DNA from: an uncultured virus (IMG/VR IMGVR_UViG_3300010049_000003)
Taxonomy: Duplodnaviria > Heunggongvirae > Uroviricota > Caudoviricetes
Direction: 5' to 3' (one strand)
Virus record (IMG/VR): IMGVR_UViG_3300010049_000003
Length of the DNA: 64,000 nucleotides
Shown: piece after piece, positions 1 through 64,000 of the stretch
Numbering within the stretch: position 1 is the first letter of the stretch
Layout of the letters: each line of letters starts with the position of its first letter
The notes under the pieces: generated by a model
Databases searched by the model: none
What the model saw: only the letters and a program-made list of their open reading frames with translations
What the model was told of the DNA's origin: nothing
Made by a program: the position numbers and the translations under genes

Positions 1-108
1 ATTAATATCAAGGGAACTTTGGATGATCCCGCGCAGCTTCCGGAGGAGGGGCAGCCGGGAGATGTCTGGATGATCAATGGCGTAATGTGGGTTTGGAACT
101 CTACTAGT
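1..108. repeat. Terminal overlap of circular assembly (identical to 63893-64000)
   Basis: attaatatcaagggaac...ctctactagt occurs at both ends and the reading frame continues across the join. Confidence 0.95.
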
Positions 109-1365
109 AATGTCTGGCAGAATGCCGGATCCATCGAGGGCCCCGAAGGGCCGACCGGTCCGCAGGGCAATACGGGTCAAGCGGGTCCTCCGGGTCCTCC
201 CGGGCAAGCCGGGCAACCGGGACAACCGGGTCCTCAGGGACCAGCAGGAACGGGCGTAAATATTCTTGGTTCTCTCGATGACGTATCCCAGCTTCCCGAG
301 AACGGCGAGCCCGGGGATGCCTGGTTAATAGACGGCGAGCTTTATGTCTGGTCGGAGAATGCCGGGGGTTGGGAGCCGGTAGGCTCGATCCAAGGTCCGC
401 AGGGTCCGCCGGGGACACCGGGTGAACCGGGTCCGCCGGGAACAAACGGCGCGCCCGGGGGTATAGGTCCGGAAGGGCCTCAGGGTGATCCGGGGCCGAA
501 AGGCGATCCCGGTATCCCCGGGCCGGAGGGTCCCGCTGGTACGGGAGTTAATATCCTCGGTTCCCTGCCGAATACCAGTGCGTTACCGGGTACGGGTAAT
601 CCCGGAGATGCTTACCTTATTAACGGTGAGCTTTTTGTCTGGTCGTCTACTTCTCAAACCTGGGAAAACGTCGGTAGCATCCAGGGTCCTCCGGGTGCGA
701 CAGGTGCGGCGGCTACTGTTGCGGTAGGTCCGACTACAACCGGTGCAGCGGGCTCTAATGCAAATGTTACGAATACGGGTAATGCTAGCGCTGCAGTATT
801 TGCATTTACTATTCCGCGAGGTGCGCAAGGTGATCCGGGAGCACAGGGGAATCCGGGCACGCCAGGAGCGGCAGCTACCATTGCCGTAGGTACGACCTCA
901 ACAACTGCCGCAGGTACCAGTGCAACCGTTACGAATGCGGGAAATAATACTGCTGCGGTATTTAACTTTACGATTCCGCGTGGGGCGGATGGCGTAGCGG
1001 GTCCTGCGGGTACTCCCGGTGGTACAGGTCCTCCGGGTCCGGTCGTGCCGCTCTCCGGTCTTACCGACGTGACGGTTACTAACCCTGCGGCTCTTCAGGT
1101 GCTGCGCAGGAATACGGCGAATAACGGCTGGGAGAATGCCGCTCCGGCAGCCGTGCCGCAGAACCTACAGGATCTGACTAACGTTACGATTACTAACCCG
1201 ACGAACCTACAGTATCTCGGCTGGAACGGCACTACCGCTTGGATAAACCGGCAGCCGGCGCTTGCGGGTATGAGTGATGTTAATATAACGAGTCCGCAGA
1301 TAGGGCAGATCCTTGCCTGGGATGCTCCGAGTCAGAGATGGGTTAACCGCAATCCGCCTACGTGA
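1..1365 (+). CDS. Collagen-like tail/head fibre, 3' part (gene starts at 63131; ~708 aa total)
   Basis: G-X-Y runs alternating with repeated '[15 protein letters not shown](W/Y)LI.GEL.VW' units; C-terminal 'L.DV.IT.P..Q.L.W' repeats; in frame with 63131 ATG. Confidence 0.85.
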
Positions 1366-1368
1366 TTT

Positions 1369-2937
1369 ATGAACGACGGTGACGTGCTGCGTTGGAACGG
1401 CACCGTCTGGGTGCCTGGGCAGCTTGTGCGTGGTCCGTCTATCGTAACTAGAGCACTGCCCGATGCGATCATAAGCACACCGGAGTCTCCGCAGGACCCC
1501 TACGAATTTCAGGTAGTCGGGCAGAATGGCGTACCGTTTGCCGCTCCCCACTCGCTCTATACCTGGACCCCGGTAAGTCTTGCCGCCTACGGGCTTGCGA
1601 TGGGGGCTGATGGGATTATGCAGGGTACGCCGACTCAGGTAGCGACTAACCTAGCAGTACCGCTTAATATGGTAGATTCCGTCGGCATGGCGGCGCCGTC
1701 GATAGCGGGAACGCTTAATATTATTGCCCCCGTCCACGTTTCCGATACCCTGATATCTACGCTTGCGGGAGGTGCGGCACAGGTTCCTTCCTCCAGGCCG
1801 GGGACTAGTTGGGTAACAGGTTGGGGGAGCCTTCTCTGCGGCTCTCTCGGGGCTTACCCTGCAACAGCCTATCAGGACCACGTAACGTATTGGAATAGTC
1901 CTAACCCCTTTCCGGCGGGGCAGTACTCGCGGGCGGTCATTGCGCAGCTTGGCGCAAGCGATACCGCCGGGGGTTGGATGGGCGTTGCGGTACGCTGCGG
2001 CCCGACCGGGTATTATAAAGTTACCATCGGGCGCACCGTTTACCACATCGAGTATATGCGTGCTAGCGGTACTACCGCCAGCACTGCCTACGACTTAAGT
2101 CAAGGTCTTCAACCCTTCGCATTTGCAGTCGGGGACACTATCTTCTTTCAGGCAGTAGGACAGGTTCTTACTTTCAAGGTTATCCGTAATGGTAATGTTG
2201 TAGGTCCGTTGCCGGGTAATCAACCGTGGATTGCAGGTGATACGAACCTCTCGGGTGGGCAGCCGGGGATCTCCGGTTACGGTACATCTGCGGTGGCATC
2301 TGCGCCAATTATCAAGGATTGGGAAGGCGGGGCGGCTACGGCTACTGCGGCTGCGCCGCCGAGTGTAGGGCATGTTCCAATTGCTACTGATCCTTTCTAT
2401 ACAGCTCCGCTCGGTACTCTGGTCGGGCGTCCCGGTTGGACAGTAGAGACCGGTACGATTACGGTTGCTGCGAGTGGAACCTATAATAATACGGCGGGCC
2501 TGGGGCTTGCTTACTGGTCCGGTGCGGTTACTGCTTCCTGGACGCCGAATCAGTGGGTAGGCGGACGAGCGGCCCCGGTCGGTACGCCTACATCGGGCGG
2601 ACTGCTGCTGCGCTATACTCCCGGCAGCGGTAATGGTTACGGAGTTATCTTTAATCAGACTAACTGGACTCTTAACCGCTATGTTAATCGGGTAGCGAAT
2701 ATTATTGCTACCGGAACGGCTACTTCCGTAATCGGGCGTAACTTGCAGAATCAGGACTTCTGTCAATTAGAGGCTATGAATAATCAGCTTACTTTTAAGA
2801 TAAATGGCGTTACGGCAGGGACCTGGCCGGATAATACCTATTCTTCTGGTGTAGCGGGGTTCGTAGGATCGGGTACTGCGGCAGCGCCTACCGGCGTAAG
2901 CAGCTGGGCTGCGGGGCAATTGGTGGTAACGTCGTGA
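1369..2937 (+). CDS. Virion fibre/adhesin with Ig-like and two lectin-like beta-sandwich domains
   Basis: 522 aa, Gly/Thr/Ala/Trp-rich; 'FP..Q(Y/W)' domain shared with the two downstream genes. Confidence 0.7.
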   Translation: MNDGDVLRWNGTVWVPGQLVRGPSIVTRALPDAIISTPESPQDPYEFQVVGQNGVPFAAPHSLYTWTPVSLAAYGLAMGADGIMQGTPTQVATNLAVPLNMVDSVGMAAPSIAGTLNIIAPVHVSDTLISTLAGGAAQVPSSRPGTSWVTGWGSLLCGSLGAYPATAYQDHVTYWNSPNPFPAGQYSRAVIAQLGASDTAGGWMGVAVRCGPTGYYKVTIGRTVYHIEYMRASGTTASTAYDLSQGLQPFAFAVGDTIFFQAVGQVLTFKVIRNGNVVGPLPGNQPWIAGDTNLSGGQPGISGYGTSAVASAPIIKDWEGGAATATAAAPPSVGHVPIATDPFYTAPLGTLVGRPGWTVETGTITVAASGTYNNTAGLGLAYWSGAVTASWTPNQWVGGRAAPVGTPTSGGLLLRYTPGSGNGYGVIFNQTNWTLNRYVNRVANIIATGTATSVIGRNLQNQDFCQLEAMNNQLTFKINGVTAGTWPDNTYSSGVAGFVGSGTAAAPTGVSSWAAGQLVVTS

Positions 2938-5900
2938 CGATCCCGGGCCTTTTAACGGTTTACGATAAGCTGGTCGAGCCTGCGCCGGTAGAGCTTGCTC
3001 GGCATAACCCCGGCTGGAGCGTTGGTCTCGGGGGCTTTGCCGTAGATGGGTCGGGTATCCTCTGCCCTATCAATAGCTTCCGCAATATTGCCCGCATCGA
3101 GGCGGCTCCCTTCCCTCCTGATCAGTTTGCGGAGGTACGGGTAACGGCTCTGCCGATAGGGCCGGCTTATCTGGGTATCGGACCGTTAGTAAGGGGGTGG
3201 GGAAATAGCTGGTACGAGTTTCTACATGCTCTCGGCGCATTCCGTATTGCCTCGATGTACGGCAATACCGGCCAGAGCCTTTCTGGTGATATCCCCCGTA
3301 TTCTTGAGTTAGGGGATTTATTGCGGTTGGAGGTAAGAGGGGGCAAGCTAGTCGCGATCATTAATGGTAAGGAGGTATGGAGAGGCGAGAATTATGATAT
3401 AGGTGCTGGCTATCCCGGGATCTCGATGGAGGCTCCCGGTCGGTTAGCTGATTTCTCTGCCGGTTTCCTGTCGGCTGAGGAAGATATAATTGTTCTGATG
3501 TACGATGGGCAGTTCTGGACTCCGCAGGTCCTTATTCTACCCCTGAGAGTCTCTACTGTTGCAGTTCCCGACGGGCAGGTAGGGGTCTACTACGAATACC
3601 AGCTAGAAGCCCGGGGCGGTGTGCCTCCGTATACTTGGGATGACTCTCAAGCAAGCTTCGGGCTTCCATTTCCTCCTGGGATTTCTCTTGATTACTCTAC
3701 GGGGATTCTCTCGGGTACGCCGACGCAGGCGGGAAGTTTCGAGTTTGGTTTAGCCGTTACCGACTCGGTCGGTACGAATACCGCCCTAGTGGATGCTGTG
3801 GTATTCGTATCGATGGAGGTAGAATCTCCTCAGATCTGGGCTGAGCCTATTGGATTTGCTGTTAGCTCGGGGGCTCCTCTCGTTGGATTGCCCCCCTGGT
3901 GCGTTACGTTGCCATCACCGGGGACTGGGTATGGAAGCCCTTTTCCCGCTGGGGAACGGGTGCCTATTTCGGCAAGCAGGCGATCATTTATTTTCTATAC
4001 GCTTAATAATTTTCAAGTATTCGCATCGGCTATAGCTTTTCAGGGTACTCCACGTCTTAGCTATTTTATGAGTACTGGTGCGGGGGCTGGTAATCGACTG
4101 GTGCTTGAGGAGGGTTTGGCTGCTCCCGGTAAGTACCGGATCTGGATGGGTATTCAAGCCGGGAGTACGGGTGATAGAGTAGTCCGTGTTATCGACGGAG
4201 CGAGTAGAGTTATATTAACTATCCCGCTATGGCTGGGAAACCCAGGATGGGTATATGATAGCGAGGGTAATACTACTACTCTTTCTGATTGGCTATCTGC
4301 TAGTACTTATGGAGGAGTTCCTGTAGATATTGACCTCCAGGATGGTAGCAACTCGTTAGGGGGGCCGAGACTTTCTATTGAGATGCAGGTTCTTTCGGGC
4401 AATAACTCGGTACAGTTTAGTTATTTTGCTATTCAGTACTTAGAGCCTCCGCCTCCGCCTTTAACTATTGTTACTGACTCATTCCCCGATGCGATAGTTG
4501 GAGTCTACTACGAGTACCAGGTCCAGGTAAAGGGGGGCGAACCGCCTTATACCTTTACCGATCCGTTGGAATTCGGTTTTAGCTTAAGTGCGTTCGGCTT
4601 ATCTCTAAGCTCAACCGGGCTCTTAAGCGGTACGCCTACGCAGGTAGCTCTGTCTCCGGGAATCTGGATTCCATTAGAGGTTACTGATGCCGCGGGAACC
4701 GTGGCCGAACCTGAGGAGGGGCTATGGAGTATAACTCTTACGATTGATCCAGCGCTTTCGATAACCACGGCTTCCTTGCCGGATGCGCCGCGAAGTGCTC
4801 TGTACTCCTTTACGGTGCAGGCAGCGGGCGGTATTCCATCGGCTACGCCTACTTGGTCGTTAATCAATCCGCCGCCGGGATTGGTTATAGACTCCGCTAC
4901 CGGCGAGATTACCGGCAGACCCCGCAGCCTGCCGGGTACGGTAAATGTGGAGGTTGCGGTTAGTGCCGGAGGAGCTAACGCCTCTCGGGTACTGCCTCTG
5001 AATGTCTTGCCTGCCGTACCGTGGGCACAGCCGGTAGGATTTATTATCAGCAGCTCGGCGGTAAGCGCGGGTACGATTCCGGCTGATTGCGTGAATATTT
5101 TTGCTTCCGCGTCGTTCGCCTCGGTCCTGCAGACCGTGGCCTCTCAGGGCAATGCTCTGGGCTATGGGTTCCTGGGAACCGGCACGACAACTCAAGCAAA
5201 CGTCTCCGGTTCGGGCAACGTCCGCATATCGGGCCGTACGACTGCAACGGGCCGCACGATTGATCTGGTCCTTCCCGATCCGGGCAAGTACCGTTTCTGG
5301 TTCGGAAATCTGTCCTCCGGCAATACGACCTGGAGTTCGTCGGTGCCGATGACGATTTCCGACTCTACCGGGGTTATAGCGACCCAGAGCTTCCCCGCAA
5401 GCCAGGGCAATAACTCCGTGATCGATGCTTCGGGTGTAGTCAGAAGCAACGTTGCTGCCTGGATTACCGCCGGCGCGTACGGAGGTCAGTACGTCGAGTT
5501 CGATACGACGGATATGACCGAGACGAATGTCGGAGGTCAGATCTTTAACGGTCCCCGAGTTACCATCTCCTTCCCCGGCGGGTTGCGGGCAGGCTACTTT
5601 GCTGTTCAGTATGTCGCACCGCCGGTGCAGGGGTGGTCGGAGCCTTACGGTTTGATTCTATCCCAAAGTGCGGTAGCTAATATACCGGACTATTGCGTAA
5701 ACTGGGCAAATAGCCCCGTCTTCACGGTAGGTGGAGGAGCCGGGGGCGGTTTAAATATAGGACAGCAGAGTGGATTCTCTGCCGTAGCTCAACTTACAAA
5801 TAGTCTTGGTAGGATGTTAAGATGGCAAGCAAACCGGCAACCTGCCGCAAACTTTAATTTTACTATTACTACCGTATCCTCACCAGTAGACCCGCGTCTA

Positions 5901-6311
5901 TCAGCTTCGTTACGTACTGGAGGGGGGGCTTTCTATGCGGGTTTTGTGATCGCAAGTGGGTTAACGGAACCAGGAAGATACGAAATTTATATAGGTTCTA
6001 CACAGGTAGGGTCTATTGGGGTCACGGCGAATACTGTTATGGAGATTCGGGATGCTAATGGGGTTCTGCGTACGATTAATATGCCTGCACAGAATGGAGC
6101 ATTAAATGGTCGTGCTGTAGACGCTCAGGGAAATAATACTACGATAGCCGCATGGGCTGCTGCAAGTGCATATGGAGGCGTTCCGATTATCGTAGATTCT
6201 ACAGATACGAGTAGTGCGACGGGAGGACCGGTCTTTAGGTTCTTGATTACGAATGATAATTTCTTTAGCTATATTGCGATAAGGTATGCGGGGCCAACGC
6301 CTGGGAGTTAA
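2934..6311 (+). CDS. Large virion adhesin with putative Ig (He_PIG-like) domains and a three-fold internal repeat
   Basis: 'P...VG.YY.YQ....GG.PPY.W...G.LSGTPT' Ig motifs; three repeats starting W(A/S)(E/Q)P.G and containing YGG; GTGA overlap with upstream stop. Confidence 0.75.
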   Translation: MTIPGLLTVYDKLVEPAPVELARHNPGWSVGLGGFAVDGSGILCPINSFRNIARIEAAPFPPDQFAEVRVTALPIGPAYLGIGPLVRGWGNSWYEFLHALGAFRIASMYGNTGQSLSGDIPRILELGDLLRLEVRGGKLVAIINGKEVWRGENYDIGAGYPGISMEAPGRLADFSAGFLSAEEDIIVLMYDGQFWTPQVLILPLRVSTVAVPDGQVGVYYEYQLEARGGVPPYTWDDSQASFGLPFPPGISLDYSTGILSGTPTQAGSFEFGLAVTDSVGTNTALVDAVVFVSMEVESPQIWAEPIGFAVSSGAPLVGLPPWCVTLPSPGTGYGSPFPAGERVPISASRRSFIFYTLNNFQVFASAIAFQGTPRLSYFMSTGAGAGNRLVLEEGLAAPGKYRIWMGIQAGSTGDRVVRVIDGASRVILTIPLWLGNPGWVYDSEGNTTTLSDWLSASTYGGVPVDIDLQDGSNSLGGPRLSIEMQVLSGNNSVQFSYFAIQYLEPPPPPLTIVTDSFPDAIVGVYYEYQVQVKGGEPPYTFTDPLEFGFSLSAFGLSLSSTGLLSGTPTQVALSPGIWIPLEVTDAAGTVAEPEEGLWSITLTIDPALSITTASLPDAPRSALYSFTVQAAGGIPSATPTWSLINPPPGLVIDSATGEITGRPRSLPGTVNVEVAVSAGGANASRVLPLNVLPAVPWAQPVGFIISSSAVSAGTIPADCVNIFASASFASVLQTVASQGNALGYGFLGTGTTTQANVSGSGNVRISGRTTATGRTIDLVLPDPGKYRFWFGNLSSGNTTWSSSVPMTISDSTGVIATQSFPASQGNNSVIDASGVVRSNVAAWITAGAYGGQYVEFDTTDMTETNVGGQIFNGPRVTISFPGGLRAGYFAVQYVAPPVQGWSEPYGLILSQSAVANIPDYCVNWANSPVFTVGGGAGGGLNIGQQSGFSAVAQLTNSLGRMLRWQANRQPAANFNFTITTVSSPVDPRLSASLRTGGGAFYAGFVIASGLTEPGRYEIYIGSTQVGSIGVTANTVMEIRDANGVLRTINMPAQNGALNGRAVDAQGNNTTIAAWAAASAYGGVPIIVDSTDTSSATGGPVFRFLITNDNFFSYIAIRYAGPTPGS

Positions 6312-6315
6312 TTAG

Positions 6316-9300
6316 ATGACTATTCTATATGAGACGACTACGCAGGCCGGAGGCGGCGGGGGCAATGGTGGTGGCGGGGGCAATGGCGGGGGGCCTACTC
6401 CTCCACCGACGCCGCCTGGTATAACGGTCACTACCACCTTCCTGCCGCCCGCTACGGTCGGGGCGCTCTATAACTTCCAGCTAACTTCTGCTGGAGGGGC
6501 GCAGCCGGCTACCTTTATCGTAGCGGGCCTGCCGCAGGGGCTTAATGCTAGTGCCGCAGGGTTGATAACCGGCGATCCGGCGGCTATCGACCAGACGGCG
6601 GTAAGTATGATAAACGTTACCGCAGTCGATGCTAATCAGGTATTCTCCAATGCGGTATCGCTTAACCTTACCGTGCGGCCTGATCCGCCTGGCCCGGTAG
6701 GCTCGCAACTTATTACCAGTCCGCTCGCTACCGATACCGCTGCGCGCGTATCCCTGGCGAGTTACTCCCCCGATTGGACCCTCGTTACCGGCCTGCTGCT
6801 GGTAAACGATACGGGCGTAGCGAGCAACGCCGGTGGCGTAGCGGGCAGGCCCGGCACGGCGCAGTCGCTTGCCTACTGGAATGCCGACCTCTTCCCTGCT
6901 AATCAGTGGTGCCAGGGAATCCTCGGCTCATTGCCGGGGGGGTTATATGGTGGCTGGATAGGGCTTGCGCTGCGGGTCAGTACCTCCGGCAATACCACTA
7001 CCTGGTACGAGGCAGCCGTACGGACCGGCTTTTACCACGTGCAGCGTATGTCGTTTACCGCCGGCGTGTTAACCGCTACCGCCGATCTCTCAGGGGGACA
7101 ACGGGCCTACGTCTTCCGGGGCGGCGATGCGATCTACTTCCAGGCAAACGGCACCTCCTTGGCGCTATTCGTAAACGGCACGCAGGTATGGACCGGTACG
7201 GATGCGACGCTTACCCACGGACAACCGGGTATTGCCGCCTACGGACTTTCGACCAGCTCACCGCCGGCAGCTTCGCTCTATAACTGGTCTGCTGCCGAGA
7301 TGGGAGTTGCCCCGGAGCTTGAGTTTCGGACTAACGTCCTGCCGCCGGCGATCATCGGCAGAGCCTATGCCGATACGCTGGTAGCCTTCGGCGGCGTCAA
7401 GCCGTATTCGTTTAGCATGTTTAACGACCCGCTCTGGCTAAGCCTGATTACCGCTACCGGGGCGCTTTCCGGTATGCCGGTCGCACCCCCGGGCGATGCG
7501 GAAGTGACCTTTATAGTCACCGATGCGGCGGGGAACAATGCGCCTATTACGATAGATCTGACGACCGAGTATCCGCCTCTGATGCTTACCGGCTCTACGC
7601 TGCCGGCGGCGACGGTCGGGCTTGCCTATACCGCCCCGCTGACGGCTTCCGGCGGCGACGGAACCTACGTGTTTACTGCTACTGGCCTGCCGGCGGGGCT
7701 CTTTATCAGCGGCAGTAACATAGTCGGCACGCCGACGGTGGAAGTTACCGCCATGCCGGTGATAACCGTTGCTTCGGCGGGGAAGACCGCTTCGGCTACG
7801 CGGCAGCTCGTCGTGCATCCGTCAACGATCACCGGCATAGTGCCAAATCAGATGGCAGGAGGCTTGCAGCTCCTCGCTAATGATCATATCTACAATACCC
7901 CAATCGAGGCGCTGCCGGTGCATCCGCAGAACGCTTATATTATGGGTAAGCCGGTAGCGATGGGAGGCAGTGCGGATAGCATCATCGGTTACGAGTCCCT
8001 GTACGGTCCGCATGCGGTCCATACGACCGTAGATTATCCCTTGACTATCATCAAGGGGGATACGACGACCTTCCCGAAGGTGACGATGAACTTCCTCTAT
8101 ACGCCCGGCGGTAACGGAGCGGACTTCCAGTTTAATTCCGGGACACTGTCTGCGAATCCCTATCAGGGGCAACCGGCGAACTACATCGAGAACGGCAATT
8201 ACTCGGTGGGTGCTCCGGTGCTCGACCGTAAGTGGCAGACTATCTCCTTCGAGGAAGCGACGCTTAATGAATTCTATGACGCCTTCCCCCGGGGCCGGGG
8301 CCAGCAGTACTTCCCGGGTGCCGCGAACTGGGCGACGGAGACTAATGCTGCGAATATGAATGCTATCTCCGGAATGATTACTCCGACCTTCCCGGGCTAT
8401 GACCTGCGCGGCAAGTACGGGGTCACCAGCCCGGGGTTGCTTACCAACGGTTCGCCGTCCAGTGCGGTATGGGTAACGCCTATAATGATCCGTCCGGACG
8501 AGATGCGGAAGGGTAAGATTAACCATGCGGGGGGCATCGGCCTCGATGTCTACGGGCAGATAGCGGGGCACTCAAATACGACCGTAGGGCCGTACCTCTG
8601 GCCTGCCGGGAATACCAATTACGCCGGTGGGGGATCGGCCCCTTACGGCACCTGGTTGCGGCTAAAGGCCGGGAATACCATAACCCTGCAGGCAGGCACG
8701 CACGGCACCGATCCGGGCGGCACGGTAGTTCAGATCTCCTCCTTGCCGACCTATACGCAGGTTCTTATTCGCCAGATGCAGGAGTATGGCTTTATAGTCA
8801 TAGACGGCACCTCGGGTGGCGATATCGGTAGCCTGCGTTATAACATCGAGTGCGGCTTGGACCCGGATATCGCCAAGGGCTTTGCTGCCCTGCCGAAGAT
8901 TGCCTGGAGCGAGTTCGAGGCAGTCGATGTTTCCTCCCTCCACAATAGCGCTGAGCCGTGGAGCGGCCAGTGCGTGGCAACTAACGGGCACGTAACGATC
9001 CCGGCCCCGCAGGTCGCTCCGGCTGTCGCTATCGGCATAGCCGATCCGATTATAAATATCGCACAGGGGGAATCGATACAGCTCGAAGCTCTGGTAAGCG
9101 GTACGACCGATACCTCGGTGACCTGGAGGTTCTGGACCTCGATTGCCGCCGATATCGTCAATACACCGCTCGGTACGCTTACCGCTGCGGGTCTCTATAC
9201 CGCGCCGGCAGGGGCGACTGGTAGGGTGATAGTCGAGGTGGTCTCGAACGCCAACCCGGCGGTAAAGACCACGATGCAGATAACGGTCTTTCAGCTCTCC

Positions 9301-9831
9301 GGCGGCAATGCTCTGCGGATGGTCTTCGGCAGCTCTCCCTATCGAACATTGCCCTATATCGATACCGGGGGAAATACCTGGTACGGTGAGCAGTTCCTCG
9401 GACGCAGCGGGCCGGGCTATACGACCGATGTCGGCGGTCCCTCTACCACATTTGTCGGTGTAGCGAACCGCGAGCTGTACTTTGCCTGCCGTACGGTCGG
9501 GGACCTGTTCTATAAGTTCTATATGAAGCCTAGCACGCAGTATACGATCACGCTATACTTCGCCTATGGCGGGGCGAACGTGCCGCCCGCGCAGCAGCTT
9601 ATCGAGGTAGGCGATGAGCTGGTAGAAGGGGTTATTACTAATGGAGTAGCGAGCGGCTATATGAACATGGTAGGCATGGCAGCCTATACCCCTGTAACCC
9701 GTACCTATACCTTCACCACGGACGCAACCGGCCTGGTGCAGGTAGGGCTGCGGGTATTCGCTATCGGTGCTCTCTCGAACGGGACCCCGTCCCGTACCCT
9801 TATTAACGCAATGTCGGTGGTGCCAACATGA
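6316..9831 (+). CDS. Large virion adhesin: putative Ig repeats, lectin-like domain, Big2-like Ig and malectin-like C-terminus
   Basis: 1171 aa; 'LP.A.VG.AY...L.A.GG..Y.F...GLP.GL' repeats; 'VSGTTDTSVTW...GLYTAP'; 'YIDTGGNTW...Y.ITLYFA'. Confidence 0.75.
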   Translation: MTILYETTTQAGGGGGNGGGGGNGGGPTPPPTPPGITVTTTFLPPATVGALYNFQLTSAGGAQPATFIVAGLPQGLNASAAGLITGDPAAIDQTAVSMINVTAVDANQVFSNAVSLNLTVRPDPPGPVGSQLITSPLATDTAARVSLASYSPDWTLVTGLLLVNDTGVASNAGGVAGRPGTAQSLAYWNADLFPANQWCQGILGSLPGGLYGGWIGLALRVSTSGNTTTWYEAAVRTGFYHVQRMSFTAGVLTATADLSGGQRAYVFRGGDAIYFQANGTSLALFVNGTQVWTGTDATLTHGQPGIAAYGLSTSSPPAASLYNWSAAEMGVAPELEFRTNVLPPAIIGRAYADTLVAFGGVKPYSFSMFNDPLWLSLITATGALSGMPVAPPGDAEVTFIVTDAAGNNAPITIDLTTEYPPLMLTGSTLPAATVGLAYTAPLTASGGDGTYVFTATGLPAGLFISGSNIVGTPTVEVTAMPVITVASAGKTASATRQLVVHPSTITGIVPNQMAGGLQLLANDHIYNTPIEALPVHPQNAYIMGKPVAMGGSADSIIGYESLYGPHAVHTTVDYPLTIIKGDTTTFPKVTMNFLYTPGGNGADFQFNSGTLSANPYQGQPANYIENGNYSVGAPVLDRKWQTISFEEATLNEFYDAFPRGRGQQYFPGAANWATETNAANMNAISGMITPTFPGYDLRGKYGVTSPGLLTNGSPSSAVWVTPIMIRPDEMRKGKINHAGGIGLDVYGQIAGHSNTTVGPYLWPAGNTNYAGGGSAPYGTWLRLKAGNTITLQAGTHGTDPGGTVVQISSLPTYTQVLIRQMQEYGFIVIDGTSGGDIGSLRYNIECGLDPDIAKGFAALPKIAWSEFEAVDVSSLHNSAEPWSGQCVATNGHVTIPAPQVAPAVAIGIADPIINIAQGESIQLEALVSGTTDTSVTWRFWTSIAADIVNTPLGTLTAAGLYTAPAGATGRVIVEVVSNANPAVKTTMQITVFQLSGGNALRMVFGSSPYRTLPYIDTGGNTWYGEQFLGRSGPGYTTDVGGPSTTFVGVANRELYFACRTVGDLFYKFYMKPSTQYTITLYFAYGGANVPPAQQLIEVGDELVEGVITNGVASGYMNMVGMAAYTPVTRTYTFTTDATGLVQVGLRVFAIGALSNGTPSRTLINAMSVVPT

Positions 9832-10010
9832 AATGCATAGTCGAACTCGATCACGTAAGATGGCAGCAGCTTCTCGGCCTGGCAACTACGGCGGCTAATG
9901 CCCTGATTAACGACGTGGGCCGGCAGATCGGTCAGCAGGTTAGGGACGAGCAGGAGCGAATCCGTAAGCAGCGAGCCGAAGGCCAGACGCCGAAAGAGGT
10001 TAATTCCTAA
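9828..10010 (+). CDS. Small hypothetical protein (possible fibre chaperone)
   Basis: ATGA and TAATG overlaps couple it to both neighbours. Confidence 0.6.
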   Translation: MKCIVELDHVRWQQLLGLATTAANALINDVGRQIGQQVRDEQERIRKQRAEGQTPKEVNS

Positions 10011-10759
10011 TGCCTACTTCGATGACATTTGATTCGCTGACTGCGGACATGCAGACATATTTGGAGCGTGGTACTTCCCTGGATGTACAGGTGGCGAACC
10101 AGATCCCGCGGTTGATAAACCTTGCGGAGCGGGCGATTGCCACTGCATTTAAGATCCAGGGCTTTCAGATGCCTGTGAATGCAATCCTGGTGAAAGGCAA
10201 GTCTGTATATCGAAAGCCGAATGGATGGCGGCAGACGGTTTCCATGAATTACGGGGTGTCCGAGCCCACAGTGCAGAACCTGGTAACTGAAGGGGGCACC
10301 ACCATCAGGACTGAGGGTGGTGATCCTATCCAGGTTCGTGTTACTAGCCCTGTCCAGAACAGGCGGCGATCGTTGTATGCCCGTTCCTATGAGTATTGCC
10401 GTCACTACTGGCCGGATTCGTCGATCATGGATGACACCCTGGAGCTACAGCCAAAATTTTATGCCGATTATGATTATAATCATTGGCTCATCGTGCCTAC
10501 TCCTGCCATTGGTTATCCATGGGAAATAAATTATTATGGGCAGCCGCCGTTGCTCGATGACGGGAACCAGACAAACTGGCTCACGGATTTTGCGCCAAAC
10601 CTGTTGTTGTACCGGGCCCTGCTTGAGGCTACGCCTTATTTGAAGAATGACGAGCGTATCCCGGTGTGGCAGCAGTTGTACCAGGAACAGTTACAGGGTA
10701 TTAATAAACAGGATGTGGAGAAACTGGTGGACCGTCAGACGCTGAGGGACAAGGCATGA
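10010..10759 (+). CDS. Putative tail adaptor / head-tail connector
   Basis: 'IPRLINLAERAIA', 'NQTNWLTDFAPNLLLYRALLEA' resemble podophage adaptor proteins; position in the tail cluster. Confidence 0.6.
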   Translation: MPTSMTFDSLTADMQTYLERGTSLDVQVANQIPRLINLAERAIATAFKIQGFQMPVNAILVKGKSVYRKPNGWRQTVSMNYGVSEPTVQNLVTEGGTTIRTEGGDPIQVRVTSPVQNRRRSLYARSYEYCRHYWPDSSIMDDTLELQPKFYADYDYNHWLIVPTPAIGYPWEINYYGQPPLLDDGNQTNWLTDFAPNLLLYRALLEATPYLKNDERIPVWQQLYQEQLQGINKQDVEKLVDRQTLRDKA

Positions 10760-11907
10760 CCGGGACATTCCAACAGGTTTTCGGCGGCAATAATATCTAT
10801 CCGGTACAGCCGAGTTATAGCCGTCAGGATTATTCTGCCGCTATTGCGCTGTCGTGGCCGATTGAACAGGCTGTGGCCGGGGCCCTGGTATTAACAGATA
10901 TCGTGGACCTTAACCCCAGCACTGCGGGCCTTACGGTCTCACTGCCGGATGCCCGTCAGGTGTCGACCGGCTACACAGCGCTTTTTAACAATGTTGGCAT
11001 GGTAGAAACCAGTGTCCTTGCTCCCGACGGTACCGTAATAGTTATTCTGGAGTCAGGGACCGTATGGCAGCTTTACCTTACCGATAACTCCACGGCTGCT
11101 GGCGTCTGGCGAGCCTTTCAATTCGGGGTCGGGGTGTCCGAAGCTACGGCTTCTGAACTAGTCGGTGCGGGACTGGTAGTCATTGGCACGACCCTAAATG
11201 AAGAGATATTAGTTAATCCGCAGTCTGCTGACTATACGATAGTCGAGGCGGATCGAGCAACTGCTGTACAGTGGACAGATGGAGTCGGTGCCTTCACTCT
11301 GCCTGATCCTGCCACTGTCGGTAACGGCTGGTTTGTTATAGTAAATAACTCGGGCACCGGAGACTTGACGGTCACGCCAATGGCGGGTGAGATTAGTGGT
11401 CAGGCGTCGGACACGGTTACTCCCACTGGTACTGCATGGTACGTTACCGATGGAACTAATTACTTTGCGTTTAAGGCTCTACAAGGCGCTCCTGGAGCAA
11501 CTGGCCCCGCCGGGCCACAAGGGCCTGCAGGCTCTGCTGGCGCCCCTGGACCCGCAGGCCCTCAAGGTTCTGTCGGAGGGGCAGGGGCTGCAGGTGGTAC
11601 AGGGCCTCCGGGGGCAACTGGAGGTGTGGGGCCAGCAGGACCTGTGGGGCCCGAAGGCCCTCAAGGACCTCCTGGAACAGGAATTGTAGCATCGGGGAAT
11701 ATTGCTCTTAGTGGCGTTCCGCCCACTGCAAATGTGACAGGAACATTTCCCGCCAGTTATTTTGTGCAGCTTACTTTATCCTCAACCCCCTCCGTTGCGA
11801 CCTCACTATGGGCGTCGAATAAAACAACTGCAGGGTTTACAATCAATGCGGCGGCGGAGTCTTATCCCGGTGGGGGTTTAGATGTTTCCTGGATGGTGAC
11901 ATCCTGA
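10756..11907 (+). CDS. Tail fibre protein with collagen-like segment
   Basis: 'TLPDPATVGNGWF.IV.N.G' repeat type plus G-X-Y run near the C-terminus. Confidence 0.7.
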   Translation: MTGTFQQVFGGNNIYPVQPSYSRQDYSAAIALSWPIEQAVAGALVLTDIVDLNPSTAGLTVSLPDARQVSTGYTALFNNVGMVETSVLAPDGTVIVILESGTVWQLYLTDNSTAAGVWRAFQFGVGVSEATASELVGAGLVVIGTTLNEEILVNPQSADYTIVEADRATAVQWTDGVGAFTLPDPATVGNGWFVIVNNSGTGDLTVTPMAGEISGQASDTVTPTGTAWYVTDGTNYFAFKALQGAPGATGPAGPQGPAGSAGAPGPAGPQGSVGGAGAAGGTGPPGATGGVGPAGPVGPEGPQGPPGTGIVASGNIALSGVPPTANVTGTFPASYFVQLTLSSTPSVATSLWASNKTTAGFTINAAAESYPGGGLDVSWMVTS

Positions 11908-13463
11908 TGGCTACCACCAAGCCAGTGCCGATTAAGTCGCTGCCAGGGATCCGGAGGGATGGGACGCAGTTTGATGGGCAGGAGTACACCGATGGCCAAT
12001 GGGTACGATTTTATCGCACTCGTCCTAAGAAGATGGCAGGATATCAGGCAATCACTACTGCCCTACCCGAAGTGGCTCGTGGTATGGATGCTTATCAACA
12101 GAATACTGTTAATTATGTGCACTTGGGAGGAGCCTCCTATCTGACTCAGGTACAGATGACCAATGATGGCATCTTTATGAATCAGACCGATCGGACTCCT
12201 GCCGGGTTTGCTGCAAGTCCGAATAATGTTTGGCAGTTGGATGTAATGTACTCGACTACTGGTGGGGTTAATAATCTTGTTGCTCATGCGGCACAGAATT
12301 TAAACGATCTCACCAGCGGCACTGAAACCCCTATCTATTGGGGGCCGATAATGGATACGACTGTCCTTACGCCTACGTCCATGGCTAATCAGTCGGGTGG
12401 GATAGTGGCTGTATATCCGTATTTGATAACGTATGGCAATTATGGGAGGGTAGATTGTTCGGCCATTAACGATCCTACTGTACCGATTGGGACCGCCGGT
12501 ACTTCTGCAGGTTCGGCCTTCGTTACTGGCCAGAAAATTGTCAAAGGATTGCCCCTGCGTAATGCCGGCGGTCCCGCCTTCTTGCTATGGTCCCTGGACT
12601 CCCTGATCATGGGCCTGTTTAATCCGTTGATTCTGGCAGGCGTGCCATTCAGCTTCAATATAGTATCGGATACTACCTCCATCCTGTCGTCGCAGTGTGT
12701 GATTGAGTATGATGGTATTTACTTCTGGGCAGGGGTGGACCGGTTTCTGATGTTTAATGGAGTGGTACGTGAAGTGCCGAATCAGATGAACTTAGACTTT
12801 TTCTTCACCCGGATTAACATGACCTATCGCGAGAAGGCATTCGTATTTAAAGTCCCCCGGTGGGGGGAAATCTGGTGGTGTTTTCCACTCGATAGCTCGA
12901 CTGAGTGTAATCATGCGGTTATTTATAACATACGTGAGAACTCCTGGTATGATACAGCGTTGCCGGGGGCAGGACGCACGGCAGGGTTGTTTCCGAGTGT
13001 CTACCCGTATCCCCTGTTGACTGAGCCACAGGTGCAGGTATTAGGTGGAAGCCCTGCGATCAACTTCTGGCGGCACGAGTACGGTGTAGATGAGGTAAAT
13101 GGTGTTACTGTGAGACCGATCCCCTCCTACTTCACCAGCGATGAGAAGGAGATTCTGGATCAGGGCCTGGACAAATGTCTACGTGTGGATATCCTCGAGC
13201 CGGATCTGGTGCAGACGGGGGACATGCGGGTAACAGTTACGGGCCGGGCGAATGCGCGTAGCGCGGACAGCGAGAGCCAGAGTGTGGTGTTTACTGATCC
13301 TCAGACCAATGCCCCGCTATCCCCTGACCAGCAGGTGGTGCGATTTAAACAGTCGCGCCGGTTCCTACGTTTTAAGTTTGAATCCAATACCGTCGGTGGT
13401 AACTATTATATGGGTAAGACATTGGCGCACATCGAACCGGCAGAGGGGAGGTTTACACAGTGA
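11907..13463 (+). CDS. Putative tail nozzle / DNA stabilisation protein
   Basis: 518 aa beta-rich; 'PGIRRDGT..W(V)RF', 'GEIWWCFP...EC..AVIYN..EN.WY'; lies between fibre and ejection genes. Confidence 0.6.
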   Translation: MATTKPVPIKSLPGIRRDGTQFDGQEYTDGQWVRFYRTRPKKMAGYQAITTALPEVARGMDAYQQNTVNYVHLGGASYLTQVQMTNDGIFMNQTDRTPAGFAASPNNVWQLDVMYSTTGGVNNLVAHAAQNLNDLTSGTETPIYWGPIMDTTVLTPTSMANQSGGIVAVYPYLITYGNYGRVDCSAINDPTVPIGTAGTSAGSAFVTGQKIVKGLPLRNAGGPAFLLWSLDSLIMGLFNPLILAGVPFSFNIVSDTTSILSSQCVIEYDGIYFWAGVDRFLMFNGVVREVPNQMNLDFFFTRINMTYREKAFVFKVPRWGEIWWCFPLDSSTECNHAVIYNIRENSWYDTALPGAGRTAGLFPSVYPYPLLTEPQVQVLGGSPAINFWRHEYGVDEVNGVTVRPIPSYFTSDEKEILDQGLDKCLRVDILEPDLVQTGDMRVTVTGRANARSADSESQSVVFTDPQTNAPLSPDQQVVRFKQSRRFLRFKFESNTVGGNYYMGKTLAHIEPAEGRFTQ

Positions 13464-13696
13464 TCGATCCCCGGGGCACGGTGGATGTGAAACAGTGGGC
13501 GGATTTCATCACCCTGCCCCTGATGAGTGCCCTGGGGATCGTGGCACGGCGACTTGATAATGCTCAGGACTGGCCGGTGTGGGCCTTTGATCTGATGCAG
13601 GACCAGAAGCTACAAAGCACAATTGTTGCCGATCCCCGGGGATTTTCTGACTGGCGAGACTGGGCGGAGAGATTTAATCAGGTAGTACCGTACTGA
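13460..13696 (+). CDS. Small Trp-rich hypothetical virion protein
   Basis: Coupled overlaps at both ends; repeated DPRG and W..WA motifs. Confidence 0.65.
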   Translation: MIDPRGTVDVKQWADFITLPLMSALGIVARRLDNAQDWPVWAFDLMQDQKLQSTIVADPRGFSDWRDWAERFNQVVPY

Positions 13697-16359
13697 TGTC
13701 ACTACTTACTCCACAAGAATCGGCAATTATCCAGCTAAGTGGTGGCCTGGGTAACCTGGGTGGTGTACCCGGGATGGGCAATGTGGGTTCCGGTGTGGGT
13801 GCTCTGCAGGGCCTATCATCCGGGACTCCGATGGGCACCATTTCTGGGCTTGCTAACCTTACAAAGCTGGCTGGAAATACTGGTGCACTGGGGAGCCTGG
13901 GAGTAAATCCTGGCACGGCTAGTAGTATCAACACGGGTGCGACCGGGGCGCTTGATGTTCTTGGGGTCATCCAAGGGCTTCAACGGGGTGGGATTGGGGG
14001 CTATGGACAGGCTATTGGGTCCGGTCTACAGGGTGCGGGGCTGTTGACGGGGGATTCGGCCCTGTCGAACCTTGGCGGTTACATCACCGCTCCGCTGGCT
14101 GTTTATAACGCTATAAAGAATTGGCGGTCAGGTGATACCCTCTCCGATGCTCTGGGCGGTGCCGAGGCGGGTGCGGCCATTGGTTCAGTGGTACCGATTC
14201 TTGGGACAGGGATCGGGGCTTTGATCGGTGGTGGCATTGGGGCCATTAGCTCAGCGTTTGGTGGTGGCAAACCTGATCCGGAGACCACTAACTGGAATCA
14301 ATATGCATCACAAGTTGGCCAGTTGTCGCCAACGCAACAAGCGCAGGTGGCCCAGAGCCTATCTCCTGCGCAAGCATACCAGAACCTTGCGGGGGTGATG
14401 GATGCTAAAAACAACACTCCAGGGCACTCAGAGTCCATCGAGCAAGTGTTTGGCCGAATGGGCGAACAAAACATGATGGACCAGTTGACATCCGAAATCA
14501 ATAAGGCTGTCGGTTCTGGCCAGATTACGCCCGGGGAATCTGTTGCCCAACAGTGGTCCCAGACTTTAAACCCATGGTTACAATCAAAGGGGGTTAATTG
14601 GAATCCCTCACAAACCACATCGCAGGGATCGCCAGAGACGGCGGCCCTACAGGGTGATATTCAGTCCCTGGTAGGCTCCTACGAGAGCGGACAGCTCAAT
14701 CCACAGAGTGCAGTAGGTGTGTCGGGACAGAATATAGCGGGCATGGCTCCGTTTGCTGGCCTGGGTACGTCGGGGTGGGGCCCGGTTTCCAATCTGACTC
14801 CGGCGCAGCAGGCGGCCTCCACAAGTACTCCAGGGGCGTCGGCAGCTTCCTATATGAATCCCTCGATAAAGTTAGCGGCAGAAGGTGGATCTATGCGTGA
14901 CCAACAATTGCGCGACATTTATGCTGGCCCGCCTTTCGAGCTTCGAAAGAAGCATTATGATGACGGTGGGTATGTACAGTATGCGGGGGGTTTTACTCCC
15001 TCCACCCTGTCACAGGCTGCTGGTCTCACAGGAGTCCCCGCCGATGTTCCGCAGCTTTCTTCGCAATTGGCTTCTGCGCCATCAACGTCTGCTGATTCCT
15101 TAAACTATGTTGGGAATTACAACCCCGAGACCGGGACGACAAGTGGGTTAGGTACTTCGTTGTCTCCATATACCGGCAGCCAACAGCAGTATACTCAGGC
15201 GGTGCAGGAGCTGGCGCAATCAAATCCGCAGTTCTTACAGCAAATGGGGGTAACCCCAGTAGGTGGGCAACAGACATTAGGTGGTAATCTACAGAAAATG
15301 CTGACCGGCTTTGGGATACCGGCTGGGGCTGCGAGCACATTGACCAGTCTTGCGCCATTGTTGCCATTTATTTATGCCTTATCGGGTGGGAATAAACAGC
15401 CGTCTGCCCCTGCCCTGCCAGCGCAATACGGTAGCGGGGCCGGTGCAGGGATAACTCCACCGAGCTATTCACGGCAGACGAACCCGGTCTACAATAATAT
15501 GAACATGAACCAGTGGCTGACATCTGCGCAGCAACCGGGAGGGATGCCGCAGTTCTACACAAACAATATGCTACCGGCTACTGCGAATTCTGCTCCAAAC
15601 CAGCAGGCGATGTGGGCTGCCGGTCAGGCAGGGATGCCAATATCTATGACCGGAGGCACTGGTGGGCAGATTGCTGGAATGGGACCGGGGAGTGGCATGG
15701 GCATGGGGCCGATGCCCGGTGGTGGGATGCCGCAGGGCGGCGGGCCATTGGGGATGGTTGGAAACCCCATGGGTGCCAGTATCATAGGACAGCTTGAGAG
15801 TCAGTTAGGAGGCCTGTCAGGTTCCCTGGGTCAGCCTGGAAATTTAAGCTATCTTGCAGGGTCCATGCCTCAGCAGTCTTACGCGGGCCCGGGGATGGGC
15901 GGTGCCAGCTTCTCGCCCGCAATGCAACAGGCCATAAATGCTTATGGCCTCAATCCAACGCTCCGTACGACTCCTGGGCTTTACCAGCGTGGCGGCCCAG
16001 TGATGCCTTCGGTGCCATTTACGACTGGTGCCCACCTCGGTATGGGCCAGAACATGATGTACCGGGCTAAGGGCGGCTATACCGGTGAAGGGTATGCCAG
16101 CCATATTGGCCCGGGGTATGCTCAGGGACCAGGAGATGGCACCAGTGATAATATTAATGCTAAGTTGTCTGATGGCGAGTATGTGGTTGATGCGCCAACT
16201 GTATCACTGCTTGGCAATGGATCCAATGACGCCGGGGCGCAGAAGCTGGACCAGATGCGGGCAAATGTGCGCAGGCATGCTGGCCGGAAGCTGGTGCGGG
16301 GTAAGCAACCGATGCATGCTAAGGCGCCGGAACAATATATAGGTGCGGGGTATCAGTAA
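13696..16359 (+). CDS. Putative ejection/internal virion protein
   Basis: 887 aa; Gly-zipper N-terminal region; four xxGG motifs; C-terminal 'GPGDGTSD.I.A.LSDGEYVV' domain. Confidence 0.7.
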   Translation: MSLLTPQESAIIQLSGGLGNLGGVPGMGNVGSGVGALQGLSSGTPMGTISGLANLTKLAGNTGALGSLGVNPGTASSINTGATGALDVLGVIQGLQRGGIGGYGQAIGSGLQGAGLLTGDSALSNLGGYITAPLAVYNAIKNWRSGDTLSDALGGAEAGAAIGSVVPILGTGIGALIGGGIGAISSAFGGGKPDPETTNWNQYASQVGQLSPTQQAQVAQSLSPAQAYQNLAGVMDAKNNTPGHSESIEQVFGRMGEQNMMDQLTSEINKAVGSGQITPGESVAQQWSQTLNPWLQSKGVNWNPSQTTSQGSPETAALQGDIQSLVGSYESGQLNPQSAVGVSGQNIAGMAPFAGLGTSGWGPVSNLTPAQQAASTSTPGASAASYMNPSIKLAAEGGSMRDQQLRDIYAGPPFELRKKHYDDGGYVQYAGGFTPSTLSQAAGLTGVPADVPQLSSQLASAPSTSADSLNYVGNYNPETGTTSGLGTSLSPYTGSQQQYTQAVQELAQSNPQFLQQMGVTPVGGQQTLGGNLQKMLTGFGIPAGAASTLTSLAPLLPFIYALSGGNKQPSAPALPAQYGSGAGAGITPPSYSRQTNPVYNNMNMNQWLTSAQQPGGMPQFYTNNMLPATANSAPNQQAMWAAGQAGMPISMTGGTGGQIAGMGPGSGMGMGPMPGGGMPQGGGPLGMVGNPMGASIIGQLESQLGGLSGSLGQPGNLSYLAGSMPQQSYAGPGMGGASFSPAMQQAINAYGLNPTLRTTPGLYQRGGPVMPSVPFTTGAHLGMGQNMMYRAKGGYTGEGYASHIGPGYAQGPGDGTSDNINAKLSDGEYVVDAPTVSLLGNGSNDAGAQKLDQMRANVRRHAGRKLVRGKQPMHAKAPEQYIGAGYQ

Positions 16360-17517
16360 ATGTCTACCTCACCCAATGTGATGCAGCAATTGCTCGGCGG
16401 GCAGGCTCCGCCTGCTGTGAACACCTATGCACAGAACTTGACGTCCGTCCCGACATGGATGATGAACGACGTCAATTCGTATCTGGCACAGGCGCAGTCT
16501 GTTGCGGGCCAACCATACCAGTCGTTCCCCGGGCCGCAGGTGGCACCGTGGACTCCTGATCAGGTACAGGCTCAGCAGCAGGTTGAGAATATGCAGGGGG
16601 GCTATCAGCCCTACATGTCGGCGGCGACCGGCGCCACCGCCAATGCCCTGAACCCGATGAGTTTTAATGCTGCTGAGGCATTCTTGCCGGGGGCTACATC
16701 CGCCATTTATGGTGGGATGATGCCGTCGCAGGCGATGATGAATCCCTACATCGGTAATGTAATCGGGCAGGCTGAAGATCAGGCTATGCAGATGTGGGGC
16801 AATCAGATCATGCCCTCCATCAATAACCAGTTTGTGGCGGCGGGTCAGCCACAGTCATCTGGTAACATGTCGGCCCTGGCCCAGGCTGGCAAGCAGGTAA
16901 CGCAGAATATACAGGATACTGCGGGGGCCGCTCTCGCGAGTGGTTACCAGCAGGCGCAACAGGCAGGGTTGTCAGGTGGACAGGCCCTTGGAAATCTGTC
17001 GCAATTGCAGGGCGGACTGGGCTACGAGCAGGGCATCCTCGGTCTACAAGGTGCGGGTTCTTATGGCAACCTAGGGCAACTTGGCCAATCCCTGGGCCTG
17101 ACCGGTGCCGGGGCTCTGTACAACATGGGCCAGCAACAACAACAGCAGGGCCAGCAAAACCTAAATACTGCATATCAGAACTGGTACAACCAGACACAGT
17201 ACCCGCAATCGCAACTGCAGTTCGTGTCGGGCCTGACGGCGGGGTCGGCCAGTCCTTACACGACCGGGGCGGCGACTACCACTGCCAACGCGGGATATCT
17301 CCCCGGATCTACATATGGCCCGTCGCCGCTTAACGCGTCGCTGGGCATGTATACCGGCATGAATGCGCCGATGGGTACGCCTTATCCGGGAAGCTCCATT
17401 GCTCCATACATGGGCACCGGTGCCCCTAATCCGATGGTCTCTGGTTCTTATAATCCTTATTCTACATCTAACTACCAGACCGCGAATACCATGGGCGGCG
17501 GGATGTATTACACATGA
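16360..17517 (+). CDS. Putative DNA transfer/ejection protein
   Basis: Gln/Gly/Ala-rich helical protein; 'PYQ...GPQVA....Q', 'YP.QLQF'. Confidence 0.65.
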   Translation: MSTSPNVMQQLLGGQAPPAVNTYAQNLTSVPTWMMNDVNSYLAQAQSVAGQPYQSFPGPQVAPWTPDQVQAQQQVENMQGGYQPYMSAATGATANALNPMSFNAAEAFLPGATSAIYGGMMPSQAMMNPYIGNVIGQAEDQAMQMWGNQIMPSINNQFVAAGQPQSSGNMSALAQAGKQVTQNIQDTAGAALASGYQQAQQAGLSGGQALGNLSQLQGGLGYEQGILGLQGAGSYGNLGQLGQSLGLTGAGALYNMGQQQQQQGQQNLNTAYQNWYNQTQYPQSQLQFVSGLTAGSASPYTTGAATTTANAGYLPGSTYGPSPLNASLGMYTGMNAPMGTPYPGSSIAPYMGTGAPNPMVSGSYNPYSTSNYQTANTMGGGMYYT

Positions 17518-19061
17518 GACTGTTTCAACAGCAACAGGATGACATGTTGCCTCAGGGCAGCAGTGGCGGTGACACCTCTCTGGGGGAACTTGCAGAACTT
17601 GCGAGTCTTACGGGGCCGGTGTCGCCACAGGCACAGCAGCAGGCGCTGGACATTCTCGAGAGGTACAAGAAGGGTGACTTTACCAAGGGCGAAGAGAGCC
17701 TTCTCAATGAGTATCAGGGAGTTACTAGCAGGGCGGCGCAGGCGTTGAAGGATGCCCGGGACCGGCTGGCGAACACGCAATATGACCCTGCCCAAGGCCA
17801 GTTGCTGGCGGCGCAGGCGCTGATGCAGGGTAACCGCTCCGGGTCTTCCTGGGAGGGCATGGGTAATGCTTTTGGGGCGCTCGCGGGTGCCCGCGCCCGG
17901 GCACAGGAGTTTGAACTCGGGAAGCAGAAGCAGCTTGCTGATTATGATGTAGCTATCCCTGGGATGGACGAGAAGCTCTTGAACGCCAAGTTACAGTTGC
18001 AGGAAATGCACGAGCGGATGGATACGCAGTTGGCTGAGCGCGCCCTGATGATGCTGCGTGCTTCCGGCGCTGCTGGCCTAAAGCCGTCGCTGCAGAAGAT
18101 TAAGACCAAGGATGGCCAGGAGCAGTTTGTATATGTCACTCCCCAGGGCTATCAGCCAGTGGGTAAACCTTTTGGTCCAGATAATTCCCCTGACCCAGTA
18201 CAGGCGCAGGCGATCCGTGATTACAAGCAGGCACCGCCTACCGCAACCGCTATAGCAAGGAGTCCTAAGCTTGCGGCCACGTGGGATCTGGCACAGACGT
18301 TGCAGGGGCCTGATGCAGCGTATGGAGGACAGCCACGGTTTGCTGCTTACCAGCAGGCGATGAAGAATTGGGAAGGATCTGGCCAGAATGCCCAGACCAT
18401 CCAGCGTTTCAATACCGCTCTCGGGCACCTGCATGACTCCGTCAACTGGGCAGGCGACCTTGCCAATGGTGATATGACTCCTATAAATAAGGTAAAAAAC
18501 TGGTGGCGGACTAACATGCAGGGTAAGCCGGAGCCGAGCGTGTTTAACGCTACGAAACAGATGGTGTCCACTGAAGTCATTGCGTCACTGGTCCAACGTG
18601 GTGGCACCGGTGAAGAGCGTATGCATCTGGAACAGGCACTGGATTCTGCTAAGAATTATGAAACTTTGCGGGATGTAGCGATGGCTGAGCGTGAATTGAT
18701 GGCTCAACGCCTAGATAAGATGCGGTTTCAATTCAAGAACGAGGTGTTTGGCACGGATGAGGATTTTGACAGACAGTTTGTACCCCCCGAGACTAAGCAA
18801 GCGATGGACGAGGCCGCACAGGCACGGGCGAAGAGGGAGGGACGACAACTTTCGGATGATGAAATACTTAGGAAATGGCTTACTGGACCACCGAAGACAG
18901 AGCCACGTAAACAGGGCGCGCTTGCAACCTCGCCGCCGACAGGGGCGACTGCGCCGGCGACCCCTGGTAGTTATGCTGCTGAGACTCAGACCACCCCGTA
19001 TACTCCTGCGCAGCAGGCAGATATGATGCGACGTCAGGAAGCATTGTCAGGACCACCATAA
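17514..19061 (+). CDS. Putative ejection protein
   Basis: 515 aa helical ORF coupled to both neighbours in the ejection cluster. Confidence 0.6.
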   Translation: MRLFQQQQDDMLPQGSSGGDTSLGELAELASLTGPVSPQAQQQALDILERYKKGDFTKGEESLLNEYQGVTSRAAQALKDARDRLANTQYDPAQGQLLAAQALMQGNRSGSSWEGMGNAFGALAGARARAQEFELGKQKQLADYDVAIPGMDEKLLNAKLQLQEMHERMDTQLAERALMMLRASGAAGLKPSLQKIKTKDGQEQFVYVTPQGYQPVGKPFGPDNSPDPVQAQAIRDYKQAPPTATAIARSPKLAATWDLAQTLQGPDAAYGGQPRFAAYQQAMKNWEGSGQNAQTIQRFNTALGHLHDSVNWAGDLANGDMTPINKVKNWWRTNMQGKPEPSVFNATKQMVSTEVIASLVQRGGTGEERMHLEQALDSAKNYETLRDVAMAERELMAQRLDKMRFQFKNEVFGTDEDFDRQFVPPETKQAMDEAAQARAKREGRQLSDDEILRKWLTGPPKTEPRKQGALATSPPTGATAPATPGSYAAETQTTPYTPAQQADMMRRQEALSGPP

Positions 19062-21112
19062 TGGCTGATCCGACTACTCCTTTTATCCAGTCCGATGACG
19101 AGGCGCATCGGGTCGCTAACCTATTGCAGCAGGGGAAGATAACGGGTGCTGACGCCGACCGCGCACGACAGGCCCTTCGTATCTACACACAGGCTGCACA
19201 GTCTGGGGATAAGGATATCCCTGCCTACCATGCGGGGTTATCTGACGTCGCCCGGGACATAATGAAAGGGGCTTCATTCAACTGGCTTCCTGGCAAGGAA
19301 ACGGAATCCCGGCAACGGGCGGCACAATTTACACAGGAGCATCCTGCGGGGAGCTTTGGGCTCGAAGCCTTAGGCGGTATAGGTACCGGTGCAGCTACAG
19401 CTTATGGATTACGTAGATTAGCACAACATGCTCCTAATACTAGGCTAGGGCGATTGGCAGGAGTATTGTCACTGGCCGATCAGGCGGCATCGCGGACACC
19501 TATTTCCACTGGCCAGTCTATAAAGCGTGGCGCTTTGCTTGGTGGTGGTGCCGGGGCCCTGGCTGGCGCTGGCTCTACGCCTACTTATGATCCCGCTGAT
19601 ATGGCATCGGCGGCAGCGGTGCAGGGTGGTATTGGTACTGTGTTGGGGCCGCTCCAGGGTTTAGGTATGAAGTATGGCCTGATTGGCCCTGCTGGGAAGC
19701 TTATAAATAGGCTGCGGGGCGTAGAGCCTACCCCTGGCGGTGCAGCGGTGGCGAAAGCGATGAGTGCCGACCAGATTTCGCCCCGGCGTCTACAATGGGA
19801 GCTTGATAGAGCAAACCGTACCGGAGCGCCTTCTACTGTTAGTGACGTCGGTGGGCCCAATGTACAGGCTTTGGCGCGGGCGGTGGCATCCAAGCCTGGG
19901 CAACAGGTGGACCAGATGACAGCCGACCTGGCACGGCGAAACGAAGACGCTCCTAGTAGGGTTACACAGCTCGTTCAGCGATTCCTGCGGCCTGTGCCAT
20001 ATGGCGACGAGTTGCGACGGTTGACCGATAACCTATATACCCAGGCGCGGCCAATGTATCAACAGGCGTATGCACAATTTCCAGCGTTACAGTCACAGTC
20101 AGTCCGAGCTTTGCTGAATAATAAGTGGGGCCTACAGGCGTTGAGGCAGGCCAATAATCTCATGAAGGCAGAGGGTTTAACAGCCCCCAAGAAAGATGCC
20201 ACCGAATTTTCGCTGCAATACCTGGACTATGTCAAACGAGCAATGGATGATCAGATTAGTAAAGCGGAGCGTGGCGGCTCTAACCAACTTGGTTGGACGT
20301 TACGCCATATGCGTGATAATCTACGGGATGAAGTAGATAGGTTGACGACTGGTCCGCAGGGGCAGCCCTCACCGTATGCCGCAGCTAGAGCACAATACGC
20401 CGGGGACCTGGAAGTACGAGATGCGCTATTAAATGGGCGGACTCAGTTTGGGGGCCCGGGTGTTAAGTGGTCGCCTGATGAATTGACTAACAATATACGC
20501 CGCATGTCGTTGGCCGAGCGCGATGCTTTCCGGTCTGGGGCGGCGGAATCCTTGTTACAAAAAATAGCCGGCTCCGAGTCCATGTCGGAGGCGCAGCGAA
20601 TAAACCCTGCTCAGTCGGTGCTTTCTAATCGTGGAGTAGCGCAGCGCCTACAGGCTCTGTTCACTAGCCCTTCAGAATACCGGCAATTTGTATCTGCGTT
20701 GCAGCAGGAGATGGATAATTTTGCTCGTGCCCGGGGGGTGATGGCTTCCGGGGCAGCGGGTAGGACGGCTGCAGCAGCCAGGGGTGTGGGTTCTCCGACG
20801 CTTGGGGAGTTAGGCCACGCGGCTACAATGTTTGCCACTGGTCACTGGCCATCAGCAGCTACCAGTCTCGGGCGGGCCCTGGCCCCCCACCTTGCTCCCG
20901 AGGGTGTCACGGAGCAGGCAGCAGAATTGCTGCGTAGTGGCAGCCCCGATGCGCTGCGGGCACTCTATAATCAGGTGGGTCCCTTTACTAACCGGCAGTT
21001 GTTTGGTAATCTTGCATCCCTGGGCTCGATCCCCGGGGGGATTACGGCTGCGAGTGGGACTCTGACGGGTCCTCGTCCGGAGGACGTGCCCGTCGGGGGG
21101 CCGTCGCCGTGA
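19061..21112 (+). CDS. Putative DNA transfer protein (large ejection protein)
   Basis: 683 aa; Gly-zipper segments; 'A.P.Y.QAY', 'LDYVKRAMDDQI', 'YAAARAQYAG'. Confidence 0.65.
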   Translation: MADPTTPFIQSDDEAHRVANLLQQGKITGADADRARQALRIYTQAAQSGDKDIPAYHAGLSDVARDIMKGASFNWLPGKETESRQRAAQFTQEHPAGSFGLEALGGIGTGAATAYGLRRLAQHAPNTRLGRLAGVLSLADQAASRTPISTGQSIKRGALLGGGAGALAGAGSTPTYDPADMASAAAVQGGIGTVLGPLQGLGMKYGLIGPAGKLINRLRGVEPTPGGAAVAKAMSADQISPRRLQWELDRANRTGAPSTVSDVGGPNVQALARAVASKPGQQVDQMTADLARRNEDAPSRVTQLVQRFLRPVPYGDELRRLTDNLYTQARPMYQQAYAQFPALQSQSVRALLNNKWGLQALRQANNLMKAEGLTAPKKDATEFSLQYLDYVKRAMDDQISKAERGGSNQLGWTLRHMRDNLRDEVDRLTTGPQGQPSPYAAARAQYAGDLEVRDALLNGRTQFGGPGVKWSPDELTNNIRRMSLAERDAFRSGAAESLLQKIAGSESMSEAQRINPAQSVLSNRGVAQRLQALFTSPSEYRQFVSALQQEMDNFARARGVMASGAAGRTAAAARGVGSPTLGELGHAATMFATGHWPSAATSLGRALAPHLAPEGVTEQAAELLRSGSPDALRALYNQVGPFTNRQLFGNLASLGSIPGGITAASGTLTGPRPEDVPVGGPSP

Positions 21113-21191
21113 CCGTCCCTCGTCGCACCCGCCGCTCTCGTTTGGGGAGTGATCCCGTGTGGCCCGTCTCTGAAACGAAGGGGCACCGAAA

Positions 21192-24100
21192 ATGCCGTCC
21201 GTCTCCAAGAAACAGGCGAATCTGATGTCGGCCATTGCGCATGGCTGGAACCCCCCGATGAAACATGCGCCGTCGCTCGCCGTGGCCAAAGAGTTTCATG
21301 AAGCCGATAAGCGCGTGGGTAAATGGGAGCATGCCGAGGGTGGTAAAGTTCAAAATCTTCAGAGGCTTCTAGACTGGATGGCGAGCACACATCCCTATAA
21401 CAGAGCGCCCAGGGAGGGTATGTTTGGTAAGAATAGCCGCTTTTACATGGGCCTATTGAGATCACATGACTGGAATCCACGAATGTCGAGTGGGGACCGG
21501 GATTTGATGACTTACATGGCTGAGACGACCCCTCAAGACATGTTACATAGTCATGCCTCTGATATGGAGAAACTAGTAGATAAATATAGTCTACAACTTC
21601 AATACCCATTAGTTACATATCGGGGGCTATCTTTACCCGAACGTCCACAGGAAGGAACTGTCGTACAAGCATTACATCCACAGTCCACTGGCCTAGATGA
21701 TGAGTTAGCAGAACAGTTTAAAGAGTTCAGTAAAAATTATAGCAATCCATATGCAACATTTTTAAAGATTATCAATCCTGAACAAAGTCGTTTATTGCCT
21801 AATCCTCTCTCGGGCCAGAATGAATTACTTTTACCTCCTGGGCAAAAAGGCGCATTAACATTAAGGGATGTAGCGACAATAAAGGATTTGGTTAATGAAA
21901 CAGAGGAATATGTAGCTCATGCAAACAGACCTAGCTATGCCGATGGCGGCAAGGTAAATAATCTTAAGCGTGTCTGGGACTGGATGATGTCTAAATATGG
22001 GAAGGACATCCATCACGGCATGTTTGGAGAGAACACTTACGGTTATATGGCAGAGCTTCGTAAACGGGGGTGGAATCCCCCGATGACGCCGGGGCATTTT
22101 GACACAATGATGACTTTGGCTGCCTCTCCGTCAGATTTTTGGAACCGGTCATCGGCTCATAACGATATGCAAGAGCTGTTTGATAGATATGGCCTTAATC
22201 TGGACTCACCGCTGACGACCCATCGCGGCATGGTGATGACCGATAAGACTCTGCCGGAAACAGGTGGGGTTATCGTATCGTCTAAGCCGCAATCTACGAG
22301 CTACAACCCATACAAAGCTGCTGAATTCGCTAACCCAGGAGGACTTACATCCCAGTCTATAAATATGGCCAAGCGTCTGGGCCAGACACCAATGCCTACA
22401 ATGACTGAGATCTTAAATTATCCCAAGACTAGGTTGCTTCCCAATCCTTTGAGTGGCGAGGATGAGCTAATACTGCCGGGAGGGGCAGAAGGGGCCTTAT
22501 CAGTGCGGGGAGTGCATGAGGGGTTAATCGATAGGACCCCGGACGAGTTTGTAGGTTACCCGGATACTGAACCGTTTGAGGGTATGCTTATAGACGCTGC
22601 CCACCGGCCCCTATATCAGGAAGGTGGACAGGTGCAGGCCCCACCACAGCAGGGCCAGCCGCAACAGCCCCCGCAACCGTCGCAGCCCCCGATAGCTGCA
22701 CAGGGCATGGAGCAGCAGGACATTACACCGCTGGAGCGCATGTCACCAGAGATCCAGAGGCAGATGAGTAACTATCTACAACAGAACGTGTCGCAGCGGC
22801 CTGCCATGATGGCCCGGATGCGGGCGCAAAAGGCACTACTGTCGCAACAGGTACCTACGATGACTCTTCCACAGATGCAGGAGGGAGGGTCGGTAGAGAT
22901 CCCGGAGTTTAAACCCCCGAAAGTAGGAAGTTTGGTGCACGCGCATAATGCGCCGCACGTGCCTGCGTCCCCGATTACTCGGTTAGCGCAGGCCGCGCAG
23001 GCGAGCGGGGTGGAGCAGGCATTACAGGAAGGTGGGTCAGTGGGCCCGCTGGCATTAGGCGGTGACGACCCCAGCGACTGGTTTGCACAGCGCGAGGAGT
23101 TGCTTGGCCCCGGTAATACCATTACTGCATCATCATTCGATCGTCCCCGTGGGACACAGTTTACCGATCCCCGGAATGCGGATGAGTATACGTTAAATCT
23201 TATAGGTAATGCGGCAGATCGCGCCATGTCTGCAGTAGGAATCGATGACAATCATCGACAACTTTCACGGTTAATTGCAACCATGGCGGGACAGGCAGGA
23301 GGTGTCGATGAGCAGGGGCACCTACGTATGCCGTCTTTTTCCTCCTCCAAGACCCCTTTACCGGGGGCTGTCAGCAGTGTGTTGGGGTGGCCTGCAGAGA
23401 TTGGGCAGATAGCCTCGGCCATGTCCCGAGTACCATTGTCTCCTATAGAGTCTGCAGATCCGGCTTCTGTTAGTCTCCATGGTTTATCCAGTCTGTTAGG
23501 CGGGCTCTATGACAAGTATGGTGACAGTATGCTGGGCTGGTCAAAGGCGGCTGCGGATAAAGCTGGTCAGGCAGAGATTGCGGCGAGAAGAGCCATGGGG
23601 CTCACACCAGCAAAGGGGATCAAGGAGAAATTACCAGAATCATTAGGCTACATGCTCGCCCAGATACCGGTCGGGGAGGCGGGTGCAGCAAAATCATTAT
23701 TATCTGATGCCCTGACAAGCGGTCTCGAGTTCTTAGGCCCTACGATTCGTCCATCTACGCGCAACTATCTGAAGGGCACTGCATTCGGCGCCTTATTGCC
23801 GGGGGGCGGGGACGATCTGTCGCCTGGGACGGGTAAATGGTCTACGCCCGGGGCAACGGGTTCATTTGCAGGGGGCGGGCAGGTGCGTAACGTCCCTGCT
23901 GCGATGAACGTGCTCGAGTCAATGCTTAGGAAGTCGCTCGCGCGCGACCAGCAGATTTCTACTGGCGCGAGCCAGACGAGTCGTGGTATACTCCCGGGGC
24001 CGGCTGCGATGGCCGGTGGAGGGAAGGTTGATATGACACGACGCGCATTTTTGAAAGGGCTGGGAGCGACGGCTGCGGCGGGAGCGGTAGGAGTGAAGGC

Positions 24101-24824
24101 TCCTGGTGTGTTAAAAGAGTTAACCAAAGCAGCCGGTCCAGCAGGGCCACAGGCCCTAAAATCTACCGCGCTGCAATTTACAGGGGCTGACGGGCTGGTC
24201 AGATTAGTTCATGACCACATTATGAATAATGAGCTAGATCACTTATTTCCAAGACATGACCCTACGTTCGATTTTGCCAAAGACTTGGCTCCAGGTGTCG
24301 ATAAGTATAAGCATGTAGTAAAGAATCAAGCTGGTTTAACACGTCAGGCCATGGAGGACTTATACGCGCATTATGTAGATACTCAGGAATTACCACCACG
24401 CCTTGCAGAATTGTCCCACGCGTTGGCAGAAGGCGCGGGCGCGAGCATGGAGGAACATCAACGTATCAATGAGTTACTACATGGCATGGCCACACAGGAT
24501 TGGAAAGGTACCGACAATAGTTCCGGCGATCTGTTTAATTTGAATATGCAGCATTTCCATAAAATGTTCGGGGACGAAGCCACTAGAGATGCTGATAACA
24601 AAGTATTGGAAATGTATGGTAGCTTACATGATATTGGCTATCCTCATGAAGTGCAGGACCAAGTACACCCACACACCTTAGAACATTTAAAGACTCAAGA
24701 AGGGGCACGGGTAAAAAATATGGTTGAAACCTATGGGCCCGGGGCTGAGAACATGGGCTATGAGTCACCTGAAGCTCCTGGACACTGGTTCCCCGAGGAT
24801 TTGGAAGAGCCAGAAGGATGGTAA
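21192..24824 (+). CDS. Polyvalent internal virion protein with two tandem R-S-E ADP-ribosyltransferase domains and an internal Tat-like signal
   Basis: YRG..QSTG..QNE and HRG..QSTS..EDE triads; seven xxxGGxV motifs; TRRAFLK plus hydrophobic stretch. Confidence 0.75.
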   Translation: MPSVSKKQANLMSAIAHGWNPPMKHAPSLAVAKEFHEADKRVGKWEHAEGGKVQNLQRLLDWMASTHPYNRAPREGMFGKNSRFYMGLLRSHDWNPRMSSGDRDLMTYMAETTPQDMLHSHASDMEKLVDKYSLQLQYPLVTYRGLSLPERPQEGTVVQALHPQSTGLDDELAEQFKEFSKNYSNPYATFLKIINPEQSRLLPNPLSGQNELLLPPGQKGALTLRDVATIKDLVNETEEYVAHANRPSYADGGKVNNLKRVWDWMMSKYGKDIHHGMFGENTYGYMAELRKRGWNPPMTPGHFDTMMTLAASPSDFWNRSSAHNDMQELFDRYGLNLDSPLTTHRGMVMTDKTLPETGGVIVSSKPQSTSYNPYKAAEFANPGGLTSQSINMAKRLGQTPMPTMTEILNYPKTRLLPNPLSGEDELILPGGAEGALSVRGVHEGLIDRTPDEFVGYPDTEPFEGMLIDAAHRPLYQEGGQVQAPPQQGQPQQPPQPSQPPIAAQGMEQQDITPLERMSPEIQRQMSNYLQQNVSQRPAMMARMRAQKALLSQQVPTMTLPQMQEGGSVEIPEFKPPKVGSLVHAHNAPHVPASPITRLAQAAQASGVEQALQEGGSVGPLALGGDDPSDWFAQREELLGPGNTITASSFDRPRGTQFTDPRNADEYTLNLIGNAADRAMSAVGIDDNHRQLSRLIATMAGQAGGVDEQGHLRMPSFSSSKTPLPGAVSSVLGWPAEIGQIASAMSRVPLSPIESADPASVSLHGLSSLLGGLYDKYGDSMLGWSKAAADKAGQAEIAARRAMGLTPAKGIKEKLPESLGYMLAQIPVGEAGAAKSLLSDALTSGLEFLGPTIRPSTRNYLKGTAFGALLPGGGDDLSPGTGKWSTPGATGSFAGGGQVRNVPAAMNVLESMLRKSLARDQQISTGASQTSRGILPGPAAMAGGGKVDMTRRAFLKGLGATAAAGAVGVKAPGVLKELTKAAGPAGPQALKSTALQFTGADGLVRLVHDHIMNNELDHLFPRHDPTFDFAKDLAPGVDKYKHVVKNQAGLTRQAMEDLYAHYVDTQELPPRLAELSHALAEGAGASMEEHQRINELLHGMATQDWKGTDNSSGDLFNLNMQHFHKMFGDEATRDADNKVLEMYGSLHDIGYPHEVQDQVHPHTLEHLKTQEGARVKNMVETYGPGAENMGYESPEAPGHWFPEDLEEPEGW

Positions 24825-24830
24825 AGCATT

Positions 24831-27215
24831 ATGGGTTCCAAAGCTGAAGAAGTTGCACGGGCCCTGCGGGCCCTGTCTGCTGAGACGGCGCAGCACTCCG
24901 GCTTTCCGATGCATGGGTTTTTTTCGACGCTCGATGAACTGTTACAGCGTTCTCCCAACAAGATGCCCGGGACCCAATGGGCAAATTATCTATCTCCCGG
25001 TAAAACTATTACGCGTGGTGGGCGGCAGTTTGGACTTACAGCCGATGAGCTACGGCATGCTGGCTTAGATTTTAATTTAAAATTAAGGGCCCCAGGATCT
25101 TTTACCCGGGAAGAAATGTTAGATGCCTTGCGTAGTACGCGTAGTAGCGGGCGACAACAATTTACACCTTTGTTCTATTCTTCATTACGTTCACCGTTAC
25201 GTGGAGCATTGGATGAATTGAATGTCTCTAAAGACCTTCCGCCACAGATTAGAGAAATAAGACCAACGTCTTATGGGCGGTTTAGAACGCCTGGTACAAA
25301 ATGGGCGGAAGATGTAGTAACTAGTAGTCCCGAACCTCAAATTACAAGATTATCTCAAATGCCCCGTTTCTCTACTCATTTCATGAGAAGTGGATACGAT
25401 TCTGCTTTACATGAACCCAATTATGACTATAGAGGTATTTCCTGGACTCGACAAAATGTATTGCCAAAATTGGGTAGATTGGTGGATGAAATCCAATCAG
25501 ATGTACACCAACAGAATCCCCAGCGGACTGATGTTCCTTTTAGTGGTAATGCATGGATAAATCACGAATTACGTAAAGCTATGATGATGGCAGCCCAACG
25601 CGGTGAAAGTAGTATATCATTAGTTGATCCGTCTATTGTTGGTGGCCGATATCAAGATAACCCAGGGCTACAAAAATTCTATGAAGGGCCAGTTACTAAT
25701 GCTTGGAACGATTTAGCACGACGTTATGGGCTCGATTCCAGTTATGTTAACAAAACCATCCCAACTGATTTAGACTACGTACGTCGTCTTAAGCAATCAC
25801 GATCTAATTTAGATATGTTACAAGGACGTTCCTATTCCGGAGAAGATGGTACTCGCCGCATGCTTGCTGATTCCAGCTATTTTAAGGAGGCATTATCACG
25901 CCTGGATCCCGATATCTTGTCCCCTGCACTAAGACAAGCCAAGATAGAACATGACGCGGCAGAGGGCGCGTTACGTACTACTCGAGTTCCTTATGATGAA
26001 GCAAGACGATCGGGGCAAGATGATGCGTCTTTGGTGACCACTTGGGAAAATACACGTGACGAGTATCGGAATACCATGCGGAGTATGATGCAACATCTTC
26101 CAGAAGTAACTAGTAAATTAGATCAATTGATACGAAATCAACAAAGAACTGTGATAGGTCATGACTTTAATCGTATCCTATTGCCCGAGGATGCCCGGGA
26201 AAGTATCATGCAATCAGGTGTCCCTCTTTACCGGCTCGGTGGTCTCGCCCAGAAGTACGCCAGCGGTGGGCAGGTACAGACTGGCCCGATCCAGGACATG
26301 CTCAAGACCGTAAAGGCAGCGATGGCCCACCTGGAAGTCGGAGATAAGAATAAGGCAGCGGCGGTGCTGGCAGCCGACCCGCATGCACTCAAGCACCCCC
26401 AGCTTGCCGCAATCCACAAGCGGATGACTACACCAAAGCCTGCGCCCCCTGCTCCTTTCCAGATACCGTCACCACAGCAACCCATCGCTGGTGCCCCTCC
26501 GGTACAGCCAACAGCACTACAGGGAATGGCCCGGGGCGGGAGAATGAAGACCAATGTCCGAAAGATGCTGGTTAAACAGGGGCAAACTACCTCCGGGCCA
26601 ATCGAAGTGCCTATTCATGGGCTCACCCAGAACCGTGTCCTGAATGAAGACAATGTTAATGGGATTCAGAAAGCAATCACCGACGGCAAGGAAATGAACC
26701 CAGTTGTCATCGATGTAGCTGGTAACATCCTGGATGGTAATCATAGGGTAGAGGCTGCTCGTCGTCTGGGTATCAGCCATGTGGACGCACATGTCATCCA
26801 CGACAAAGGCCAGTCCCCCGGTTTCCAAGGTGGCGGGTCAGTCAAAGGTATTACTGACGCATTTGCGATGGCCCGGGAGCCCCAGCAAACTACTTCCCCT
26901 TCTATCCTGTCGAGCCTGACACAGGGCGTACAGCAACTGAACCAAAAGAATCCGATGGGTTCACGGGTGCTGGCCGCTCACGCGCAGGCCCTACTCCGGG
27001 CGCATCTGAACGCGGCCCGGAGCCTGCACCGACTCACGGGGAGCACGGCGGGATACCAGTCCCTGGGCACTACGCCGGCCCAGGACCCCATGGCGCAATA
27101 CGGTGCGATGAACCAGTTGGGGGCAGGTAGCCAGCCACCTACCCCCGGAGCTTCCCCTCTTGCGATGGCCCCTCTGGCTGTGCAGGCGGCACGTCAGGCC
27201 ACCGGACAGCAGTAG
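24831..27215 (+). CDS. Polyvalent internal virion protein with EIQSD-motif domain and ParB/Srx-like domain
   Basis: 'GFFS.L', 'LVDEIQSD', 'PVVID..GNILDGNHRVEAARRLG'; four xxxGG motifs. Confidence 0.7.
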   Translation: MGSKAEEVARALRALSAETAQHSGFPMHGFFSTLDELLQRSPNKMPGTQWANYLSPGKTITRGGRQFGLTADELRHAGLDFNLKLRAPGSFTREEMLDALRSTRSSGRQQFTPLFYSSLRSPLRGALDELNVSKDLPPQIREIRPTSYGRFRTPGTKWAEDVVTSSPEPQITRLSQMPRFSTHFMRSGYDSALHEPNYDYRGISWTRQNVLPKLGRLVDEIQSDVHQQNPQRTDVPFSGNAWINHELRKAMMMAAQRGESSISLVDPSIVGGRYQDNPGLQKFYEGPVTNAWNDLARRYGLDSSYVNKTIPTDLDYVRRLKQSRSNLDMLQGRSYSGEDGTRRMLADSSYFKEALSRLDPDILSPALRQAKIEHDAAEGALRTTRVPYDEARRSGQDDASLVTTWENTRDEYRNTMRSMMQHLPEVTSKLDQLIRNQQRTVIGHDFNRILLPEDARESIMQSGVPLYRLGGLAQKYASGGQVQTGPIQDMLKTVKAAMAHLEVGDKNKAAAVLAADPHALKHPQLAAIHKRMTTPKPAPPAPFQIPSPQQPIAGAPPVQPTALQGMARGGRMKTNVRKMLVKQGQTTSGPIEVPIHGLTQNRVLNEDNVNGIQKAITDGKEMNPVVIDVAGNILDGNHRVEAARRLGISHVDAHVIHDKGQSPGFQGGGSVKGITDAFAMAREPQQTTSPSILSSLTQGVQQLNQKNPMGSRVLAAHAQALLRAHLNAARSLHRLTGSTAGYQSLGTTPAQDPMAQYGAMNQLGAGSQPPTPGASPLAMAPLAVQAARQATGQQ

Positions 27216-27789
27216 GAAGTAAGCCACCGATAACCGTTTCTACCCAATCCCTAGCGAGGCTCCAGTCAGCAGTCGATGGGTATTTCATTTTAATAAGGTG
27301 CAAGATATCCTCTATCTTTCTCATTAGGCCATTAACCACATCCTCACTGCAGCCGCGTGCCCCCGCCTTGTATATTCCATACTGTTGCATCCATAGGATC
27401 GCTTCTACATTATCTGCGATCTTGAGCAGATACCAACTCGGCGTGCCTACCATCCCTTTTATTGCCCTATAGACTGTAGGGAAACCTTCTTGCGTCACTA
27501 TCTCCTCGAGCCTGCGAGAGACCTCGGGCCCGATCTTGTTTAATGTATCCTTCATGGTGGACGGGATGTCGCCCGTGACAATCTCCGGCAGATCATGGAT
27601 CAGAGCAAGCTGTGAAAGCGATTCCCTCTCCAGGCTCCCATTTGTGAAAAGGGTGTCATAAAGGTTCATAGTCAGGGCCCATACCCGGAAGCTGTGCTCG
27701 GCCACCGATTGGTCGCGCGACACCTCCACAATCTGCCACCGGCGGATTGTGTGTAATTGTAGCATGTCGTACAGCTCATTCCTAGTCAC
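27139..27789 (-). CDS. datZ: HD-domain dATP triphosphohydrolase
   Basis: 'IRRW..V...QSVAEHS', 'HDLPEIVTGDIPS', 'KIAD..EA'; adjacent to purZ and mazZ. Confidence 0.85.
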   Translation of the reverse strand: MTRNELYDMLQLHTIRRWQIVEVSRDQSVAEHSFRVWALTMNLYDTLFTNGSLERESLSQLALIHDLPEIVTGDIPSTMKDTLNKIGPEVSRRLEEIVTQEGFPTVYRAIKGMVGTPSWYLLKIADNVEAILWMQQYGIYKAGARGCSEDVVNGLMRKIEDILHLIKMKYPSTADWSLARDWVETVIGGLLPTAVRWPDVPPAQPEGPSQEGKLRG

Positions 27790-28141
27790 AGTGCCCTCCT
27801 TCCGACTCTACGTGCAATTCTATGCCATGATGGTAATGGCCGGTGGCCTCGTCTTTTTGCCACATGCGTCGCTCATTTATCCGCATCTTGTCCCGGATGG
27901 CCTGTGACAGGTCCACATTCCAGCATATTGCAAGATCCATCAATAGTATGAAACAGTCTGCTAGTTCACCGGCTATGCTGTCCACCCCCCGCTCCTTGCG
28001 GTGCTGCAGAAGCTCCGGTATCTCCTCCATGACCAGCTTAGAGAGCGCCCGCTCCGGGACGCGTCCCGGAAATGTACGGTCTGCCCAGTAGTGGATGTAT
28101 AGGGAAGCTTCGGTTATCGAATCCCAGTTAGGACTGGCCAT
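27782..28141 (-). CDS. mazZ: MazG-like (d)GTP pyrophosphohydrolase
   Basis: 'WADRTFP.R.....KL..EEIPE', 'GELAD..IL..D', 'KM.IN..R.W'; between purZ and datZ. Confidence 0.82.
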   Translation of the reverse strand: MASPNWDSITEASLYIHYWADRTFPGRVPERALSKLVMEEIPELLQHRKERGVDSIAGELADCFILLMDLAICWNVDLSQAIRDKMRINERRMWQKDEATGHYHHGIELHVESEGGHCD

Positions 28142-29252
28142 TGAAAGGCTCCTCTGCCAGGTATGGACGGGTCAGGGGCCACAGCGAATCATCAAAGTCA
28201 CGCTGCCACACATCTCTCACAGTGGGGCCGAATGAGAACAGGCGCACCGGGACGTTAATGTGAGTCCTGATAGAGCCTGCCAGTTGTTTAACTGGTTGTG
28301 GGAGGTTAGCCCGGCCCTGTCCGTTTAGGCATAGGTTGTCATCCATCGACAGCAGATAATCACAGAACGTTAATGCTATGCACGAGGGCCGCATGATGCG
28401 TGCTGCCTCCCACACCTGCTCGAGGCTGAAGTCAAAGATGCGGCGCGGCAACTTGGTTACCGTGGTAAGCTCCGGCTCCCGGTGCAGGTCCTCCTGCCAG
28501 TTCAGTTCTCGCTGGAATGGATGGGTATCCCCCGACCAGCCGATGCGCTCACCCTTGTCGTCGTACCGGTTCGCTACCCTGATGGGGTAAGTACGGCAAA
28601 CCCCGATGGTGCGGATGTCATCGCTCCACGGTATTCTACAATCTGCCAGTAGTTGTGCGGTGCTTACGTCGCGCGATGTGCAGTACGGGTAGAACGGCGT
28701 GTGGATGCCCAGCCCATAACCCTGTGCCCCCTCCACTAGCAACTTATTGCTATTGTCGACAGCACTGTCATATGCACTACCCGAGACGGTTATTAAATCG
28801 TGCCGCAACAATACCTGCCCGATCGTGGCCTGCGGCCCCCGCCGCATCTTGCGGATGGCCGCGATCATCGATCCTTTCATAGTGCTACCGATTCGCACCA
28901 GGTCTTTCTCCTCGTCTGCGTCGGTCGTCTGTAGCAATGCGGCGTTGCTATGAATTATCACATGCTTGCCGCGTACATGGTCAGCGGCATACGCCAGTTC
29001 TGTCTGGAGCTTGTGTAGGTCAACCACTGCCCCCGGGCCGATTAAAATAGTCTTCACTGATGGGGACAGCGCGCCGATCGGCAGCATGGAGTGCACGTAT
29101 TTCTTATCATTCATGTGCGCCGTGTGGCCTGCATTCGGATGCCACGCCGCGACCACCGCATCTGGTTGCCAGCCCAGGGCCGTTACCAGGGCAATACTGC
29201 CCTTAGCCTCTGAGCCCCACTGCATGCCCTGTATCGCTACTATTTCTGTCAT
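28128..29252 (-). CDS. purZ: N6-succino-2-amino-2'-deoxyadenylate synthase (PurA homologue)
   Basis: 'GMQWGSEAKG' (Ser replaces the catalytic Asp of PurA GDEGKG), NAGHT, GST, EGAQG, 'YPYCTSR', 'RTYPIRV', 'TTVTKLPRR'. Confidence 0.92.
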   Translation of the reverse strand: MTEIVAIQGMQWGSEAKGSIALVTALGWQPDAVVAAWHPNAGHTAHMNDKKYVHSMLPIGALSPSVKTILIGPGAVVDLHKLQTELAYAADHVRGKHVIIHSNAALLQTTDADEEKDLVRIGSTMKGSMIAAIRKMRRGPQATIGQVLLRHDLITVSGSAYDSAVDNSNKLLVEGAQGYGLGIHTPFYPYCTSRDVSTAQLLADCRIPWSDDIRTIGVCRTYPIRVANRYDDKGERIGWSGDTHPFQRELNWQEDLHREPELTTVTKLPRRIFDFSLEQVWEAARIMRPSCIALTFCDYLLSMDDNLCLNGQGRANLPQPVKQLAGSIRTHINVPVRLFSFGPTVRDVWQRDFDDSLWPLTRPYLAEEPFNGQS

Positions 29253-31099
29253 AATGATGCCTCATACCAGTTAATGCCGAGCCCATACTCTGTAAGAATC
29301 GGGATTCGGTATTCTAGGGGATATTTTCCTATGCCAGTGAAATCTTCTAGCAGCTCCTTTATGTTACTGTCAAGTATTTTCTGTCGCCCAAATTGCATTG
29401 ATAGATCAAATTCGTCATGGACCAGTAACGCCAGCCGTGCGCCTCTATCCTTCACCAGTTTATGTAACTCAATAGTCTTTACCTTCATGGATTCGGCGGC
29501 CTGGGACTGGTATAAAATTCCTGCGGCCTTATAGGCGTTATCGTTATGGAACCTGAGCCGACGTCCCAACTGAGTTTTAATATAGCCCCGTGATCGAGCG
29601 ACGCTTGCAACGCTTTCCTTAATTCGGTTAGCTCCTGGGATGTTATCATGATACTTAGCGAAAAGCGACTGTGCTTCGGGTCCTGCGACATAAAATCCCT
29701 TTTCATTCCGGGTATACGGTAGCCCCATTTCCTTAGCCATGCGCCCCGCCGACATACCAAAGATTAGACCGAGATTCATCTGCTTTGCGTTCGCGCCCCC
29801 CGTTTTTTGGTCTCGATCACGCGGTAGTCCTGTAATAGTTGCTGTAATCCCATGGAAATCAGCCGCCGGGTTTTTAACGTATACCTCATTGATTCGGGGG
29901 TCATTAAGGTAATGCGCAAACATCCGAAAGTCCTTTTGAGACCAGTCAAAACATCCCCATTCACAATCAGGGTCAGGGATGAAACATGCACGCACGATCG
30001 CAGCCATTGCCTTGTTACGTTTGTTAATTTGCTGCAGGGCGGGATCGGTGACACTGAAACGGCCCGTGTAAGTCCCATCCCCCTCCTCGGAACGAGTCTG
30101 GTTGAAGTTGGCATGTACGTACCCTTTATGGTGCATTTCACATATATACTTCTGCAGGAACACGTCGCGGGCCTTAATGAAACCCCGGATCTGTGCAATC
30201 AGTGCTGCTGCCGGATTCTTGCACTGGTATAGGTTAGCGTTGCGTAGCTGCCCCGATTTGCCAGATTCCGTGGGTTCTAACAGCACACCACATTTGGTAT
30301 ACCAGCGTCCGTCGCTAGCCTTATGCACTCCTAGCAACTCTTTTACCTGTGGCTGGCTGTTGACGTTAATAGGGTGACCCGCTAACTTATCTAGTGATTG
30401 CTGGGATTCATGAACTGCCTGCGTCATCTGCGGGATTGCTTCTTCTGCCCTGGCCACGTCCACTCGCACACCCCCGCGTTCCATGTCCACGATGACTTCT
30501 AATAATTCTCTTTCCATTGTGGCTACTAGATTAAGCCCCTGGAGGCGTATCTCTGTCTCCTGCGCCTCCCAGTTACGCAACGCGAGTTCAGCATCCTTCT
30601 TAGCATATGCTTCGACGACATGGAAGGGTGCACGATGGAGGTTAGTTGCCTGTGCCTCTTTAGTAGGTTTGCCGTCGTATAAAGTAGCGAGATCAGCCCA
30701 CGGATCGGCTTTATGCTCCCCGAACCTACGCTGGGATACCGCGTCCAGCGAATAATCATATTCGTCCTCGTGTAGCAGGCATTCTCTTATCATGCTACAG
30801 TCCGCAGCCCCCGCCGCCAGTGGGATGTTTGATTCCCGCAGCATGTGCATGTCGTACTTGAGGTACCAGCCAGTCACCCTGCCTAGTTTCGGGATAACAT
30901 CCAGGCACCAGCGGCGGGTGCTTTCGTCACGCACGTCGCCATACCAGGAACAGAGCTTGTTCTGGTTGTCGCGCCATGCGAGGGATATACCAAATACGCG
31001 ATCCTTGCGTACCCAGTCCAGGCCCGTGCACTCCGTGTCCAATGCAACTATGGGCCGAGACAACAGGATGCTAGCATTAGGAGTGGATATCGTAGCCAT
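29249..31099 (-). CDS. dpoZ: Family A DNA polymerase with 3'-5' exonuclease, DpoZ-like
   Basis: Exo I 'ALDTE', 'TGRFS..P.LQQI', motif A 'DWSQKDFR', motif B 'AKQMNLGLIFG', motif C 'VHDE'; stop overlaps purZ start. Confidence 0.8.
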   Translation of the reverse strand: MATISTPNASILLSRPIVALDTECTGLDWVRKDRVFGISLAWRDNQNKLCSWYGDVRDESTRRWCLDVIPKLGRVTGWYLKYDMHMLRESNIPLAAGAADCSMIRECLLHEDEYDYSLDAVSQRRFGEHKADPWADLATLYDGKPTKEAQATNLHRAPFHVVEAYAKKDAELALRNWEAQETEIRLQGLNLVATMERELLEVIVDMERGGVRVDVARAEEAIPQMTQAVHESQQSLDKLAGHPINVNSQPQVKELLGVHKASDGRWYTKCGVLLEPTESGKSGQLRNANLYQCKNPAAALIAQIRGFIKARDVFLQKYICEMHHKGYVHANFNQTRSEEGDGTYTGRFSVTDPALQQINKRNKAMAAIVRACFIPDPDCEWGCFDWSQKDFRMFAHYLNDPRINEVYVKNPAADFHGITATITGLPRDRDQKTGGANAKQMNLGLIFGMSAGRMAKEMGLPYTRNEKGFYVAGPEAQSLFAKYHDNIPGANRIKESVASVARSRGYIKTQLGRRLRFHNDNAYKAAGILYQSQAAESMKVKTIELHKLVKDRGARLALLVHDEFDLSMQFGRQKILDSNIKELLEDFTGIGKYPLEYRIPILTEYGLGINWYEASL

Positions 31100-32507
31100 T
31101 ATCCGTCCCCTCGTAAGTAACGAGTTCTTCCCGTGCCCGGGTCACACCCACATAGAAAAGACGGTGTTGGTTATCGGGACTATCTAATGACTGCAGAGAA
31201 GCGGCTGATGATTGGCCTAGCGACAGGTGAACAATCTCACCCTCCCTACCTTTTGCCCCGTGGATCGTAGATAACCTAGTTTCCACTGGCTGGGACAGGT
31301 CCACATTATACAGATAGTCCTGGTGCGCGGGCCTTACCCGTAACATTGTGAGATCTCTCTTTACTAGCCGTGCCATTACCGCAAGGTGACCTACTGAGTC
31401 CCAGATGGCGGCTCCGTGTTTTGACAGGGCGGATTTGATGAATGCTCGACGCTCAGCCCAATCTTCTGCGTTTCCCGGGGGCGGAGATATAGCCAGCTTA
31501 AGTACGCGGCCTGCTTTAATGTCAAGAGGTCCAGGTAATCCGGACACCACCGTATAAGGAACGAGGTCAGAGATGAGGTCCCGTTCAATTTCATCTCGTA
31601 TGAAACGGTCACTATACAGAATGAGATTGTCCTTACCAGCTTTAAGCTGCTTGGTAATGTAACCCGCATCCGCGAAGTTCGAACAGCGCCCTTCAGCTTC
31701 TCTTGGCTTGTATACGACCCGGACGCGGTTTTTGATCCTGTCAATGACTCTGGACGCAACCGCATGTACAACACGTGGAACTCTATAGCTCTGCTCCAGC
31801 ACCTGATAAGCAGTCTTGAACTCGTCGTGAAACGCATGGATGCCCAGGGGATCCGCCCCCATGTAAGCGTAAATTGATTGGTCTTCATCACCTGCCACCA
31901 GTACCCGGCAATCGGGGTTTAAAGTCATGACATGCCGTATTACTTTCCAATGAAGCGGCGTGAGGTCCTGTGCCTCATCCACAGCGAGTAAGCGAAGATT
32001 GGTGCCACGCTTACAGTTAAGATAGCGATCCAACATATCAGAGAAATCAATGTACCCATGCTCTTTCTTCCACATGTCGTATGACCTGCAGAACGATTGG
32101 AAATGGGGCCAGGTACCGCCAAACGTGCGCAGCTTCTCCACCTCCTGCGATATGGGGACCATTTTCGATCGGGCGCGAGACATGATTTGTACATATTGGG
32201 CACCCGTGCCCCCATCCTCCAGGTCCAGCCCAAAGTCTTCCATAAAAGGTTGAAGGTTATAATTGTCCACCACATAGCCTTTACCCATCTGCCGATGGCA
32301 GAAGCTATGCATAGTTGATGTTATCACTCGCTGGTTGAACCCGGGGCCATCGACCCAGCGCGAACGGGCTTCCTCAGCCGCAGCATTGGTATGGCTGATG
32401 AAAAGAATGTTATGATCCGGATTCTCATTATGATGAGCACGGACCTTGTTCGCTAGCTCCGACGTCTTCCCAGTGCCGGGGGGCCCTATAATTACTTCAT
32501 GCCTCAT
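31077..32507 (-). CDS. UvrD/Rep-like superfamily 1 helicase
   Basis: GPPGTGKT, VDEAQD, GDEDQSIY, QSYR, STIHGAKGRE, YVGVTRA. Confidence 0.92.
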   Translation of the reverse strand: MRHEVIIGPPGTGKTSELANKVRAHHNENPDHNILFISHTNAAAEEARSRWVDGPGFNQRVITSTMHSFCHRQMGKGYVVDNYNLQPFMEDFGLDLEDGGTGAQYVQIMSRARSKMVPISQEVEKLRTFGGTWPHFQSFCRSYDMWKKEHGYIDFSDMLDRYLNCKRGTNLRLLAVDEAQDLTPLHWKVIRHVMTLNPDCRVLVAGDEDQSIYAYMGADPLGIHAFHDEFKTAYQVLEQSYRVPRVVHAVASRVIDRIKNRVRVVYKPREAEGRCSNFADAGYITKQLKAGKDNLILYSDRFIRDEIERDLISDLVPYTVVSGLPGPLDIKAGRVLKLAISPPPGNAEDWAERRAFIKSALSKHGAAIWDSVGHLAVMARLVKRDLTMLRVRPAHQDYLYNVDLSQPVETRLSTIHGAKGREGEIVHLSLGQSSAASLQSLDSPDNQHRLFYVGVTRAREELVTYEGTDNGYDIHS

Positions 32508-32510
32508 ACG

Positions 32511-32717
32511 CTATCCTTTCAACAACTCATGAATGCCTATTGCGATCAACGCAAGCATGGCGACGAACGCCAGGGTACTCAGGAGTACAACAATGAGCAC
32601 GAGTATAAAGTTCGCGGCATCTCGCAACCGCTCACTCAAAGGAGGTCCAGTCCCCTCACCGCTCATAAGAACATGTCTAGAATTGATCAGATGGGGGCAC
32701 CGGGGACCGGACCACAT
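32511..32717 (-). CDS. Small membrane protein
   Basis: One long hydrophobic segment; fills the gap in the - strand operon. Confidence 0.5.
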   Translation of the reverse strand: MWSGPRCPHLINSRHVLMSGEGTGPPLSERLRDAANFILVLIVVLLSTLAFVAMLALIAIGIHELLKG

Positions 32718-32723
32718 TAGAAC

Positions 32724-33512
32724 TTAATACTCAGTTGATGCCGGATTTGTGGCCGGCTCGTCGTACTTATCATCAACGACGGTCCGTATCGTCCCGCTTT
32801 TCATGCCCATGTAGATGGCTTCGGCTTCTTTATAGGCTTTGATGGGGGCCCACTTCCCGGGCAGTACCGCGAAATTTTTGTACTTCTGTCCCTGGTTATT
32901 GGTCTCATCTACCACCATTAGGATGTAGGAGCGAGAAAACCGGTCACCGCCCCCAAGCCGGATCAATGAGTTCCAGTTACGTGAAACCTTCCCTTTGGAA
33001 GTGGTTACGCCCATGGAAATCACTGCCTGCTCGGTGTCCCCGTTTTCCTTCAGAACCAGCACATAATGCTGATGCGTATCCTTAGCCTCATACTCGTCAG
33101 GCTTTTCCTGCTCAGCAATGCGCTTCTCGGCGTCTTCCAGCATGGGAAAAGTGCCACGAAAGCCACCACCTTTGCTCCGGTCACGCCATACCAGCCAGTC
33201 CTTTTTGAATAGAACGGGAACTACCCGTACCTTTGGCCCGTACACCTGCCGAGTCACCGAATTATAGATGTCTCCCACCTCACAGCCTTCAATGTAGGCT
33301 GAGTGGGTCTTATCCACTGCCGGTGACAATGCCTGTGCGATCTCGAGCCTCGGGATTACCAGGTCGTCAACACCTACCTGCTCTGAGCCACGCGACGGAC
33401 CATGCCGCATATAATCCGGCATTACTTCCTGCGTGCTGGGCTCTGCAGGCAACTGATCCACTGGCTTGGTTGCGGTCACGCTCTTGCTCGCCACACTCGG
33501 TTTGCTAGCCAT
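32724..33512 (-). CDS. Putative single-stranded DNA-binding protein
   Basis: Likely start MASKP at 33512; 'DDLVIPRL.I.Q.LSP', 'W..R..GGGF', acidic/aromatic tail; replication context. Confidence 0.55.
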   Translation of the reverse strand: MASKPSVASKSVTATKPVDQLPAEPSTQEVMPDYMRHGPSRGSEQVGVDDLVIPRLEIAQALSPAVDKTHSAYIEGCEVGDIYNSVTRQVYGPKVRVVPVLFKKDWLVWRDRSKGGGFRGTFPMLEDAEKRIAEQEKPDEYEAKDTHQHYVLVLKENGDTEQAVISMGVTTSKGKVSRNWNSLIRLGGGDRFSRSYILMVVDETNNQGQKYKNFAVLPGKWAPIKAYKEAEAIYMGMKSGTIRTVVDDKYDEPATNPASTEY

Positions 33513-33756
33513 TTGATACCTCTGTCTGACGCTTCTGATAATCACCACACCAGTCAGTCGGGGAAACGTCGGGCCACGCTGACGTGGAAGCCCACTGCAG
33601 ACCAGAGGGCTTGGGTAAAGCGATAGCGAATACACGGGGCGCACACTTGCGGCAAATCATGGAGCCACCAGTAACTGTCTGCAAGATGCCCATCCATTGG
33701 CAAGTGCGACAGGCACGCCCCTGTGGGAACTCCTGGGGTATAACGCTCTTTTCCAT
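33505..33756 (-). CDS. Small Cys-rich protein (CxxC...C..P...WP.V...WCG)
   Basis: Motif pattern; coupled to neighbours. Confidence 0.65.
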   Translation of the reverse strand: MEKSVIPQEFPQGRACRTCQWMGILQTVTGGSMICRKCAPRVFAIALPKPSGLQWASTSAWPDVSPTDWCGDYQKRQTEVSNG

Positions 33757-34268
33757 CAGGTCTTCACCCCGCTGCGTGTAATAACGGCCCGGACCAGCGG
33801 CGTCACCGTTATCGATTCTGGCAGGTCTTTTACTTCCTTGATGCGCTCACGGACGAATGCCGCCAGGGTCTGGTTATTCACCGTGGGTTTGATCATGTCT
33901 TCGAAGTCGTTAGCCGTCAGCCATTTTCGCAAGCCATCGGGGTCGTCCACTTTTACAGATACATCGTTCTGGAGGTTCACCCGTCCGATGCCCGCAAGAG
34001 TAACTGATGGCATCCCTGCTTCGTCCATCAGGGTCGGGATGGTAGTGAAGCGCAGGGTGTCATACGCCTTTTCGCACGGCGTCTTTACATTGGCCTGGAG
34101 CAGCTCCTTGAACCGGAATAAGGCATCCATCATCTTGACAGCCACTTGTACTGACTCCAATTTGCGGCCCCCTTCATCGTTAAGTAATGATGCCCGTTCC
34201 GCCACATAAGTTGCTAATGTCTCGATTGCCGTCATAGCAGTCTCAGGTTTCACATGGAAGTCATACAT
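33756..34268 (-). CDS. Phage replication-region hypothetical protein
   Basis: Likely start MYDF; 'IP.LM.E.G..S.TL', 'TVN.QTL.AFVRE'. Confidence 0.7.
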   Translation of the reverse strand: MYDFHVKPETAMTAIETLATYVAERASLLNDEGGRKLESVQVAVKMMDALFRFKELLQANVKTPCEKAYDTLRFTTIPTLMDEAGMPSVTLAGIGRVNLQNDVSVKVDDPDGLRKWLTANDFEDMIKPTVNNQTLAAFVRERIKEVKDLPESITVTPLVRAVITRSGVKT

Positions 34269-34269
34269 A

Positions 34270-34566
34270 TTAGAATCCTTTATCTGCAAACACGCCATCG
34301 ATATCCGGCCCCCGCGTCTGGTACCTCCAGAAGTTTGGTGGGCCCGGGTTCTGGGCCGACATGCCAACGGCCATCAGGGCCGAGATTATCACCCACTTAC
34401 CGTTTTTGTCCAGTATCGAGTCCTCAATTACGTAGCCTGCCTGCCCTGGTGGATGCCAGCACGCCTCAACAATCTCTCCCATAGGCGGTAACTGGGCAGC
34501 AGTAATGCGCCAGCGCCTATCCGCCCTATGGGCCCGCTCCTGTTCTTCCTTTATATCCTTACTCAT
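34270..34566 (-). CDS. Hypothetical protein
   Basis: Co-oriented and coupled in the operon. Confidence 0.55.
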   Translation of the reverse strand: MSKDIKEEQERAHRADRRWRITAAQLPPMGEIVEACWHPPGQAGYVIEDSILDKNGKWVIISALMAVGMSAQNPGPPNFWRYQTRGPDIDGVFADKGF

Positions 34567-34982
34567 ACGCGCTTTCTGACTCCTAGTCCGATTAGGCCAA
34601 GGATGAATAGCACCAGGCTCGAGGGCTCAGGTATGCTGGCACGCTTAGCGTGGTCATCTTTAATATCCCAATCCATTTCCGCAGGAAAGCTACCGCCACC
34701 TGCACCCGTGCTCGCGTCGGTCGGCGCGTCGGGCTCAGGCGGCACGAGCCCGCAACCGTCCATGCCGAAGCATGCTACCGGGGGATTGAGCGCACCAGAC
34801 TCGATGAGCATTTGTACATACTTTTCTACGAGATCGGCATCACCGAATGCCTCCAGCCATATAGAAATGCTCTGCTTATCCTTCGGCTGTTCTGCGTCCT
34901 TTGCCTGCTGCGCAGAGGCCACGTTAGCCGTGGCACAAAGGCAGAGAGTAGCGAGCCGTGTATACATAACGTATCTCCTCAT
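34563..34982 (-). CDS. PEP-CTERM sorting-domain protein
   Basis: N-terminal signal peptide (..ANVASA); C-terminal IPEPSSL + transmembrane helix + RKR. Confidence 0.85.
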   Translation of the reverse strand: MRRYVMYTRLATLCLCATANVASAQQAKDAEQPKDKQSISIWLEAFGDADLVEKYVQMLIESGALNPPVACFGMDGCGLVPPEPDAPTDASTGAGGGSFPAEMDWDIKDDHAKRASIPEPSSLVLFILGLIGLGVRKRV

Positions 34983-35344
34983 ATTTCAAGCTCATAGCAA
35001 TGGTACTTCTGAGCACGTGCATCCCAGCCCAGCAACTTGTGAGTCGGACCGAGTTGTGCCAACAACATCCCGACTAGCAGCATTTTGGTGGGGGCCCCGG
35101 TCGGGATCACGTAATCCCTGCCGGGGATGTAATCACGAAGCTCGCCACGAAGCTGCTTGATCGCATTCGTATTCCACTCGTTGCGATCGTTCGGCGCGGA
35201 AGGCGCAAGCCGAACAGACCGCATAAAATACAGGGTACCGAATGCGGCGGCAGGGCTATAATCGAAGGGTTGTTGGTCTACGACGTAGACCATCGGTTCG
35301 TTATCCGCCATGGCTGCTCCGATATCGTTCGAATGCGTATTCAA
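34979..35344 (-). CDS. Hypothetical protein
   Basis: Compact alpha/beta-looking ORF coupled in the operon. Confidence 0.65.
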   Translation of the reverse strand: MNTHSNDIGAAMADNEPMVYVVDQQPFDYSPAAAFGTLYFMRSVRLAPSAPNDRNEWNTNAIKQLRGELRDYIPGRDYVIPTGAPTKMLLVGMLLAQLGPTHKLLGWDARAQKYHCYELEI

Positions 35345-35626
35345 TCACGCCTCCTCTTTGGGCGTCAAGAGGTCGCCCGCGAGCCTTGCATATCCCTCTA
35401 TGTCATGCCATGAGTCCCTGTTGTTTGAGTCCCCGCACACGAGCCGCGCCATCTTTAAACAGATCATCTCGAGTGCTTCATATTTATAGCACTCCATATC
35501 CGTTTTCGCATAGGCACGAATAATGGTTCTGAGCCGTTGCGCGCAGTCGGACATTCTCAGAAAATCTCCATACTTGGACCCACGATCAATTAGAGTCAGG
35601 CTTACTGGCACAGGATAGAGACTCAT
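35345..35626 (-). CDS. DUF6378-like small phage protein
   Basis: 'RG..YGDF', 'M...K.AR...G.....DSW.DI.GYA'. Confidence 0.75.
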   Translation of the reverse strand: MSLYPVPVSLTLIDRGSKYGDFLRMSDCAQRLRTIIRAYAKTDMECYKYEALEMICLKMARLVCGDSNNRDSWHDIEGYARLAGDLLTPKEEA

Positions 35627-37332
35627 ATAAGCTCCTTGATGGATTCTACACCGGCTTCATCCAGGGCCTTCGCTATGAACTTGTCCATGTCCAGCTTAGC
35701 CTGTAGTGCCGCTTTGAACAAATTGTCGACGGATTTCTCCATCCGACAATCGACATATAGAACTTCGTTGTGCTGCCCAATGCGGTGCAGCCTGTCCTCA
35801 CTCTGTATTCTATCTTCGAGGGAAAAAGTGTTTGAGTAATAGAATGAGTAGTGAGCGGCGGTGAGCGTTATCCCAATGCCTCCCGTCTGTTGGTTCCCGA
35901 CGATGTATCGTAACCCATGCTCCTGAAATTGTTTAATGACATTCGCCCGGTGTTCTACAGAAGTGCTGCCAATCAGCCTGCCGACCGGACGCGACAGGAT
36001 ATCAGTTATGGCCCGTTCCATCTGCTCCACTTCCCACAGGTGCTTGGCCCAGAACACACACTTTGCATCCCCGATCTCCTCAATGAACTCCAACATTGCC
36101 TGGATTTTCGGGTTATCCTTCAGCGGCATGGCCCAGATGATTTTACCCTCCATCTTCCGCTCCCGGCCCGTTACCGGATCGATCACCTTTCGAGGGTCCT
36201 CTTTCAAGTAACCACCCGCAATCTGCGCCAACTTCTCCACCCGATTCAGGATGTTAGCAACTGAAATTCCTTCGGTGTAGCCACCTTTAGTCCTGGTGTA
36301 CATCAGGCGCTGTTGCGGTAGCATTGACACCCAGCGTTCAGAGTACAGCTTGGCAGGAATCCCCTCCGGCTTGTCACAGCGGTAGCTATAAGGCTCGATC
36401 AGGCCCATAAGCTCATCCACGTGATCGTAACCCACCACTTGCTTCATCTTATATCCGCCCATTCTGCAGTAGCGAGAACGGAATGCGTAGAAATCGCCCA
36501 GGCCGATTATGTTAGGATCCAGGAATTCAAACTGCGCATATAGGTCGACCAGTGTATTCACTGCTGGCGTGCCGCTGGCGATCAAACGCATCTTCGCCAT
36601 CTGCCCAAGCTCCATAGCTCGCTCAGTCCTGATAGCTTTGTGATTTTTTATCCTGCTCGACTCATCCACCAGCAACCCAAACTTTCTACCCGCCAACAAC
36701 TCGGTAAGCTTATGAAACATGCCCCCCTGTGACAGAGACTCGATGCCCACTATCAGCCACGTGAAACGGGGCCGGTCGATGCGCAGTCCTTTCTGGATCG
36801 GAGGTGTGAGTGCCTGCCACAGGTGTGGGCAGTATTTAGCTATCTGGCCGTCCTCGCCCGCCCATACGGTTGTAACTGTCAGGGGGCATAACACCACTGC
36901 CAAATCGATACAGTTCTCAGTGAACGCCTGGGAAAATATGCTGATAGCCACGTATGACTTTCCAGCCCCGGGCCGCATGAACAAGGCTCCACAGTTCTCT
37001 CTGAAGATCTTGTGAATGGCCTTTCGCTGATCAGGGAACGGCTCGACCGGGAATTCGTAGTTAGAAGGAAACTGACGGCCCAGATGTGTAGGGTACGCCG
37101 TCTGTGTCATCAGGCTGCGAATTGTGTATGACGTGCTCAGGTCAAACTTACCAACTTTATTCGCCTCCATTATTTGCAACATATTTACCCGCGTCATGGG
37201 GATGACAAATACTCCCCGGGCCGGCATCCAGCGTCGGGAAGGCAGCATCATCATAGTATTACCTTCTTCCCAATTTCCGGCCTTGATAACAAGCCGATTT
37301 TTAGTTTCTTCATACTCTATAGTAGCCATCAA
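35623..37332 (-). CDS. SNF2-family helicase
   Basis: 'MRPGAGKS', 'VDESS.IKN', 'SGTP', 'GGIGITLTAA', 'QSEDRLHRIGQ'. Confidence 0.92.
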   Translation of the reverse strand: MMATIEYEETKNRLVIKAGNWEEGNTMMMLPSRRWMPARGVFVIPMTRVNMLQIMEANKVGKFDLSTSYTIRSLMTQTAYPTHLGRQFPSNYEFPVEPFPDQRKAIHKIFRENCGALFMRPGAGKSYVAISIFSQAFTENCIDLAVVLCPLTVTTVWAGEDGQIAKYCPHLWQALTPPIQKGLRIDRPRFTWLIVGIESLSQGGMFHKLTELLAGRKFGLLVDESSRIKNHKAIRTERAMELGQMAKMRLIASGTPAVNTLVDLYAQFEFLDPNIIGLGDFYAFRSRYCRMGGYKMKQVVGYDHVDELMGLIEPYSYRCDKPEGIPAKLYSERWVSMLPQQRLMYTRTKGGYTEGISVANILNRVEKLAQIAGGYLKEDPRKVIDPVTGRERKMEGKIIWAMPLKDNPKIQAMLEFIEEIGDAKCVFWAKHLWEVEQMERAITDILSRPVGRLIGSTSVEHRANVIKQFQEHGLRYIVGNQQTGGIGITLTAAHYSFYYSNTFSLEDRIQSEDRLHRIGQHNEVLYVDCRMEKSVDNLFKAALQAKLDMDKFIAKALDEAGVESIKELI

Positions 37333-38909
37333 TACTCCAGTTTGGTTTGGACATCTGGTACCGGTTCATCCGCCATGTGCGCTTCAGGAATGCACCACAC
37401 GTTTGATACGGTCGTATTCACGACCCGTAGCTTGTTGCGTTTAAGACTTTTATCTAAGATTTTACCTAAGATCGTGTGTATTTGATAATCCGGCACAGTG
37501 AGCTGCTTCCTTCTTCGTAAATGTTCGATGAAGTCAGTGGCCCGAAAAGCATAAAACCATTCCCGTTCCCCTGTAAGACTCGTAATGCAGATGAATGTCG
37601 GTGTACCCCGTTGTAGCGCCTGTCTTCTTATATCCTCCGCCAAATTTTTATCAGGTATTACTCGCTTACAAAAATCATGCACTCGATCAAGATACATGTC
37701 GTCCATCGTCGTGGATTGCACTACCTCCATATTATTATGAGCCAGGATATCTTTTAAATATTGGTCCCACTCGTCATTTTTCATACGCGGGGACAGGAAG
37801 TTTAGACGCTCGGCTACCGCCTGCCGGTACATATTATACTCAAATAATTGCGGTGTGGTGAGTTCAATTATTTTTTCCTTGATCGTAAGCCGCCATAGCA
37901 CTGGCGTACCCATAATTTTTTCTACTTTATCAATTACCGGTATTTCATTGGCACGCTCGTCGGTCGGTGTTACACCATATGTCCTAGTTTTACATAGTTC
38001 GCGATTGCATAGCGACCGGCACGGTTCCTCACGGCATTTATACTGATATTGCCTACGGTGAATTGACCCCGCTATTTGCCGCACTTCCCTCGTTTCCAGG
38101 GGGGTGACTAGTGCCATTTTGTTAAACATATCCAGTCGATGCCGCCAGTCGTCAGGAAAGGCCCGTTGTAAAAATACTCCACCTTGGAACACAGCGGTGT
38201 TTCTACCTCCTTGTTCCACTGGTGACTCTAACATCTTCTGCAGGCACGGCGGGCCCACATCGAAATCTCCCACAGCCTGCTTCTCAAATTGCTTCAATAG
38301 GCAGCGTTTGCCTTCAGCCAATTCAATGAAATAGTCGAGTGTTACTATTTTACCACCATCCACGCAGTAACGCTCAGAATTCGCTGTGTCGTAGTATGGC
38401 AAGTTGATCCAGCTACCGAGGGGCCGGTCGCCGTCTCTTTGGTCGAGCGTAGACTGCTTTGGGAAGACTTCAGACCCGGGACAGCCCAGGAGAACCTCCC
38501 AGCGTGCCAGCATCACCCGCACGTCACCCGCTCGCTGCGGCTCCTTGAAGAATACATAACAATGTGCGCCACCGGACTTAGATCGGCAGACTATAAGGGG
38601 TAACTCATTTCTTCGGACCTTCTCTTCGATTTCAAAGATGTCCACCTTTTCCTTGCCCCGAACGTGATCTTCTCCTTTTACATCAATATCGATTGCCGCG
38701 AACCAACAGGTGCAATCGTCTAAGATTGGCACCAGCCCCAGGCCGATCGTCCCTTCTAGATGCTCAATAAAGTGATCGATTTTATATGGACTTTTAATAG
38801 TTTGAGGCTTCTTTGTCCTAGCGTTATACTGCCCAAAGCATCGGGTATTACCTTGAAATAATGCCATGAATCTTTTTACTAATTCCTGATCGAGTTCAAT
38901 TGTTTCCAT
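37329..38909 (-). CDS. Primase (AEP-like with PriCT-type domain)
   Basis: 'AIDID', 'RSKSGGAH', 'E.FPKQ', 'INLPY', 'PPCL...G.RN', Cys cluster. Confidence 0.8.
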   Translation of the reverse strand: METIELDQELVKRFMALFQGNTRCFGQYNARTKKPQTIKSPYKIDHFIEHLEGTIGLGLVPILDDCTCWFAAIDIDVKGEDHVRGKEKVDIFEIEEKVRRNELPLIVCRSKSGGAHCYVFFKEPQRAGDVRVMLARWEVLLGCPGSEVFPKQSTLDQRDGDRPLGSWINLPYYDTANSERYCVDGGKIVTLDYFIELAEGKRCLLKQFEKQAVGDFDVGPPCLQKMLESPVEQGGRNTAVFQGGVFLQRAFPDDWRHRLDMFNKMALVTPLETREVRQIAGSIHRRQYQYKCREEPCRSLCNRELCKTRTYGVTPTDERANEIPVIDKVEKIMGTPVLWRLTIKEKIIELTTPQLFEYNMYRQAVAERLNFLSPRMKNDEWDQYLKDILAHNNMEVVQSTTMDDMYLDRVHDFCKRVIPDKNLAEDIRRQALQRGTPTFICITSLTGEREWFYAFRATDFIEHLRRRKQLTVPDYQIHTILGKILDKSLKRNKLRVVNTTVSNVWCIPEAHMADEPVPDVQTKLEY

Positions 38910-39246
38910 GGCGTTTTAACTCCTGCTCGAGGGCCTTCTGCTCATGGATGCTATCAGTCATGGGTACAATAGTTTCCCGCGACTGCAGAATTGTACGAAA
39001 ACGCCTTCGGTAGGTAAAACACTCACGGCACACCAGATCACAGCGTTCGATCTGAGCCAGCACAGCGCCCCACGAGTGATTAGCATGCATGCTGATCCGA
39101 AAACTTGGCAGGTCCAGGCCCCGCACCTGATCCCAACACATTTCCATCGGTGGGAACGTCCGCCCACAACACGTACAAGGGCCAGACTTCAGATGCTCAA
39201 GCATTTCCTTACGGTTTTTCCTTCGACGTTGAGTAGTCGACGGCAT
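38896..39246 (-). CDS. HNH-like zinc-binding protein, possibly catalytically degenerate
   Basis: 'GPC.CCG..FP...M.WDQ', 'C.LVC.EC'; the expected DH is DQ. Confidence 0.55.
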   Translation of the reverse strand: MPSTTQRRRKNRKEMLEHLKSGPCTCCGRTFPPMEMCWDQVRGLDLPSFRISMHANHSWGAVLAQIERCDLVCRECFTYRRRFRTILQSRETIVPMTDSIHEQKALEQELKRHGNN

Positions 39247-39262
39247 TTGGAGTCCTCCATAA

Positions 39263-39288
39263 GACCCCCCGGGGTTGGCCCGGGGGGC
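39263..39288 (-). terminator. GC-rich hairpin downstream of the 39297 ORF
   Basis: ccccccggg / cccgggggg inverted repeat; only a weak U-tract. Confidence 0.4.
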
Positions 39289-39296
39289 GGCTAAGG

Positions 39297-39773
39297 TTAG
39301 GCGGCGGCTCGTGTCCCCTTGCGCATCCGGTTTCCGAGCGCCATTCTCTGCATGCCCACGTTGAGGTGCCTGTACTTGGCGTACAACTCCTTCTCCTCGA
39401 TCTTCAGCGCCTTGGCCGCGATCGTGTACACTTCCTCCAGGCTCTTGCCCTGCAGGCGCTCAGCAACGGCGTCGCCGTTATTGTAAGACGTGCCTCCCGC
39501 AGCCGTCTTGACCTTAATGTACTTGGTCAAGTCCACAGCCTTACCGCCGATGGTGCGAACACCCGTGGCTTCAGACACCTTTTTAGCCTTCTTGCTCTTC
39601 CGCTTGCCATTCCCATTGTCAGCCATTTTCGTCTCCTTTGTTGGTAATTCCCCGACTATCTCGGCATTGGCAGCCTTTATGGTGCTCTGGTTCCCCGCAG
39701 CATCGACAAAGACTATCTTGCCGCGAACCCGGGCCAAAACCTTGCTGGCATCAATTCTGATCTTTTCAGCCAT
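39297..39773 (-). CDS. Basic protein with Y.HLN.G.Q.M.L.N domain (paralogue 1)
   Basis: 'NGD.VA..L.G..L', 'YRHLNVGMQRMALGNRMR'. Confidence 0.75.
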   Translation of the reverse strand: MAEKIRIDASKVLARVRGKIVFVDAAGNQSTIKAANAEIVGELPTKETKMADNGNGKRKSKKAKKVSEATGVRTIGGKAVDLTKYIKVKTAAGGTSYNNGDAVAERLQGKSLEEVYTIAAKALKIEEKELYAKYRHLNVGMQRMALGNRMRKGTRAAA

Positions 39774-39783
39774 GAATATCCCC

Positions 39784-40179
39784 CTATTTATATCGTGTGG
39801 CATTACGCCGCTGTTCCCAGAACCATAGCTTCCAGTTTACTTCAGTTAAGTTGTAGAGAATCTGGAACGGTGTATCGTCCAGGCCGAGATAGCACTGGAC
39901 ATTCCGCTCGTTTTTACGCAAACGCATGACATAGACATTTCCAGCCTCGATGTCTCGCTGGCGTATGAATTCGCGCTGTGATACGTCTATTTTAGTGGCA
40001 CCGACCTTTAACTCTACCCAGCCTAGGATTTCGGACCCCTGCCAGACGAGTAGATCAGTTGGCCCGGGAGTTTCGGTCTCCCGTATGTGCATAGCGTTGA
40101 TTTGTTGATTATTGAGTACCCCGATCAGGTATCCAGTAAACCAGGTCTCATCTGCATTTCGCGAAGGTATCGGAATCAT
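39784..40179 (-). CDS. PD-(D/E)xK nuclease (VRR-NUC/resolvase-like)
   Basis: 'RETETPGPTDL...WVELK......Q..F'. Confidence 0.7.
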   Translation of the reverse strand: MIPIPSRNADETWFTGYLIGVLNNQQINAMHIRETETPGPTDLLVWQGSEILGWVELKVGATKIDVSQREFIRQRDIEAGNVYVMRLRKNERNVQCYLGLDDTPFQILYNLTEVNWKLWFWEQRRNATRYK

Positions 40180-40258
40180 TCTCTATCTCCCTTATAGAGG
40201 CAGACTTCGGCGCTCCCGGTCTGCCAGCGGGTACCGTCGGTATGGAGGAACCGTGCGC

Positions 40259-41234
40259 CTAACCCAATTCGTAAACCACGAAGTCGCTACGGGACAGCAA
40301 CTGTTCCATCTCTGCCCGCACTTCCTCCTCATTGGCAGCTATCATCTGTGTCATGAAGAACTCGTCCTCGTCGTTGCGGTGCCGTACCACAAAGTGCCGC
40401 AACCTCGGAGGCTCTAATTGGTCGAGCCCCGACGGGCTGTGGACAACCCTCACTCGCTTGCTGCACAGGATTCGAGTCATAGGCCGAATTAAAACACATC
40501 TCGATTTGCCTCGTCAAGTCCTCTTCCCGGGCGGGTTGATCGACTCCTCGAAGACCCGGATCTGCTGCATCTTTGCTGCCAGATGCGGATGTGTACGGTG
40601 TACATTAGCAAAAAACGTGTTCCGCTCCTGTCGGGTATAAAAGGGGCCGATTCCCTGATCCGTCAGGTCGGTGCACAGATAGACCCGCCACAGTGTCCGT
40701 CCTGTCTCGTGCTGGCCCTTCTGCGACGCGAGACAGCCGTCACAGATTGGGTAGATCACGTTGGTATGCGGCTCGGCCTGGAACCAGCCGTTGCAGGCCA
40801 GACACTGCACCGTCGGCTTCTGCGGTTGACGATTATTTATCATCGATGCCCTCCCACCAGCAGCAATTTGGCCGCTCACAAATCTGCATCGCCCGCGCCG
40901 GGTGGGTATCAAATATGTCGCGGTGTAATAACAAGTGAACGGGCCTGAAGGTCATTTGCCTTGTTGTTAACAGCGCCCTGCGCGATCGTGGATTATATAC
41001 CACCATATGCTGCACATTGGCATGGAACAGCGCCTTACTCCACTTCTGGTGCTGTTTCACTATATCCCCGGCGAAAGAGATTGTGAAATATGTATGCTTT
41101 TTCAAATGAACACTATCCATTATCTGAGCGGTCGCATTTTTACTTAACCGTATGACACGTATGCCGTCTGGTAATGGCGTGTGCTGAGTTGTAAGCGCCA
41201 CGTACAGATCCTCATCGCTTGGTTGTTCAGACAT
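40259..41234 (-). other. Three small early hypothetical CDS (40259-40480, 40514-~40843 with CxxC pairs, 40833-41234)
   Basis: Co-oriented, tightly packed ORFs. Confidence 0.5.
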
Positions 41235-41760
41235 TGTGTCCCTTCCCGCGGAGCCGATTTCGTAGATTCATCTGCTGAAGACCCGGATTTAAGTGACCGT
41301 ACTTCTTCCTGAGGTCTGGTTCCGGAACCCCCAGTAGACGTGCTGCCCGTTCGTACATCTCGTCGTGTGCTGCCTGGCTCCCGGGCAGGCTTTGTACACT
41401 GTGGGCAGGCGGCTCGAGCCCAAATCGCCGCCACATTTCAGCAGGACCACCGTACTGCACAAGACGGCGTCTGAGATAGTCTTCAAAAGCTTCGGGAGCG
41501 GTTGTGACGGCTGTCGGTGAAAACACGGCACGGTGTTGTGCCTGTGCCCGTGGGATGATCTCATAAACAGGTCCTCCGTTATCGCCTGTATACAGAACAT
41601 GATAAGCTTTGACCACCACCTGGAACTTCTTGGTTTCCTCATCTTTTTGCAGCTCTCGCTCCTCCCAGCACAGTGCATGGGTTGAGTGATCCTCGTGCCG
41701 ATAATAAGTCATGTACTTGGGCCCGAACTTGGAAAAGATGGGCGACGATTTTTTCGACAT
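41227..41760 (-). CDS. Protein with C-terminal Y.HLN.G.Q.M.L.N domain (paralogue 2)
   Basis: 'YERAARLLG.....L..KYGHLNPGLQQMNLRNRLR'. Confidence 0.75.
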   Translation of the reverse strand: MSKKSSPIFSKFGPKYMTYYRHEDHSTHALCWEERELQKDEETKKFQVVVKAYHVLYTGDNGGPVYEIIPRAQAQHRAVFSPTAVTTAPEAFEDYLRRRLVQYGGPAEMWRRFGLEPPAHSVQSLPGSQAAHDEMYERAARLLGVPEPDLRKKYGHLNPGLQQMNLRNRLRGKGHNV

Positions 41761-41778
41761 GCTTGATCCTTTATTGAT

Positions 41779-41804
41779 GGGGGCGGCTCGCACGAGCCGC
41801 CCCC
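41779..41804 (-). terminator. Perfect intergenic inverted repeat
   Basis: gggggcggctcg-ca-cgagccgccccc; no clear U-tract, so could be a processing or stability element. Confidence 0.45.
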
Positions 41805-41854
41805 ATTGGAACACGACCCGTGCTCTCGCACAAGTCTCGCAATGCTGCAGTGCG

Positions 41855-42780
41855 TCATTTCCCGCCGAGCAGCGACTCGATCAGTAAGGTGGCGTAGATC
41901 TCCATGCTCCCGATTTCGCCCCCACTCGCGACAATCCGCTCCCGCGTGGCCTTCTGCAGCTTCCTGGCTAGGTTATACTGCTCCATGGTAAGTTGCCCAC
42001 GAGGTGGCGCCTCCTTTTTGGTGTGCCTCTTTTTCATCCACTCACTCACGCGCCTGCGCCCGGCGGGCGTCTGCGTCCAGTGAGGCTTTGACTGATCTTC
42101 GCCGTTCGATTTGTTTAGCGACATTTCTATATTCCTTATGGGTATGGCCCAGATATTGCATGCGATTCTGCCAGTATTCGAGCGTCTCCTGCCTGCTGAG
42201 GATGGCGTCGGGCCCACGCTTGAGCCAGCGCCCACTGGTAGAGGCACAGTTCTTGCATATGGGGCTACGCTTACGAGCTTTATTAGGGCAGCCCACGATC
42301 AGGCATCTGCTCATTCGCGCCCCTCCGTGTAGTGGAGCAAGGTCCCAGGCGGAAACGGTGTCGACGAAAGGTTCTCAACATACCAAGCAGCGACAACAGC
42401 TCTCTTGTCGTCAGGGATAACGGCTTCAACCATCGCAGAGCCGCTATAGAGTGGTGGTCGTACTTTGGGCTCTCCTTGCATGTAGTCCCAGAGCCCGTGC
42501 TTTTGCAGGGCCGCTTTTGCGTCATCGAGGGTTCCTTTTATTACTAAGTTCATTAGTCGGGCACTCCTGCACGGTCAAAGAACTCCTTGGCCTGCTGCTG
42601 GTCCAAGTTGTACTTACCTGCCCAGAAGGTGCACAGCAAATACCACGCTCCGCGTAGGTTGTTATCCTGTACGACGCGGGTTCCTGCCACCACGGTAGGC
42701 CGTACGATGCGTAGGGCGTCGGCCACGTTTGTTTGTGCCGGTGTGATGTGCTGCCGAGGATTTAGCATCGCTTGTCTCAC
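41855..42780 (-). other. Four small early hypothetical CDS (41855-42124, 42042-42314 Cys-rich, 42311-42553, 42553-42780)
   Basis: Overlapping start/stop coupling on the - strand. Confidence 0.55.
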
Positions 42781-42952
42781 GCTCCATCTCCTTTATTAAA
42801 TGTCGATAATGTGTAATCGCCCCACGGACTCCTAAAGCTTCAACCGCGGGGTCCCGTCGCCCCTTGCCCTTCAACAGGGCCGCAAGGAACCTGCGCCACG
42901 AGCGCAATGCCTGTGAATCACCTGCAAACATGCGTCGGTCCTCCGAGCGTCC

Positions 42953-42981
42953 AGTCTAGCACAGCCGGGGGTCTCGCGCCA
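42953..42981 (-). promoter_or_regulatory. Sigma70-like early promoter with CGGCTGTG spacer motif
   Basis: TGGCGC-N17-TAGACT with extended -10 TG. Confidence 0.55.
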
Positions 42982-43056
42982 GGTCCTCCCGGGCCGCCCG
43001 GGGCCGTCCGTGGCCACGAGCGAGGAGGGGTCGGTATCCCCGTACCGACCCCAGCT

Positions 43057-45111
43057 TCAGGGTGACGGCGGACCTTCGGTAGGTCCTTGCCATCCTAGTG
43101 TCCGCATCTCTGCCTCCAGTTTCTCGAGCACCAGAACCCGTTTGGCCCGTATCGGTAGGCCGTAATGAAACGCCCACCGCGCCTTTACGGACCGGCCACC
43201 AGAATGCCTAAGACCCTTGGCTTCAAGCTTTATGGCTGCACGCACCGCCAGAAGCTGAAACAGCCTTATCTGGTTGGGCTCGGTCATCGCCGTGAAAGCA
43301 TCGGCCACCCTAGTTGACCTGACTGTCATCTGCTTTCTCCGCGTGTAACTCCGTGATCGTGTAAGGACCACGGCACCCTCCTTTCCCTGGCTGGCCGTAA
43401 GTTGCCTTTCCCTGGGTCAATTGCTCAAAGCTCTCGCGTTGCACCTGGCTCACTGCAGCGTCGAAATTCGGCCCCTGGCAGTACACCGTGCCCTGTGTCA
43501 CCCACGGATTGCCCTGCCCGTCTAGGCCCCTCATTACCCATCGCACTTTCATATCCTTCCTCCCGGGTTCCACGACCCATGTTCCTTCCACTTATGGATA
43601 AGCATCAGCATCTGCTGAGCAGCTTGCAGGAAGCCGTCACGCACTGCATCCTCGAGCTGTAACTGCAGGTAGCTTGCAACATGTGCAGCGGGCACCTCAC
43701 GCGATCCCCGGTTTTTTACCAGATTTTCACAGTATTCGAGCTCGTCACCTTTCCAGTCGTGTGGCATTACTTCTGATCTGTTTGGCGCCGTCATTTCGTT
43801 AGCTCCATTGTAAATCCTCCTCTATGAGTTGGGTTTTTTCTCTCTTCGTTCACCAGCTTCCATGCCTCGTCATCCGTCATACCCTTGCCGGTGGCCCAAT
43901 GCTGCACGATGCGGCATACCACGCGCGCAAAATCGCCTTCTTCATCCAGGTGTATCAGATAGACAACACACTCGTCTTCTCGCCGCCCGACCACCAGCAT
44001 CGGCTCGGTGATGGACATTAATAATTCATCTAATTGCCCCTGTGAAATCTGTTGTGTCATTTGTCCCCCAGCAGTTGATTCACAAACCAAATGCCGACAG
44101 CGAGGCCAAAGATGCCTCCTGCGGTCCCTAGTGCGATTTCGATTACCAGGTGCCAGTCAATAGTCGTCATCAATTTGCTCCCCCATCTCCTCCAGTTCTG
44201 TCCGTCCCTTGCCAGGTCGCGTCATTGACCAGCCACAGAAGCAACGCACGAGCTTGTGGTGCTTGCCACACCGTTCACACACGTACGCACCACAGTAACG
44301 CCTGCCATATGCCCATCCTGTGCAACCTTCAGCGTCGCACGGCTTTCTTTTCATCTCAAACGGTACATTTTCAGTCATACGCCCGCCCATTTGTCAAATG
44401 AACCCTCGGGGCACCCGGACTCGCACCATCGCAGGTAAAGGTCGGCTCTGCGCTGCTCCCAGCGCTGTGCATCTTCTTCCGTCACCTTCCCGGTGCCGTG
44501 GCAGCGCTCGCACGGCTTGTCGTAGCCACCGTGTAAATATTCGTCGCGGTCCTCGGGTGTGTCAAAGCATTCATAAAACTCCTCCATCGTAAAGGAGCCC
44601 AGGTGGGCGCTGGTGTATCCCTTGCCATTACATCTGCTACACTGGGTCATTGTAACTCCTCCACTTCGTGTACAAAGAATTGGTCGCATTCGGATTCGTC
44701 GTCCAGGTCCTCGGTGGCCGTGGTCAGGGTCATGGAACCGTCAGGGTCGCGGACCCAAAAGAGGTCTTCCGAGTCGCCCACGATGTCTTGCGCAATCCTC
44801 TGGGCGTGCGCGATCAGTTTGCGACGATCAGTAGAAACTGCGATGGGCACGGTGTCCCCCTCGCTTGCGGTGTATCGGCTTAATACGAACACGGTCACCA
44901 TTTATACCCCCTCGTCTGTGATAATACGTTCGATGGTCAGCACCACGTCCCCGATTGTGTAAAGGTTGCGGCCACGCTCGGTCCATTTAAGCTTCATGAA
45001 CCGCTTTTGTAACGCTACCGCATCCTTTTCGTTTACCTCCGATCGGGCCACAGCAACGCGTCCGTGGGGATCCTGCAAGTTCTTGAGTACTACCATAAAT
45101 CGGACTTTCAT
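43057..45111 (-). other. Run of small early CDS (43057-43329, 43310-43552, 43549-43794, 43791-44060, 44157-44378 Zn-finger, 44375-44650 DnaJ-type CxxCxGxG, 44647-44901, 44902-45111)
   Basis: Coupled, co-oriented short ORFs; CSRCNGKG and CERCHGTG motifs. Confidence 0.6.
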
Positions 45112-45165
45112 ATCGCTTCTCTCCTTTAACGGTCAATCTGCCGCCACCCGGGCGGTCCCAGGGCG

Positions 45166-45195
45166 AGTGTAGCACAGCCGCCCTGGGTCTGTCCA
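45166..45195 (-). promoter_or_regulatory. Sigma70-like early promoter with CGGCTGTG spacer motif
   Basis: TGGACA-N18-TACACT with extended -10 TG. Confidence 0.6.
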
Positions 45196-45331
45196 GCGCT
45201 CCGTCTGTCAGGGGGCAGGGGCGGACGCCGTTTCGTATTCCTCACGCGTTCTTGCTTCCACGGTCATTGAGTTTCTCCTTGAAAACGTGAGAGGCGGGGG
45301 CTTGCGCCCCCGCTCGTGGGTTGGGGTTGCC

Positions 45332-45586
45332 TCAGCCCTTGTAGCCGTCGGGCGGCGTGCGCCCCTCCTTGATCGCCTTGGCGGCAGCTTGCTTGACCCC
45401 GGTCTTGGTCGTGGCATTGACCGCGAACGAGACGTCAGCGTGCTTGCCGTCGAGCTTGAGGAAGCCGCCGGTGCTGCCCACGTTGAGCGTCTTCCAGGAC
45501 GCGGACAGGTCGCCACGCTGTTTCAGGTCGACCGTGACCACAAGCAGGTCGTCCTTCGTCACCTCGTACTTGACATTGAAAGCCAT
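45332..45586 (-). CDS. Small early protein
   Basis: MAFNVKY start with AGGAG upstream; strong GC3 codon bias; flanked by GCAA-loop hairpins (~45294-45315, ~45632-45659). Confidence 0.7.
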   Translation of the reverse strand: MAFNVKYEVTKDDLLVVTVDLKQRGDLSASWKTLNVGSTGGFLKLDGKHADVSFAVNATTKTGVKQAAAKAIKEGRTPPDGYKG

Positions 45587-45692
45587 CTGTTTCTCTCCTG
45601 TGCGCCGGGCTCGGCGCGTGTGTTGACCCGGACGCGCCCCCCTTGCGAGGGGCGCGTTTCGCCGCTTCACGGCTCGTCAGCGGGCCTGTGCC

Positions 45693-46217
45693 TCACTCGG
45701 CAGCAGGGGCCGGGGCGGCCTTGGCGGCTGCACGGGAGGCCTTGCGGGCGGCCTTGGCGTCAGCGCGGGCCTGGGCCACCCCCGCGCGCTGCGCGCCACG
45801 GATGAGGTTGCCCAGGTTCATGCGCTGCATGCCCGGGTTGAGGTGCCCGTAGCGGCTCTTGAGGCTCGTGACCGTGAAGCCCAGGGCGCGGGCGGCTTCC
45901 GAGTAGGTCTGGTCGAGCGTGTTGCCCGCGAGCGCCTTGGCGACCTTGTCGCCATTGTGCAGGCTGACGTTGCCGTTGGCCGTCTTGTGGCGGGTGTACT
46001 CAGAAACGTCCGCCACGGTGCCCGCGATTGAGCGGTGCGTGATGTTGGCGGTAGGCAGCGGGCGCGTGTTGACGACGCGACCCTTGTCGGCCTTCGCCGC
46101 CTTGGCGGGCTTGCGGGCACGGGGAGCGCGAGGGGCAGGGGCGGCAGGCAGCACGGCAGCCTCGACGGCGGCAGGGGCGGCGACCACGGGGGCGGAGACG
46201 GTGTTGGTGTCGTTCAC
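45693..46217 (-). CDS. First early gene; Ala/Lys-rich protein with Y.HLN.G.Q.M.L.N domain (paralogue 3)
   Basis: GTG start with AAGGA RBS; 'YGHLNPGMQRMNLGNLIR'; histone H1-like tails. Confidence 0.8.
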   Translation of the reverse strand: MNDTNTVSAPVVAAPAAVEAAVLPAAPAPRAPRARKPAKAAKADKGRVVNTRPLPTANITHRSIAGTVADVSEYTRHKTANGNVSLHNGDKVAKALAGNTLDQTYSEAARALGFTVTSLKSRYGHLNPGMQRMNLGNLIRGAQRAGVAQARADAKAARKASRAAAKAAPAPAAE

Positions 46218-46290
46218 GTGTCAGTATCCTTTATTTCGGCGGGGTGGCGGACCCCGGGACCGGTGGCCAGAATTCCCGACCACAGAAGAT

Positions 46291-46319
46291 ATTGTAACAC
46301 AGCCGGGGGCTGCACACAA
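46291..46319 (-). promoter_or_regulatory. Strong sigma70-like early promoter
   Basis: TTGTGT-N17-TACAAT with extended -10 TG, upstream of the first early gene. Confidence 0.75.
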
Positions 46320-46411
46320 GTATTCTGTGCGGCTCCGGCTGCAGACGGGCAAGGCGGCTGCCGCGCACCGGAGAGAGGACCGCGCACGCGCGCGTTAGCA
46401 CAGCCGGAGGC

Positions 46412-46468
46412 TCGGCACAAGTCCCCCCAAGCACACCTCGAGCTTCGGCACAAGTCCCCCCAAGCACA
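46412..46468. repeat. Direct repeat, 2 x 24 bp (tcggcacaagtccccccaagcaca)
   Basis: Copies at 46412-46435 and 46445-46468. Confidence 0.85.
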
Positions 46469-47162
46469 GCCGGGGCACGGCGTCAAGACTGTACGGGCAT
46501 ACAGTACCTGGGGCGCACGAGACGTGCAGCACGCCGGCAAGAAACGTGCCACGTCACGGGAGACAGCGGGAAGCCCAGGAAGAGGCGCAGGAGGGGATAG
46601 CTACTAAGGTAGCGGGCAGGGCACGCGAGAGGCAGGGAAGACACGGGAGAAGACCGATTCCTGCCTAGGCAAAGATCGACACGCACAGGCAAACCAGGCT
46701 GTCAAGTACGCAAGAGACGTGCCAGGGTTGCAGGAGGAAACGCCGGGAAACCCCGGGGAACGCGCACGCACGAGCACATGCAAGAAGCGTGCCAGGGCAT
46801 GTACGGGCGTACAGTGTGCACGCGGGTTGCGAGAGGGGACAGAAGACCAAGGGGACCAGCTACACAGCGAAAACGCGAACCCGACCGTGGGAACGGTGAC
46901 GCCACAGGGGGGAGAGCTGCGAGACCCCACAAAAAACACACGGAAAAGCGAGCGCCGTTCCCGGTTCGGCCACCAATTACCTGCCCCCGGTGTGAGGGGA
47001 GCAGTGGACCGTGGACGGTCCTCCTGGTCTTCTGATTCTCTGTCCCCTCCGAGGTGCACACCGACCCCCCCCCCGTCAACGGGCGAACACCCCCCTGCTG
47101 CACGCCGGCGACCCTTGACACGGGCAAAGCGCGCATGATGGAATTCGCGCCGACGGTGGGAG

Positions 47163-47178
47163 CGTTCCACGTGAAACC
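47163..47178. promoter_or_regulatory. parS: parS-like site (14/16 match)
   Basis: CGTTCCACGTGAAACC vs consensus TGTTNCACGTGAAACA. Confidence 0.65.
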
Positions 47179-47395
47179 TCGAGGCGACGGGAAGAGGGAC
47201 GTGCGAAGGGGCCAATTGGAAATGCGCAGTGCAGGAAGGCTAGCGGGCAAGGATCAGAGCGCAAGTTGGCACGAAGCTTGCACGGGGCAGGGGCAAGGCA
47301 GCGACTGTCCCGGCCGGGCGATTTGCCTGTTGCTCTCTTGTCTCTGCAGCTTGGTTGCGGCGGCGCAGGGGCGGCGTGGGTCGTAGGGCTTTTTT

Positions 47396-47411
47396 TGTTC
47401 CACGTGAAACA
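47396..47411. promoter_or_regulatory. parS: parS site (16/16 consensus)
   Basis: TGTTCCACGTGAAACA in a non-coding region. Confidence 0.8.
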
Positions 47412-47523
47412 ACCAAAAGGGAGAAATACTAGATGCCAACCCCAAAGGACCCCGAGACGAAAAAAGAAACGCCGGGTCCTCGCCTACTGTTTTTGGCTCC
47501 GGAGTCCGTTGGAGCATCTACAT

Positions 47524-47940
47524 ATGCATACATGTGAGATATTGGAACTGGATGGACCGCCTGTTGCCGCGTTTATATTGCCCGGTATTGATGGGTATGT
47601 TGCCATACGGTACAAGATCGTCAAGTTTCTGGGCAGTTTCGAAGAGTGTCAGCGGGCACAGGAAAGGTTCCAGCATGCCATCCGGGCAGATTTGAGGGAT
47701 GCCACTCTCAGGTTTGAGACATCGGACGATTTCATAGTAGCCGATGGGAAGAAATTCTTTCCGCACGTGCAGCCTATCATATGGTGGCGGCATCGTCCGG
47801 AAGTTGAAGTATATGATGATTATTGCTGTTTGTACGCGCGGTTTGATACTACTCCACCGTTGCTGAGTAAGTTCTGGGAGAAGTGGCATTGCGAGGAAGG
47901 ATTGCCGCCGCGAGGAGTGAAAGAAGTTTTAACAACCTGA
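47524..47940 (+). CDS. Hypothetical protein
   Basis: GGAG upstream of ATG 47524; first ORF of the + arm. Confidence 0.55.
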   Translation: MHTCEILELDGPPVAAFILPGIDGYVAIRYKIVKFLGSFEECQRAQERFQHAIRADLRDATLRFETSDDFIVADGKKFFPHVQPIIWWRHRPEVEVYDDYCCLYARFDTTPPLLSKFWEKWHCEEGLPPRGVKEVLTT

Positions 47941-47951
47941 ATGGAGGTTTT

Positions 47952-48242
47952 ATGCCTGTCGCCCCTCATGAGCCTGCAGATGCATTCATACCCAGTGTCA
48001 TCGCATCGGATATAGTAACGGTGCTGGTGCGCAAGCGTCAGCAGTTGATGGCTTTTCTGGAGGACCCACCGGATATAGTACAGGAGGCGCAGACACAGTT
48101 GGATGCGGTGAATGCGCAGTTAAAGGCGTATGGGTGGAATGAAGAGGTGACGCCGCCTATCGATCCGGCGAAGAGTTCGGTAAATAGAGATGATCCGGCA
48201 AAGGAGCGAAAGGTACATCCTGGGGCAACTAGCTATAGCTAA
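47952..48242 (+). CDS. Hypothetical protein
   Basis: GGAGG RBS; coiled-coil-like. Confidence 0.65.
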   Translation: MPVAPHEPADAFIPSVIASDIVTVLVRKRQQLMAFLEDPPDIVQEAQTQLDAVNAQLKAYGWNEEVTPPIDPAKSSVNRDDPAKERKVHPGATSYS

Positions 48243-48332
48243 GGAGGCACTGTGGCACTGTTGAGACGATGAGTTGTGCGACGGGCACGCGTCTCTCCGT
48301 CCGGGGCGCGTGCCTTTTACATGGGGAGTGTC

Positions 48333-48542
48333 ATGAGCAATCTTGGTTGGGTAGGACATCTAGATAAGTTCCTGGCGGCTCTTACAGCTTTAGCCGCCGG
48401 TGGGCACTTGTTGCACTGGTTCTCGCAGGAATGGATTGTGTTGCTGTTGGCTGTGCTAACCGCTATCGCGACGTTCATCGAAAGTCGTTCCAATCCGACG
48501 CCCCCGGTAACACCGGATATGAATAAGAGGGCGTCACAATGA
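48333..48542 (+). CDS. Holin-like two-transmembrane protein
   Basis: Two hydrophobic helices, charged tail, GGAG RBS. Confidence 0.5.
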   Translation: MSNLGWVGHLDKFLAALTALAAGGHLLHWFSQEWIVLLLAVLTAIATFIESRSNPTPPVTPDMNKRASQ

Positions 48543-48763
48543 GAGCAGCTATTATCGCTGTAGCATTCATGTTTGTGGCCCTGTCGGCCTGCGAGACCCT
48601 GGATCGGCTGCACAGTGCGCCAAAGGAGCTGGTCCTGGCTTGCGTGCTGGAGATGCGGGTAAGTGGTGAGCGCCCATGGCCAAATCTCGGGCCGCGCTGT
48701 GCACAGTTAAGCGATTATATTCACAACCACGGATGGCCCGGGGATGACTCCGGCCACTACTAG
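48539..48763 (+). CDS. Small lipoprotein (possible spanin or exclusion protein)
   Basis: Signal peptide with lipobox LSAC. Confidence 0.6.
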   Translation: MRAAIIAVAFMFVALSACETLDRLHSAPKELVLACVLEMRVSGERPWPNLGPRCAQLSDYIHNHGWPGDDSGHY

Positions 48764-48770
48764 GAGTTAT

Positions 48771-48965
48771 ATGAAAACTTTCCTGATTTTATCGGTGCTG
48801 CTGGTGGGTCCTGCCGTTGCAGACCCCCTGGTAGTGTTATCCCATGACAAGGAGCCACGAAGGCAGCAACAGGCGGTTTCCGTCCCTGAGCCACATGGCC
48901 TAGCGTCGGCGGCATTGCTAGCATTGGGTGTCGTCGGCATCTGGTATTCAAGGAGGCGGTCATGA
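48771..48965 (+). CDS. Minimal PEP-CTERM protein
   Basis: Signal peptide MKTFLIL..AVA; VPEP + transmembrane helix + RRR. Confidence 0.8.
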   Translation: MKTFLILSVLLVGPAVADPLVVLSHDKEPRRQQQAVSVPEPHGLASAALLALGVVGIWYSRRRS

Positions 48966-49555
48966 GATACCTGCTACTTGCCTTGTTGCCGCTGGTGGCG
49001 CAGGCAGCCCCCTGTCCGACTCAGACAGATGTTGCCATGGTGGTGACCCCCGGCTTTTCCTGTAACGAGGGGGATAAAACCTTCTCGGATTTTATGGTGT
49101 CCGATGCGCCGATGGGGGCGGCCATACTGTTCGAGCCCACTGGGGCGAAGACGTTCCTGCTGTCGCTGTCGCGGGACGGGAATCTGTTCGAGCCCGGGAA
49201 AGTACAGTTTGATTATACGGTTACGGCTACTAGTGCCAGCATAACCCTGGGAACCGTCGGGGTGGACGTGCCGACCATCGATCCGGATGTTATAACCGTA
49301 AGCTCGATGAATGGTATGGTCCTGGAGCCGAAGACCTTAATCAATGGTGGCACGGCTAGCATCGAGTTTCATCCGCCGGTGCAGAGTGTTGAGGTGACAA
49401 ACTCGTCGGTCGTTCTGAATGGTGACGTCCTCACCAGCATCAGCAATACTTTCACACAGGTTCCAGTGTCAGTACCTGAGCCTGCATCCCTCGGCCTGAT
49501 GGCGCTCGGGCTCGGGGGGCTATTGGCCATGCGCCGTAAAGGAGTCGCACGATGA
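48962..49555 (+). CDS. PEP-CTERM sorting-domain protein
   Basis: Signal peptide ..VAQA; beta-rich domain with a Cys pair; VPEPASLGL + transmembrane helix + RRK. Confidence 0.9.
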   Translation: MRYLLLALLPLVAQAAPCPTQTDVAMVVTPGFSCNEGDKTFSDFMVSDAPMGAAILFEPTGAKTFLLSLSRDGNLFEPGKVQFDYTVTATSASITLGTVGVDVPTIDPDVITVSSMNGMVLEPKTLINGGTASIEFHPPVQSVEVTNSSVVLNGDVLTSISNTFTQVPVSVPEPASLGLMALGLGGLLAMRRKGVAR

Positions 49556-49710
49556 GCACGGAAAAGCACCACGAGCACGAAGAGAAGCAGAAATCGCCCC
49601 ATCCGGAGCCCGGTCAGCAGCCCGGTCAACCGGGCCAGCAGCCGAAGCCCGGTCAGCAGCCGGAATCTGACGAGGGTGCTGTGGCTGGACAGATTGGCCG
49701 CAAAGGCTGA
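49552..49710 (+). CDS. Short low-complexity PGQQ-repeat peptide (52 aa, absent from the ORF track)
   Basis: AAGGAG RBS, ATGA overlap; MSTEKHHEHEEKQK..PGQQPGQPGQQP. Confidence 0.55.
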   Translation: MSTEKHHEHEEKQKSPHPEPGQQPGQPGQQPKPGQQPESDEGAVAGQIGRKG

Positions 49711-49793
49711 GTAGAAACGAGGGGCATCCGGTAACCTTGTGTGTGTCATGTCGTGTCTCCCGCCGGATGTCCCCTCTCTTATCCTTACCAGAC

Positions 49794-49864
49794 GGGACGG
49801 GTTGGTACAGGCCAGTTACTCTCGCCCAGTAGCCTGCCTGAGGGTTCGACTCCCTCCTGTCCCA
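49794..49864 (+). ncRNA. Degenerate tRNA-like element (nominal anticodon CGC, reduced D-arm)
   Basis: Acceptor GGGACGG/CTGTCCC+A; T-arm GAGGG-TTCGACT-CCCTC; 7-nt loop CTCGCCC. Confidence 0.55.
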
Positions 49865-49878
49865 TTGGCCCTTCTTCT

Positions 49879-49951
49879 GGCCAGGTAGCTCAGATGGTAG
49901 AGCGGGAGGGTGAAGTACTTCGCGACGGTGGTTCGATTCCGCCCCTGGCCA
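49879..49951 (+). tRNA. tRNA-Phe(GAA)-like, non-canonical anticodon arm, no encoded CCA
   Basis: GGCCAGG/CCTGGCC; D-arm GCTC-AGATGGTA-GAGC; T-arm GGTGG-TTCGATT-CCGCC; G31.A39 mismatch. Confidence 0.75.
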
Positions 49952-50115
49952 TTACGAAAAAGCCTCGGGGGTTATGCAAGAATTGCCGGTGGTCAGAGCC
50001 CATCATACACAAAACGGATATCTTATCCTGCCACCGCTATCCGCCTGCGCGCAGGGGGCAGCCGTGGCCGGTTGTAAAGTTAAGCGATTTCTGTGGTGAG
50101 TACCAAAGTAGCTGA
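49894..50115 (+). CDS. Small Cys-rich protein, paralogous pattern to 33505-33756 (start uncertain)
   Basis: CKNC..C.RYPP..WPVV...FCGEY. Confidence 0.5.
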   Translation: MVEREGEVLRDGGSIPPLAITKKPRGLCKNCRWSEPIIHKTDILSCHRYPPARRGQPWPVVKLSDFCGEYQSS

Positions 50116-50125
50116 CGGAGGATCG

Positions 50126-50380
50126 ATGGCGAAACCTAAAGAAAAATTTAGAATTCCGGGACCCCCGGGGCCGATGGGCCCTGCGGGAAGCAGTGAGAAT
50201 ACCGACAAGCTGATTGACCAGATGCTGCGCGCCCTCGAGGTACAGGCAGTGGTCATTAATGCCCTGAGTCACGCTATAGAGGCGCTGGACGCGCACTCAC
50301 AGCATGATAAGGATGAAGAAGATGATGACGAGGAGGATGGGGAAGAAGGAGAGGATAAAGAAGAGCATGAGGAAGACTGA
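50126..50380 (+). CDS. Hypothetical protein with acidic tail
   Basis: GGAGG RBS; TGATG coupling to the terminase small subunit. Confidence 0.6.
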   Translation: MAKPKEKFRIPGPPGPMGPAGSSENTDKLIDQMLRALEVQAVVINALSHAIEALDAHSQHDKDEEDDDEEDGEEGEDKEEHEED

Positions 50381-50793
50381 TGCCACGTGCTATTGAAGTC
50401 ATCGTACCGCGCCGGGACTTTCACCCTACGGACGAGATCCGTGAGGCAGTAGCAAAGATGGTTGCCTGCGGGTTGGATGAACTTGATATAGCGTTCTTCT
50501 TGAAGATCGAGCCGCTCGATGTGCGCCGGGTGTTCCGGGACGAGTTGCGGCATGGCACCGCCTACTTCATTGGTAAGGTAGGTGGTGCCATGATCGATTC
50601 CGCCCTGCGTGGGGATGTAAATGCCCAACGGGCTTTCCTGCAGATGCGGGGCCGCTGGGCAGCTCCCACGCGCGCGGAGGCAGATGACAATACTGCACAA
50701 CAGGACGTGGATAGTAAGCGTAGGCTGATGAATAGCATTATAGATATGGTGGAAGCCAAGGTTGAACCCCCGAAGGAGAAGGTGCGCAGATGA
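50380..50793 (+). CDS. terS: Terminase small subunit
   Basis: HTH-like N-terminus; 'EL..G', 'A..GD..A..F.L..R..W'; upstream of terL. Confidence 0.7.
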   Translation: MPRAIEVIVPRRDFHPTDEIREAVAKMVACGLDELDIAFFLKIEPLDVRRVFRDELRHGTAYFIGKVGGAMIDSALRGDVNAQRAFLQMRGRWAAPTRAEADDNTAQQDVDSKRRLMNSIIDMVEAKVEPPKEKVRR

Positions 50794-51071
50794 AACACAA
50801 GCATAAAGAGGAACAGGAGCCACAGACTGAGGTCGAGCTTTCCACAAAGGAACCCAGGAATCAGGAGGAGGGCAAGGAGGATGCGAACGAGGTGAAGCGA
50901 GTGCCCGAGAATACCGTCTCGATCAGGGATCATGGCGGCACCGAGTTCATGCGCTTCGACCCCAGTGGTGAGAAGGATGTAGTACAGGTAACCGTCTGCG
51001 GTACCACGCAGCGGGTAAAGCTCGAGACCCTGCAGTCCTTGAAGGATGCCCTGGAACAAATGCTGAAGTAG
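50790..51071 (+). CDS. Hypothetical protein
   Basis: Coupled between terS and terL. Confidence 0.6.
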   Translation: MKHKHKEEQEPQTEVELSTKEPRNQEEGKEDANEVKRVPENTVSIRDHGGTEFMRFDPSGEKDVVQVTVCGTTQRVKLETLQSLKDALEQMLK

Positions 51072-51072
51072 C

Positions 51073-52653
51073 ATGAGTCTACGGTTTTCCAGTCCGTTCG
51101 ACGATCCCGGTGCGAGCCTCCACGACCGTCTAGCGGCGTTGTCAACGCAGGAACTGGCCCTGCTGGAATGGCGCATGCGATGGAAAAAGCAGGGCCGTCC
51201 CAAGCAGCATCCCCCTGCCTGGGCCTGGGATACCTGGGGCATAATGTCGGGGCGCGGTTTCGGCAAAACGCTTACAGGGTCCCATTGGGGAAGTATCCTG
51301 GCGTGCCTCAATCCCGGGACGTTTGGGGCTGTGATTGCCCCGACGTTGGACGATGCCCGCTACACGAACTTTGAGGGCCCGACCGGGATCGTCACCATTA
51401 CTCCTCCAGGGCTGATAACCGACTACAATAAGTCCGACCTGATCTTGTATTATTGGAACGGCTCGATGATTCGTGGTTTCGGGTCAGAAAAGCCAGACAG
51501 GCTGCGCGGGCCACAGCATCACTGGGTATGGGGAGATGAGGTTGCCGCCTGGGAGTATGCAGAAGACACCTGGGATATGATGGAGTTTGGGCTGCGCCTC
51601 GGTGACGAGCCCCAGATAATGTGGACGACTACTCCCAAGCCCTTGCCGATCGTAAAGATGCTGGTTGCACAGTGTGCGCGGGACCCGCAGCGGCATGTGC
51701 TGGTTACAGGTAGCACCGACGAGAACCGCGAAAATCTCACGAAGCGTTTCTACGAGCGTGTTGCCCGCTACCGGGGCACCAAGATAGGCCGACAGGAGCT
51801 TGAGGGCGAGCTGATTGACCTCGAGGAATCGGGAATAGTACAGAGGAGTCAGTTCCGGCTGTGGCCGTATGACGACCCGCTGCCCCATTTCGTGCACATA
51901 GTGCTGTCATTAGATTCTGCCTATACTGAGAAGACCTTTGATCCCCGCAGAAAGGAGCCTGACCCATCAGCGTGTGTGATTTTTGGGCTGTTTGACATCA
52001 AAGAAGTATATCATGTAATGATCCTTGACGTGTGGCGGCGCTGGCTGGGCCTGCCTGACCTGATTAAGAGGGTCAAGCATGAATTCAACAAGACCTGGGG
52101 ACAGATTGATGTGCCCCTACTGCAGAAAACCGTTATTCCCAGTCGATGGACTGGCAACGCCGTGGCCTCCGGAAAAGGAATCGACGTCCTGCTTATCGAA
52201 GATAAGGGTTCCGGCATATCTCTACGACAATCCTTGTCAATGGAAAATATATTCATGGAGCCATACAACCCTGGACGTGCTGACAAACTGGCCCGAATGC
52301 ATGCCATTACGCCTATGGTTGCTCATGGGCGGGTGTGGGTACCGGAAAGTGGCAAACGTCCGGGACATATCGTAGACTGGCTCGAGACCGAATATGAAGA
52401 TGAGAACCCGGAGTTTGATCCGGATCGGGCACAGCCGGGATTTATTCCCGAGGTGTGCACCTTCCATGGGCCCGGGACGACGACCCACGACGATTATGTA
52501 GATGCTTTTTCCCAGGGGCTGAGATATTTCATGCATAAATTTGTGCTGACATTTGTGACCGGATACTCGGAGGAAGAGCGGTTGCAGATGTTGCAGGAAG
52601 ATGAGAAGATCCGGGCAGAGCATGGGCGACATTATAATCCATATGCGGCTTAG
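51073..52653 (+). CDS. terL: Terminase large subunit
   Basis: Walker A GRGFGKT, 'LRGPQ..WGDE', 'TTTP', RNase H acids 'SLD.A' and 'HDDYVDA'. Confidence 0.95.
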   Translation: MSLRFSSPFDDPGASLHDRLAALSTQELALLEWRMRWKKQGRPKQHPPAWAWDTWGIMSGRGFGKTLTGSHWGSILACLNPGTFGAVIAPTLDDARYTNFEGPTGIVTITPPGLITDYNKSDLILYYWNGSMIRGFGSEKPDRLRGPQHHWVWGDEVAAWEYAEDTWDMMEFGLRLGDEPQIMWTTTPKPLPIVKMLVAQCARDPQRHVLVTGSTDENRENLTKRFYERVARYRGTKIGRQELEGELIDLEESGIVQRSQFRLWPYDDPLPHFVHIVLSLDSAYTEKTFDPRRKEPDPSACVIFGLFDIKEVYHVMILDVWRRWLGLPDLIKRVKHEFNKTWGQIDVPLLQKTVIPSRWTGNAVASGKGIDVLLIEDKGSGISLRQSLSMENIFMEPYNPGRADKLARMHAITPMVAHGRVWVPESGKRPGHIVDWLETEYEDENPEFDPDRAQPGFIPEVCTFHGPGTTTHDDYVDAFSQGLRYFMHKFVLTFVTGYSEEERLQMLQEDEKIRAEHGRHYNPYAA

Positions 52654-52858
52654 TCAACAGACACATGCGAAGTATATGAGGAAATGGCGAAGAAATCCCG
52701 GGCGCCGTGAAGAGGCTGCGGATTATCTGCGATCCTATCGGGCAGGGATGCATCTGTATACGCACGACACTGAGCAGTGGGATGGGCTATTGGCGTTTGC
52801 TAGGCGACCTCCGGTACGCGTCCTGCCGCCGGTCGAGCACGCAGGCTTGGAGATCTAA

Positions 52859-55537
52859 ATGGCCGTACCTCCAAACATGATGCCGCCTCCGGGTGCCCCC
52901 AACCCGATGATGCAGATGATGAACCCGCCTCCAGGGCCGAGGCTCGCGGAAGAGGGCGAATGGGTAAATCTGCCGAAGGAGACCGATGCAGATGTCGTTG
53001 ATACCCCTGACGGCGGTGCCGACATTACAATGTCGCCCGGGAATCATTTCCCTACTGCCGACGCGACTCGGTTCTATGACAATCTCGTAGAGTCCTTGCC
53101 GCAGGATTATCTGGACAACATTGCCCTGGAGTTGTTGCAAAAGATCGAACGCGACAAGGAAGCTCGAGAGAAGCGCGATGAGCAATATGCTGAAGGTCTT
53201 CGTCGTACCGGTATCGGCAAGGATGCTCCGGGAGGTGCGGATTTTCAAGGCGCTTCCAAAGTTGTACATCCTATGCTTACCAAAGCATCGGTCGAGTTCG
53301 AAGCACGGGCAATGAAAGAGGTGTTTCCTGCCCGTGGGCCGGTAAAGACTTTCATTCCCGGGACTCTCACCAAGAGGCGGCTCGAGAAAGCGGAGCGGCA
53401 GGCCAAGTATTATAACTGGTTAATGACTACTCAGATGCCGGAGTTCCGGCCCTATCTCGAGCAGACATTGACACAGGCGGCGCTCGGCGGGGTGCAATAT
53501 ATGCGGCATCGCTGGGATGCCCGCTTACGGCGCACTACCTCTATGACCATTCACCAGGATAAGTTATTCTTGCCCTACGATGCGGCTTCCTTGTGGGCAG
53601 CGGAGCGTGTGGTATTCGAGGATGATATCAGTGAGCTGGAATATCGCAACCGCGTCCGGGACAAGATATATGTAGATATTGATCTCATGCCCGTGTCCCT
53701 GCGGCCTGATGAGGGAAAATCGGCGGAGGCTCGAGCGAAATCTGAGGGTAAGGAGGTATGGGAGCCATACAATCAGGACGGCATCAGGCGCACGTATGAG
53801 GTGAATACTTATTTTGACGATCTCGAGGAGAAGCTGACGAGCGGGTCGCAGGGGCCAACGGATATGTCCCTGCCATATCTGGTGTTTCTGGATGAGGCTA
53901 CTCACCGGGTCCTGGGAATCCAGCGTAACTGGGAGCATACTGATAAGACTATGCAACGGTTGCATTGGATCGTTGAGTGGCCGTTTGTGCCCTGGGTCGG
54001 GGCCTATCCGATTGGCATGGTGCATATGATAGGTTCGCTGTCTGGTGCCGCAACCGGGGCGCTTCGTGCCCTGCTCGATGCTGGGCATATTGCGAATCAG
54101 AACACGAGTTATGTGCTCAAGGGGCCCAATATCTCTGGCCAGTCGCGTAATGTGATGATTGCACAACAGAACTATGTTCAAGGAGGGGTAGGTGGCGATG
54201 ACATCCGAAAACTCCTCTATCCGATTACACCCCAACAACCCTCTATTACACTGTTCCAGTTGCTCGGATTCCTTGTGGATTCGGGAGAGCAGATGGTGCG
54301 GACGACCTTTGAAAATCTGTCCGAGAATAACCCGAACGCACCGGTGGGAACTACATACGCCCTTATTGAGCAGGGTCTTGCGGTGGTCTCGACCATTATT
54401 GGTCGGATGCACTTCGCAATGTTCAACACCTTGCAGGTATTGCACCGCATTTCTCGCCTGTATGTCACCGACGCCGAGATCCATGATGAAGCGGGTGAGT
54501 TATTGGCTTATCGTGAAGATTTTCAGGGTCCCTGCGACGTCATCCCTGTATCTGATCCGGGCATACCCTCCGATGCCCACCGATTCGCCCAAATGCAGGT
54601 CGTCGCGCAGCGCGCAGATATGAAGCCGATGGTGTATAACCAACGGCGTGTAGAAAAGATGGTGTTGGAGAGGTTACGGGTCCCTGACCCGGATTCGTTC
54701 CTGATGCCGATAGCCGAACCGGTCGAGATGAATGCAGCCAATGAGAACACTGCGCTGTGTTTCGCTAGACCGATCGTAGCCTTCCCACATCAGGATCACA
54801 TTGCTCATCTGCAGACCCATATCGATTTCATAATGTCCCCGGTCCTGGGGATGCTGCCGATGATCGGGTCGAAGGTCCTGCAACCATTGCTCAATCACCT
54901 TGGGGAGCATGTGGCGTTGTGGTATCTTGGGAGGGTTTATCATACTATCGATCAGAATCTCGTTGGTGATCTAGATAATTACATGACTATTACGGATGAG
55001 AATGTTAAGCGTGAACTGGATATGACGATCGCCGCGGCATCCAAGCGGGTAATGCAGGATGCACTGGCCATACAGCAGGGCCTACAATTGCCGGTCGTCA
55101 TTCGGAAAGCACAGCAGATGATCCAACAGCTTACACCCCCTCCGCAGGACCCACGGATGGCAGCAGAATTGCAGAAAGAGCAGATCCGGCAGCAGGGCCA
55201 CGACAAGGACCGGATGTCGCGCGAGAAGGTGGTACAGATACAGCAGCAGGGGCGGCAGCAGGAAAAGCAGGCCGATACCCAACAGGAGATGGGCAGGCAA
55301 CAGTCAGAAGGACAACGGGCCCAGGCCAAGAATATTTCGGACCTGCAGCAGACATGGTTGGAGCAGCAGTTCCAGAACGCGCGACAGGAACAGGCTGACC
55401 AGACCAAAGAGAAGATTAATCTCGAGGACAATCAGACGGCCCTGTCGATTTCGGCTGCTGAGATTGCGGCAGGGAAACATGCTAGCCTGTCGACGGGCCG
55501 TGGAACGTCGCGCGAAGGCAGAGGAGCATCACGCTAA
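52859..55537 (+). CDS. Portal protein
   Basis: 892 aa directly after terL; 'F.GAS.V.HP.L', 'LR.L.DAG'; Gln-rich coiled-coil C-terminus. Confidence 0.85.
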   Translation: MAVPPNMMPPPGAPNPMMQMMNPPPGPRLAEEGEWVNLPKETDADVVDTPDGGADITMSPGNHFPTADATRFYDNLVESLPQDYLDNIALELLQKIERDKEAREKRDEQYAEGLRRTGIGKDAPGGADFQGASKVVHPMLTKASVEFEARAMKEVFPARGPVKTFIPGTLTKRRLEKAERQAKYYNWLMTTQMPEFRPYLEQTLTQAALGGVQYMRHRWDARLRRTTSMTIHQDKLFLPYDAASLWAAERVVFEDDISELEYRNRVRDKIYVDIDLMPVSLRPDEGKSAEARAKSEGKEVWEPYNQDGIRRTYEVNTYFDDLEEKLTSGSQGPTDMSLPYLVFLDEATHRVLGIQRNWEHTDKTMQRLHWIVEWPFVPWVGAYPIGMVHMIGSLSGAATGALRALLDAGHIANQNTSYVLKGPNISGQSRNVMIAQQNYVQGGVGGDDIRKLLYPITPQQPSITLFQLLGFLVDSGEQMVRTTFENLSENNPNAPVGTTYALIEQGLAVVSTIIGRMHFAMFNTLQVLHRISRLYVTDAEIHDEAGELLAYREDFQGPCDVIPVSDPGIPSDAHRFAQMQVVAQRADMKPMVYNQRRVEKMVLERLRVPDPDSFLMPIAEPVEMNAANENTALCFARPIVAFPHQDHIAHLQTHIDFIMSPVLGMLPMIGSKVLQPLLNHLGEHVALWYLGRVYHTIDQNLVGDLDNYMTITDENVKRELDMTIAAASKRVMQDALAIQQGLQLPVVIRKAQQMIQQLTPPPQDPRMAAELQKEQIRQQGHDKDRMSREKVVQIQQQGRQQEKQADTQQEMGRQQSEGQRAQAKNISDLQQTWLEQQFQNARQEQADQTKEKINLEDNQTALSISAAEIAAGKHASLSTGRGTSREGRGASR

Positions 55538-55683
55538 TGGCAAGACCACCGTTGAGGCAGCGTTATCAGATGGCCACTGGCGATCTGAACGCACCGCTCC
55601 GGCCAGTGGATAGGGGTTCTTCGAGGAATCCTGGTTACAAGCGGGGCGGTCATGTTAAACATCACAAAGGAAGGAGAAAATAA
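55537..55683 (+). CDS. Small basic peptide with YKRGGHV motif (48 aa, absent from the ORF track)
   Basis: TAATG coupling at both ends; GGAG RBS. Confidence 0.65.
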   Translation: MARPPLRQRYQMATGDLNAPLRPVDRGSSRNPGYKRGGHVKHHKGRRK

Positions 55684-56000
55684 TGCGGATTCATCACCGA
55701 ACACCGGGAAAAGAACAGCATAGGCTGCATGGCCATCACATTCATGGCCATCATTCAGGATCGCGTAAGCGTGGCTTACCTGGTCACCATCATGATGTTC
55801 ATGCTCATGAGGGGACCTTGCAGGGCGGCTTGCGGGGCCACCACCATGACACGCACGAGTCACATGGATTTCATGTGTCCGCTGGCGTGTATCATCACAA
55901 AACTGGTCAAGGGCCGTTCCGTGGCCAGCGGGGCCCAAGTGATACACCTTTTGGCCATTTTCCCCATAGTGGTGGGACGCTGGCAAATCGTAGGTGGTAA
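55683..56000 (+). CDS. His-rich protein (24 of 105 residues His)
   Basis: AGGAG RBS and TAATG coupling. Confidence 0.55.
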   Translation: MRIHHRTPGKEQHRLHGHHIHGHHSGSRKRGLPGHHHDVHAHEGTLQGGLRGHHHDTHESHGFHVSAGVYHHKTGQGPFRGQRGPSDTPFGHFPHSGGTLANRRW

Positions 56001-56026
56001 CTTGACGAAGTGACGAGGGGTGTGCG

Positions 56027-56233
56027 ATGATCGCACCGGAGACGATTCTGAGGTTGCTGGACCGGCTGAAGACCGAGTGGGCATTAGATGTAGCAGAGAA
56101 CCCTGATAAGGGAAATGCGACGTTCTGCCTGGGGCTGCTTTATGGCCGGACACAGGCAATCGAGTTAATTCGGGGTGGAATCCTGGACATGATCAAAGAA
56201 GAGGAGGATGAAGATGGCGCTGGCAGCAGTTAG
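56027..56233 (+). CDS. Small head-cluster protein
   Basis: GAGG RBS; between portal and GroES. Confidence 0.65.
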   Translation: MIAPETILRLLDRLKTEWALDVAENPDKGNATFCLGLLYGRTQAIELIRGGILDMIKEEEDEDGAGSS

Positions 56234-56669
56234 CCTTAATGTAGCTCCAATCAAGTTTGATCAGACGCTGGCGGACGCTTTTCCGGACGTGGACCCGGGT
56301 GTGCGACCATTTGGTAGCCGCGTGTTGGTCCAGGTGAGATCGGTGAAGCAGCGTTCTGCCGGTGGCATCGAACTGGTAAAGGAGACGCAGGAAACGGTAG
56401 CCTACAATACGCAGGTAGGTAAGGTAATTGCCATGGGGCCCTATGCATTCTGCAACAGGGATACCATGATGGAATGGCCTGAGGGCGCGTGGTGTAAAGT
56501 AGGTGATTTTGTGCGGATTCCCAAGTATGGGAACGATGACAGGTGGGAGCGAGCGGTGCTTGGAGGCGATGACATAGTGATGGGTACAGCCATGTTTGCC
56601 ATGTTTAATGATCTCCAATTGCTGGGGCTCGTTACCTGCGATCCGCGTGATATCGTAGCATTCATATAG
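56214..56669 (+). CDS. groES: GroES-like co-chaperonin
   Basis: 'P.GSRVLV......SAGGIEL', 'GKVIAMGP', 'KVGDFV..PKYG'. Confidence 0.85.
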   Translation: MALAAVSLNVAPIKFDQTLADAFPDVDPGVRPFGSRVLVQVRSVKQRSAGGIELVKETQETVAYNTQVGKVIAMGPYAFCNRDTMMEWPEGAWCKVGDFVRIPKYGNDDRWERAVLGGDDIVMGTAMFAMFNDLQLLGLVTCDPRDIVAFI

Positions 56670-56678
56670 GTGAAGTCC

Positions 56679-57695
56679 ATGGCAAAAGAAACAACCTCCG
56701 GTAAAGACGATACTCGGGAACCCGAGATCGAAGTCATTGAGGAGGATCTCCCAGAAGGTACTAAGACTGAAGAGGAAGCCCCAAAGCCAGTTGCTGGTGA
56801 TGATTATGATAGGGACGAGGATGAAGGTAGAGATGAACGGCCAGCCGTAACGCCCGGACAGGGCGAAGGCGGGCAGGTCTCACCGGAATTGACGGCCCGT
56901 CAGCGCCGCCGGCAACGAGAGCGGGATGCGCGGAATGCGGAGCGAGTAGAGCTTGCCCGGTTACGATCCGAGAATGAGCAGCTACGGAGCCATGCAGCGC
57001 AGACCGATAGGCGAATCTCCAATGTAGAGACATCTGCGATCGACAACCAGATAGCCTCGGTCGAACAGGAGATACATAAGGCCAACACCGTTATGTCGCG
57101 TGCCATGGCAGCGCAGAACGGTGAGGATTTTGTTGAGGCCCAGAATATCCGCGATGTCCTGCGGGACCGGCTAAATGAGCTACGGCGGATTAAAGGGGCG
57201 CAGGAAGAGCGTGACAAGCGTCCGGCGCAGGGGCAACAACAGGGGCAACAGCCTGGGCAGTGGCGACCGACTAAAGAGCAGGTCCATAATGCTAGGATGT
57301 TCCTGCAGCGGCATCCCTGGTACCGGATTAATGGCACTGACGAAGATTCACAAACAGTTACCAGTATCGATAATGAAATGATGGCCCAAGGCGGGAATCC
57401 CAGTACCGCTGAATATTGGATGGAGCTGGAGCGGAGAATAAATGAAGAAATGCCGCACCGTGCTCCCAAGCAGGAGGCAACCCGGGCGGCTACGAATGGC
57501 AATGGACAGGCTGGTGGCCCGCGACTCCCCGGAGGTGGAGGGGGCGGGGGTTCGGACACAGTGCAGAAATTCCATCTATCTGCTGCTCGTAAGCAAGCGC
57601 TAATCGATCTGGGTGTCTACGATGACCCCGAAAAGCGCATGAAGCACATCAAGCGCTTTATCGAGTGGGATAAAGCAAATGCAGGCAAGAAATAG
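56679..57695 (+). CDS. Putative capsid scaffolding protein
   Basis: Acidic N-terminus, long coiled coil, upstream of the capsid genes. Confidence 0.7.
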   Translation: MAKETTSGKDDTREPEIEVIEEDLPEGTKTEEEAPKPVAGDDYDRDEDEGRDERPAVTPGQGEGGQVSPELTARQRRRQRERDARNAERVELARLRSENEQLRSHAAQTDRRISNVETSAIDNQIASVEQEIHKANTVMSRAMAAQNGEDFVEAQNIRDVLRDRLNELRRIKGAQEERDKRPAQGQQQGQQPGQWRPTKEQVHNARMFLQRHPWYRINGTDEDSQTVTSIDNEMMAQGGNPSTAEYWMELERRINEEMPHRAPKQEATRAATNGNGQAGGPRLPGGGGGGGSDTVQKFHLSAARKQALIDLGVYDDPEKRMKHIKRFIEWDKANAGKK

Positions 57696-57704
57696 GAGTT
57701 GACG

Positions 57705-58256
57705 ATGACCTCTGAACGGGATGTAAGACTGACCAACCGCAATACCAAGTCGGAAGAACGAGCTGACCGGGCAGACGGGGATCGTTCCGTCACCGAAGAC
57801 CGGCAGACTATCGATAAGGAGCGTTTGGAGCAGTTTCGGCGTTTATTTGTAGCTGAAAAGCTTCCAAACCTTCCCAAGATTCCTGGGTTCCATACCATCT
57901 GGCTCACGACTACTAACAATGCAGATCCGATGCATCGTAGAATGCAGATGGGGTACATACTAATCAAATCGACCGAGATTCCGGGCTATGACGACGCGGC
58001 TATAAAAGAGGGTCCGTATGCCGGAGTTATTGGTTGTTCTGAGATGGTGGCGGCGAAGTTGCCGATGGAGCTTTACGAGTTGTATATGACAGAGGCGCAT
58101 CACACTCAACCGTTGAGAGAAGAAGAGCGGTTGCGTGCGATCATCGATGTCATAGAACAGGAGGCGGCCCGTAAAAAGGCACGCATTGAAGTGGAAGAAG
58201 GAAGCCGACAGCTTGGGCGACGCACACCGAAACCCAAGTTTGCGGACGTTTCCTGA
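57705..58256 (+). CDS. Head-cluster hypothetical protein
   Basis: 'LP.IPG.H..WL', 'MGY'; AGGAG RBS. Confidence 0.65.
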   Translation: MTSERDVRLTNRNTKSEERADRADGDRSVTEDRQTIDKERLEQFRRLFVAEKLPNLPKIPGFHTIWLTTTNNADPMHRRMQMGYILIKSTEIPGYDDAAIKEGPYAGVIGCSEMVAAKLPMELYELYMTEAHHTQPLREEERLRAIIDVIEQEAARKKARIEVEEGSRQLGRRTPKPKFADVS

Positions 58257-58316
58257 TAGGAGCGGCAATATGGGAATCGGAGGTGCGCCATGACATATTA
58301 ACTTCAGGAGCGAACA

Positions 58317-58889
58317 ATGTCTGCATTTCCTGCACCGTTTGGCCTGAAGCCACTCTACCATCCCAGCGGAGTGATTCGTCCAAAAGCTTCGGATGTGGCT
58401 TCTGGTTATGCGACTAATCTGTTTATGTATACGCCGGTTAACCTGGCCCCTGGGACAGGCACTGGTCTAGTGATTGCGGCGGGGTCACCGATTGCGGGGC
58501 CTGCCGTCGGTTCTTTCCTTGGCGTCGAGTTTACTCCTTCTACAGGGCGCCGTCAATATCAGCCCTGGTGGCCTGGTAATCAGGTGGCTCAGCAGATCGT
58601 GGCTTATTACACCGACGATCAGTTGATTACCTATGAAGTCCAGGCGAATGGCTCGGTGAACGAGTCTCATCAGGGAAATCAGGCTAACATGACGGCGGAG
58701 GCTGGGAATTTGATAACCGGCTTTTCTACGTCAGCCCTGGATGTTGCGACATTGACCAATAGCGGTAATGCGCTTGTCAAGATAATTGGTCTGTCGTATG
58801 GGCCGTTGAACGCATGGGGTGATGCCTACACAATTGTGCAGGTACAGATCGCCAATCATACGTTTACAGCTACTCGCGTCGCGCAGTAA
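58317..58889 (+). CDS. Putative capsid decoration/cement protein
   Basis: 'APFGL.P', 'G.F.GVE', 'DD....YEVQA'; immediately before the major capsid gene. Confidence 0.65.
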   Translation: MSAFPAPFGLKPLYHPSGVIRPKASDVASGYATNLFMYTPVNLAPGTGTGLVIAAGSPIAGPAVGSFLGVEFTPSTGRRQYQPWWPGNQVAQQIVAYYTDDQLITYEVQANGSVNESHQGNQANMTAEAGNLITGFSTSALDVATLTNSGNALVKIIGLSYGPLNAWGDAYTIVQVQIANHTFTATRVAQ

Positions 58890-58898
58890 GGAGGAGTT

Positions 58899-59819
58899 AT
58901 GGCAGTTCCGATGCGATCGACTGACTTCCGGTCAGTTGTTGAGCCTATTCTTAATGAAGTGTTTGATGGTGTTTATGACCAGAGAGCTGATGAATGGAAG
59001 ATGGTGTTTAAAGAGTTCACAGGTACTCCTCGAGCCTATCATGAGGAGCCGGTACTCTTTGGTTTTGGAGCGGCCCCTGAGCTGCCTGATGGCACCCCGG
59101 TTAATTACCAGGCCGGTGGTGTATTGTTTATTCAGCGATTGGTCTACAAAGTCTATGGATTGGCATTCGCTCTCACCAAGGTTCTGGTGGAGGACGGAGA
59201 TCATATTTCTATCGGCAGGACCTATGCCGAGCATCTTGCGCAGTCTCTGATTGAGACCAAGGAGACGCTGTGCGCCAACATCCTAAACTTTGCGTTTAAT
59301 GCAGCGTTCATTGGTGGTGATGGCGTGCCGTTGGTAGCGCCCAATCACCCGCTGGCGCCTCCTGCGGGGTCATTCAGTAACCAGATGACTACGGCTGCGG
59401 CCCTGTCGCAGACTTCGGTCGAGCAGTTGCTGATCCAGATCCGACAGGCGGTGGATAATAACGGTAAGCGCATCCGTCTTAACCCCGAGCAGATTATATG
59501 TGCTCCGGGAAATGTGTTTCAGGCAGAAGTAATCTTGAAGTCGGTATTGCGGGCCGGGACCGCCAATAATGACATTAATCCGATCAAGAGCATCGGGTTG
59601 TTGCATCGGGGGCAGGCGAATCTTACCCGTCTAACCAGTGCCACTGCTTGGTGGATTCAGACAAACGCGCCAAAGGGTATGGTTCTGGCAATGCGCCGTA
59701 GGCTGGAGAAGTCGATGGAAGGCGACTTTGACACGGACAGCATGAGGTACAAGGCCACAGAGCGTTATAACCCGAATTGGATTGACCCACGCGCGGTCTA
59801 CGGGACTCCGGGCCTGTAA
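58899..59819 (+). CDS. Major capsid protein
   Basis: 306 aa; 'GGDGVPL....HP', 'TANNDINP', 'GDFDT...RYKA.ERY...DPR..YG.PG'; AAGGAGG RBS. Confidence 0.88.
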   Translation: MAVPMRSTDFRSVVEPILNEVFDGVYDQRADEWKMVFKEFTGTPRAYHEEPVLFGFGAAPELPDGTPVNYQAGGVLFIQRLVYKVYGLAFALTKVLVEDGDHISIGRTYAEHLAQSLIETKETLCANILNFAFNAAFIGGDGVPLVAPNHPLAPPAGSFSNQMTTAAALSQTSVEQLLIQIRQAVDNNGKRIRLNPEQIICAPGNVFQAEVILKSVLRAGTANNDINPIKSIGLLHRGQANLTRLTSATAWWIQTNAPKGMVLAMRRRLEKSMEGDFDTDSMRYKATERYNPNWIDPRAVYGTPGL

Positions 59820-59829
59820 GGAGAGCAGT

Positions 59830-60555
59830 ATGTTTGATATCAGCGTAACCCGCTGGCAAAATGGCATGACGAATGCCAGGGACACGGAAACGCTCTCCGA
59901 CCTGCCTTTGCCGAACCGCATGAGGTTAAGTGAGCTTTCCGATGATTTTCATCAGTTTAATGAGTTAGTGTGGAGTGGTCTGGGGTTTCTGCCGCAGCCA
60001 GCTGATAAGGGCATTATCCAGGGGACAGGGTTCCTGAAGAACCTGCAGCCTACATTTCGGATGAATAAAGGTTTCCGGATGTGGGCGGATTTCTTATTCG
60101 GTATCAATGCACTTACTGGCCATCTGCGGGTAGGACTGGTTGATGGGCCTGCGACAATTTCGAACACCGTAACCGATGGTATTTATATGCGTACCGCCGG
60201 GACGGCCAATATCGATGTCGTATTGTCGGTTAATAGCCAGTTATTGGTGCAGACTGGGGCTGCACGCCTGGTGGATCCGGCGGGGTATGAGCATCCTATC
60301 ACCTTCCAACTTTATTGGGATGGTGGTTTGTATGCCTCGGCTCCGAATGGTCGGATTGTTTGGGAAATCTCAGGCCCAGGGATAGTGACCCCGGCACGGG
60401 GATCGTTTGGTGGTTCGTCGGCGTATCCATTCCCTGATGGATTCCCCCGTTCTACCATGTTGACTCCGGGCATTGGGTCCACTGCTGCCATGCAGATCGA
60501 CATGTTGGCAGTCTATAAGGATCGGTTTAACATCCTGATGAACCCGACGTTCTAA
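59830..60555 (+). CDS. Putative virion structural protein
   Basis: AAGGAG RBS; beta-rich with DDF motif. Confidence 0.6.
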   Translation: MFDISVTRWQNGMTNARDTETLSDLPLPNRMRLSELSDDFHQFNELVWSGLGFLPQPADKGIIQGTGFLKNLQPTFRMNKGFRMWADFLFGINALTGHLRVGLVDGPATISNTVTDGIYMRTAGTANIDVVLSVNSQLLVQTGAARLVDPAGYEHPITFQLYWDGGLYASAPNGRIVWEISGPGIVTPARGSFGGSSAYPFPDGFPRSTMLTPGIGSTAAMQIDMLAVYKDRFNILMNPTF

Positions 60556-60564
60556 GGAGGTTCC

Positions 60565-60840
60565 ATGCGACCGATTCGGATAACAGGGGTTACCGGGACA
60601 ACTGTCCCGGTTCCTCTCGATGTCTATACTATCGGCCCTCAGACTGCAGTACGGGTGACTGGTGGCACTTTACAGACGACTGTGGATAATGTTTTTGACC
60701 TAGATATCACTCCTGTGTGGGAGGCTGCTCCCCCCGCTATTGCGGGTATCCATTATATCCCAGCCGGGATAAGGGCTGTACGGGCTACTGGTATGACGCC
60801 TTCAAGTGTTCTTGTTGTATCACAGCAGGGGATACGATAA
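60565..60840 (+). CDS. Small putative virion protein
   Basis: AAGGAGG RBS; 'MRP....','P.D.Y','QQG'. Confidence 0.65.
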   Translation: MRPIRITGVTGTTVPVPLDVYTIGPQTAVRVTGGTLQTTVDNVFDLDITPVWEAAPPAIAGIHYIPAGIRAVRATGMTPSSVLVVSQQGIR

Positions 60841-61568
60841 TGCAAGGCTTCAGAAATACGACTAAGATGAAGATGTGTCACGATGTTGACACTAGGCCCC
60901 GTGCTCCCGGGACGTGGCATGGGCAATTGAAGCGAACTCTGGCTGATAAGTTTCAATCCGGGGGCCTGGTCATTCCTAGGCCGAGTGGGGCTGGAGGCAT
61001 TGGGCGAAGTATGAGGCCGATGATGCCAGCTACTCGGCCTATTATGCCCAGGCCTCGGGTGATGCCTAATATTAAGGCTGCATCAATGCGGCCTCATCGA
61101 ATGTTTGCTCATGGCGGTGCTATTAAAATGACGGCTGAGCCTCGGGAGACGGGGTCAGCGGTGGAACGACGAGGAGGGAGACATGCCTACTCCAACTTGC
61201 AACGCGAATATCCGGATTCTCCGAAACTTCGTCCGGGCTACCGTAAGGGCGGCATACATATTAAGCCTCAGAACCGTGGCAAATTCACGAAAGAAATGAC
61301 TGGGAGCAAGTCTGGGAAGCTTACTGATAAGGATGTATCGCGGGGCCTACACTCTGGGTCGGCAGCGACACGTAGGCGTGCCAATTTTGCGCGGATGGCT
61401 CGAAGGCATTTTAAACCCTTGACGAAAGGTGGGGTAGTTTGTAAGGCAGAGGGTGGGAGCCTAACATTCAAGAAATGGGCGCAGCAGGAAGCAGCGGAGC
61501 CTGCGCATCGGGGTGGGAGGAAAAACCTTGCGTTTATGAGTAAGCCCCTGTTTGGGAGCAATGACTGA
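60840..61568 (+). CDS. Highly basic putative internal protein with five xxxGG motifs
   Basis: TAATG start; FQSGGLV, FAHGGAI, YRKGGIH, LTKGGVV, KAEGGSL; 'IHIKP.NRGKF...RRANFAR'. Confidence 0.7.
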   Translation: MQGFRNTTKMKMCHDVDTRPRAPGTWHGQLKRTLADKFQSGGLVIPRPSGAGGIGRSMRPMMPATRPIMPRPRVMPNIKAASMRPHRMFAHGGAIKMTAEPRETGSAVERRGGRHAYSNLQREYPDSPKLRPGYRKGGIHIKPQNRGKFTKEMTGSKSGKLTDKDVSRGLHSGSAATRRRANFARMARRHFKPLTKGGVVCKAEGGSLTFKKWAQQEAAEPAHRGGRKNLAFMSKPLFGSND

Positions 61569-62650
61569 TGTTATCTACCTCTGGCACAATCGGGCATACG
61601 CAGTTCAGTACCCAGTTAGTGATTGACCATGCCTTTCGTGGCGTGCGGATGGTGCCGGGGCAGATTGCGGGGGAAGATATACAGACAGCTCATGAGCAGT
61701 TAAGCCTTATGTTATCGTCGTGGGCGAATGACGGTACACCATTATGGTGCCAGACGAAGTACACTCTGCCTCTGGTGCAGGGGAAAAAAGAATTGGCTCT
61801 TGCTGAGTATTTTCCGGGTATTGTGGATATCCTCCAGGCGAATCTGCAGACGACAAATCGTTTCTGGGGCCATGTGATGGCCGACCCAAATGCCACAGGG
61901 ATGGCCAGGAATGTACAGGATACCGATTCTTGGACGTCTTGTCAGACAGGCCCCGGTGGTTGGGTCATGATGCGATTATTTCCTGCCCAGTCAGTGACGA
62001 TCGTGGGCCTTATGCCGTTAAATAAAAGCATATGGAATTTCCAATTGCAATGGTCGCATGATAGCAAGAATTGGGTAACATTTTTTACAGGGACAGATGT
62101 CCATATCGATGCCCGTACATTCAAGTGGTATGATACGTCAACGTTTGGGCCACAGCCCCTGGCCTCATTTTGGCGCATTGTAGCAACAGCAGATTCGTCA
62201 CTCAATATCGCAGAGTTGTATTGGGGCAATAATCAGCAGGAGATTCCGATAACTAGAATTAACAAGGATGATTACTGGCAGCTTCCGAATAAGGATTTTC
62301 AGGGCCGTCCTGTGCAGTATTGGTGTGATCGGCAGATGTTTGGACCTAAGATGTGGCTGTGGCCTGCTCCCGGGTTTCAATTTGTATATAGTCAGGTGCC
62401 GGTGCTGGCGCATAGGCATATAATGGATATCGGCCAGATGACGGATGTGGTCGAAGTACCACAACGTGTTTACGATGCGGTATGGACATCGCTGGCCGAA
62501 CGTCTTCGTATTGTGATTCCGACGGTAGACAAGGATGCGACGCAGGATATCCCGATGGTTGCGGGACAGGCACGCAAGTTGTTCTGGGGTGAGGAGAGGG
62601 ATGATAGCCCAATCCAACTAAGGCTCAACATTTCGCCATACACAGCATGA
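61568..62650 (+). CDS. Putative head-tail adaptor with inserted discoidin-like domain
   Basis: 'TSGT...F...ID.AF', 'W.N.G..LW', 'Y..LPNK...GRP.QYW.DR', 'LWPAP'. Confidence 0.65.
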   Translation: MLSTSGTIGHTQFSTQLVIDHAFRGVRMVPGQIAGEDIQTAHEQLSLMLSSWANDGTPLWCQTKYTLPLVQGKKELALAEYFPGIVDILQANLQTTNRFWGHVMADPNATGMARNVQDTDSWTSCQTGPGGWVMMRLFPAQSVTIVGLMPLNKSIWNFQLQWSHDSKNWVTFFTGTDVHIDARTFKWYDTSTFGPQPLASFWRIVATADSSLNIAELYWGNNQQEIPITRINKDDYWQLPNKDFQGRPVQYWCDRQMFGPKMWLWPAPGFQFVYSQVPVLAHRHIMDIGQMTDVVEVPQRVYDAVWTSLAERLRIVIPTVDKDATQDIPMVAGQARKLFWGEERDDSPIQLRLNISPYTA

Positions 62651-63123
62651 GTAAGTATCTAATTCCGGCAGTCGGGCAGACGACATATGGTATAGCCATA
62701 TGCGATCGCTGTCGTATGAAGCGTTTTCTAGATGACCTTGAGCAGGATCCTACGTATCCTGGTCTGCGAGTATGCAGTAGAGAAAAGATCAGGGATGGTT
62801 GTAAGGATGACTTTGATCCGTGGCGGTTGCCGATGCGACCAACGGAGAAGATTACATTACCTTTTAATCGTCCCGATGTATTGTTGGGCCTGACTCCACC
62901 ACGGACGCTGGATGAAAGGCCAGCGCCATTTGATTACACTGTTGATCAATTTGGGGCCCTTCAGCCGCCGACTTCTGGGGATCGGGCCACACTCAATAAT
63001 CGATCAATTCAGGCGATAGTCCCGGGCCCTCCGGCAGGGGGTGTGAGTCCGGTGAGACTGTTCCTCGTGGATTCATTCGGTACGGTAATTATTTATACGC
63101 CGGCTCCAGGGACGGCGCAATAG
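62647..63123 (+). CDS. Cys-containing hypothetical virion-cluster protein
   Basis: 'AICDRC', 'GLRVC...C.D..DP', 'RPD'. Confidence 0.7.
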   Translation: MSKYLIPAVGQTTYGIAICDRCRMKRFLDDLEQDPTYPGLRVCSREKIRDGCKDDFDPWRLPMRPTEKITLPFNRPDVLLGLTPPRTLDERPAPFDYTVDQFGALQPPTSGDRATLNNRSIQAIVPGPPAGGVSPVRLFLVDSFGTVIIYTPAPGTAQ

Positions 63124-63130
63124 GTGAACC

Positions 63131-64000
63131 ATGGGTATTACAATCTCGCAACTTCCAGTAGGTGTTATACCCCCTGAGGGGACCGAAGCAGTTCCTGCAG
63201 TTCAGGGTGGGGTAACAGTTCAGTTACCTATAGGGCTATCGATAAACACGTTGGATGAGGTCGGAGATGTAAGTCTTTCTGGTGCTCTTCAGGACGGGCA
63301 GGTACTCACGGTTCAGGATGGGGTTTGGACAAATCTATTTCCTGATATCCCTGATCCGCCATCTTTTGATAGTCTCCCCGGGTTGAATATTACCAACCCG
63401 CAGCCGGGAGACGTTATTACCTGGGACGGTAGCGATTGGGTAAACTCTCAAGTAGAGGGCTGGCCTCCTACTCCCCCTGTTACCGCCCCCCTCCCCTGGT
63501 CTTTCGTCGGTTTGAACGGCGCGGGGGTGACGATAGATGAGAACGGTAATGTCACCATAGTCAGTGCGCCGGCTACCGCGCCGGGGCAATGGATGTGGCA
63601 GATCGGTAACGGTCTTGGTCCTTCCGGTGCGCCAGTAGGCATGTCCTATGGGTTTCGGATAAATGCCGGTACTAATGATACTGATATTTGCTTTCAGCTT
63701 CGTAGTGATGACGGCAGCTCGGAGTTCTTTACCGTCTGGGGAGATGGCACGATTACCGGTTTGAATCTTCCGCAGGGGCCGGCGGGTGCTACGGGTCCGC
63801 AGGGGCCAGTAGGAGCAACCGGGCCGGTCGGTCCGGTCGGGCCTGCGGGTGCGGACGGTGCCGATGGGGCGGACGGTGCCGACGGTACGAGTATTAATAT
63901 CAAGGGAACTTTGGATGATCCCGCGCAGCTTCCGGAGGAGGGGCAGCCGGGAGATGTCTGGATGATCAATGGCGTAATGTGGGTTTGGAACTCTACTAGT
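63131..64000 (+). CDS. Collagen-like fibre, 5' part (continues at 1-1365; absent from the ORF track)
   Basis: MGITISQLP..., open to the window end, AGGTG RBS, in frame with the ORF ending at 1365. Confidence 0.85.
   Translation, partial: MGITISQLPVGVIPPEGTEAVPAVQGGVTVQLPIGLSINTLDEVGDVSLSGALQDGQVLTVQDGVWTNLFPDIPDPPSFDSLPGLNITNPQPGDVITWDGSDWVNSQVEGWPPTPPVTAPLPWSFVGLNGAGVTIDENGNVTIVSAPATAPGQWMWQIGNGLGPSGAPVGMSYGFRINAGTNDTDICFQLRSDDGSSEFFTVWGDGTITGLNLPQGPAGATGPQGPVGATGPVGPVGPAGADGADGADGADGTSINIKGTLDDPAQLPEEGQPGDVWMINGVMWVWNSTS

Follow-up and report, generated by a model that had tools for sequence, protein, structure and literature searches.

Phages with 2-aminoadenine (Z) genomes are divided into two types, namely, I) those that combine PurZ0 with DutZ/DmtZ, and II) those that combine an ATP-using PurZ with DatZ/MazZ, and the use of ATP or dATP is viewed as an adaptation to Z-genome life (extracts of PMC12884076; bioRxiv 2025.10.22.683976). 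The locus studied here raises the question of which nucleotide serves as phosphate donor when a PurZ of the second type carries the pocket of the first. It lies in a 64,000-nucleotide stretch of an uncultured Caudoviricetes virus (IMG/VR IMGVR_UViG_3300010049_000003), here referred to as the window. The 2-aminoadenine pathway itself is already well known and not new. The combination of PurZ ancestry, PurZ partners and a guanine-type pocket, however, breaks the published pairing, and turns the question of why PurZ went to ATP into one of two residues.

Organization of the Z-cluster

Positions 27139-31099 are filled exactly by four minus-strand open reading frames (ORFs) in the order dpoZ-purZ-mazZ1-datZ (Table 1), with overlaps, read from the sequence, of 4 nt (pol/purZ), 14 nt (purZ/mazZ) and 8 nt (mazZ/datZ). 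Purine-rich, Shine-Dalgarno-like stretches were seen by eye ahead of the starts, and the 3' end of datZ shares 77 nt with a convergent virion gene. As in known Z-clusters, purZ, mazZ and datZ are mutually adjacent with mazZ in the centre. For all four genes the top PDB sequence match is the corresponding Z-pathway protein, and nearly all published diagnostic residues are kept. The four overlapping, co-oriented genes with diagnostic motifs described in the initial annotation are thus upheld by coordinates, overlaps, residues and PDB matches, and the gene identities, their order and the inferred pathway correspond to the published Z-cluster as presented in extracts of PMC8342488, PMC8599892 and PMC12884076. 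The podovirus-like chassis with GroES and large ejection proteins that had also been proposed is borne out by a GroES-like gene and by SU10 adaptor and ejection-protein matches. The replication module listed in Table 1 lies outside the coordinates annotated initially.

Contigs from four of four sequencing runs show zero letter differences from the window, and the PurZ pocket codons are covered by contigs from X1, X3, X5 and X6, some of which are possibly the source of the window itself, with X5 and X6 possibly being one data set. Promoter and terminator scans gave signals at or below chance, and the 47 and 23 ORFs scanned for phage-encoded PurB, Gmk and Ndk contained no Pfam match to them.

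Table 1. Features of the window discussed in this study.
Feature	Position	Strand	Size and basis
DpoZ (dpoZ), family A DNA polymerase, phiVC8-like clade, with 3'-5' exonuclease	29249-31099	-	616 aa; NF038380
PurZ (purZ), PurZ-clade 2-amino-deoxyadenylosuccinate synthetase	28128-29252	-	374 aa; NF038379, fold, tree
Ser14 codon of purZ	29211-29213	-	PurZ/PurZ0 signature replacing PurA catalytic Asp
Phosphate-donor base pocket T295-F-C-D298-Y of PurZ	28356-28370	-	guanine-type; S-2L N305/F306/Q308
MazZ-1 (mazZ), stand-alone MazG-like (d)GTP pyrophosphohydrolase (predicted)	27782-28141	-	119 aa; 7ody
DatZ (datZ), HD-domain dATP triphosphohydrolase (predicted)	27139-27789	-	216 aa, GTG start; phrog_7076 E 2e-25
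Upstream replication module: UvrD helicase, Pam3 gp34/33/32-like, DUF6378, SNF2 helicase, primase	31077-38909	-	
GroES-like gene	56208-56669		

PurZ and its partner enzymes

The best PDB match of the purZ product is S-2L PurZ (7odx, E 2e-50). Ser14 occupies the position of PurA Asp13, which places the enzyme in the PurZ/PurZ0 group, and G22, N49, A50, G130-T132, R146, Q190, Y203-T205, R240, V241, T273-T276 and R280 of the dGMP pocket and aspartate loop are identical to S-2L PurZ; Y21 and G25 of the latter are W12 and A16 here. Given Ser14 at this position and a dGMP pocket like that of S-2L PurZ, use of IMP is unlikely. NF038379 is the top family by 134 bits, with a score of 269.9 bits that falls under the NCBI cut-off of 300 (five of five reference enzymes score 325-421). 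Scores with PurZ profiles (293-324 bits) exceed that with a PurZ0 profile (153 bits), and the fold is closest to PurZ structures (TM 0.81), followed by archaeal PurA (0.77) and PurZ0 (0.74). In all three unconstrained trees shown, which were built without the pocket columns, the enzyme falls in the PurZ clade, with support of 100/99 in the careful tree and 97 in another.

The mazZ product matches 7ody best (E 6e-9) and shares E39/E40/E43/E59/D62, K35, I65, D69, K85, N89, R92, W94 and H105 with S-2L MazZ; the MazZ-1 hallmarks, i.e., metal ligands E35/E38/E50/D53, guanine-linked I56 and D60, and R83, are all present, and N20 is F24 in the window as in most relatives. Since its identity to the SH-Ab 15497 domain (42%) exceeds that to S-2L MazZ (35%), it may also cleave dATP. 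The datZ product matches DatZ (6zpa, E 1.5e-10) with a thin margin over other HD proteins (2cqz, 2.2e-10), and has the S-2L residues R17, W18, I20, H32, H65, D66, E69, D74, K80, K123 and D126; the hallmarks of DatZ (H34/H66/D67/D119, E70/D75, R19/K81/K116, W20 and I22) are conserved. P79, which lies over the base, is T78 in the window; among the rows aligned, 9 of the 16 of D-type and 88 of the 106 of N-type have proline there.

The polymerase scores 612 bits with NF038380 (NCBI cut-off 500) and only 36.5 bits with NF038381, the PurZ0-associated DpoZ, and it matches the phiVC8 polymerase (7pbk, E 4e-100) far better than Taq (1e-36). In the tree it falls in the phiVC8-like clade. L455/F459/G548 of phiVC8 are L443/F447/G527, the exonuclease residues D21/E23/D83 and H561-D562 are conserved, and the three insertions relative to Taq are seen, the third being shorter than that of phiVC8. 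S583 of phiVC8 is E563; in extracts of PMC8599892, S583 is not listed as typical of the clade, and no single residue is said to account for the dZTP preference of DpoZ.

The phosphate-donor pocket of PurZ

In S-2L PurZ, N6 of adenine forms bonds with N305 and with Q308, the amide of which would clash with a 2-amino group (PMC8342488, extracts). Both adenine-reading residues are absent from the window enzyme, which has T295 and D298 instead, a pocket that had gone unmentioned in the initial annotation. N-F-x-N/Q was found in 15 of 15 cultured PurZ-clade enzymes checked, whereas the T/S..D shared by the window enzyme was found in five of five cultured PurZ0; Asp also occupies the corresponding position in 16 of 16 PurA rows and in all 120 best-listed homologues of the window enzyme. 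PurZ0 is said to use GTP, as Tong et al. reportedly described in 2023, and an Asp-to-Asn exchange at Asp333 of E. coli PurA reportedly switches the enzyme from GTP to XTP; we take Asp333 to be the position of the pocket Asp, in agreement with the TKLD alignment. The stacking residues F306, P336 and Y309 are kept as F296, P343 and Y299, and since these and G342 are of the ATP type, the pocket is a hybrid. With both base-reading residues in the PurA/PurZ0 state, (d)GTP is nevertheless the most likely phosphate source and, given the Z pathway, a preference of this PurZ for GTP appears quite likely.

Distribution and history of the Asp pocket

Among 143 scorable distant relatives, 43 have the Asp pocket and 13 have mixed or other states (N..D in five of these). 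The Asp pocket is present in at least two separate lineages, and a single origin was rejected by the PurZ trees and by the polymerase trees. When two separate Asp lineages were compared with 83 Asn rows, clean flips were found only at 295 and 298, one further column being marginal. Among the 18 Asp-type loci that had 2 kb of downstream sequence (not de-duplicated), 15 have datZ and mazZ-1 and none has a dut gene; the other three are cellular genes of another clade. MazZ, DatZ and DpoZ of D-type phages show no clear co-adapted change at published sites. Placing the window lineage as earliest-branching was rejected neither for PurZ, where the constrained tree surpassed the quick free tree by 11 log units, nor for the polymerase (p 0.085), so that its Asp pocket may be either a reversal or a retained old state. 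The literature consulted, supplement text included, does not mention any PurZ-clade enzyme with an Asp pocket; alignments there are images, and an earlier notice is possible.

These patterns hint that the fuel choice of PurZ switched more than once. A broader proposal has about an even chance of being right: that exchanges at two residues changed the donor of PurZ-clade enzymes from one to the other of ATP and GTP on two or more occasions, and that a large, uncultured phage lineage with a Riverwalkvirus-like virion maintains a full DatZ/MazZ/DpoZ Z-genome with a (d)GTP-fuelled PurZ, MazZ possibly returning spent dGDP to dGMP in a loop. If true, the path from PurA via PurZ0 to PurZ is not one-way, and Z genomes of the DatZ type do not need ATP use.

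Proposed route to Z-DNA and alternative explanations

Enzyme activities, GTP use and Z content are here inferred from the observed genes, residues, tree position and gene company. MazZ-1 would convert dGTP to dGMP, PurZ would join dGMP and aspartate with phosphate from GTP or dGTP, host PurB and kinases would complete dZTP, DatZ would destroy dATP and spare dZTP, and DpoZ would favour dZTP, placing Z opposite T in virion DNA that would evade many A-containing restriction sites. Such resistance is only partial, i.e., 53% of 147 enzymes were resistant or partly so (extracts of PMC12944874). Avoidance of restriction sites was tried as a sign of Z-DNA and discarded: in the window, depletion is stronger for GC-only than for A/T-containing 6-mer palindromes (-0.91 and -0.21, respectively), and because control phage RW has the same asymmetry, only stronger (-4.13 and -1.62), the test says nothing on Z.

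That the cluster encodes a phage Z pathway is very probable. It is hardly credible that it yields little or no Z, with PurZ having a different substrate or the genes doing no more than adjusting nucleotide pools. PurZ does score under the NCBI cut-off, and the palindrome test is uninformative; a dATPase with the adenine-selective W18/I20, a DpoZ above its cut-off and an intact dGMP pocket would, however, hardly be sensible without dZTP, and in a metagenome study (bioRxiv 2025.10.22.683976), 28 of 29 such genes on contigs that resisted restriction fell into one group with PurZ. Membership of the GTP-using actinophage PurZ0 family is similarly improbable: GSEAKG and T/S..D are common to five of five cultured PurZ0, and a tree forcing the window enzyme together with PurZ0 was not rejected at 0.05 (p-AU 0.07), but the unconstrained trees, the profile scores and the identities (40% to SH-Ab, 32% to Archimedes) argue for the PurZ clade, and datZ, mazZ and a phiVC8-type DpoZ are present without dutZ, which all 98 PurZ0 genomes contain (PMC12884076, extracts). 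The enzyme may work in a PurZ0-like manner outside the PurZ0 clade.

A Z-genome phage whose PurZ uses (d)GTP is, on balance, the probable reading. An ordinary Z-cluster, in which T/D is tolerated variation and PurZ either still depends on ATP/dATP or accepts ATP and GTP equally, seems rather unlikely. It would fit the retained F296/Y299/G342/P343, the ATP-using PurZ as nearest in overall sequence and fold, partner enzymes without D-type-specific change at the sites examined, and the mixed pocket states among relatives; it fits less well with Asp in all 120 best-listed homologues and with two positions that change jointly in separate lineages to PurA/PurZ0 states, and on chemical grounds a carboxylate opposite adenine N1 would be unfavourable. 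Some observations count against a Z-genome phage with a (d)GTP-using PurZ. GTP is also hydrolysed by S-2L MazZ (PMC8342488, extracts), and such activity would compete with a GTP-using PurZ, no compensating MazZ change being found at the sites examined; the low PurZ score, the DatZ without P79 and the looser T/D coupling in distant relatives count likewise. If the enzyme uses (d)GTP, Z-DNA could be made in laboratory strains with a compact module of four genes that relies on a different cofactor; if it uses ATP, the virus is one more Z-phage, with a virion type unseen among the cultured Z-phages compared.

Comparison with known systems

The virion module is syntenic with that of the 62-kb Caulobacter phage RW (proposed Riverwalkvirus), with identities of 46% (terminase), 43% (892-aa gene after the terminase), 51% (GroES) and 74% (probable capsid gene). 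The comparison covered 50 of the 62 kb of RW and gave no match to any of the Z or replication genes, and RW is not among the purZ matches listed, which are part of 202 records. The actinophage PurZ0 enzymes (Gordonia phage Archimedes, 7VF6; Ghobes, Goodman, Hiyaa and Glenn) share the Ser signature, the GSEAKG loop and T/S..D with the window, but form a separate clade and are accompanied by DutZ/DmtZ and a different, Wayne-like DpoZ, in place of which the window has a phiVC8-type DpoZ and no dutZ.

With the phiVC8-like phages, SH-Ab 15497 and PMBT28 (DpoZ NF038380), the window has the DpoZ clade and signatures in common and, with SH-Ab, the entire replication module. Unlike the window, these phages have an N-F-x-N pocket, an SSB or primase gene between pol and purZ, and either MazZ-2 (phiVC8) or a fused MazZ-1 (SH-Ab and PMBT28); the window virion genes have no matches to SH-Ab or phiVC8. 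The Z-cluster of S-2L (purZ-mazZ-datZ; 7ODX, 7ODY, 6ZPA) has the same gene order, a stand-alone MazZ-1, the same dGMP pocket and the same DatZ and MazZ catalytic residues, at identities of only 30-37%. S-2L, however, has PrimPol where the window has DpoZ, and its ATP/dATP-using PurZ has the pocket N-F-A-Q where that of the window is T-F-C-D.

Occurrence and gene content of the Z-cluster

The window covers almost all of a phage contig recorded at 64,032 bases, and DNA matching it was found in six termite-gut metagenome runs belonging to four studies; four of these runs are possible sources. Contigs of the four metagenome runs compared contained no letter differing from the window, and in each run a contig spanned the pocket codons of purZ (28356-28370). 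Because the four runs agree with the window over these codons, it is unlikely that an assembly slip produced the unusual pocket residues; these runs are perhaps not independent of the window.

The initial annotation had proposed four overlapping, co-oriented genes, namely, polymerase, purZ, mazZ, and datZ, and this was borne out: minus-strand ORFs span 27139-31099 fully, with overlaps of 4, 14, and 8 nt, and the top PDB sequence match of each ORF is the corresponding Z-pathway protein. The Z pathway itself is already known and common; in bioRxiv 2025.10.22.683976, four aquatic viromes had approximately 7.7% of their contigs scored as Z-type.

The polymerase scores 612 bits on the DpoZ model NF038380 (cut-off 500) and 36.5 on the other DpoZ model, and it clusters with DpoZ (support 100) in a tree that includes five polymerases of phages outside the purZ matches listed. 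Its L443, F447, and G527 align with phiVC8 L455, F459, and G548, i.e., the residues singled out for phiVC8 DpoZ in excerpts of PMC8599892, none of which alone explains the Z preference. DatZ retains all metal and phosphate ligands as well as the W/I pair, which shuts out ribose and the 2-amino group (PMC8065100, in part), while P79 is replaced by Thr. MazZ is of the MazZ-1 type, with I65 and D69 at positions tied to guanine specificity (PMC8342488, in part). It is 42% identical to the SH-Ab 15497 domain vs 35% to S-2L, and sequence comparison found no match to MazZ-2 of phiVC8, which suggests that it could possibly act on dATP too.

An Asp-type donor pocket in PurZ

In an alignment, PurZ keeps Ser14, the dGMP pocket, and the aspartate loop of the S-2L enzyme; the nearest structures to its predicted structure (pLDDT 90.7) are those of PurZ, and its score on NF038379 (269.9) lies below the cut-off of 300. 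The base-reading positions of its phosphate-donor pocket are T295 and D298. N-F-x-N/Q was found in all 15 cultured PurZ-clade enzymes checked (about 60 such records occur among the 202 matches), and T/S..D in all five cultured members checked of the actinophage family PurZ0. PurA rows carried Asp in 16/16 cases and Thr in 14. Asp was present in all of the best 120 of 1,790 homologues, the window's own included, with 117 Thr, two Ser, and one Asn at the partner position. A more distant set, comprising the best 150 of 1,122 strong matches to 50%-identity representatives and biased by the query towards the Asp type, gave 143 pocket-covering rows, i.e., 95 with N and N/Q, 35 with T/S and D, and 13 mixed or other (Asp in 43). 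In the closer set, the pocket pair was concordant in 304 of 308 rows, duplicates included. When two Asp lineages (35 and 4 rows) were compared with 83 Asn rows, a clean change was confined to columns 295 and 298, with column 136 marginal. An Asp pocket within the PurZ clade was not described anywhere in the literature and supplement text searched; the PurZ0 paper may count such sequences.

Evolution of the pocket

Pocket columns were excluded from the trees. In a mixture-model tree of 46 rows, the window enzyme falls inside the PurZ clade (100/99) and PurZ0 is separate (100/99), with the base lacking resolved branching; supported branches force at least four pocket-state changes. With 69 rows, AU tests rejected both one clade uniting the Asn enzymes (p 0.0016) and one uniting the Asp enzymes (p 0.0024), for groups that were named once trees had been seen; forcing the window enzyme together with PurZ0 gave p 0.07. 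The quick tree searches were imperfect, one constrained tree scoring above the free tree. The polymerase, a separate gene, also yields two Asp-type groups, of which SFCDY (named by its pocket letters) is nested beside SH-Ab/PMBT28, and their union is rejected (p 1.5e-10). From these trees, SFCDY appears to represent a true reversal, and the window's own Asp lineage may be the earliest-branching one.

Gene company of Asp-type enzymes

With duplicates retained, datZ and mazZ-1 accompany 15 of the 18 Asp-type loci with 2 kb downstream, none of which has a dut gene, and a DpoZ-like gene occurs in 14 of the 17 with 2.5 kb upstream. The three Asp-type loci without Z partners are cellular genes outside the PurZ clade, kinase-fused where examined. 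In excerpts of PMC12884076, dutZ is present in all 98 PurZ0 genomes and datZ in most PurZ genomes; its cofactor sentence orders ATP and GTP in conflict with the introduction of the same paper, which has PurZ using ATP.

Cellular PurA-family genes with a Ser signature and a T-F-V-D pocket (L102:7335-9029, L104, and L105) branch outside PurZ0 and PurZ and have no Z-cluster partners; the one examined is kinase-fused (AAA_18) and adjoins DUF7002 and four integrases. Two PurZ-clade genes in bacterial bins (L097 and L099) have GSEGKR replacing GKG, and within 8 kb of L099 there are no Z partners.

Proposed mechanism

By analogy with PurA, the pocket Asp would accept hydrogen bonds donated by N1 and N2 of guanine; the Asp333 to Asn change in PurA reportedly replaces GTP by XTP. 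In relatives, it is established that MazZ supplies dGMP, PurZ forms dSMP, and host PurB, Gmk, and Ndk lead to dZTP, while DatZ removes dATP and DpoZ prefers dZTP (PMC8342488, PMC8599892, PMC12884076, each in part). According to passages of PMC8342488, PurZ does not read the 2'-OH, and therefore dGTP is as likely a donor as GTP. Speculatively, spent dGDP, which is present in the S-2L MazZ structure, could feed MazZ, and a guanine-nucleotide donor would restrict Z synthesis to times of a full G pool. S-2L MazZ also destroys GTP (PMC8342488, in part), and a tension with such a donor remains.

Phage chassis and accessory genes

Features of the window outside the Z-cluster
Feature	Coordinates	Strand	Remarks
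Large late protein, 1210 aa	21192-24824	+	7 copies of a GG-x-V motif between modules
Large late protein, 794 aa	24831-27215	+	3 copies of a GG-x-V motif between modules; weak ParB-like stretch
PEP-CTERM sorting signal at end of phage protein	34563-34982	-	
DUF6378 gene, PHROG label 'phosphofructokinase'	35345-35626	-	
Three paralogous small ORFs	39297-39803, 41227-41814, 45693-46217	-	Match one conserved unknown gene of phiVC8 and SH-Ab 15497
PEP-CTERM sorting signal at end of phage protein	48962-49555	+	
tRNA-Ala(CGC) and tRNA-Phe(GAA)	49790-49952	+	Upstream of terminase
Probable major capsid gene	58899-59819	+	74% identity to RW_GP086c; also at L206 37431-38345

The two large late proteins are probably so-called polyvalent proteins, which are injected into the bacterial host. 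The two N-terminal modules of the longer one are 38% identical to each other and resemble ADP-ribosyltransferases (Atlas 0.91, PF03496 clusters), as a lead only. The two terminal PEP-CTERM signals suggest a Gram-negative host with an exosortase. The DUF6378 gene, possibly an accessory nucleotide enzyme, matches a gene that phiVC8 carries downstream of datZ, and genes likewise labelled 'phosphofructokinase' are found close to the Z-clusters of Bm1 and vB_OspP_OH.

The podovirus-like chassis of the initial annotation agrees with matches to the SU10 adaptor and ejection proteins, which support podovirus morphology itself only indirectly, as does the title of the paper first describing the Caulobacter phage RW, which names podoviruses. 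Within 6 kb downstream, virion genes of the window match 6 of 13 Asp-type loci (five distinct contigs) vs 0 of 83 Asn-type loci, so that the Asp clade of the window corresponds, in part at least, to a single phage lineage. The capsid gene of RW was not yet identified in PMC11053796. Compared with known phages, the window has a replication module matching that of SH-Ab 15497 and a virion module matching that of RW.
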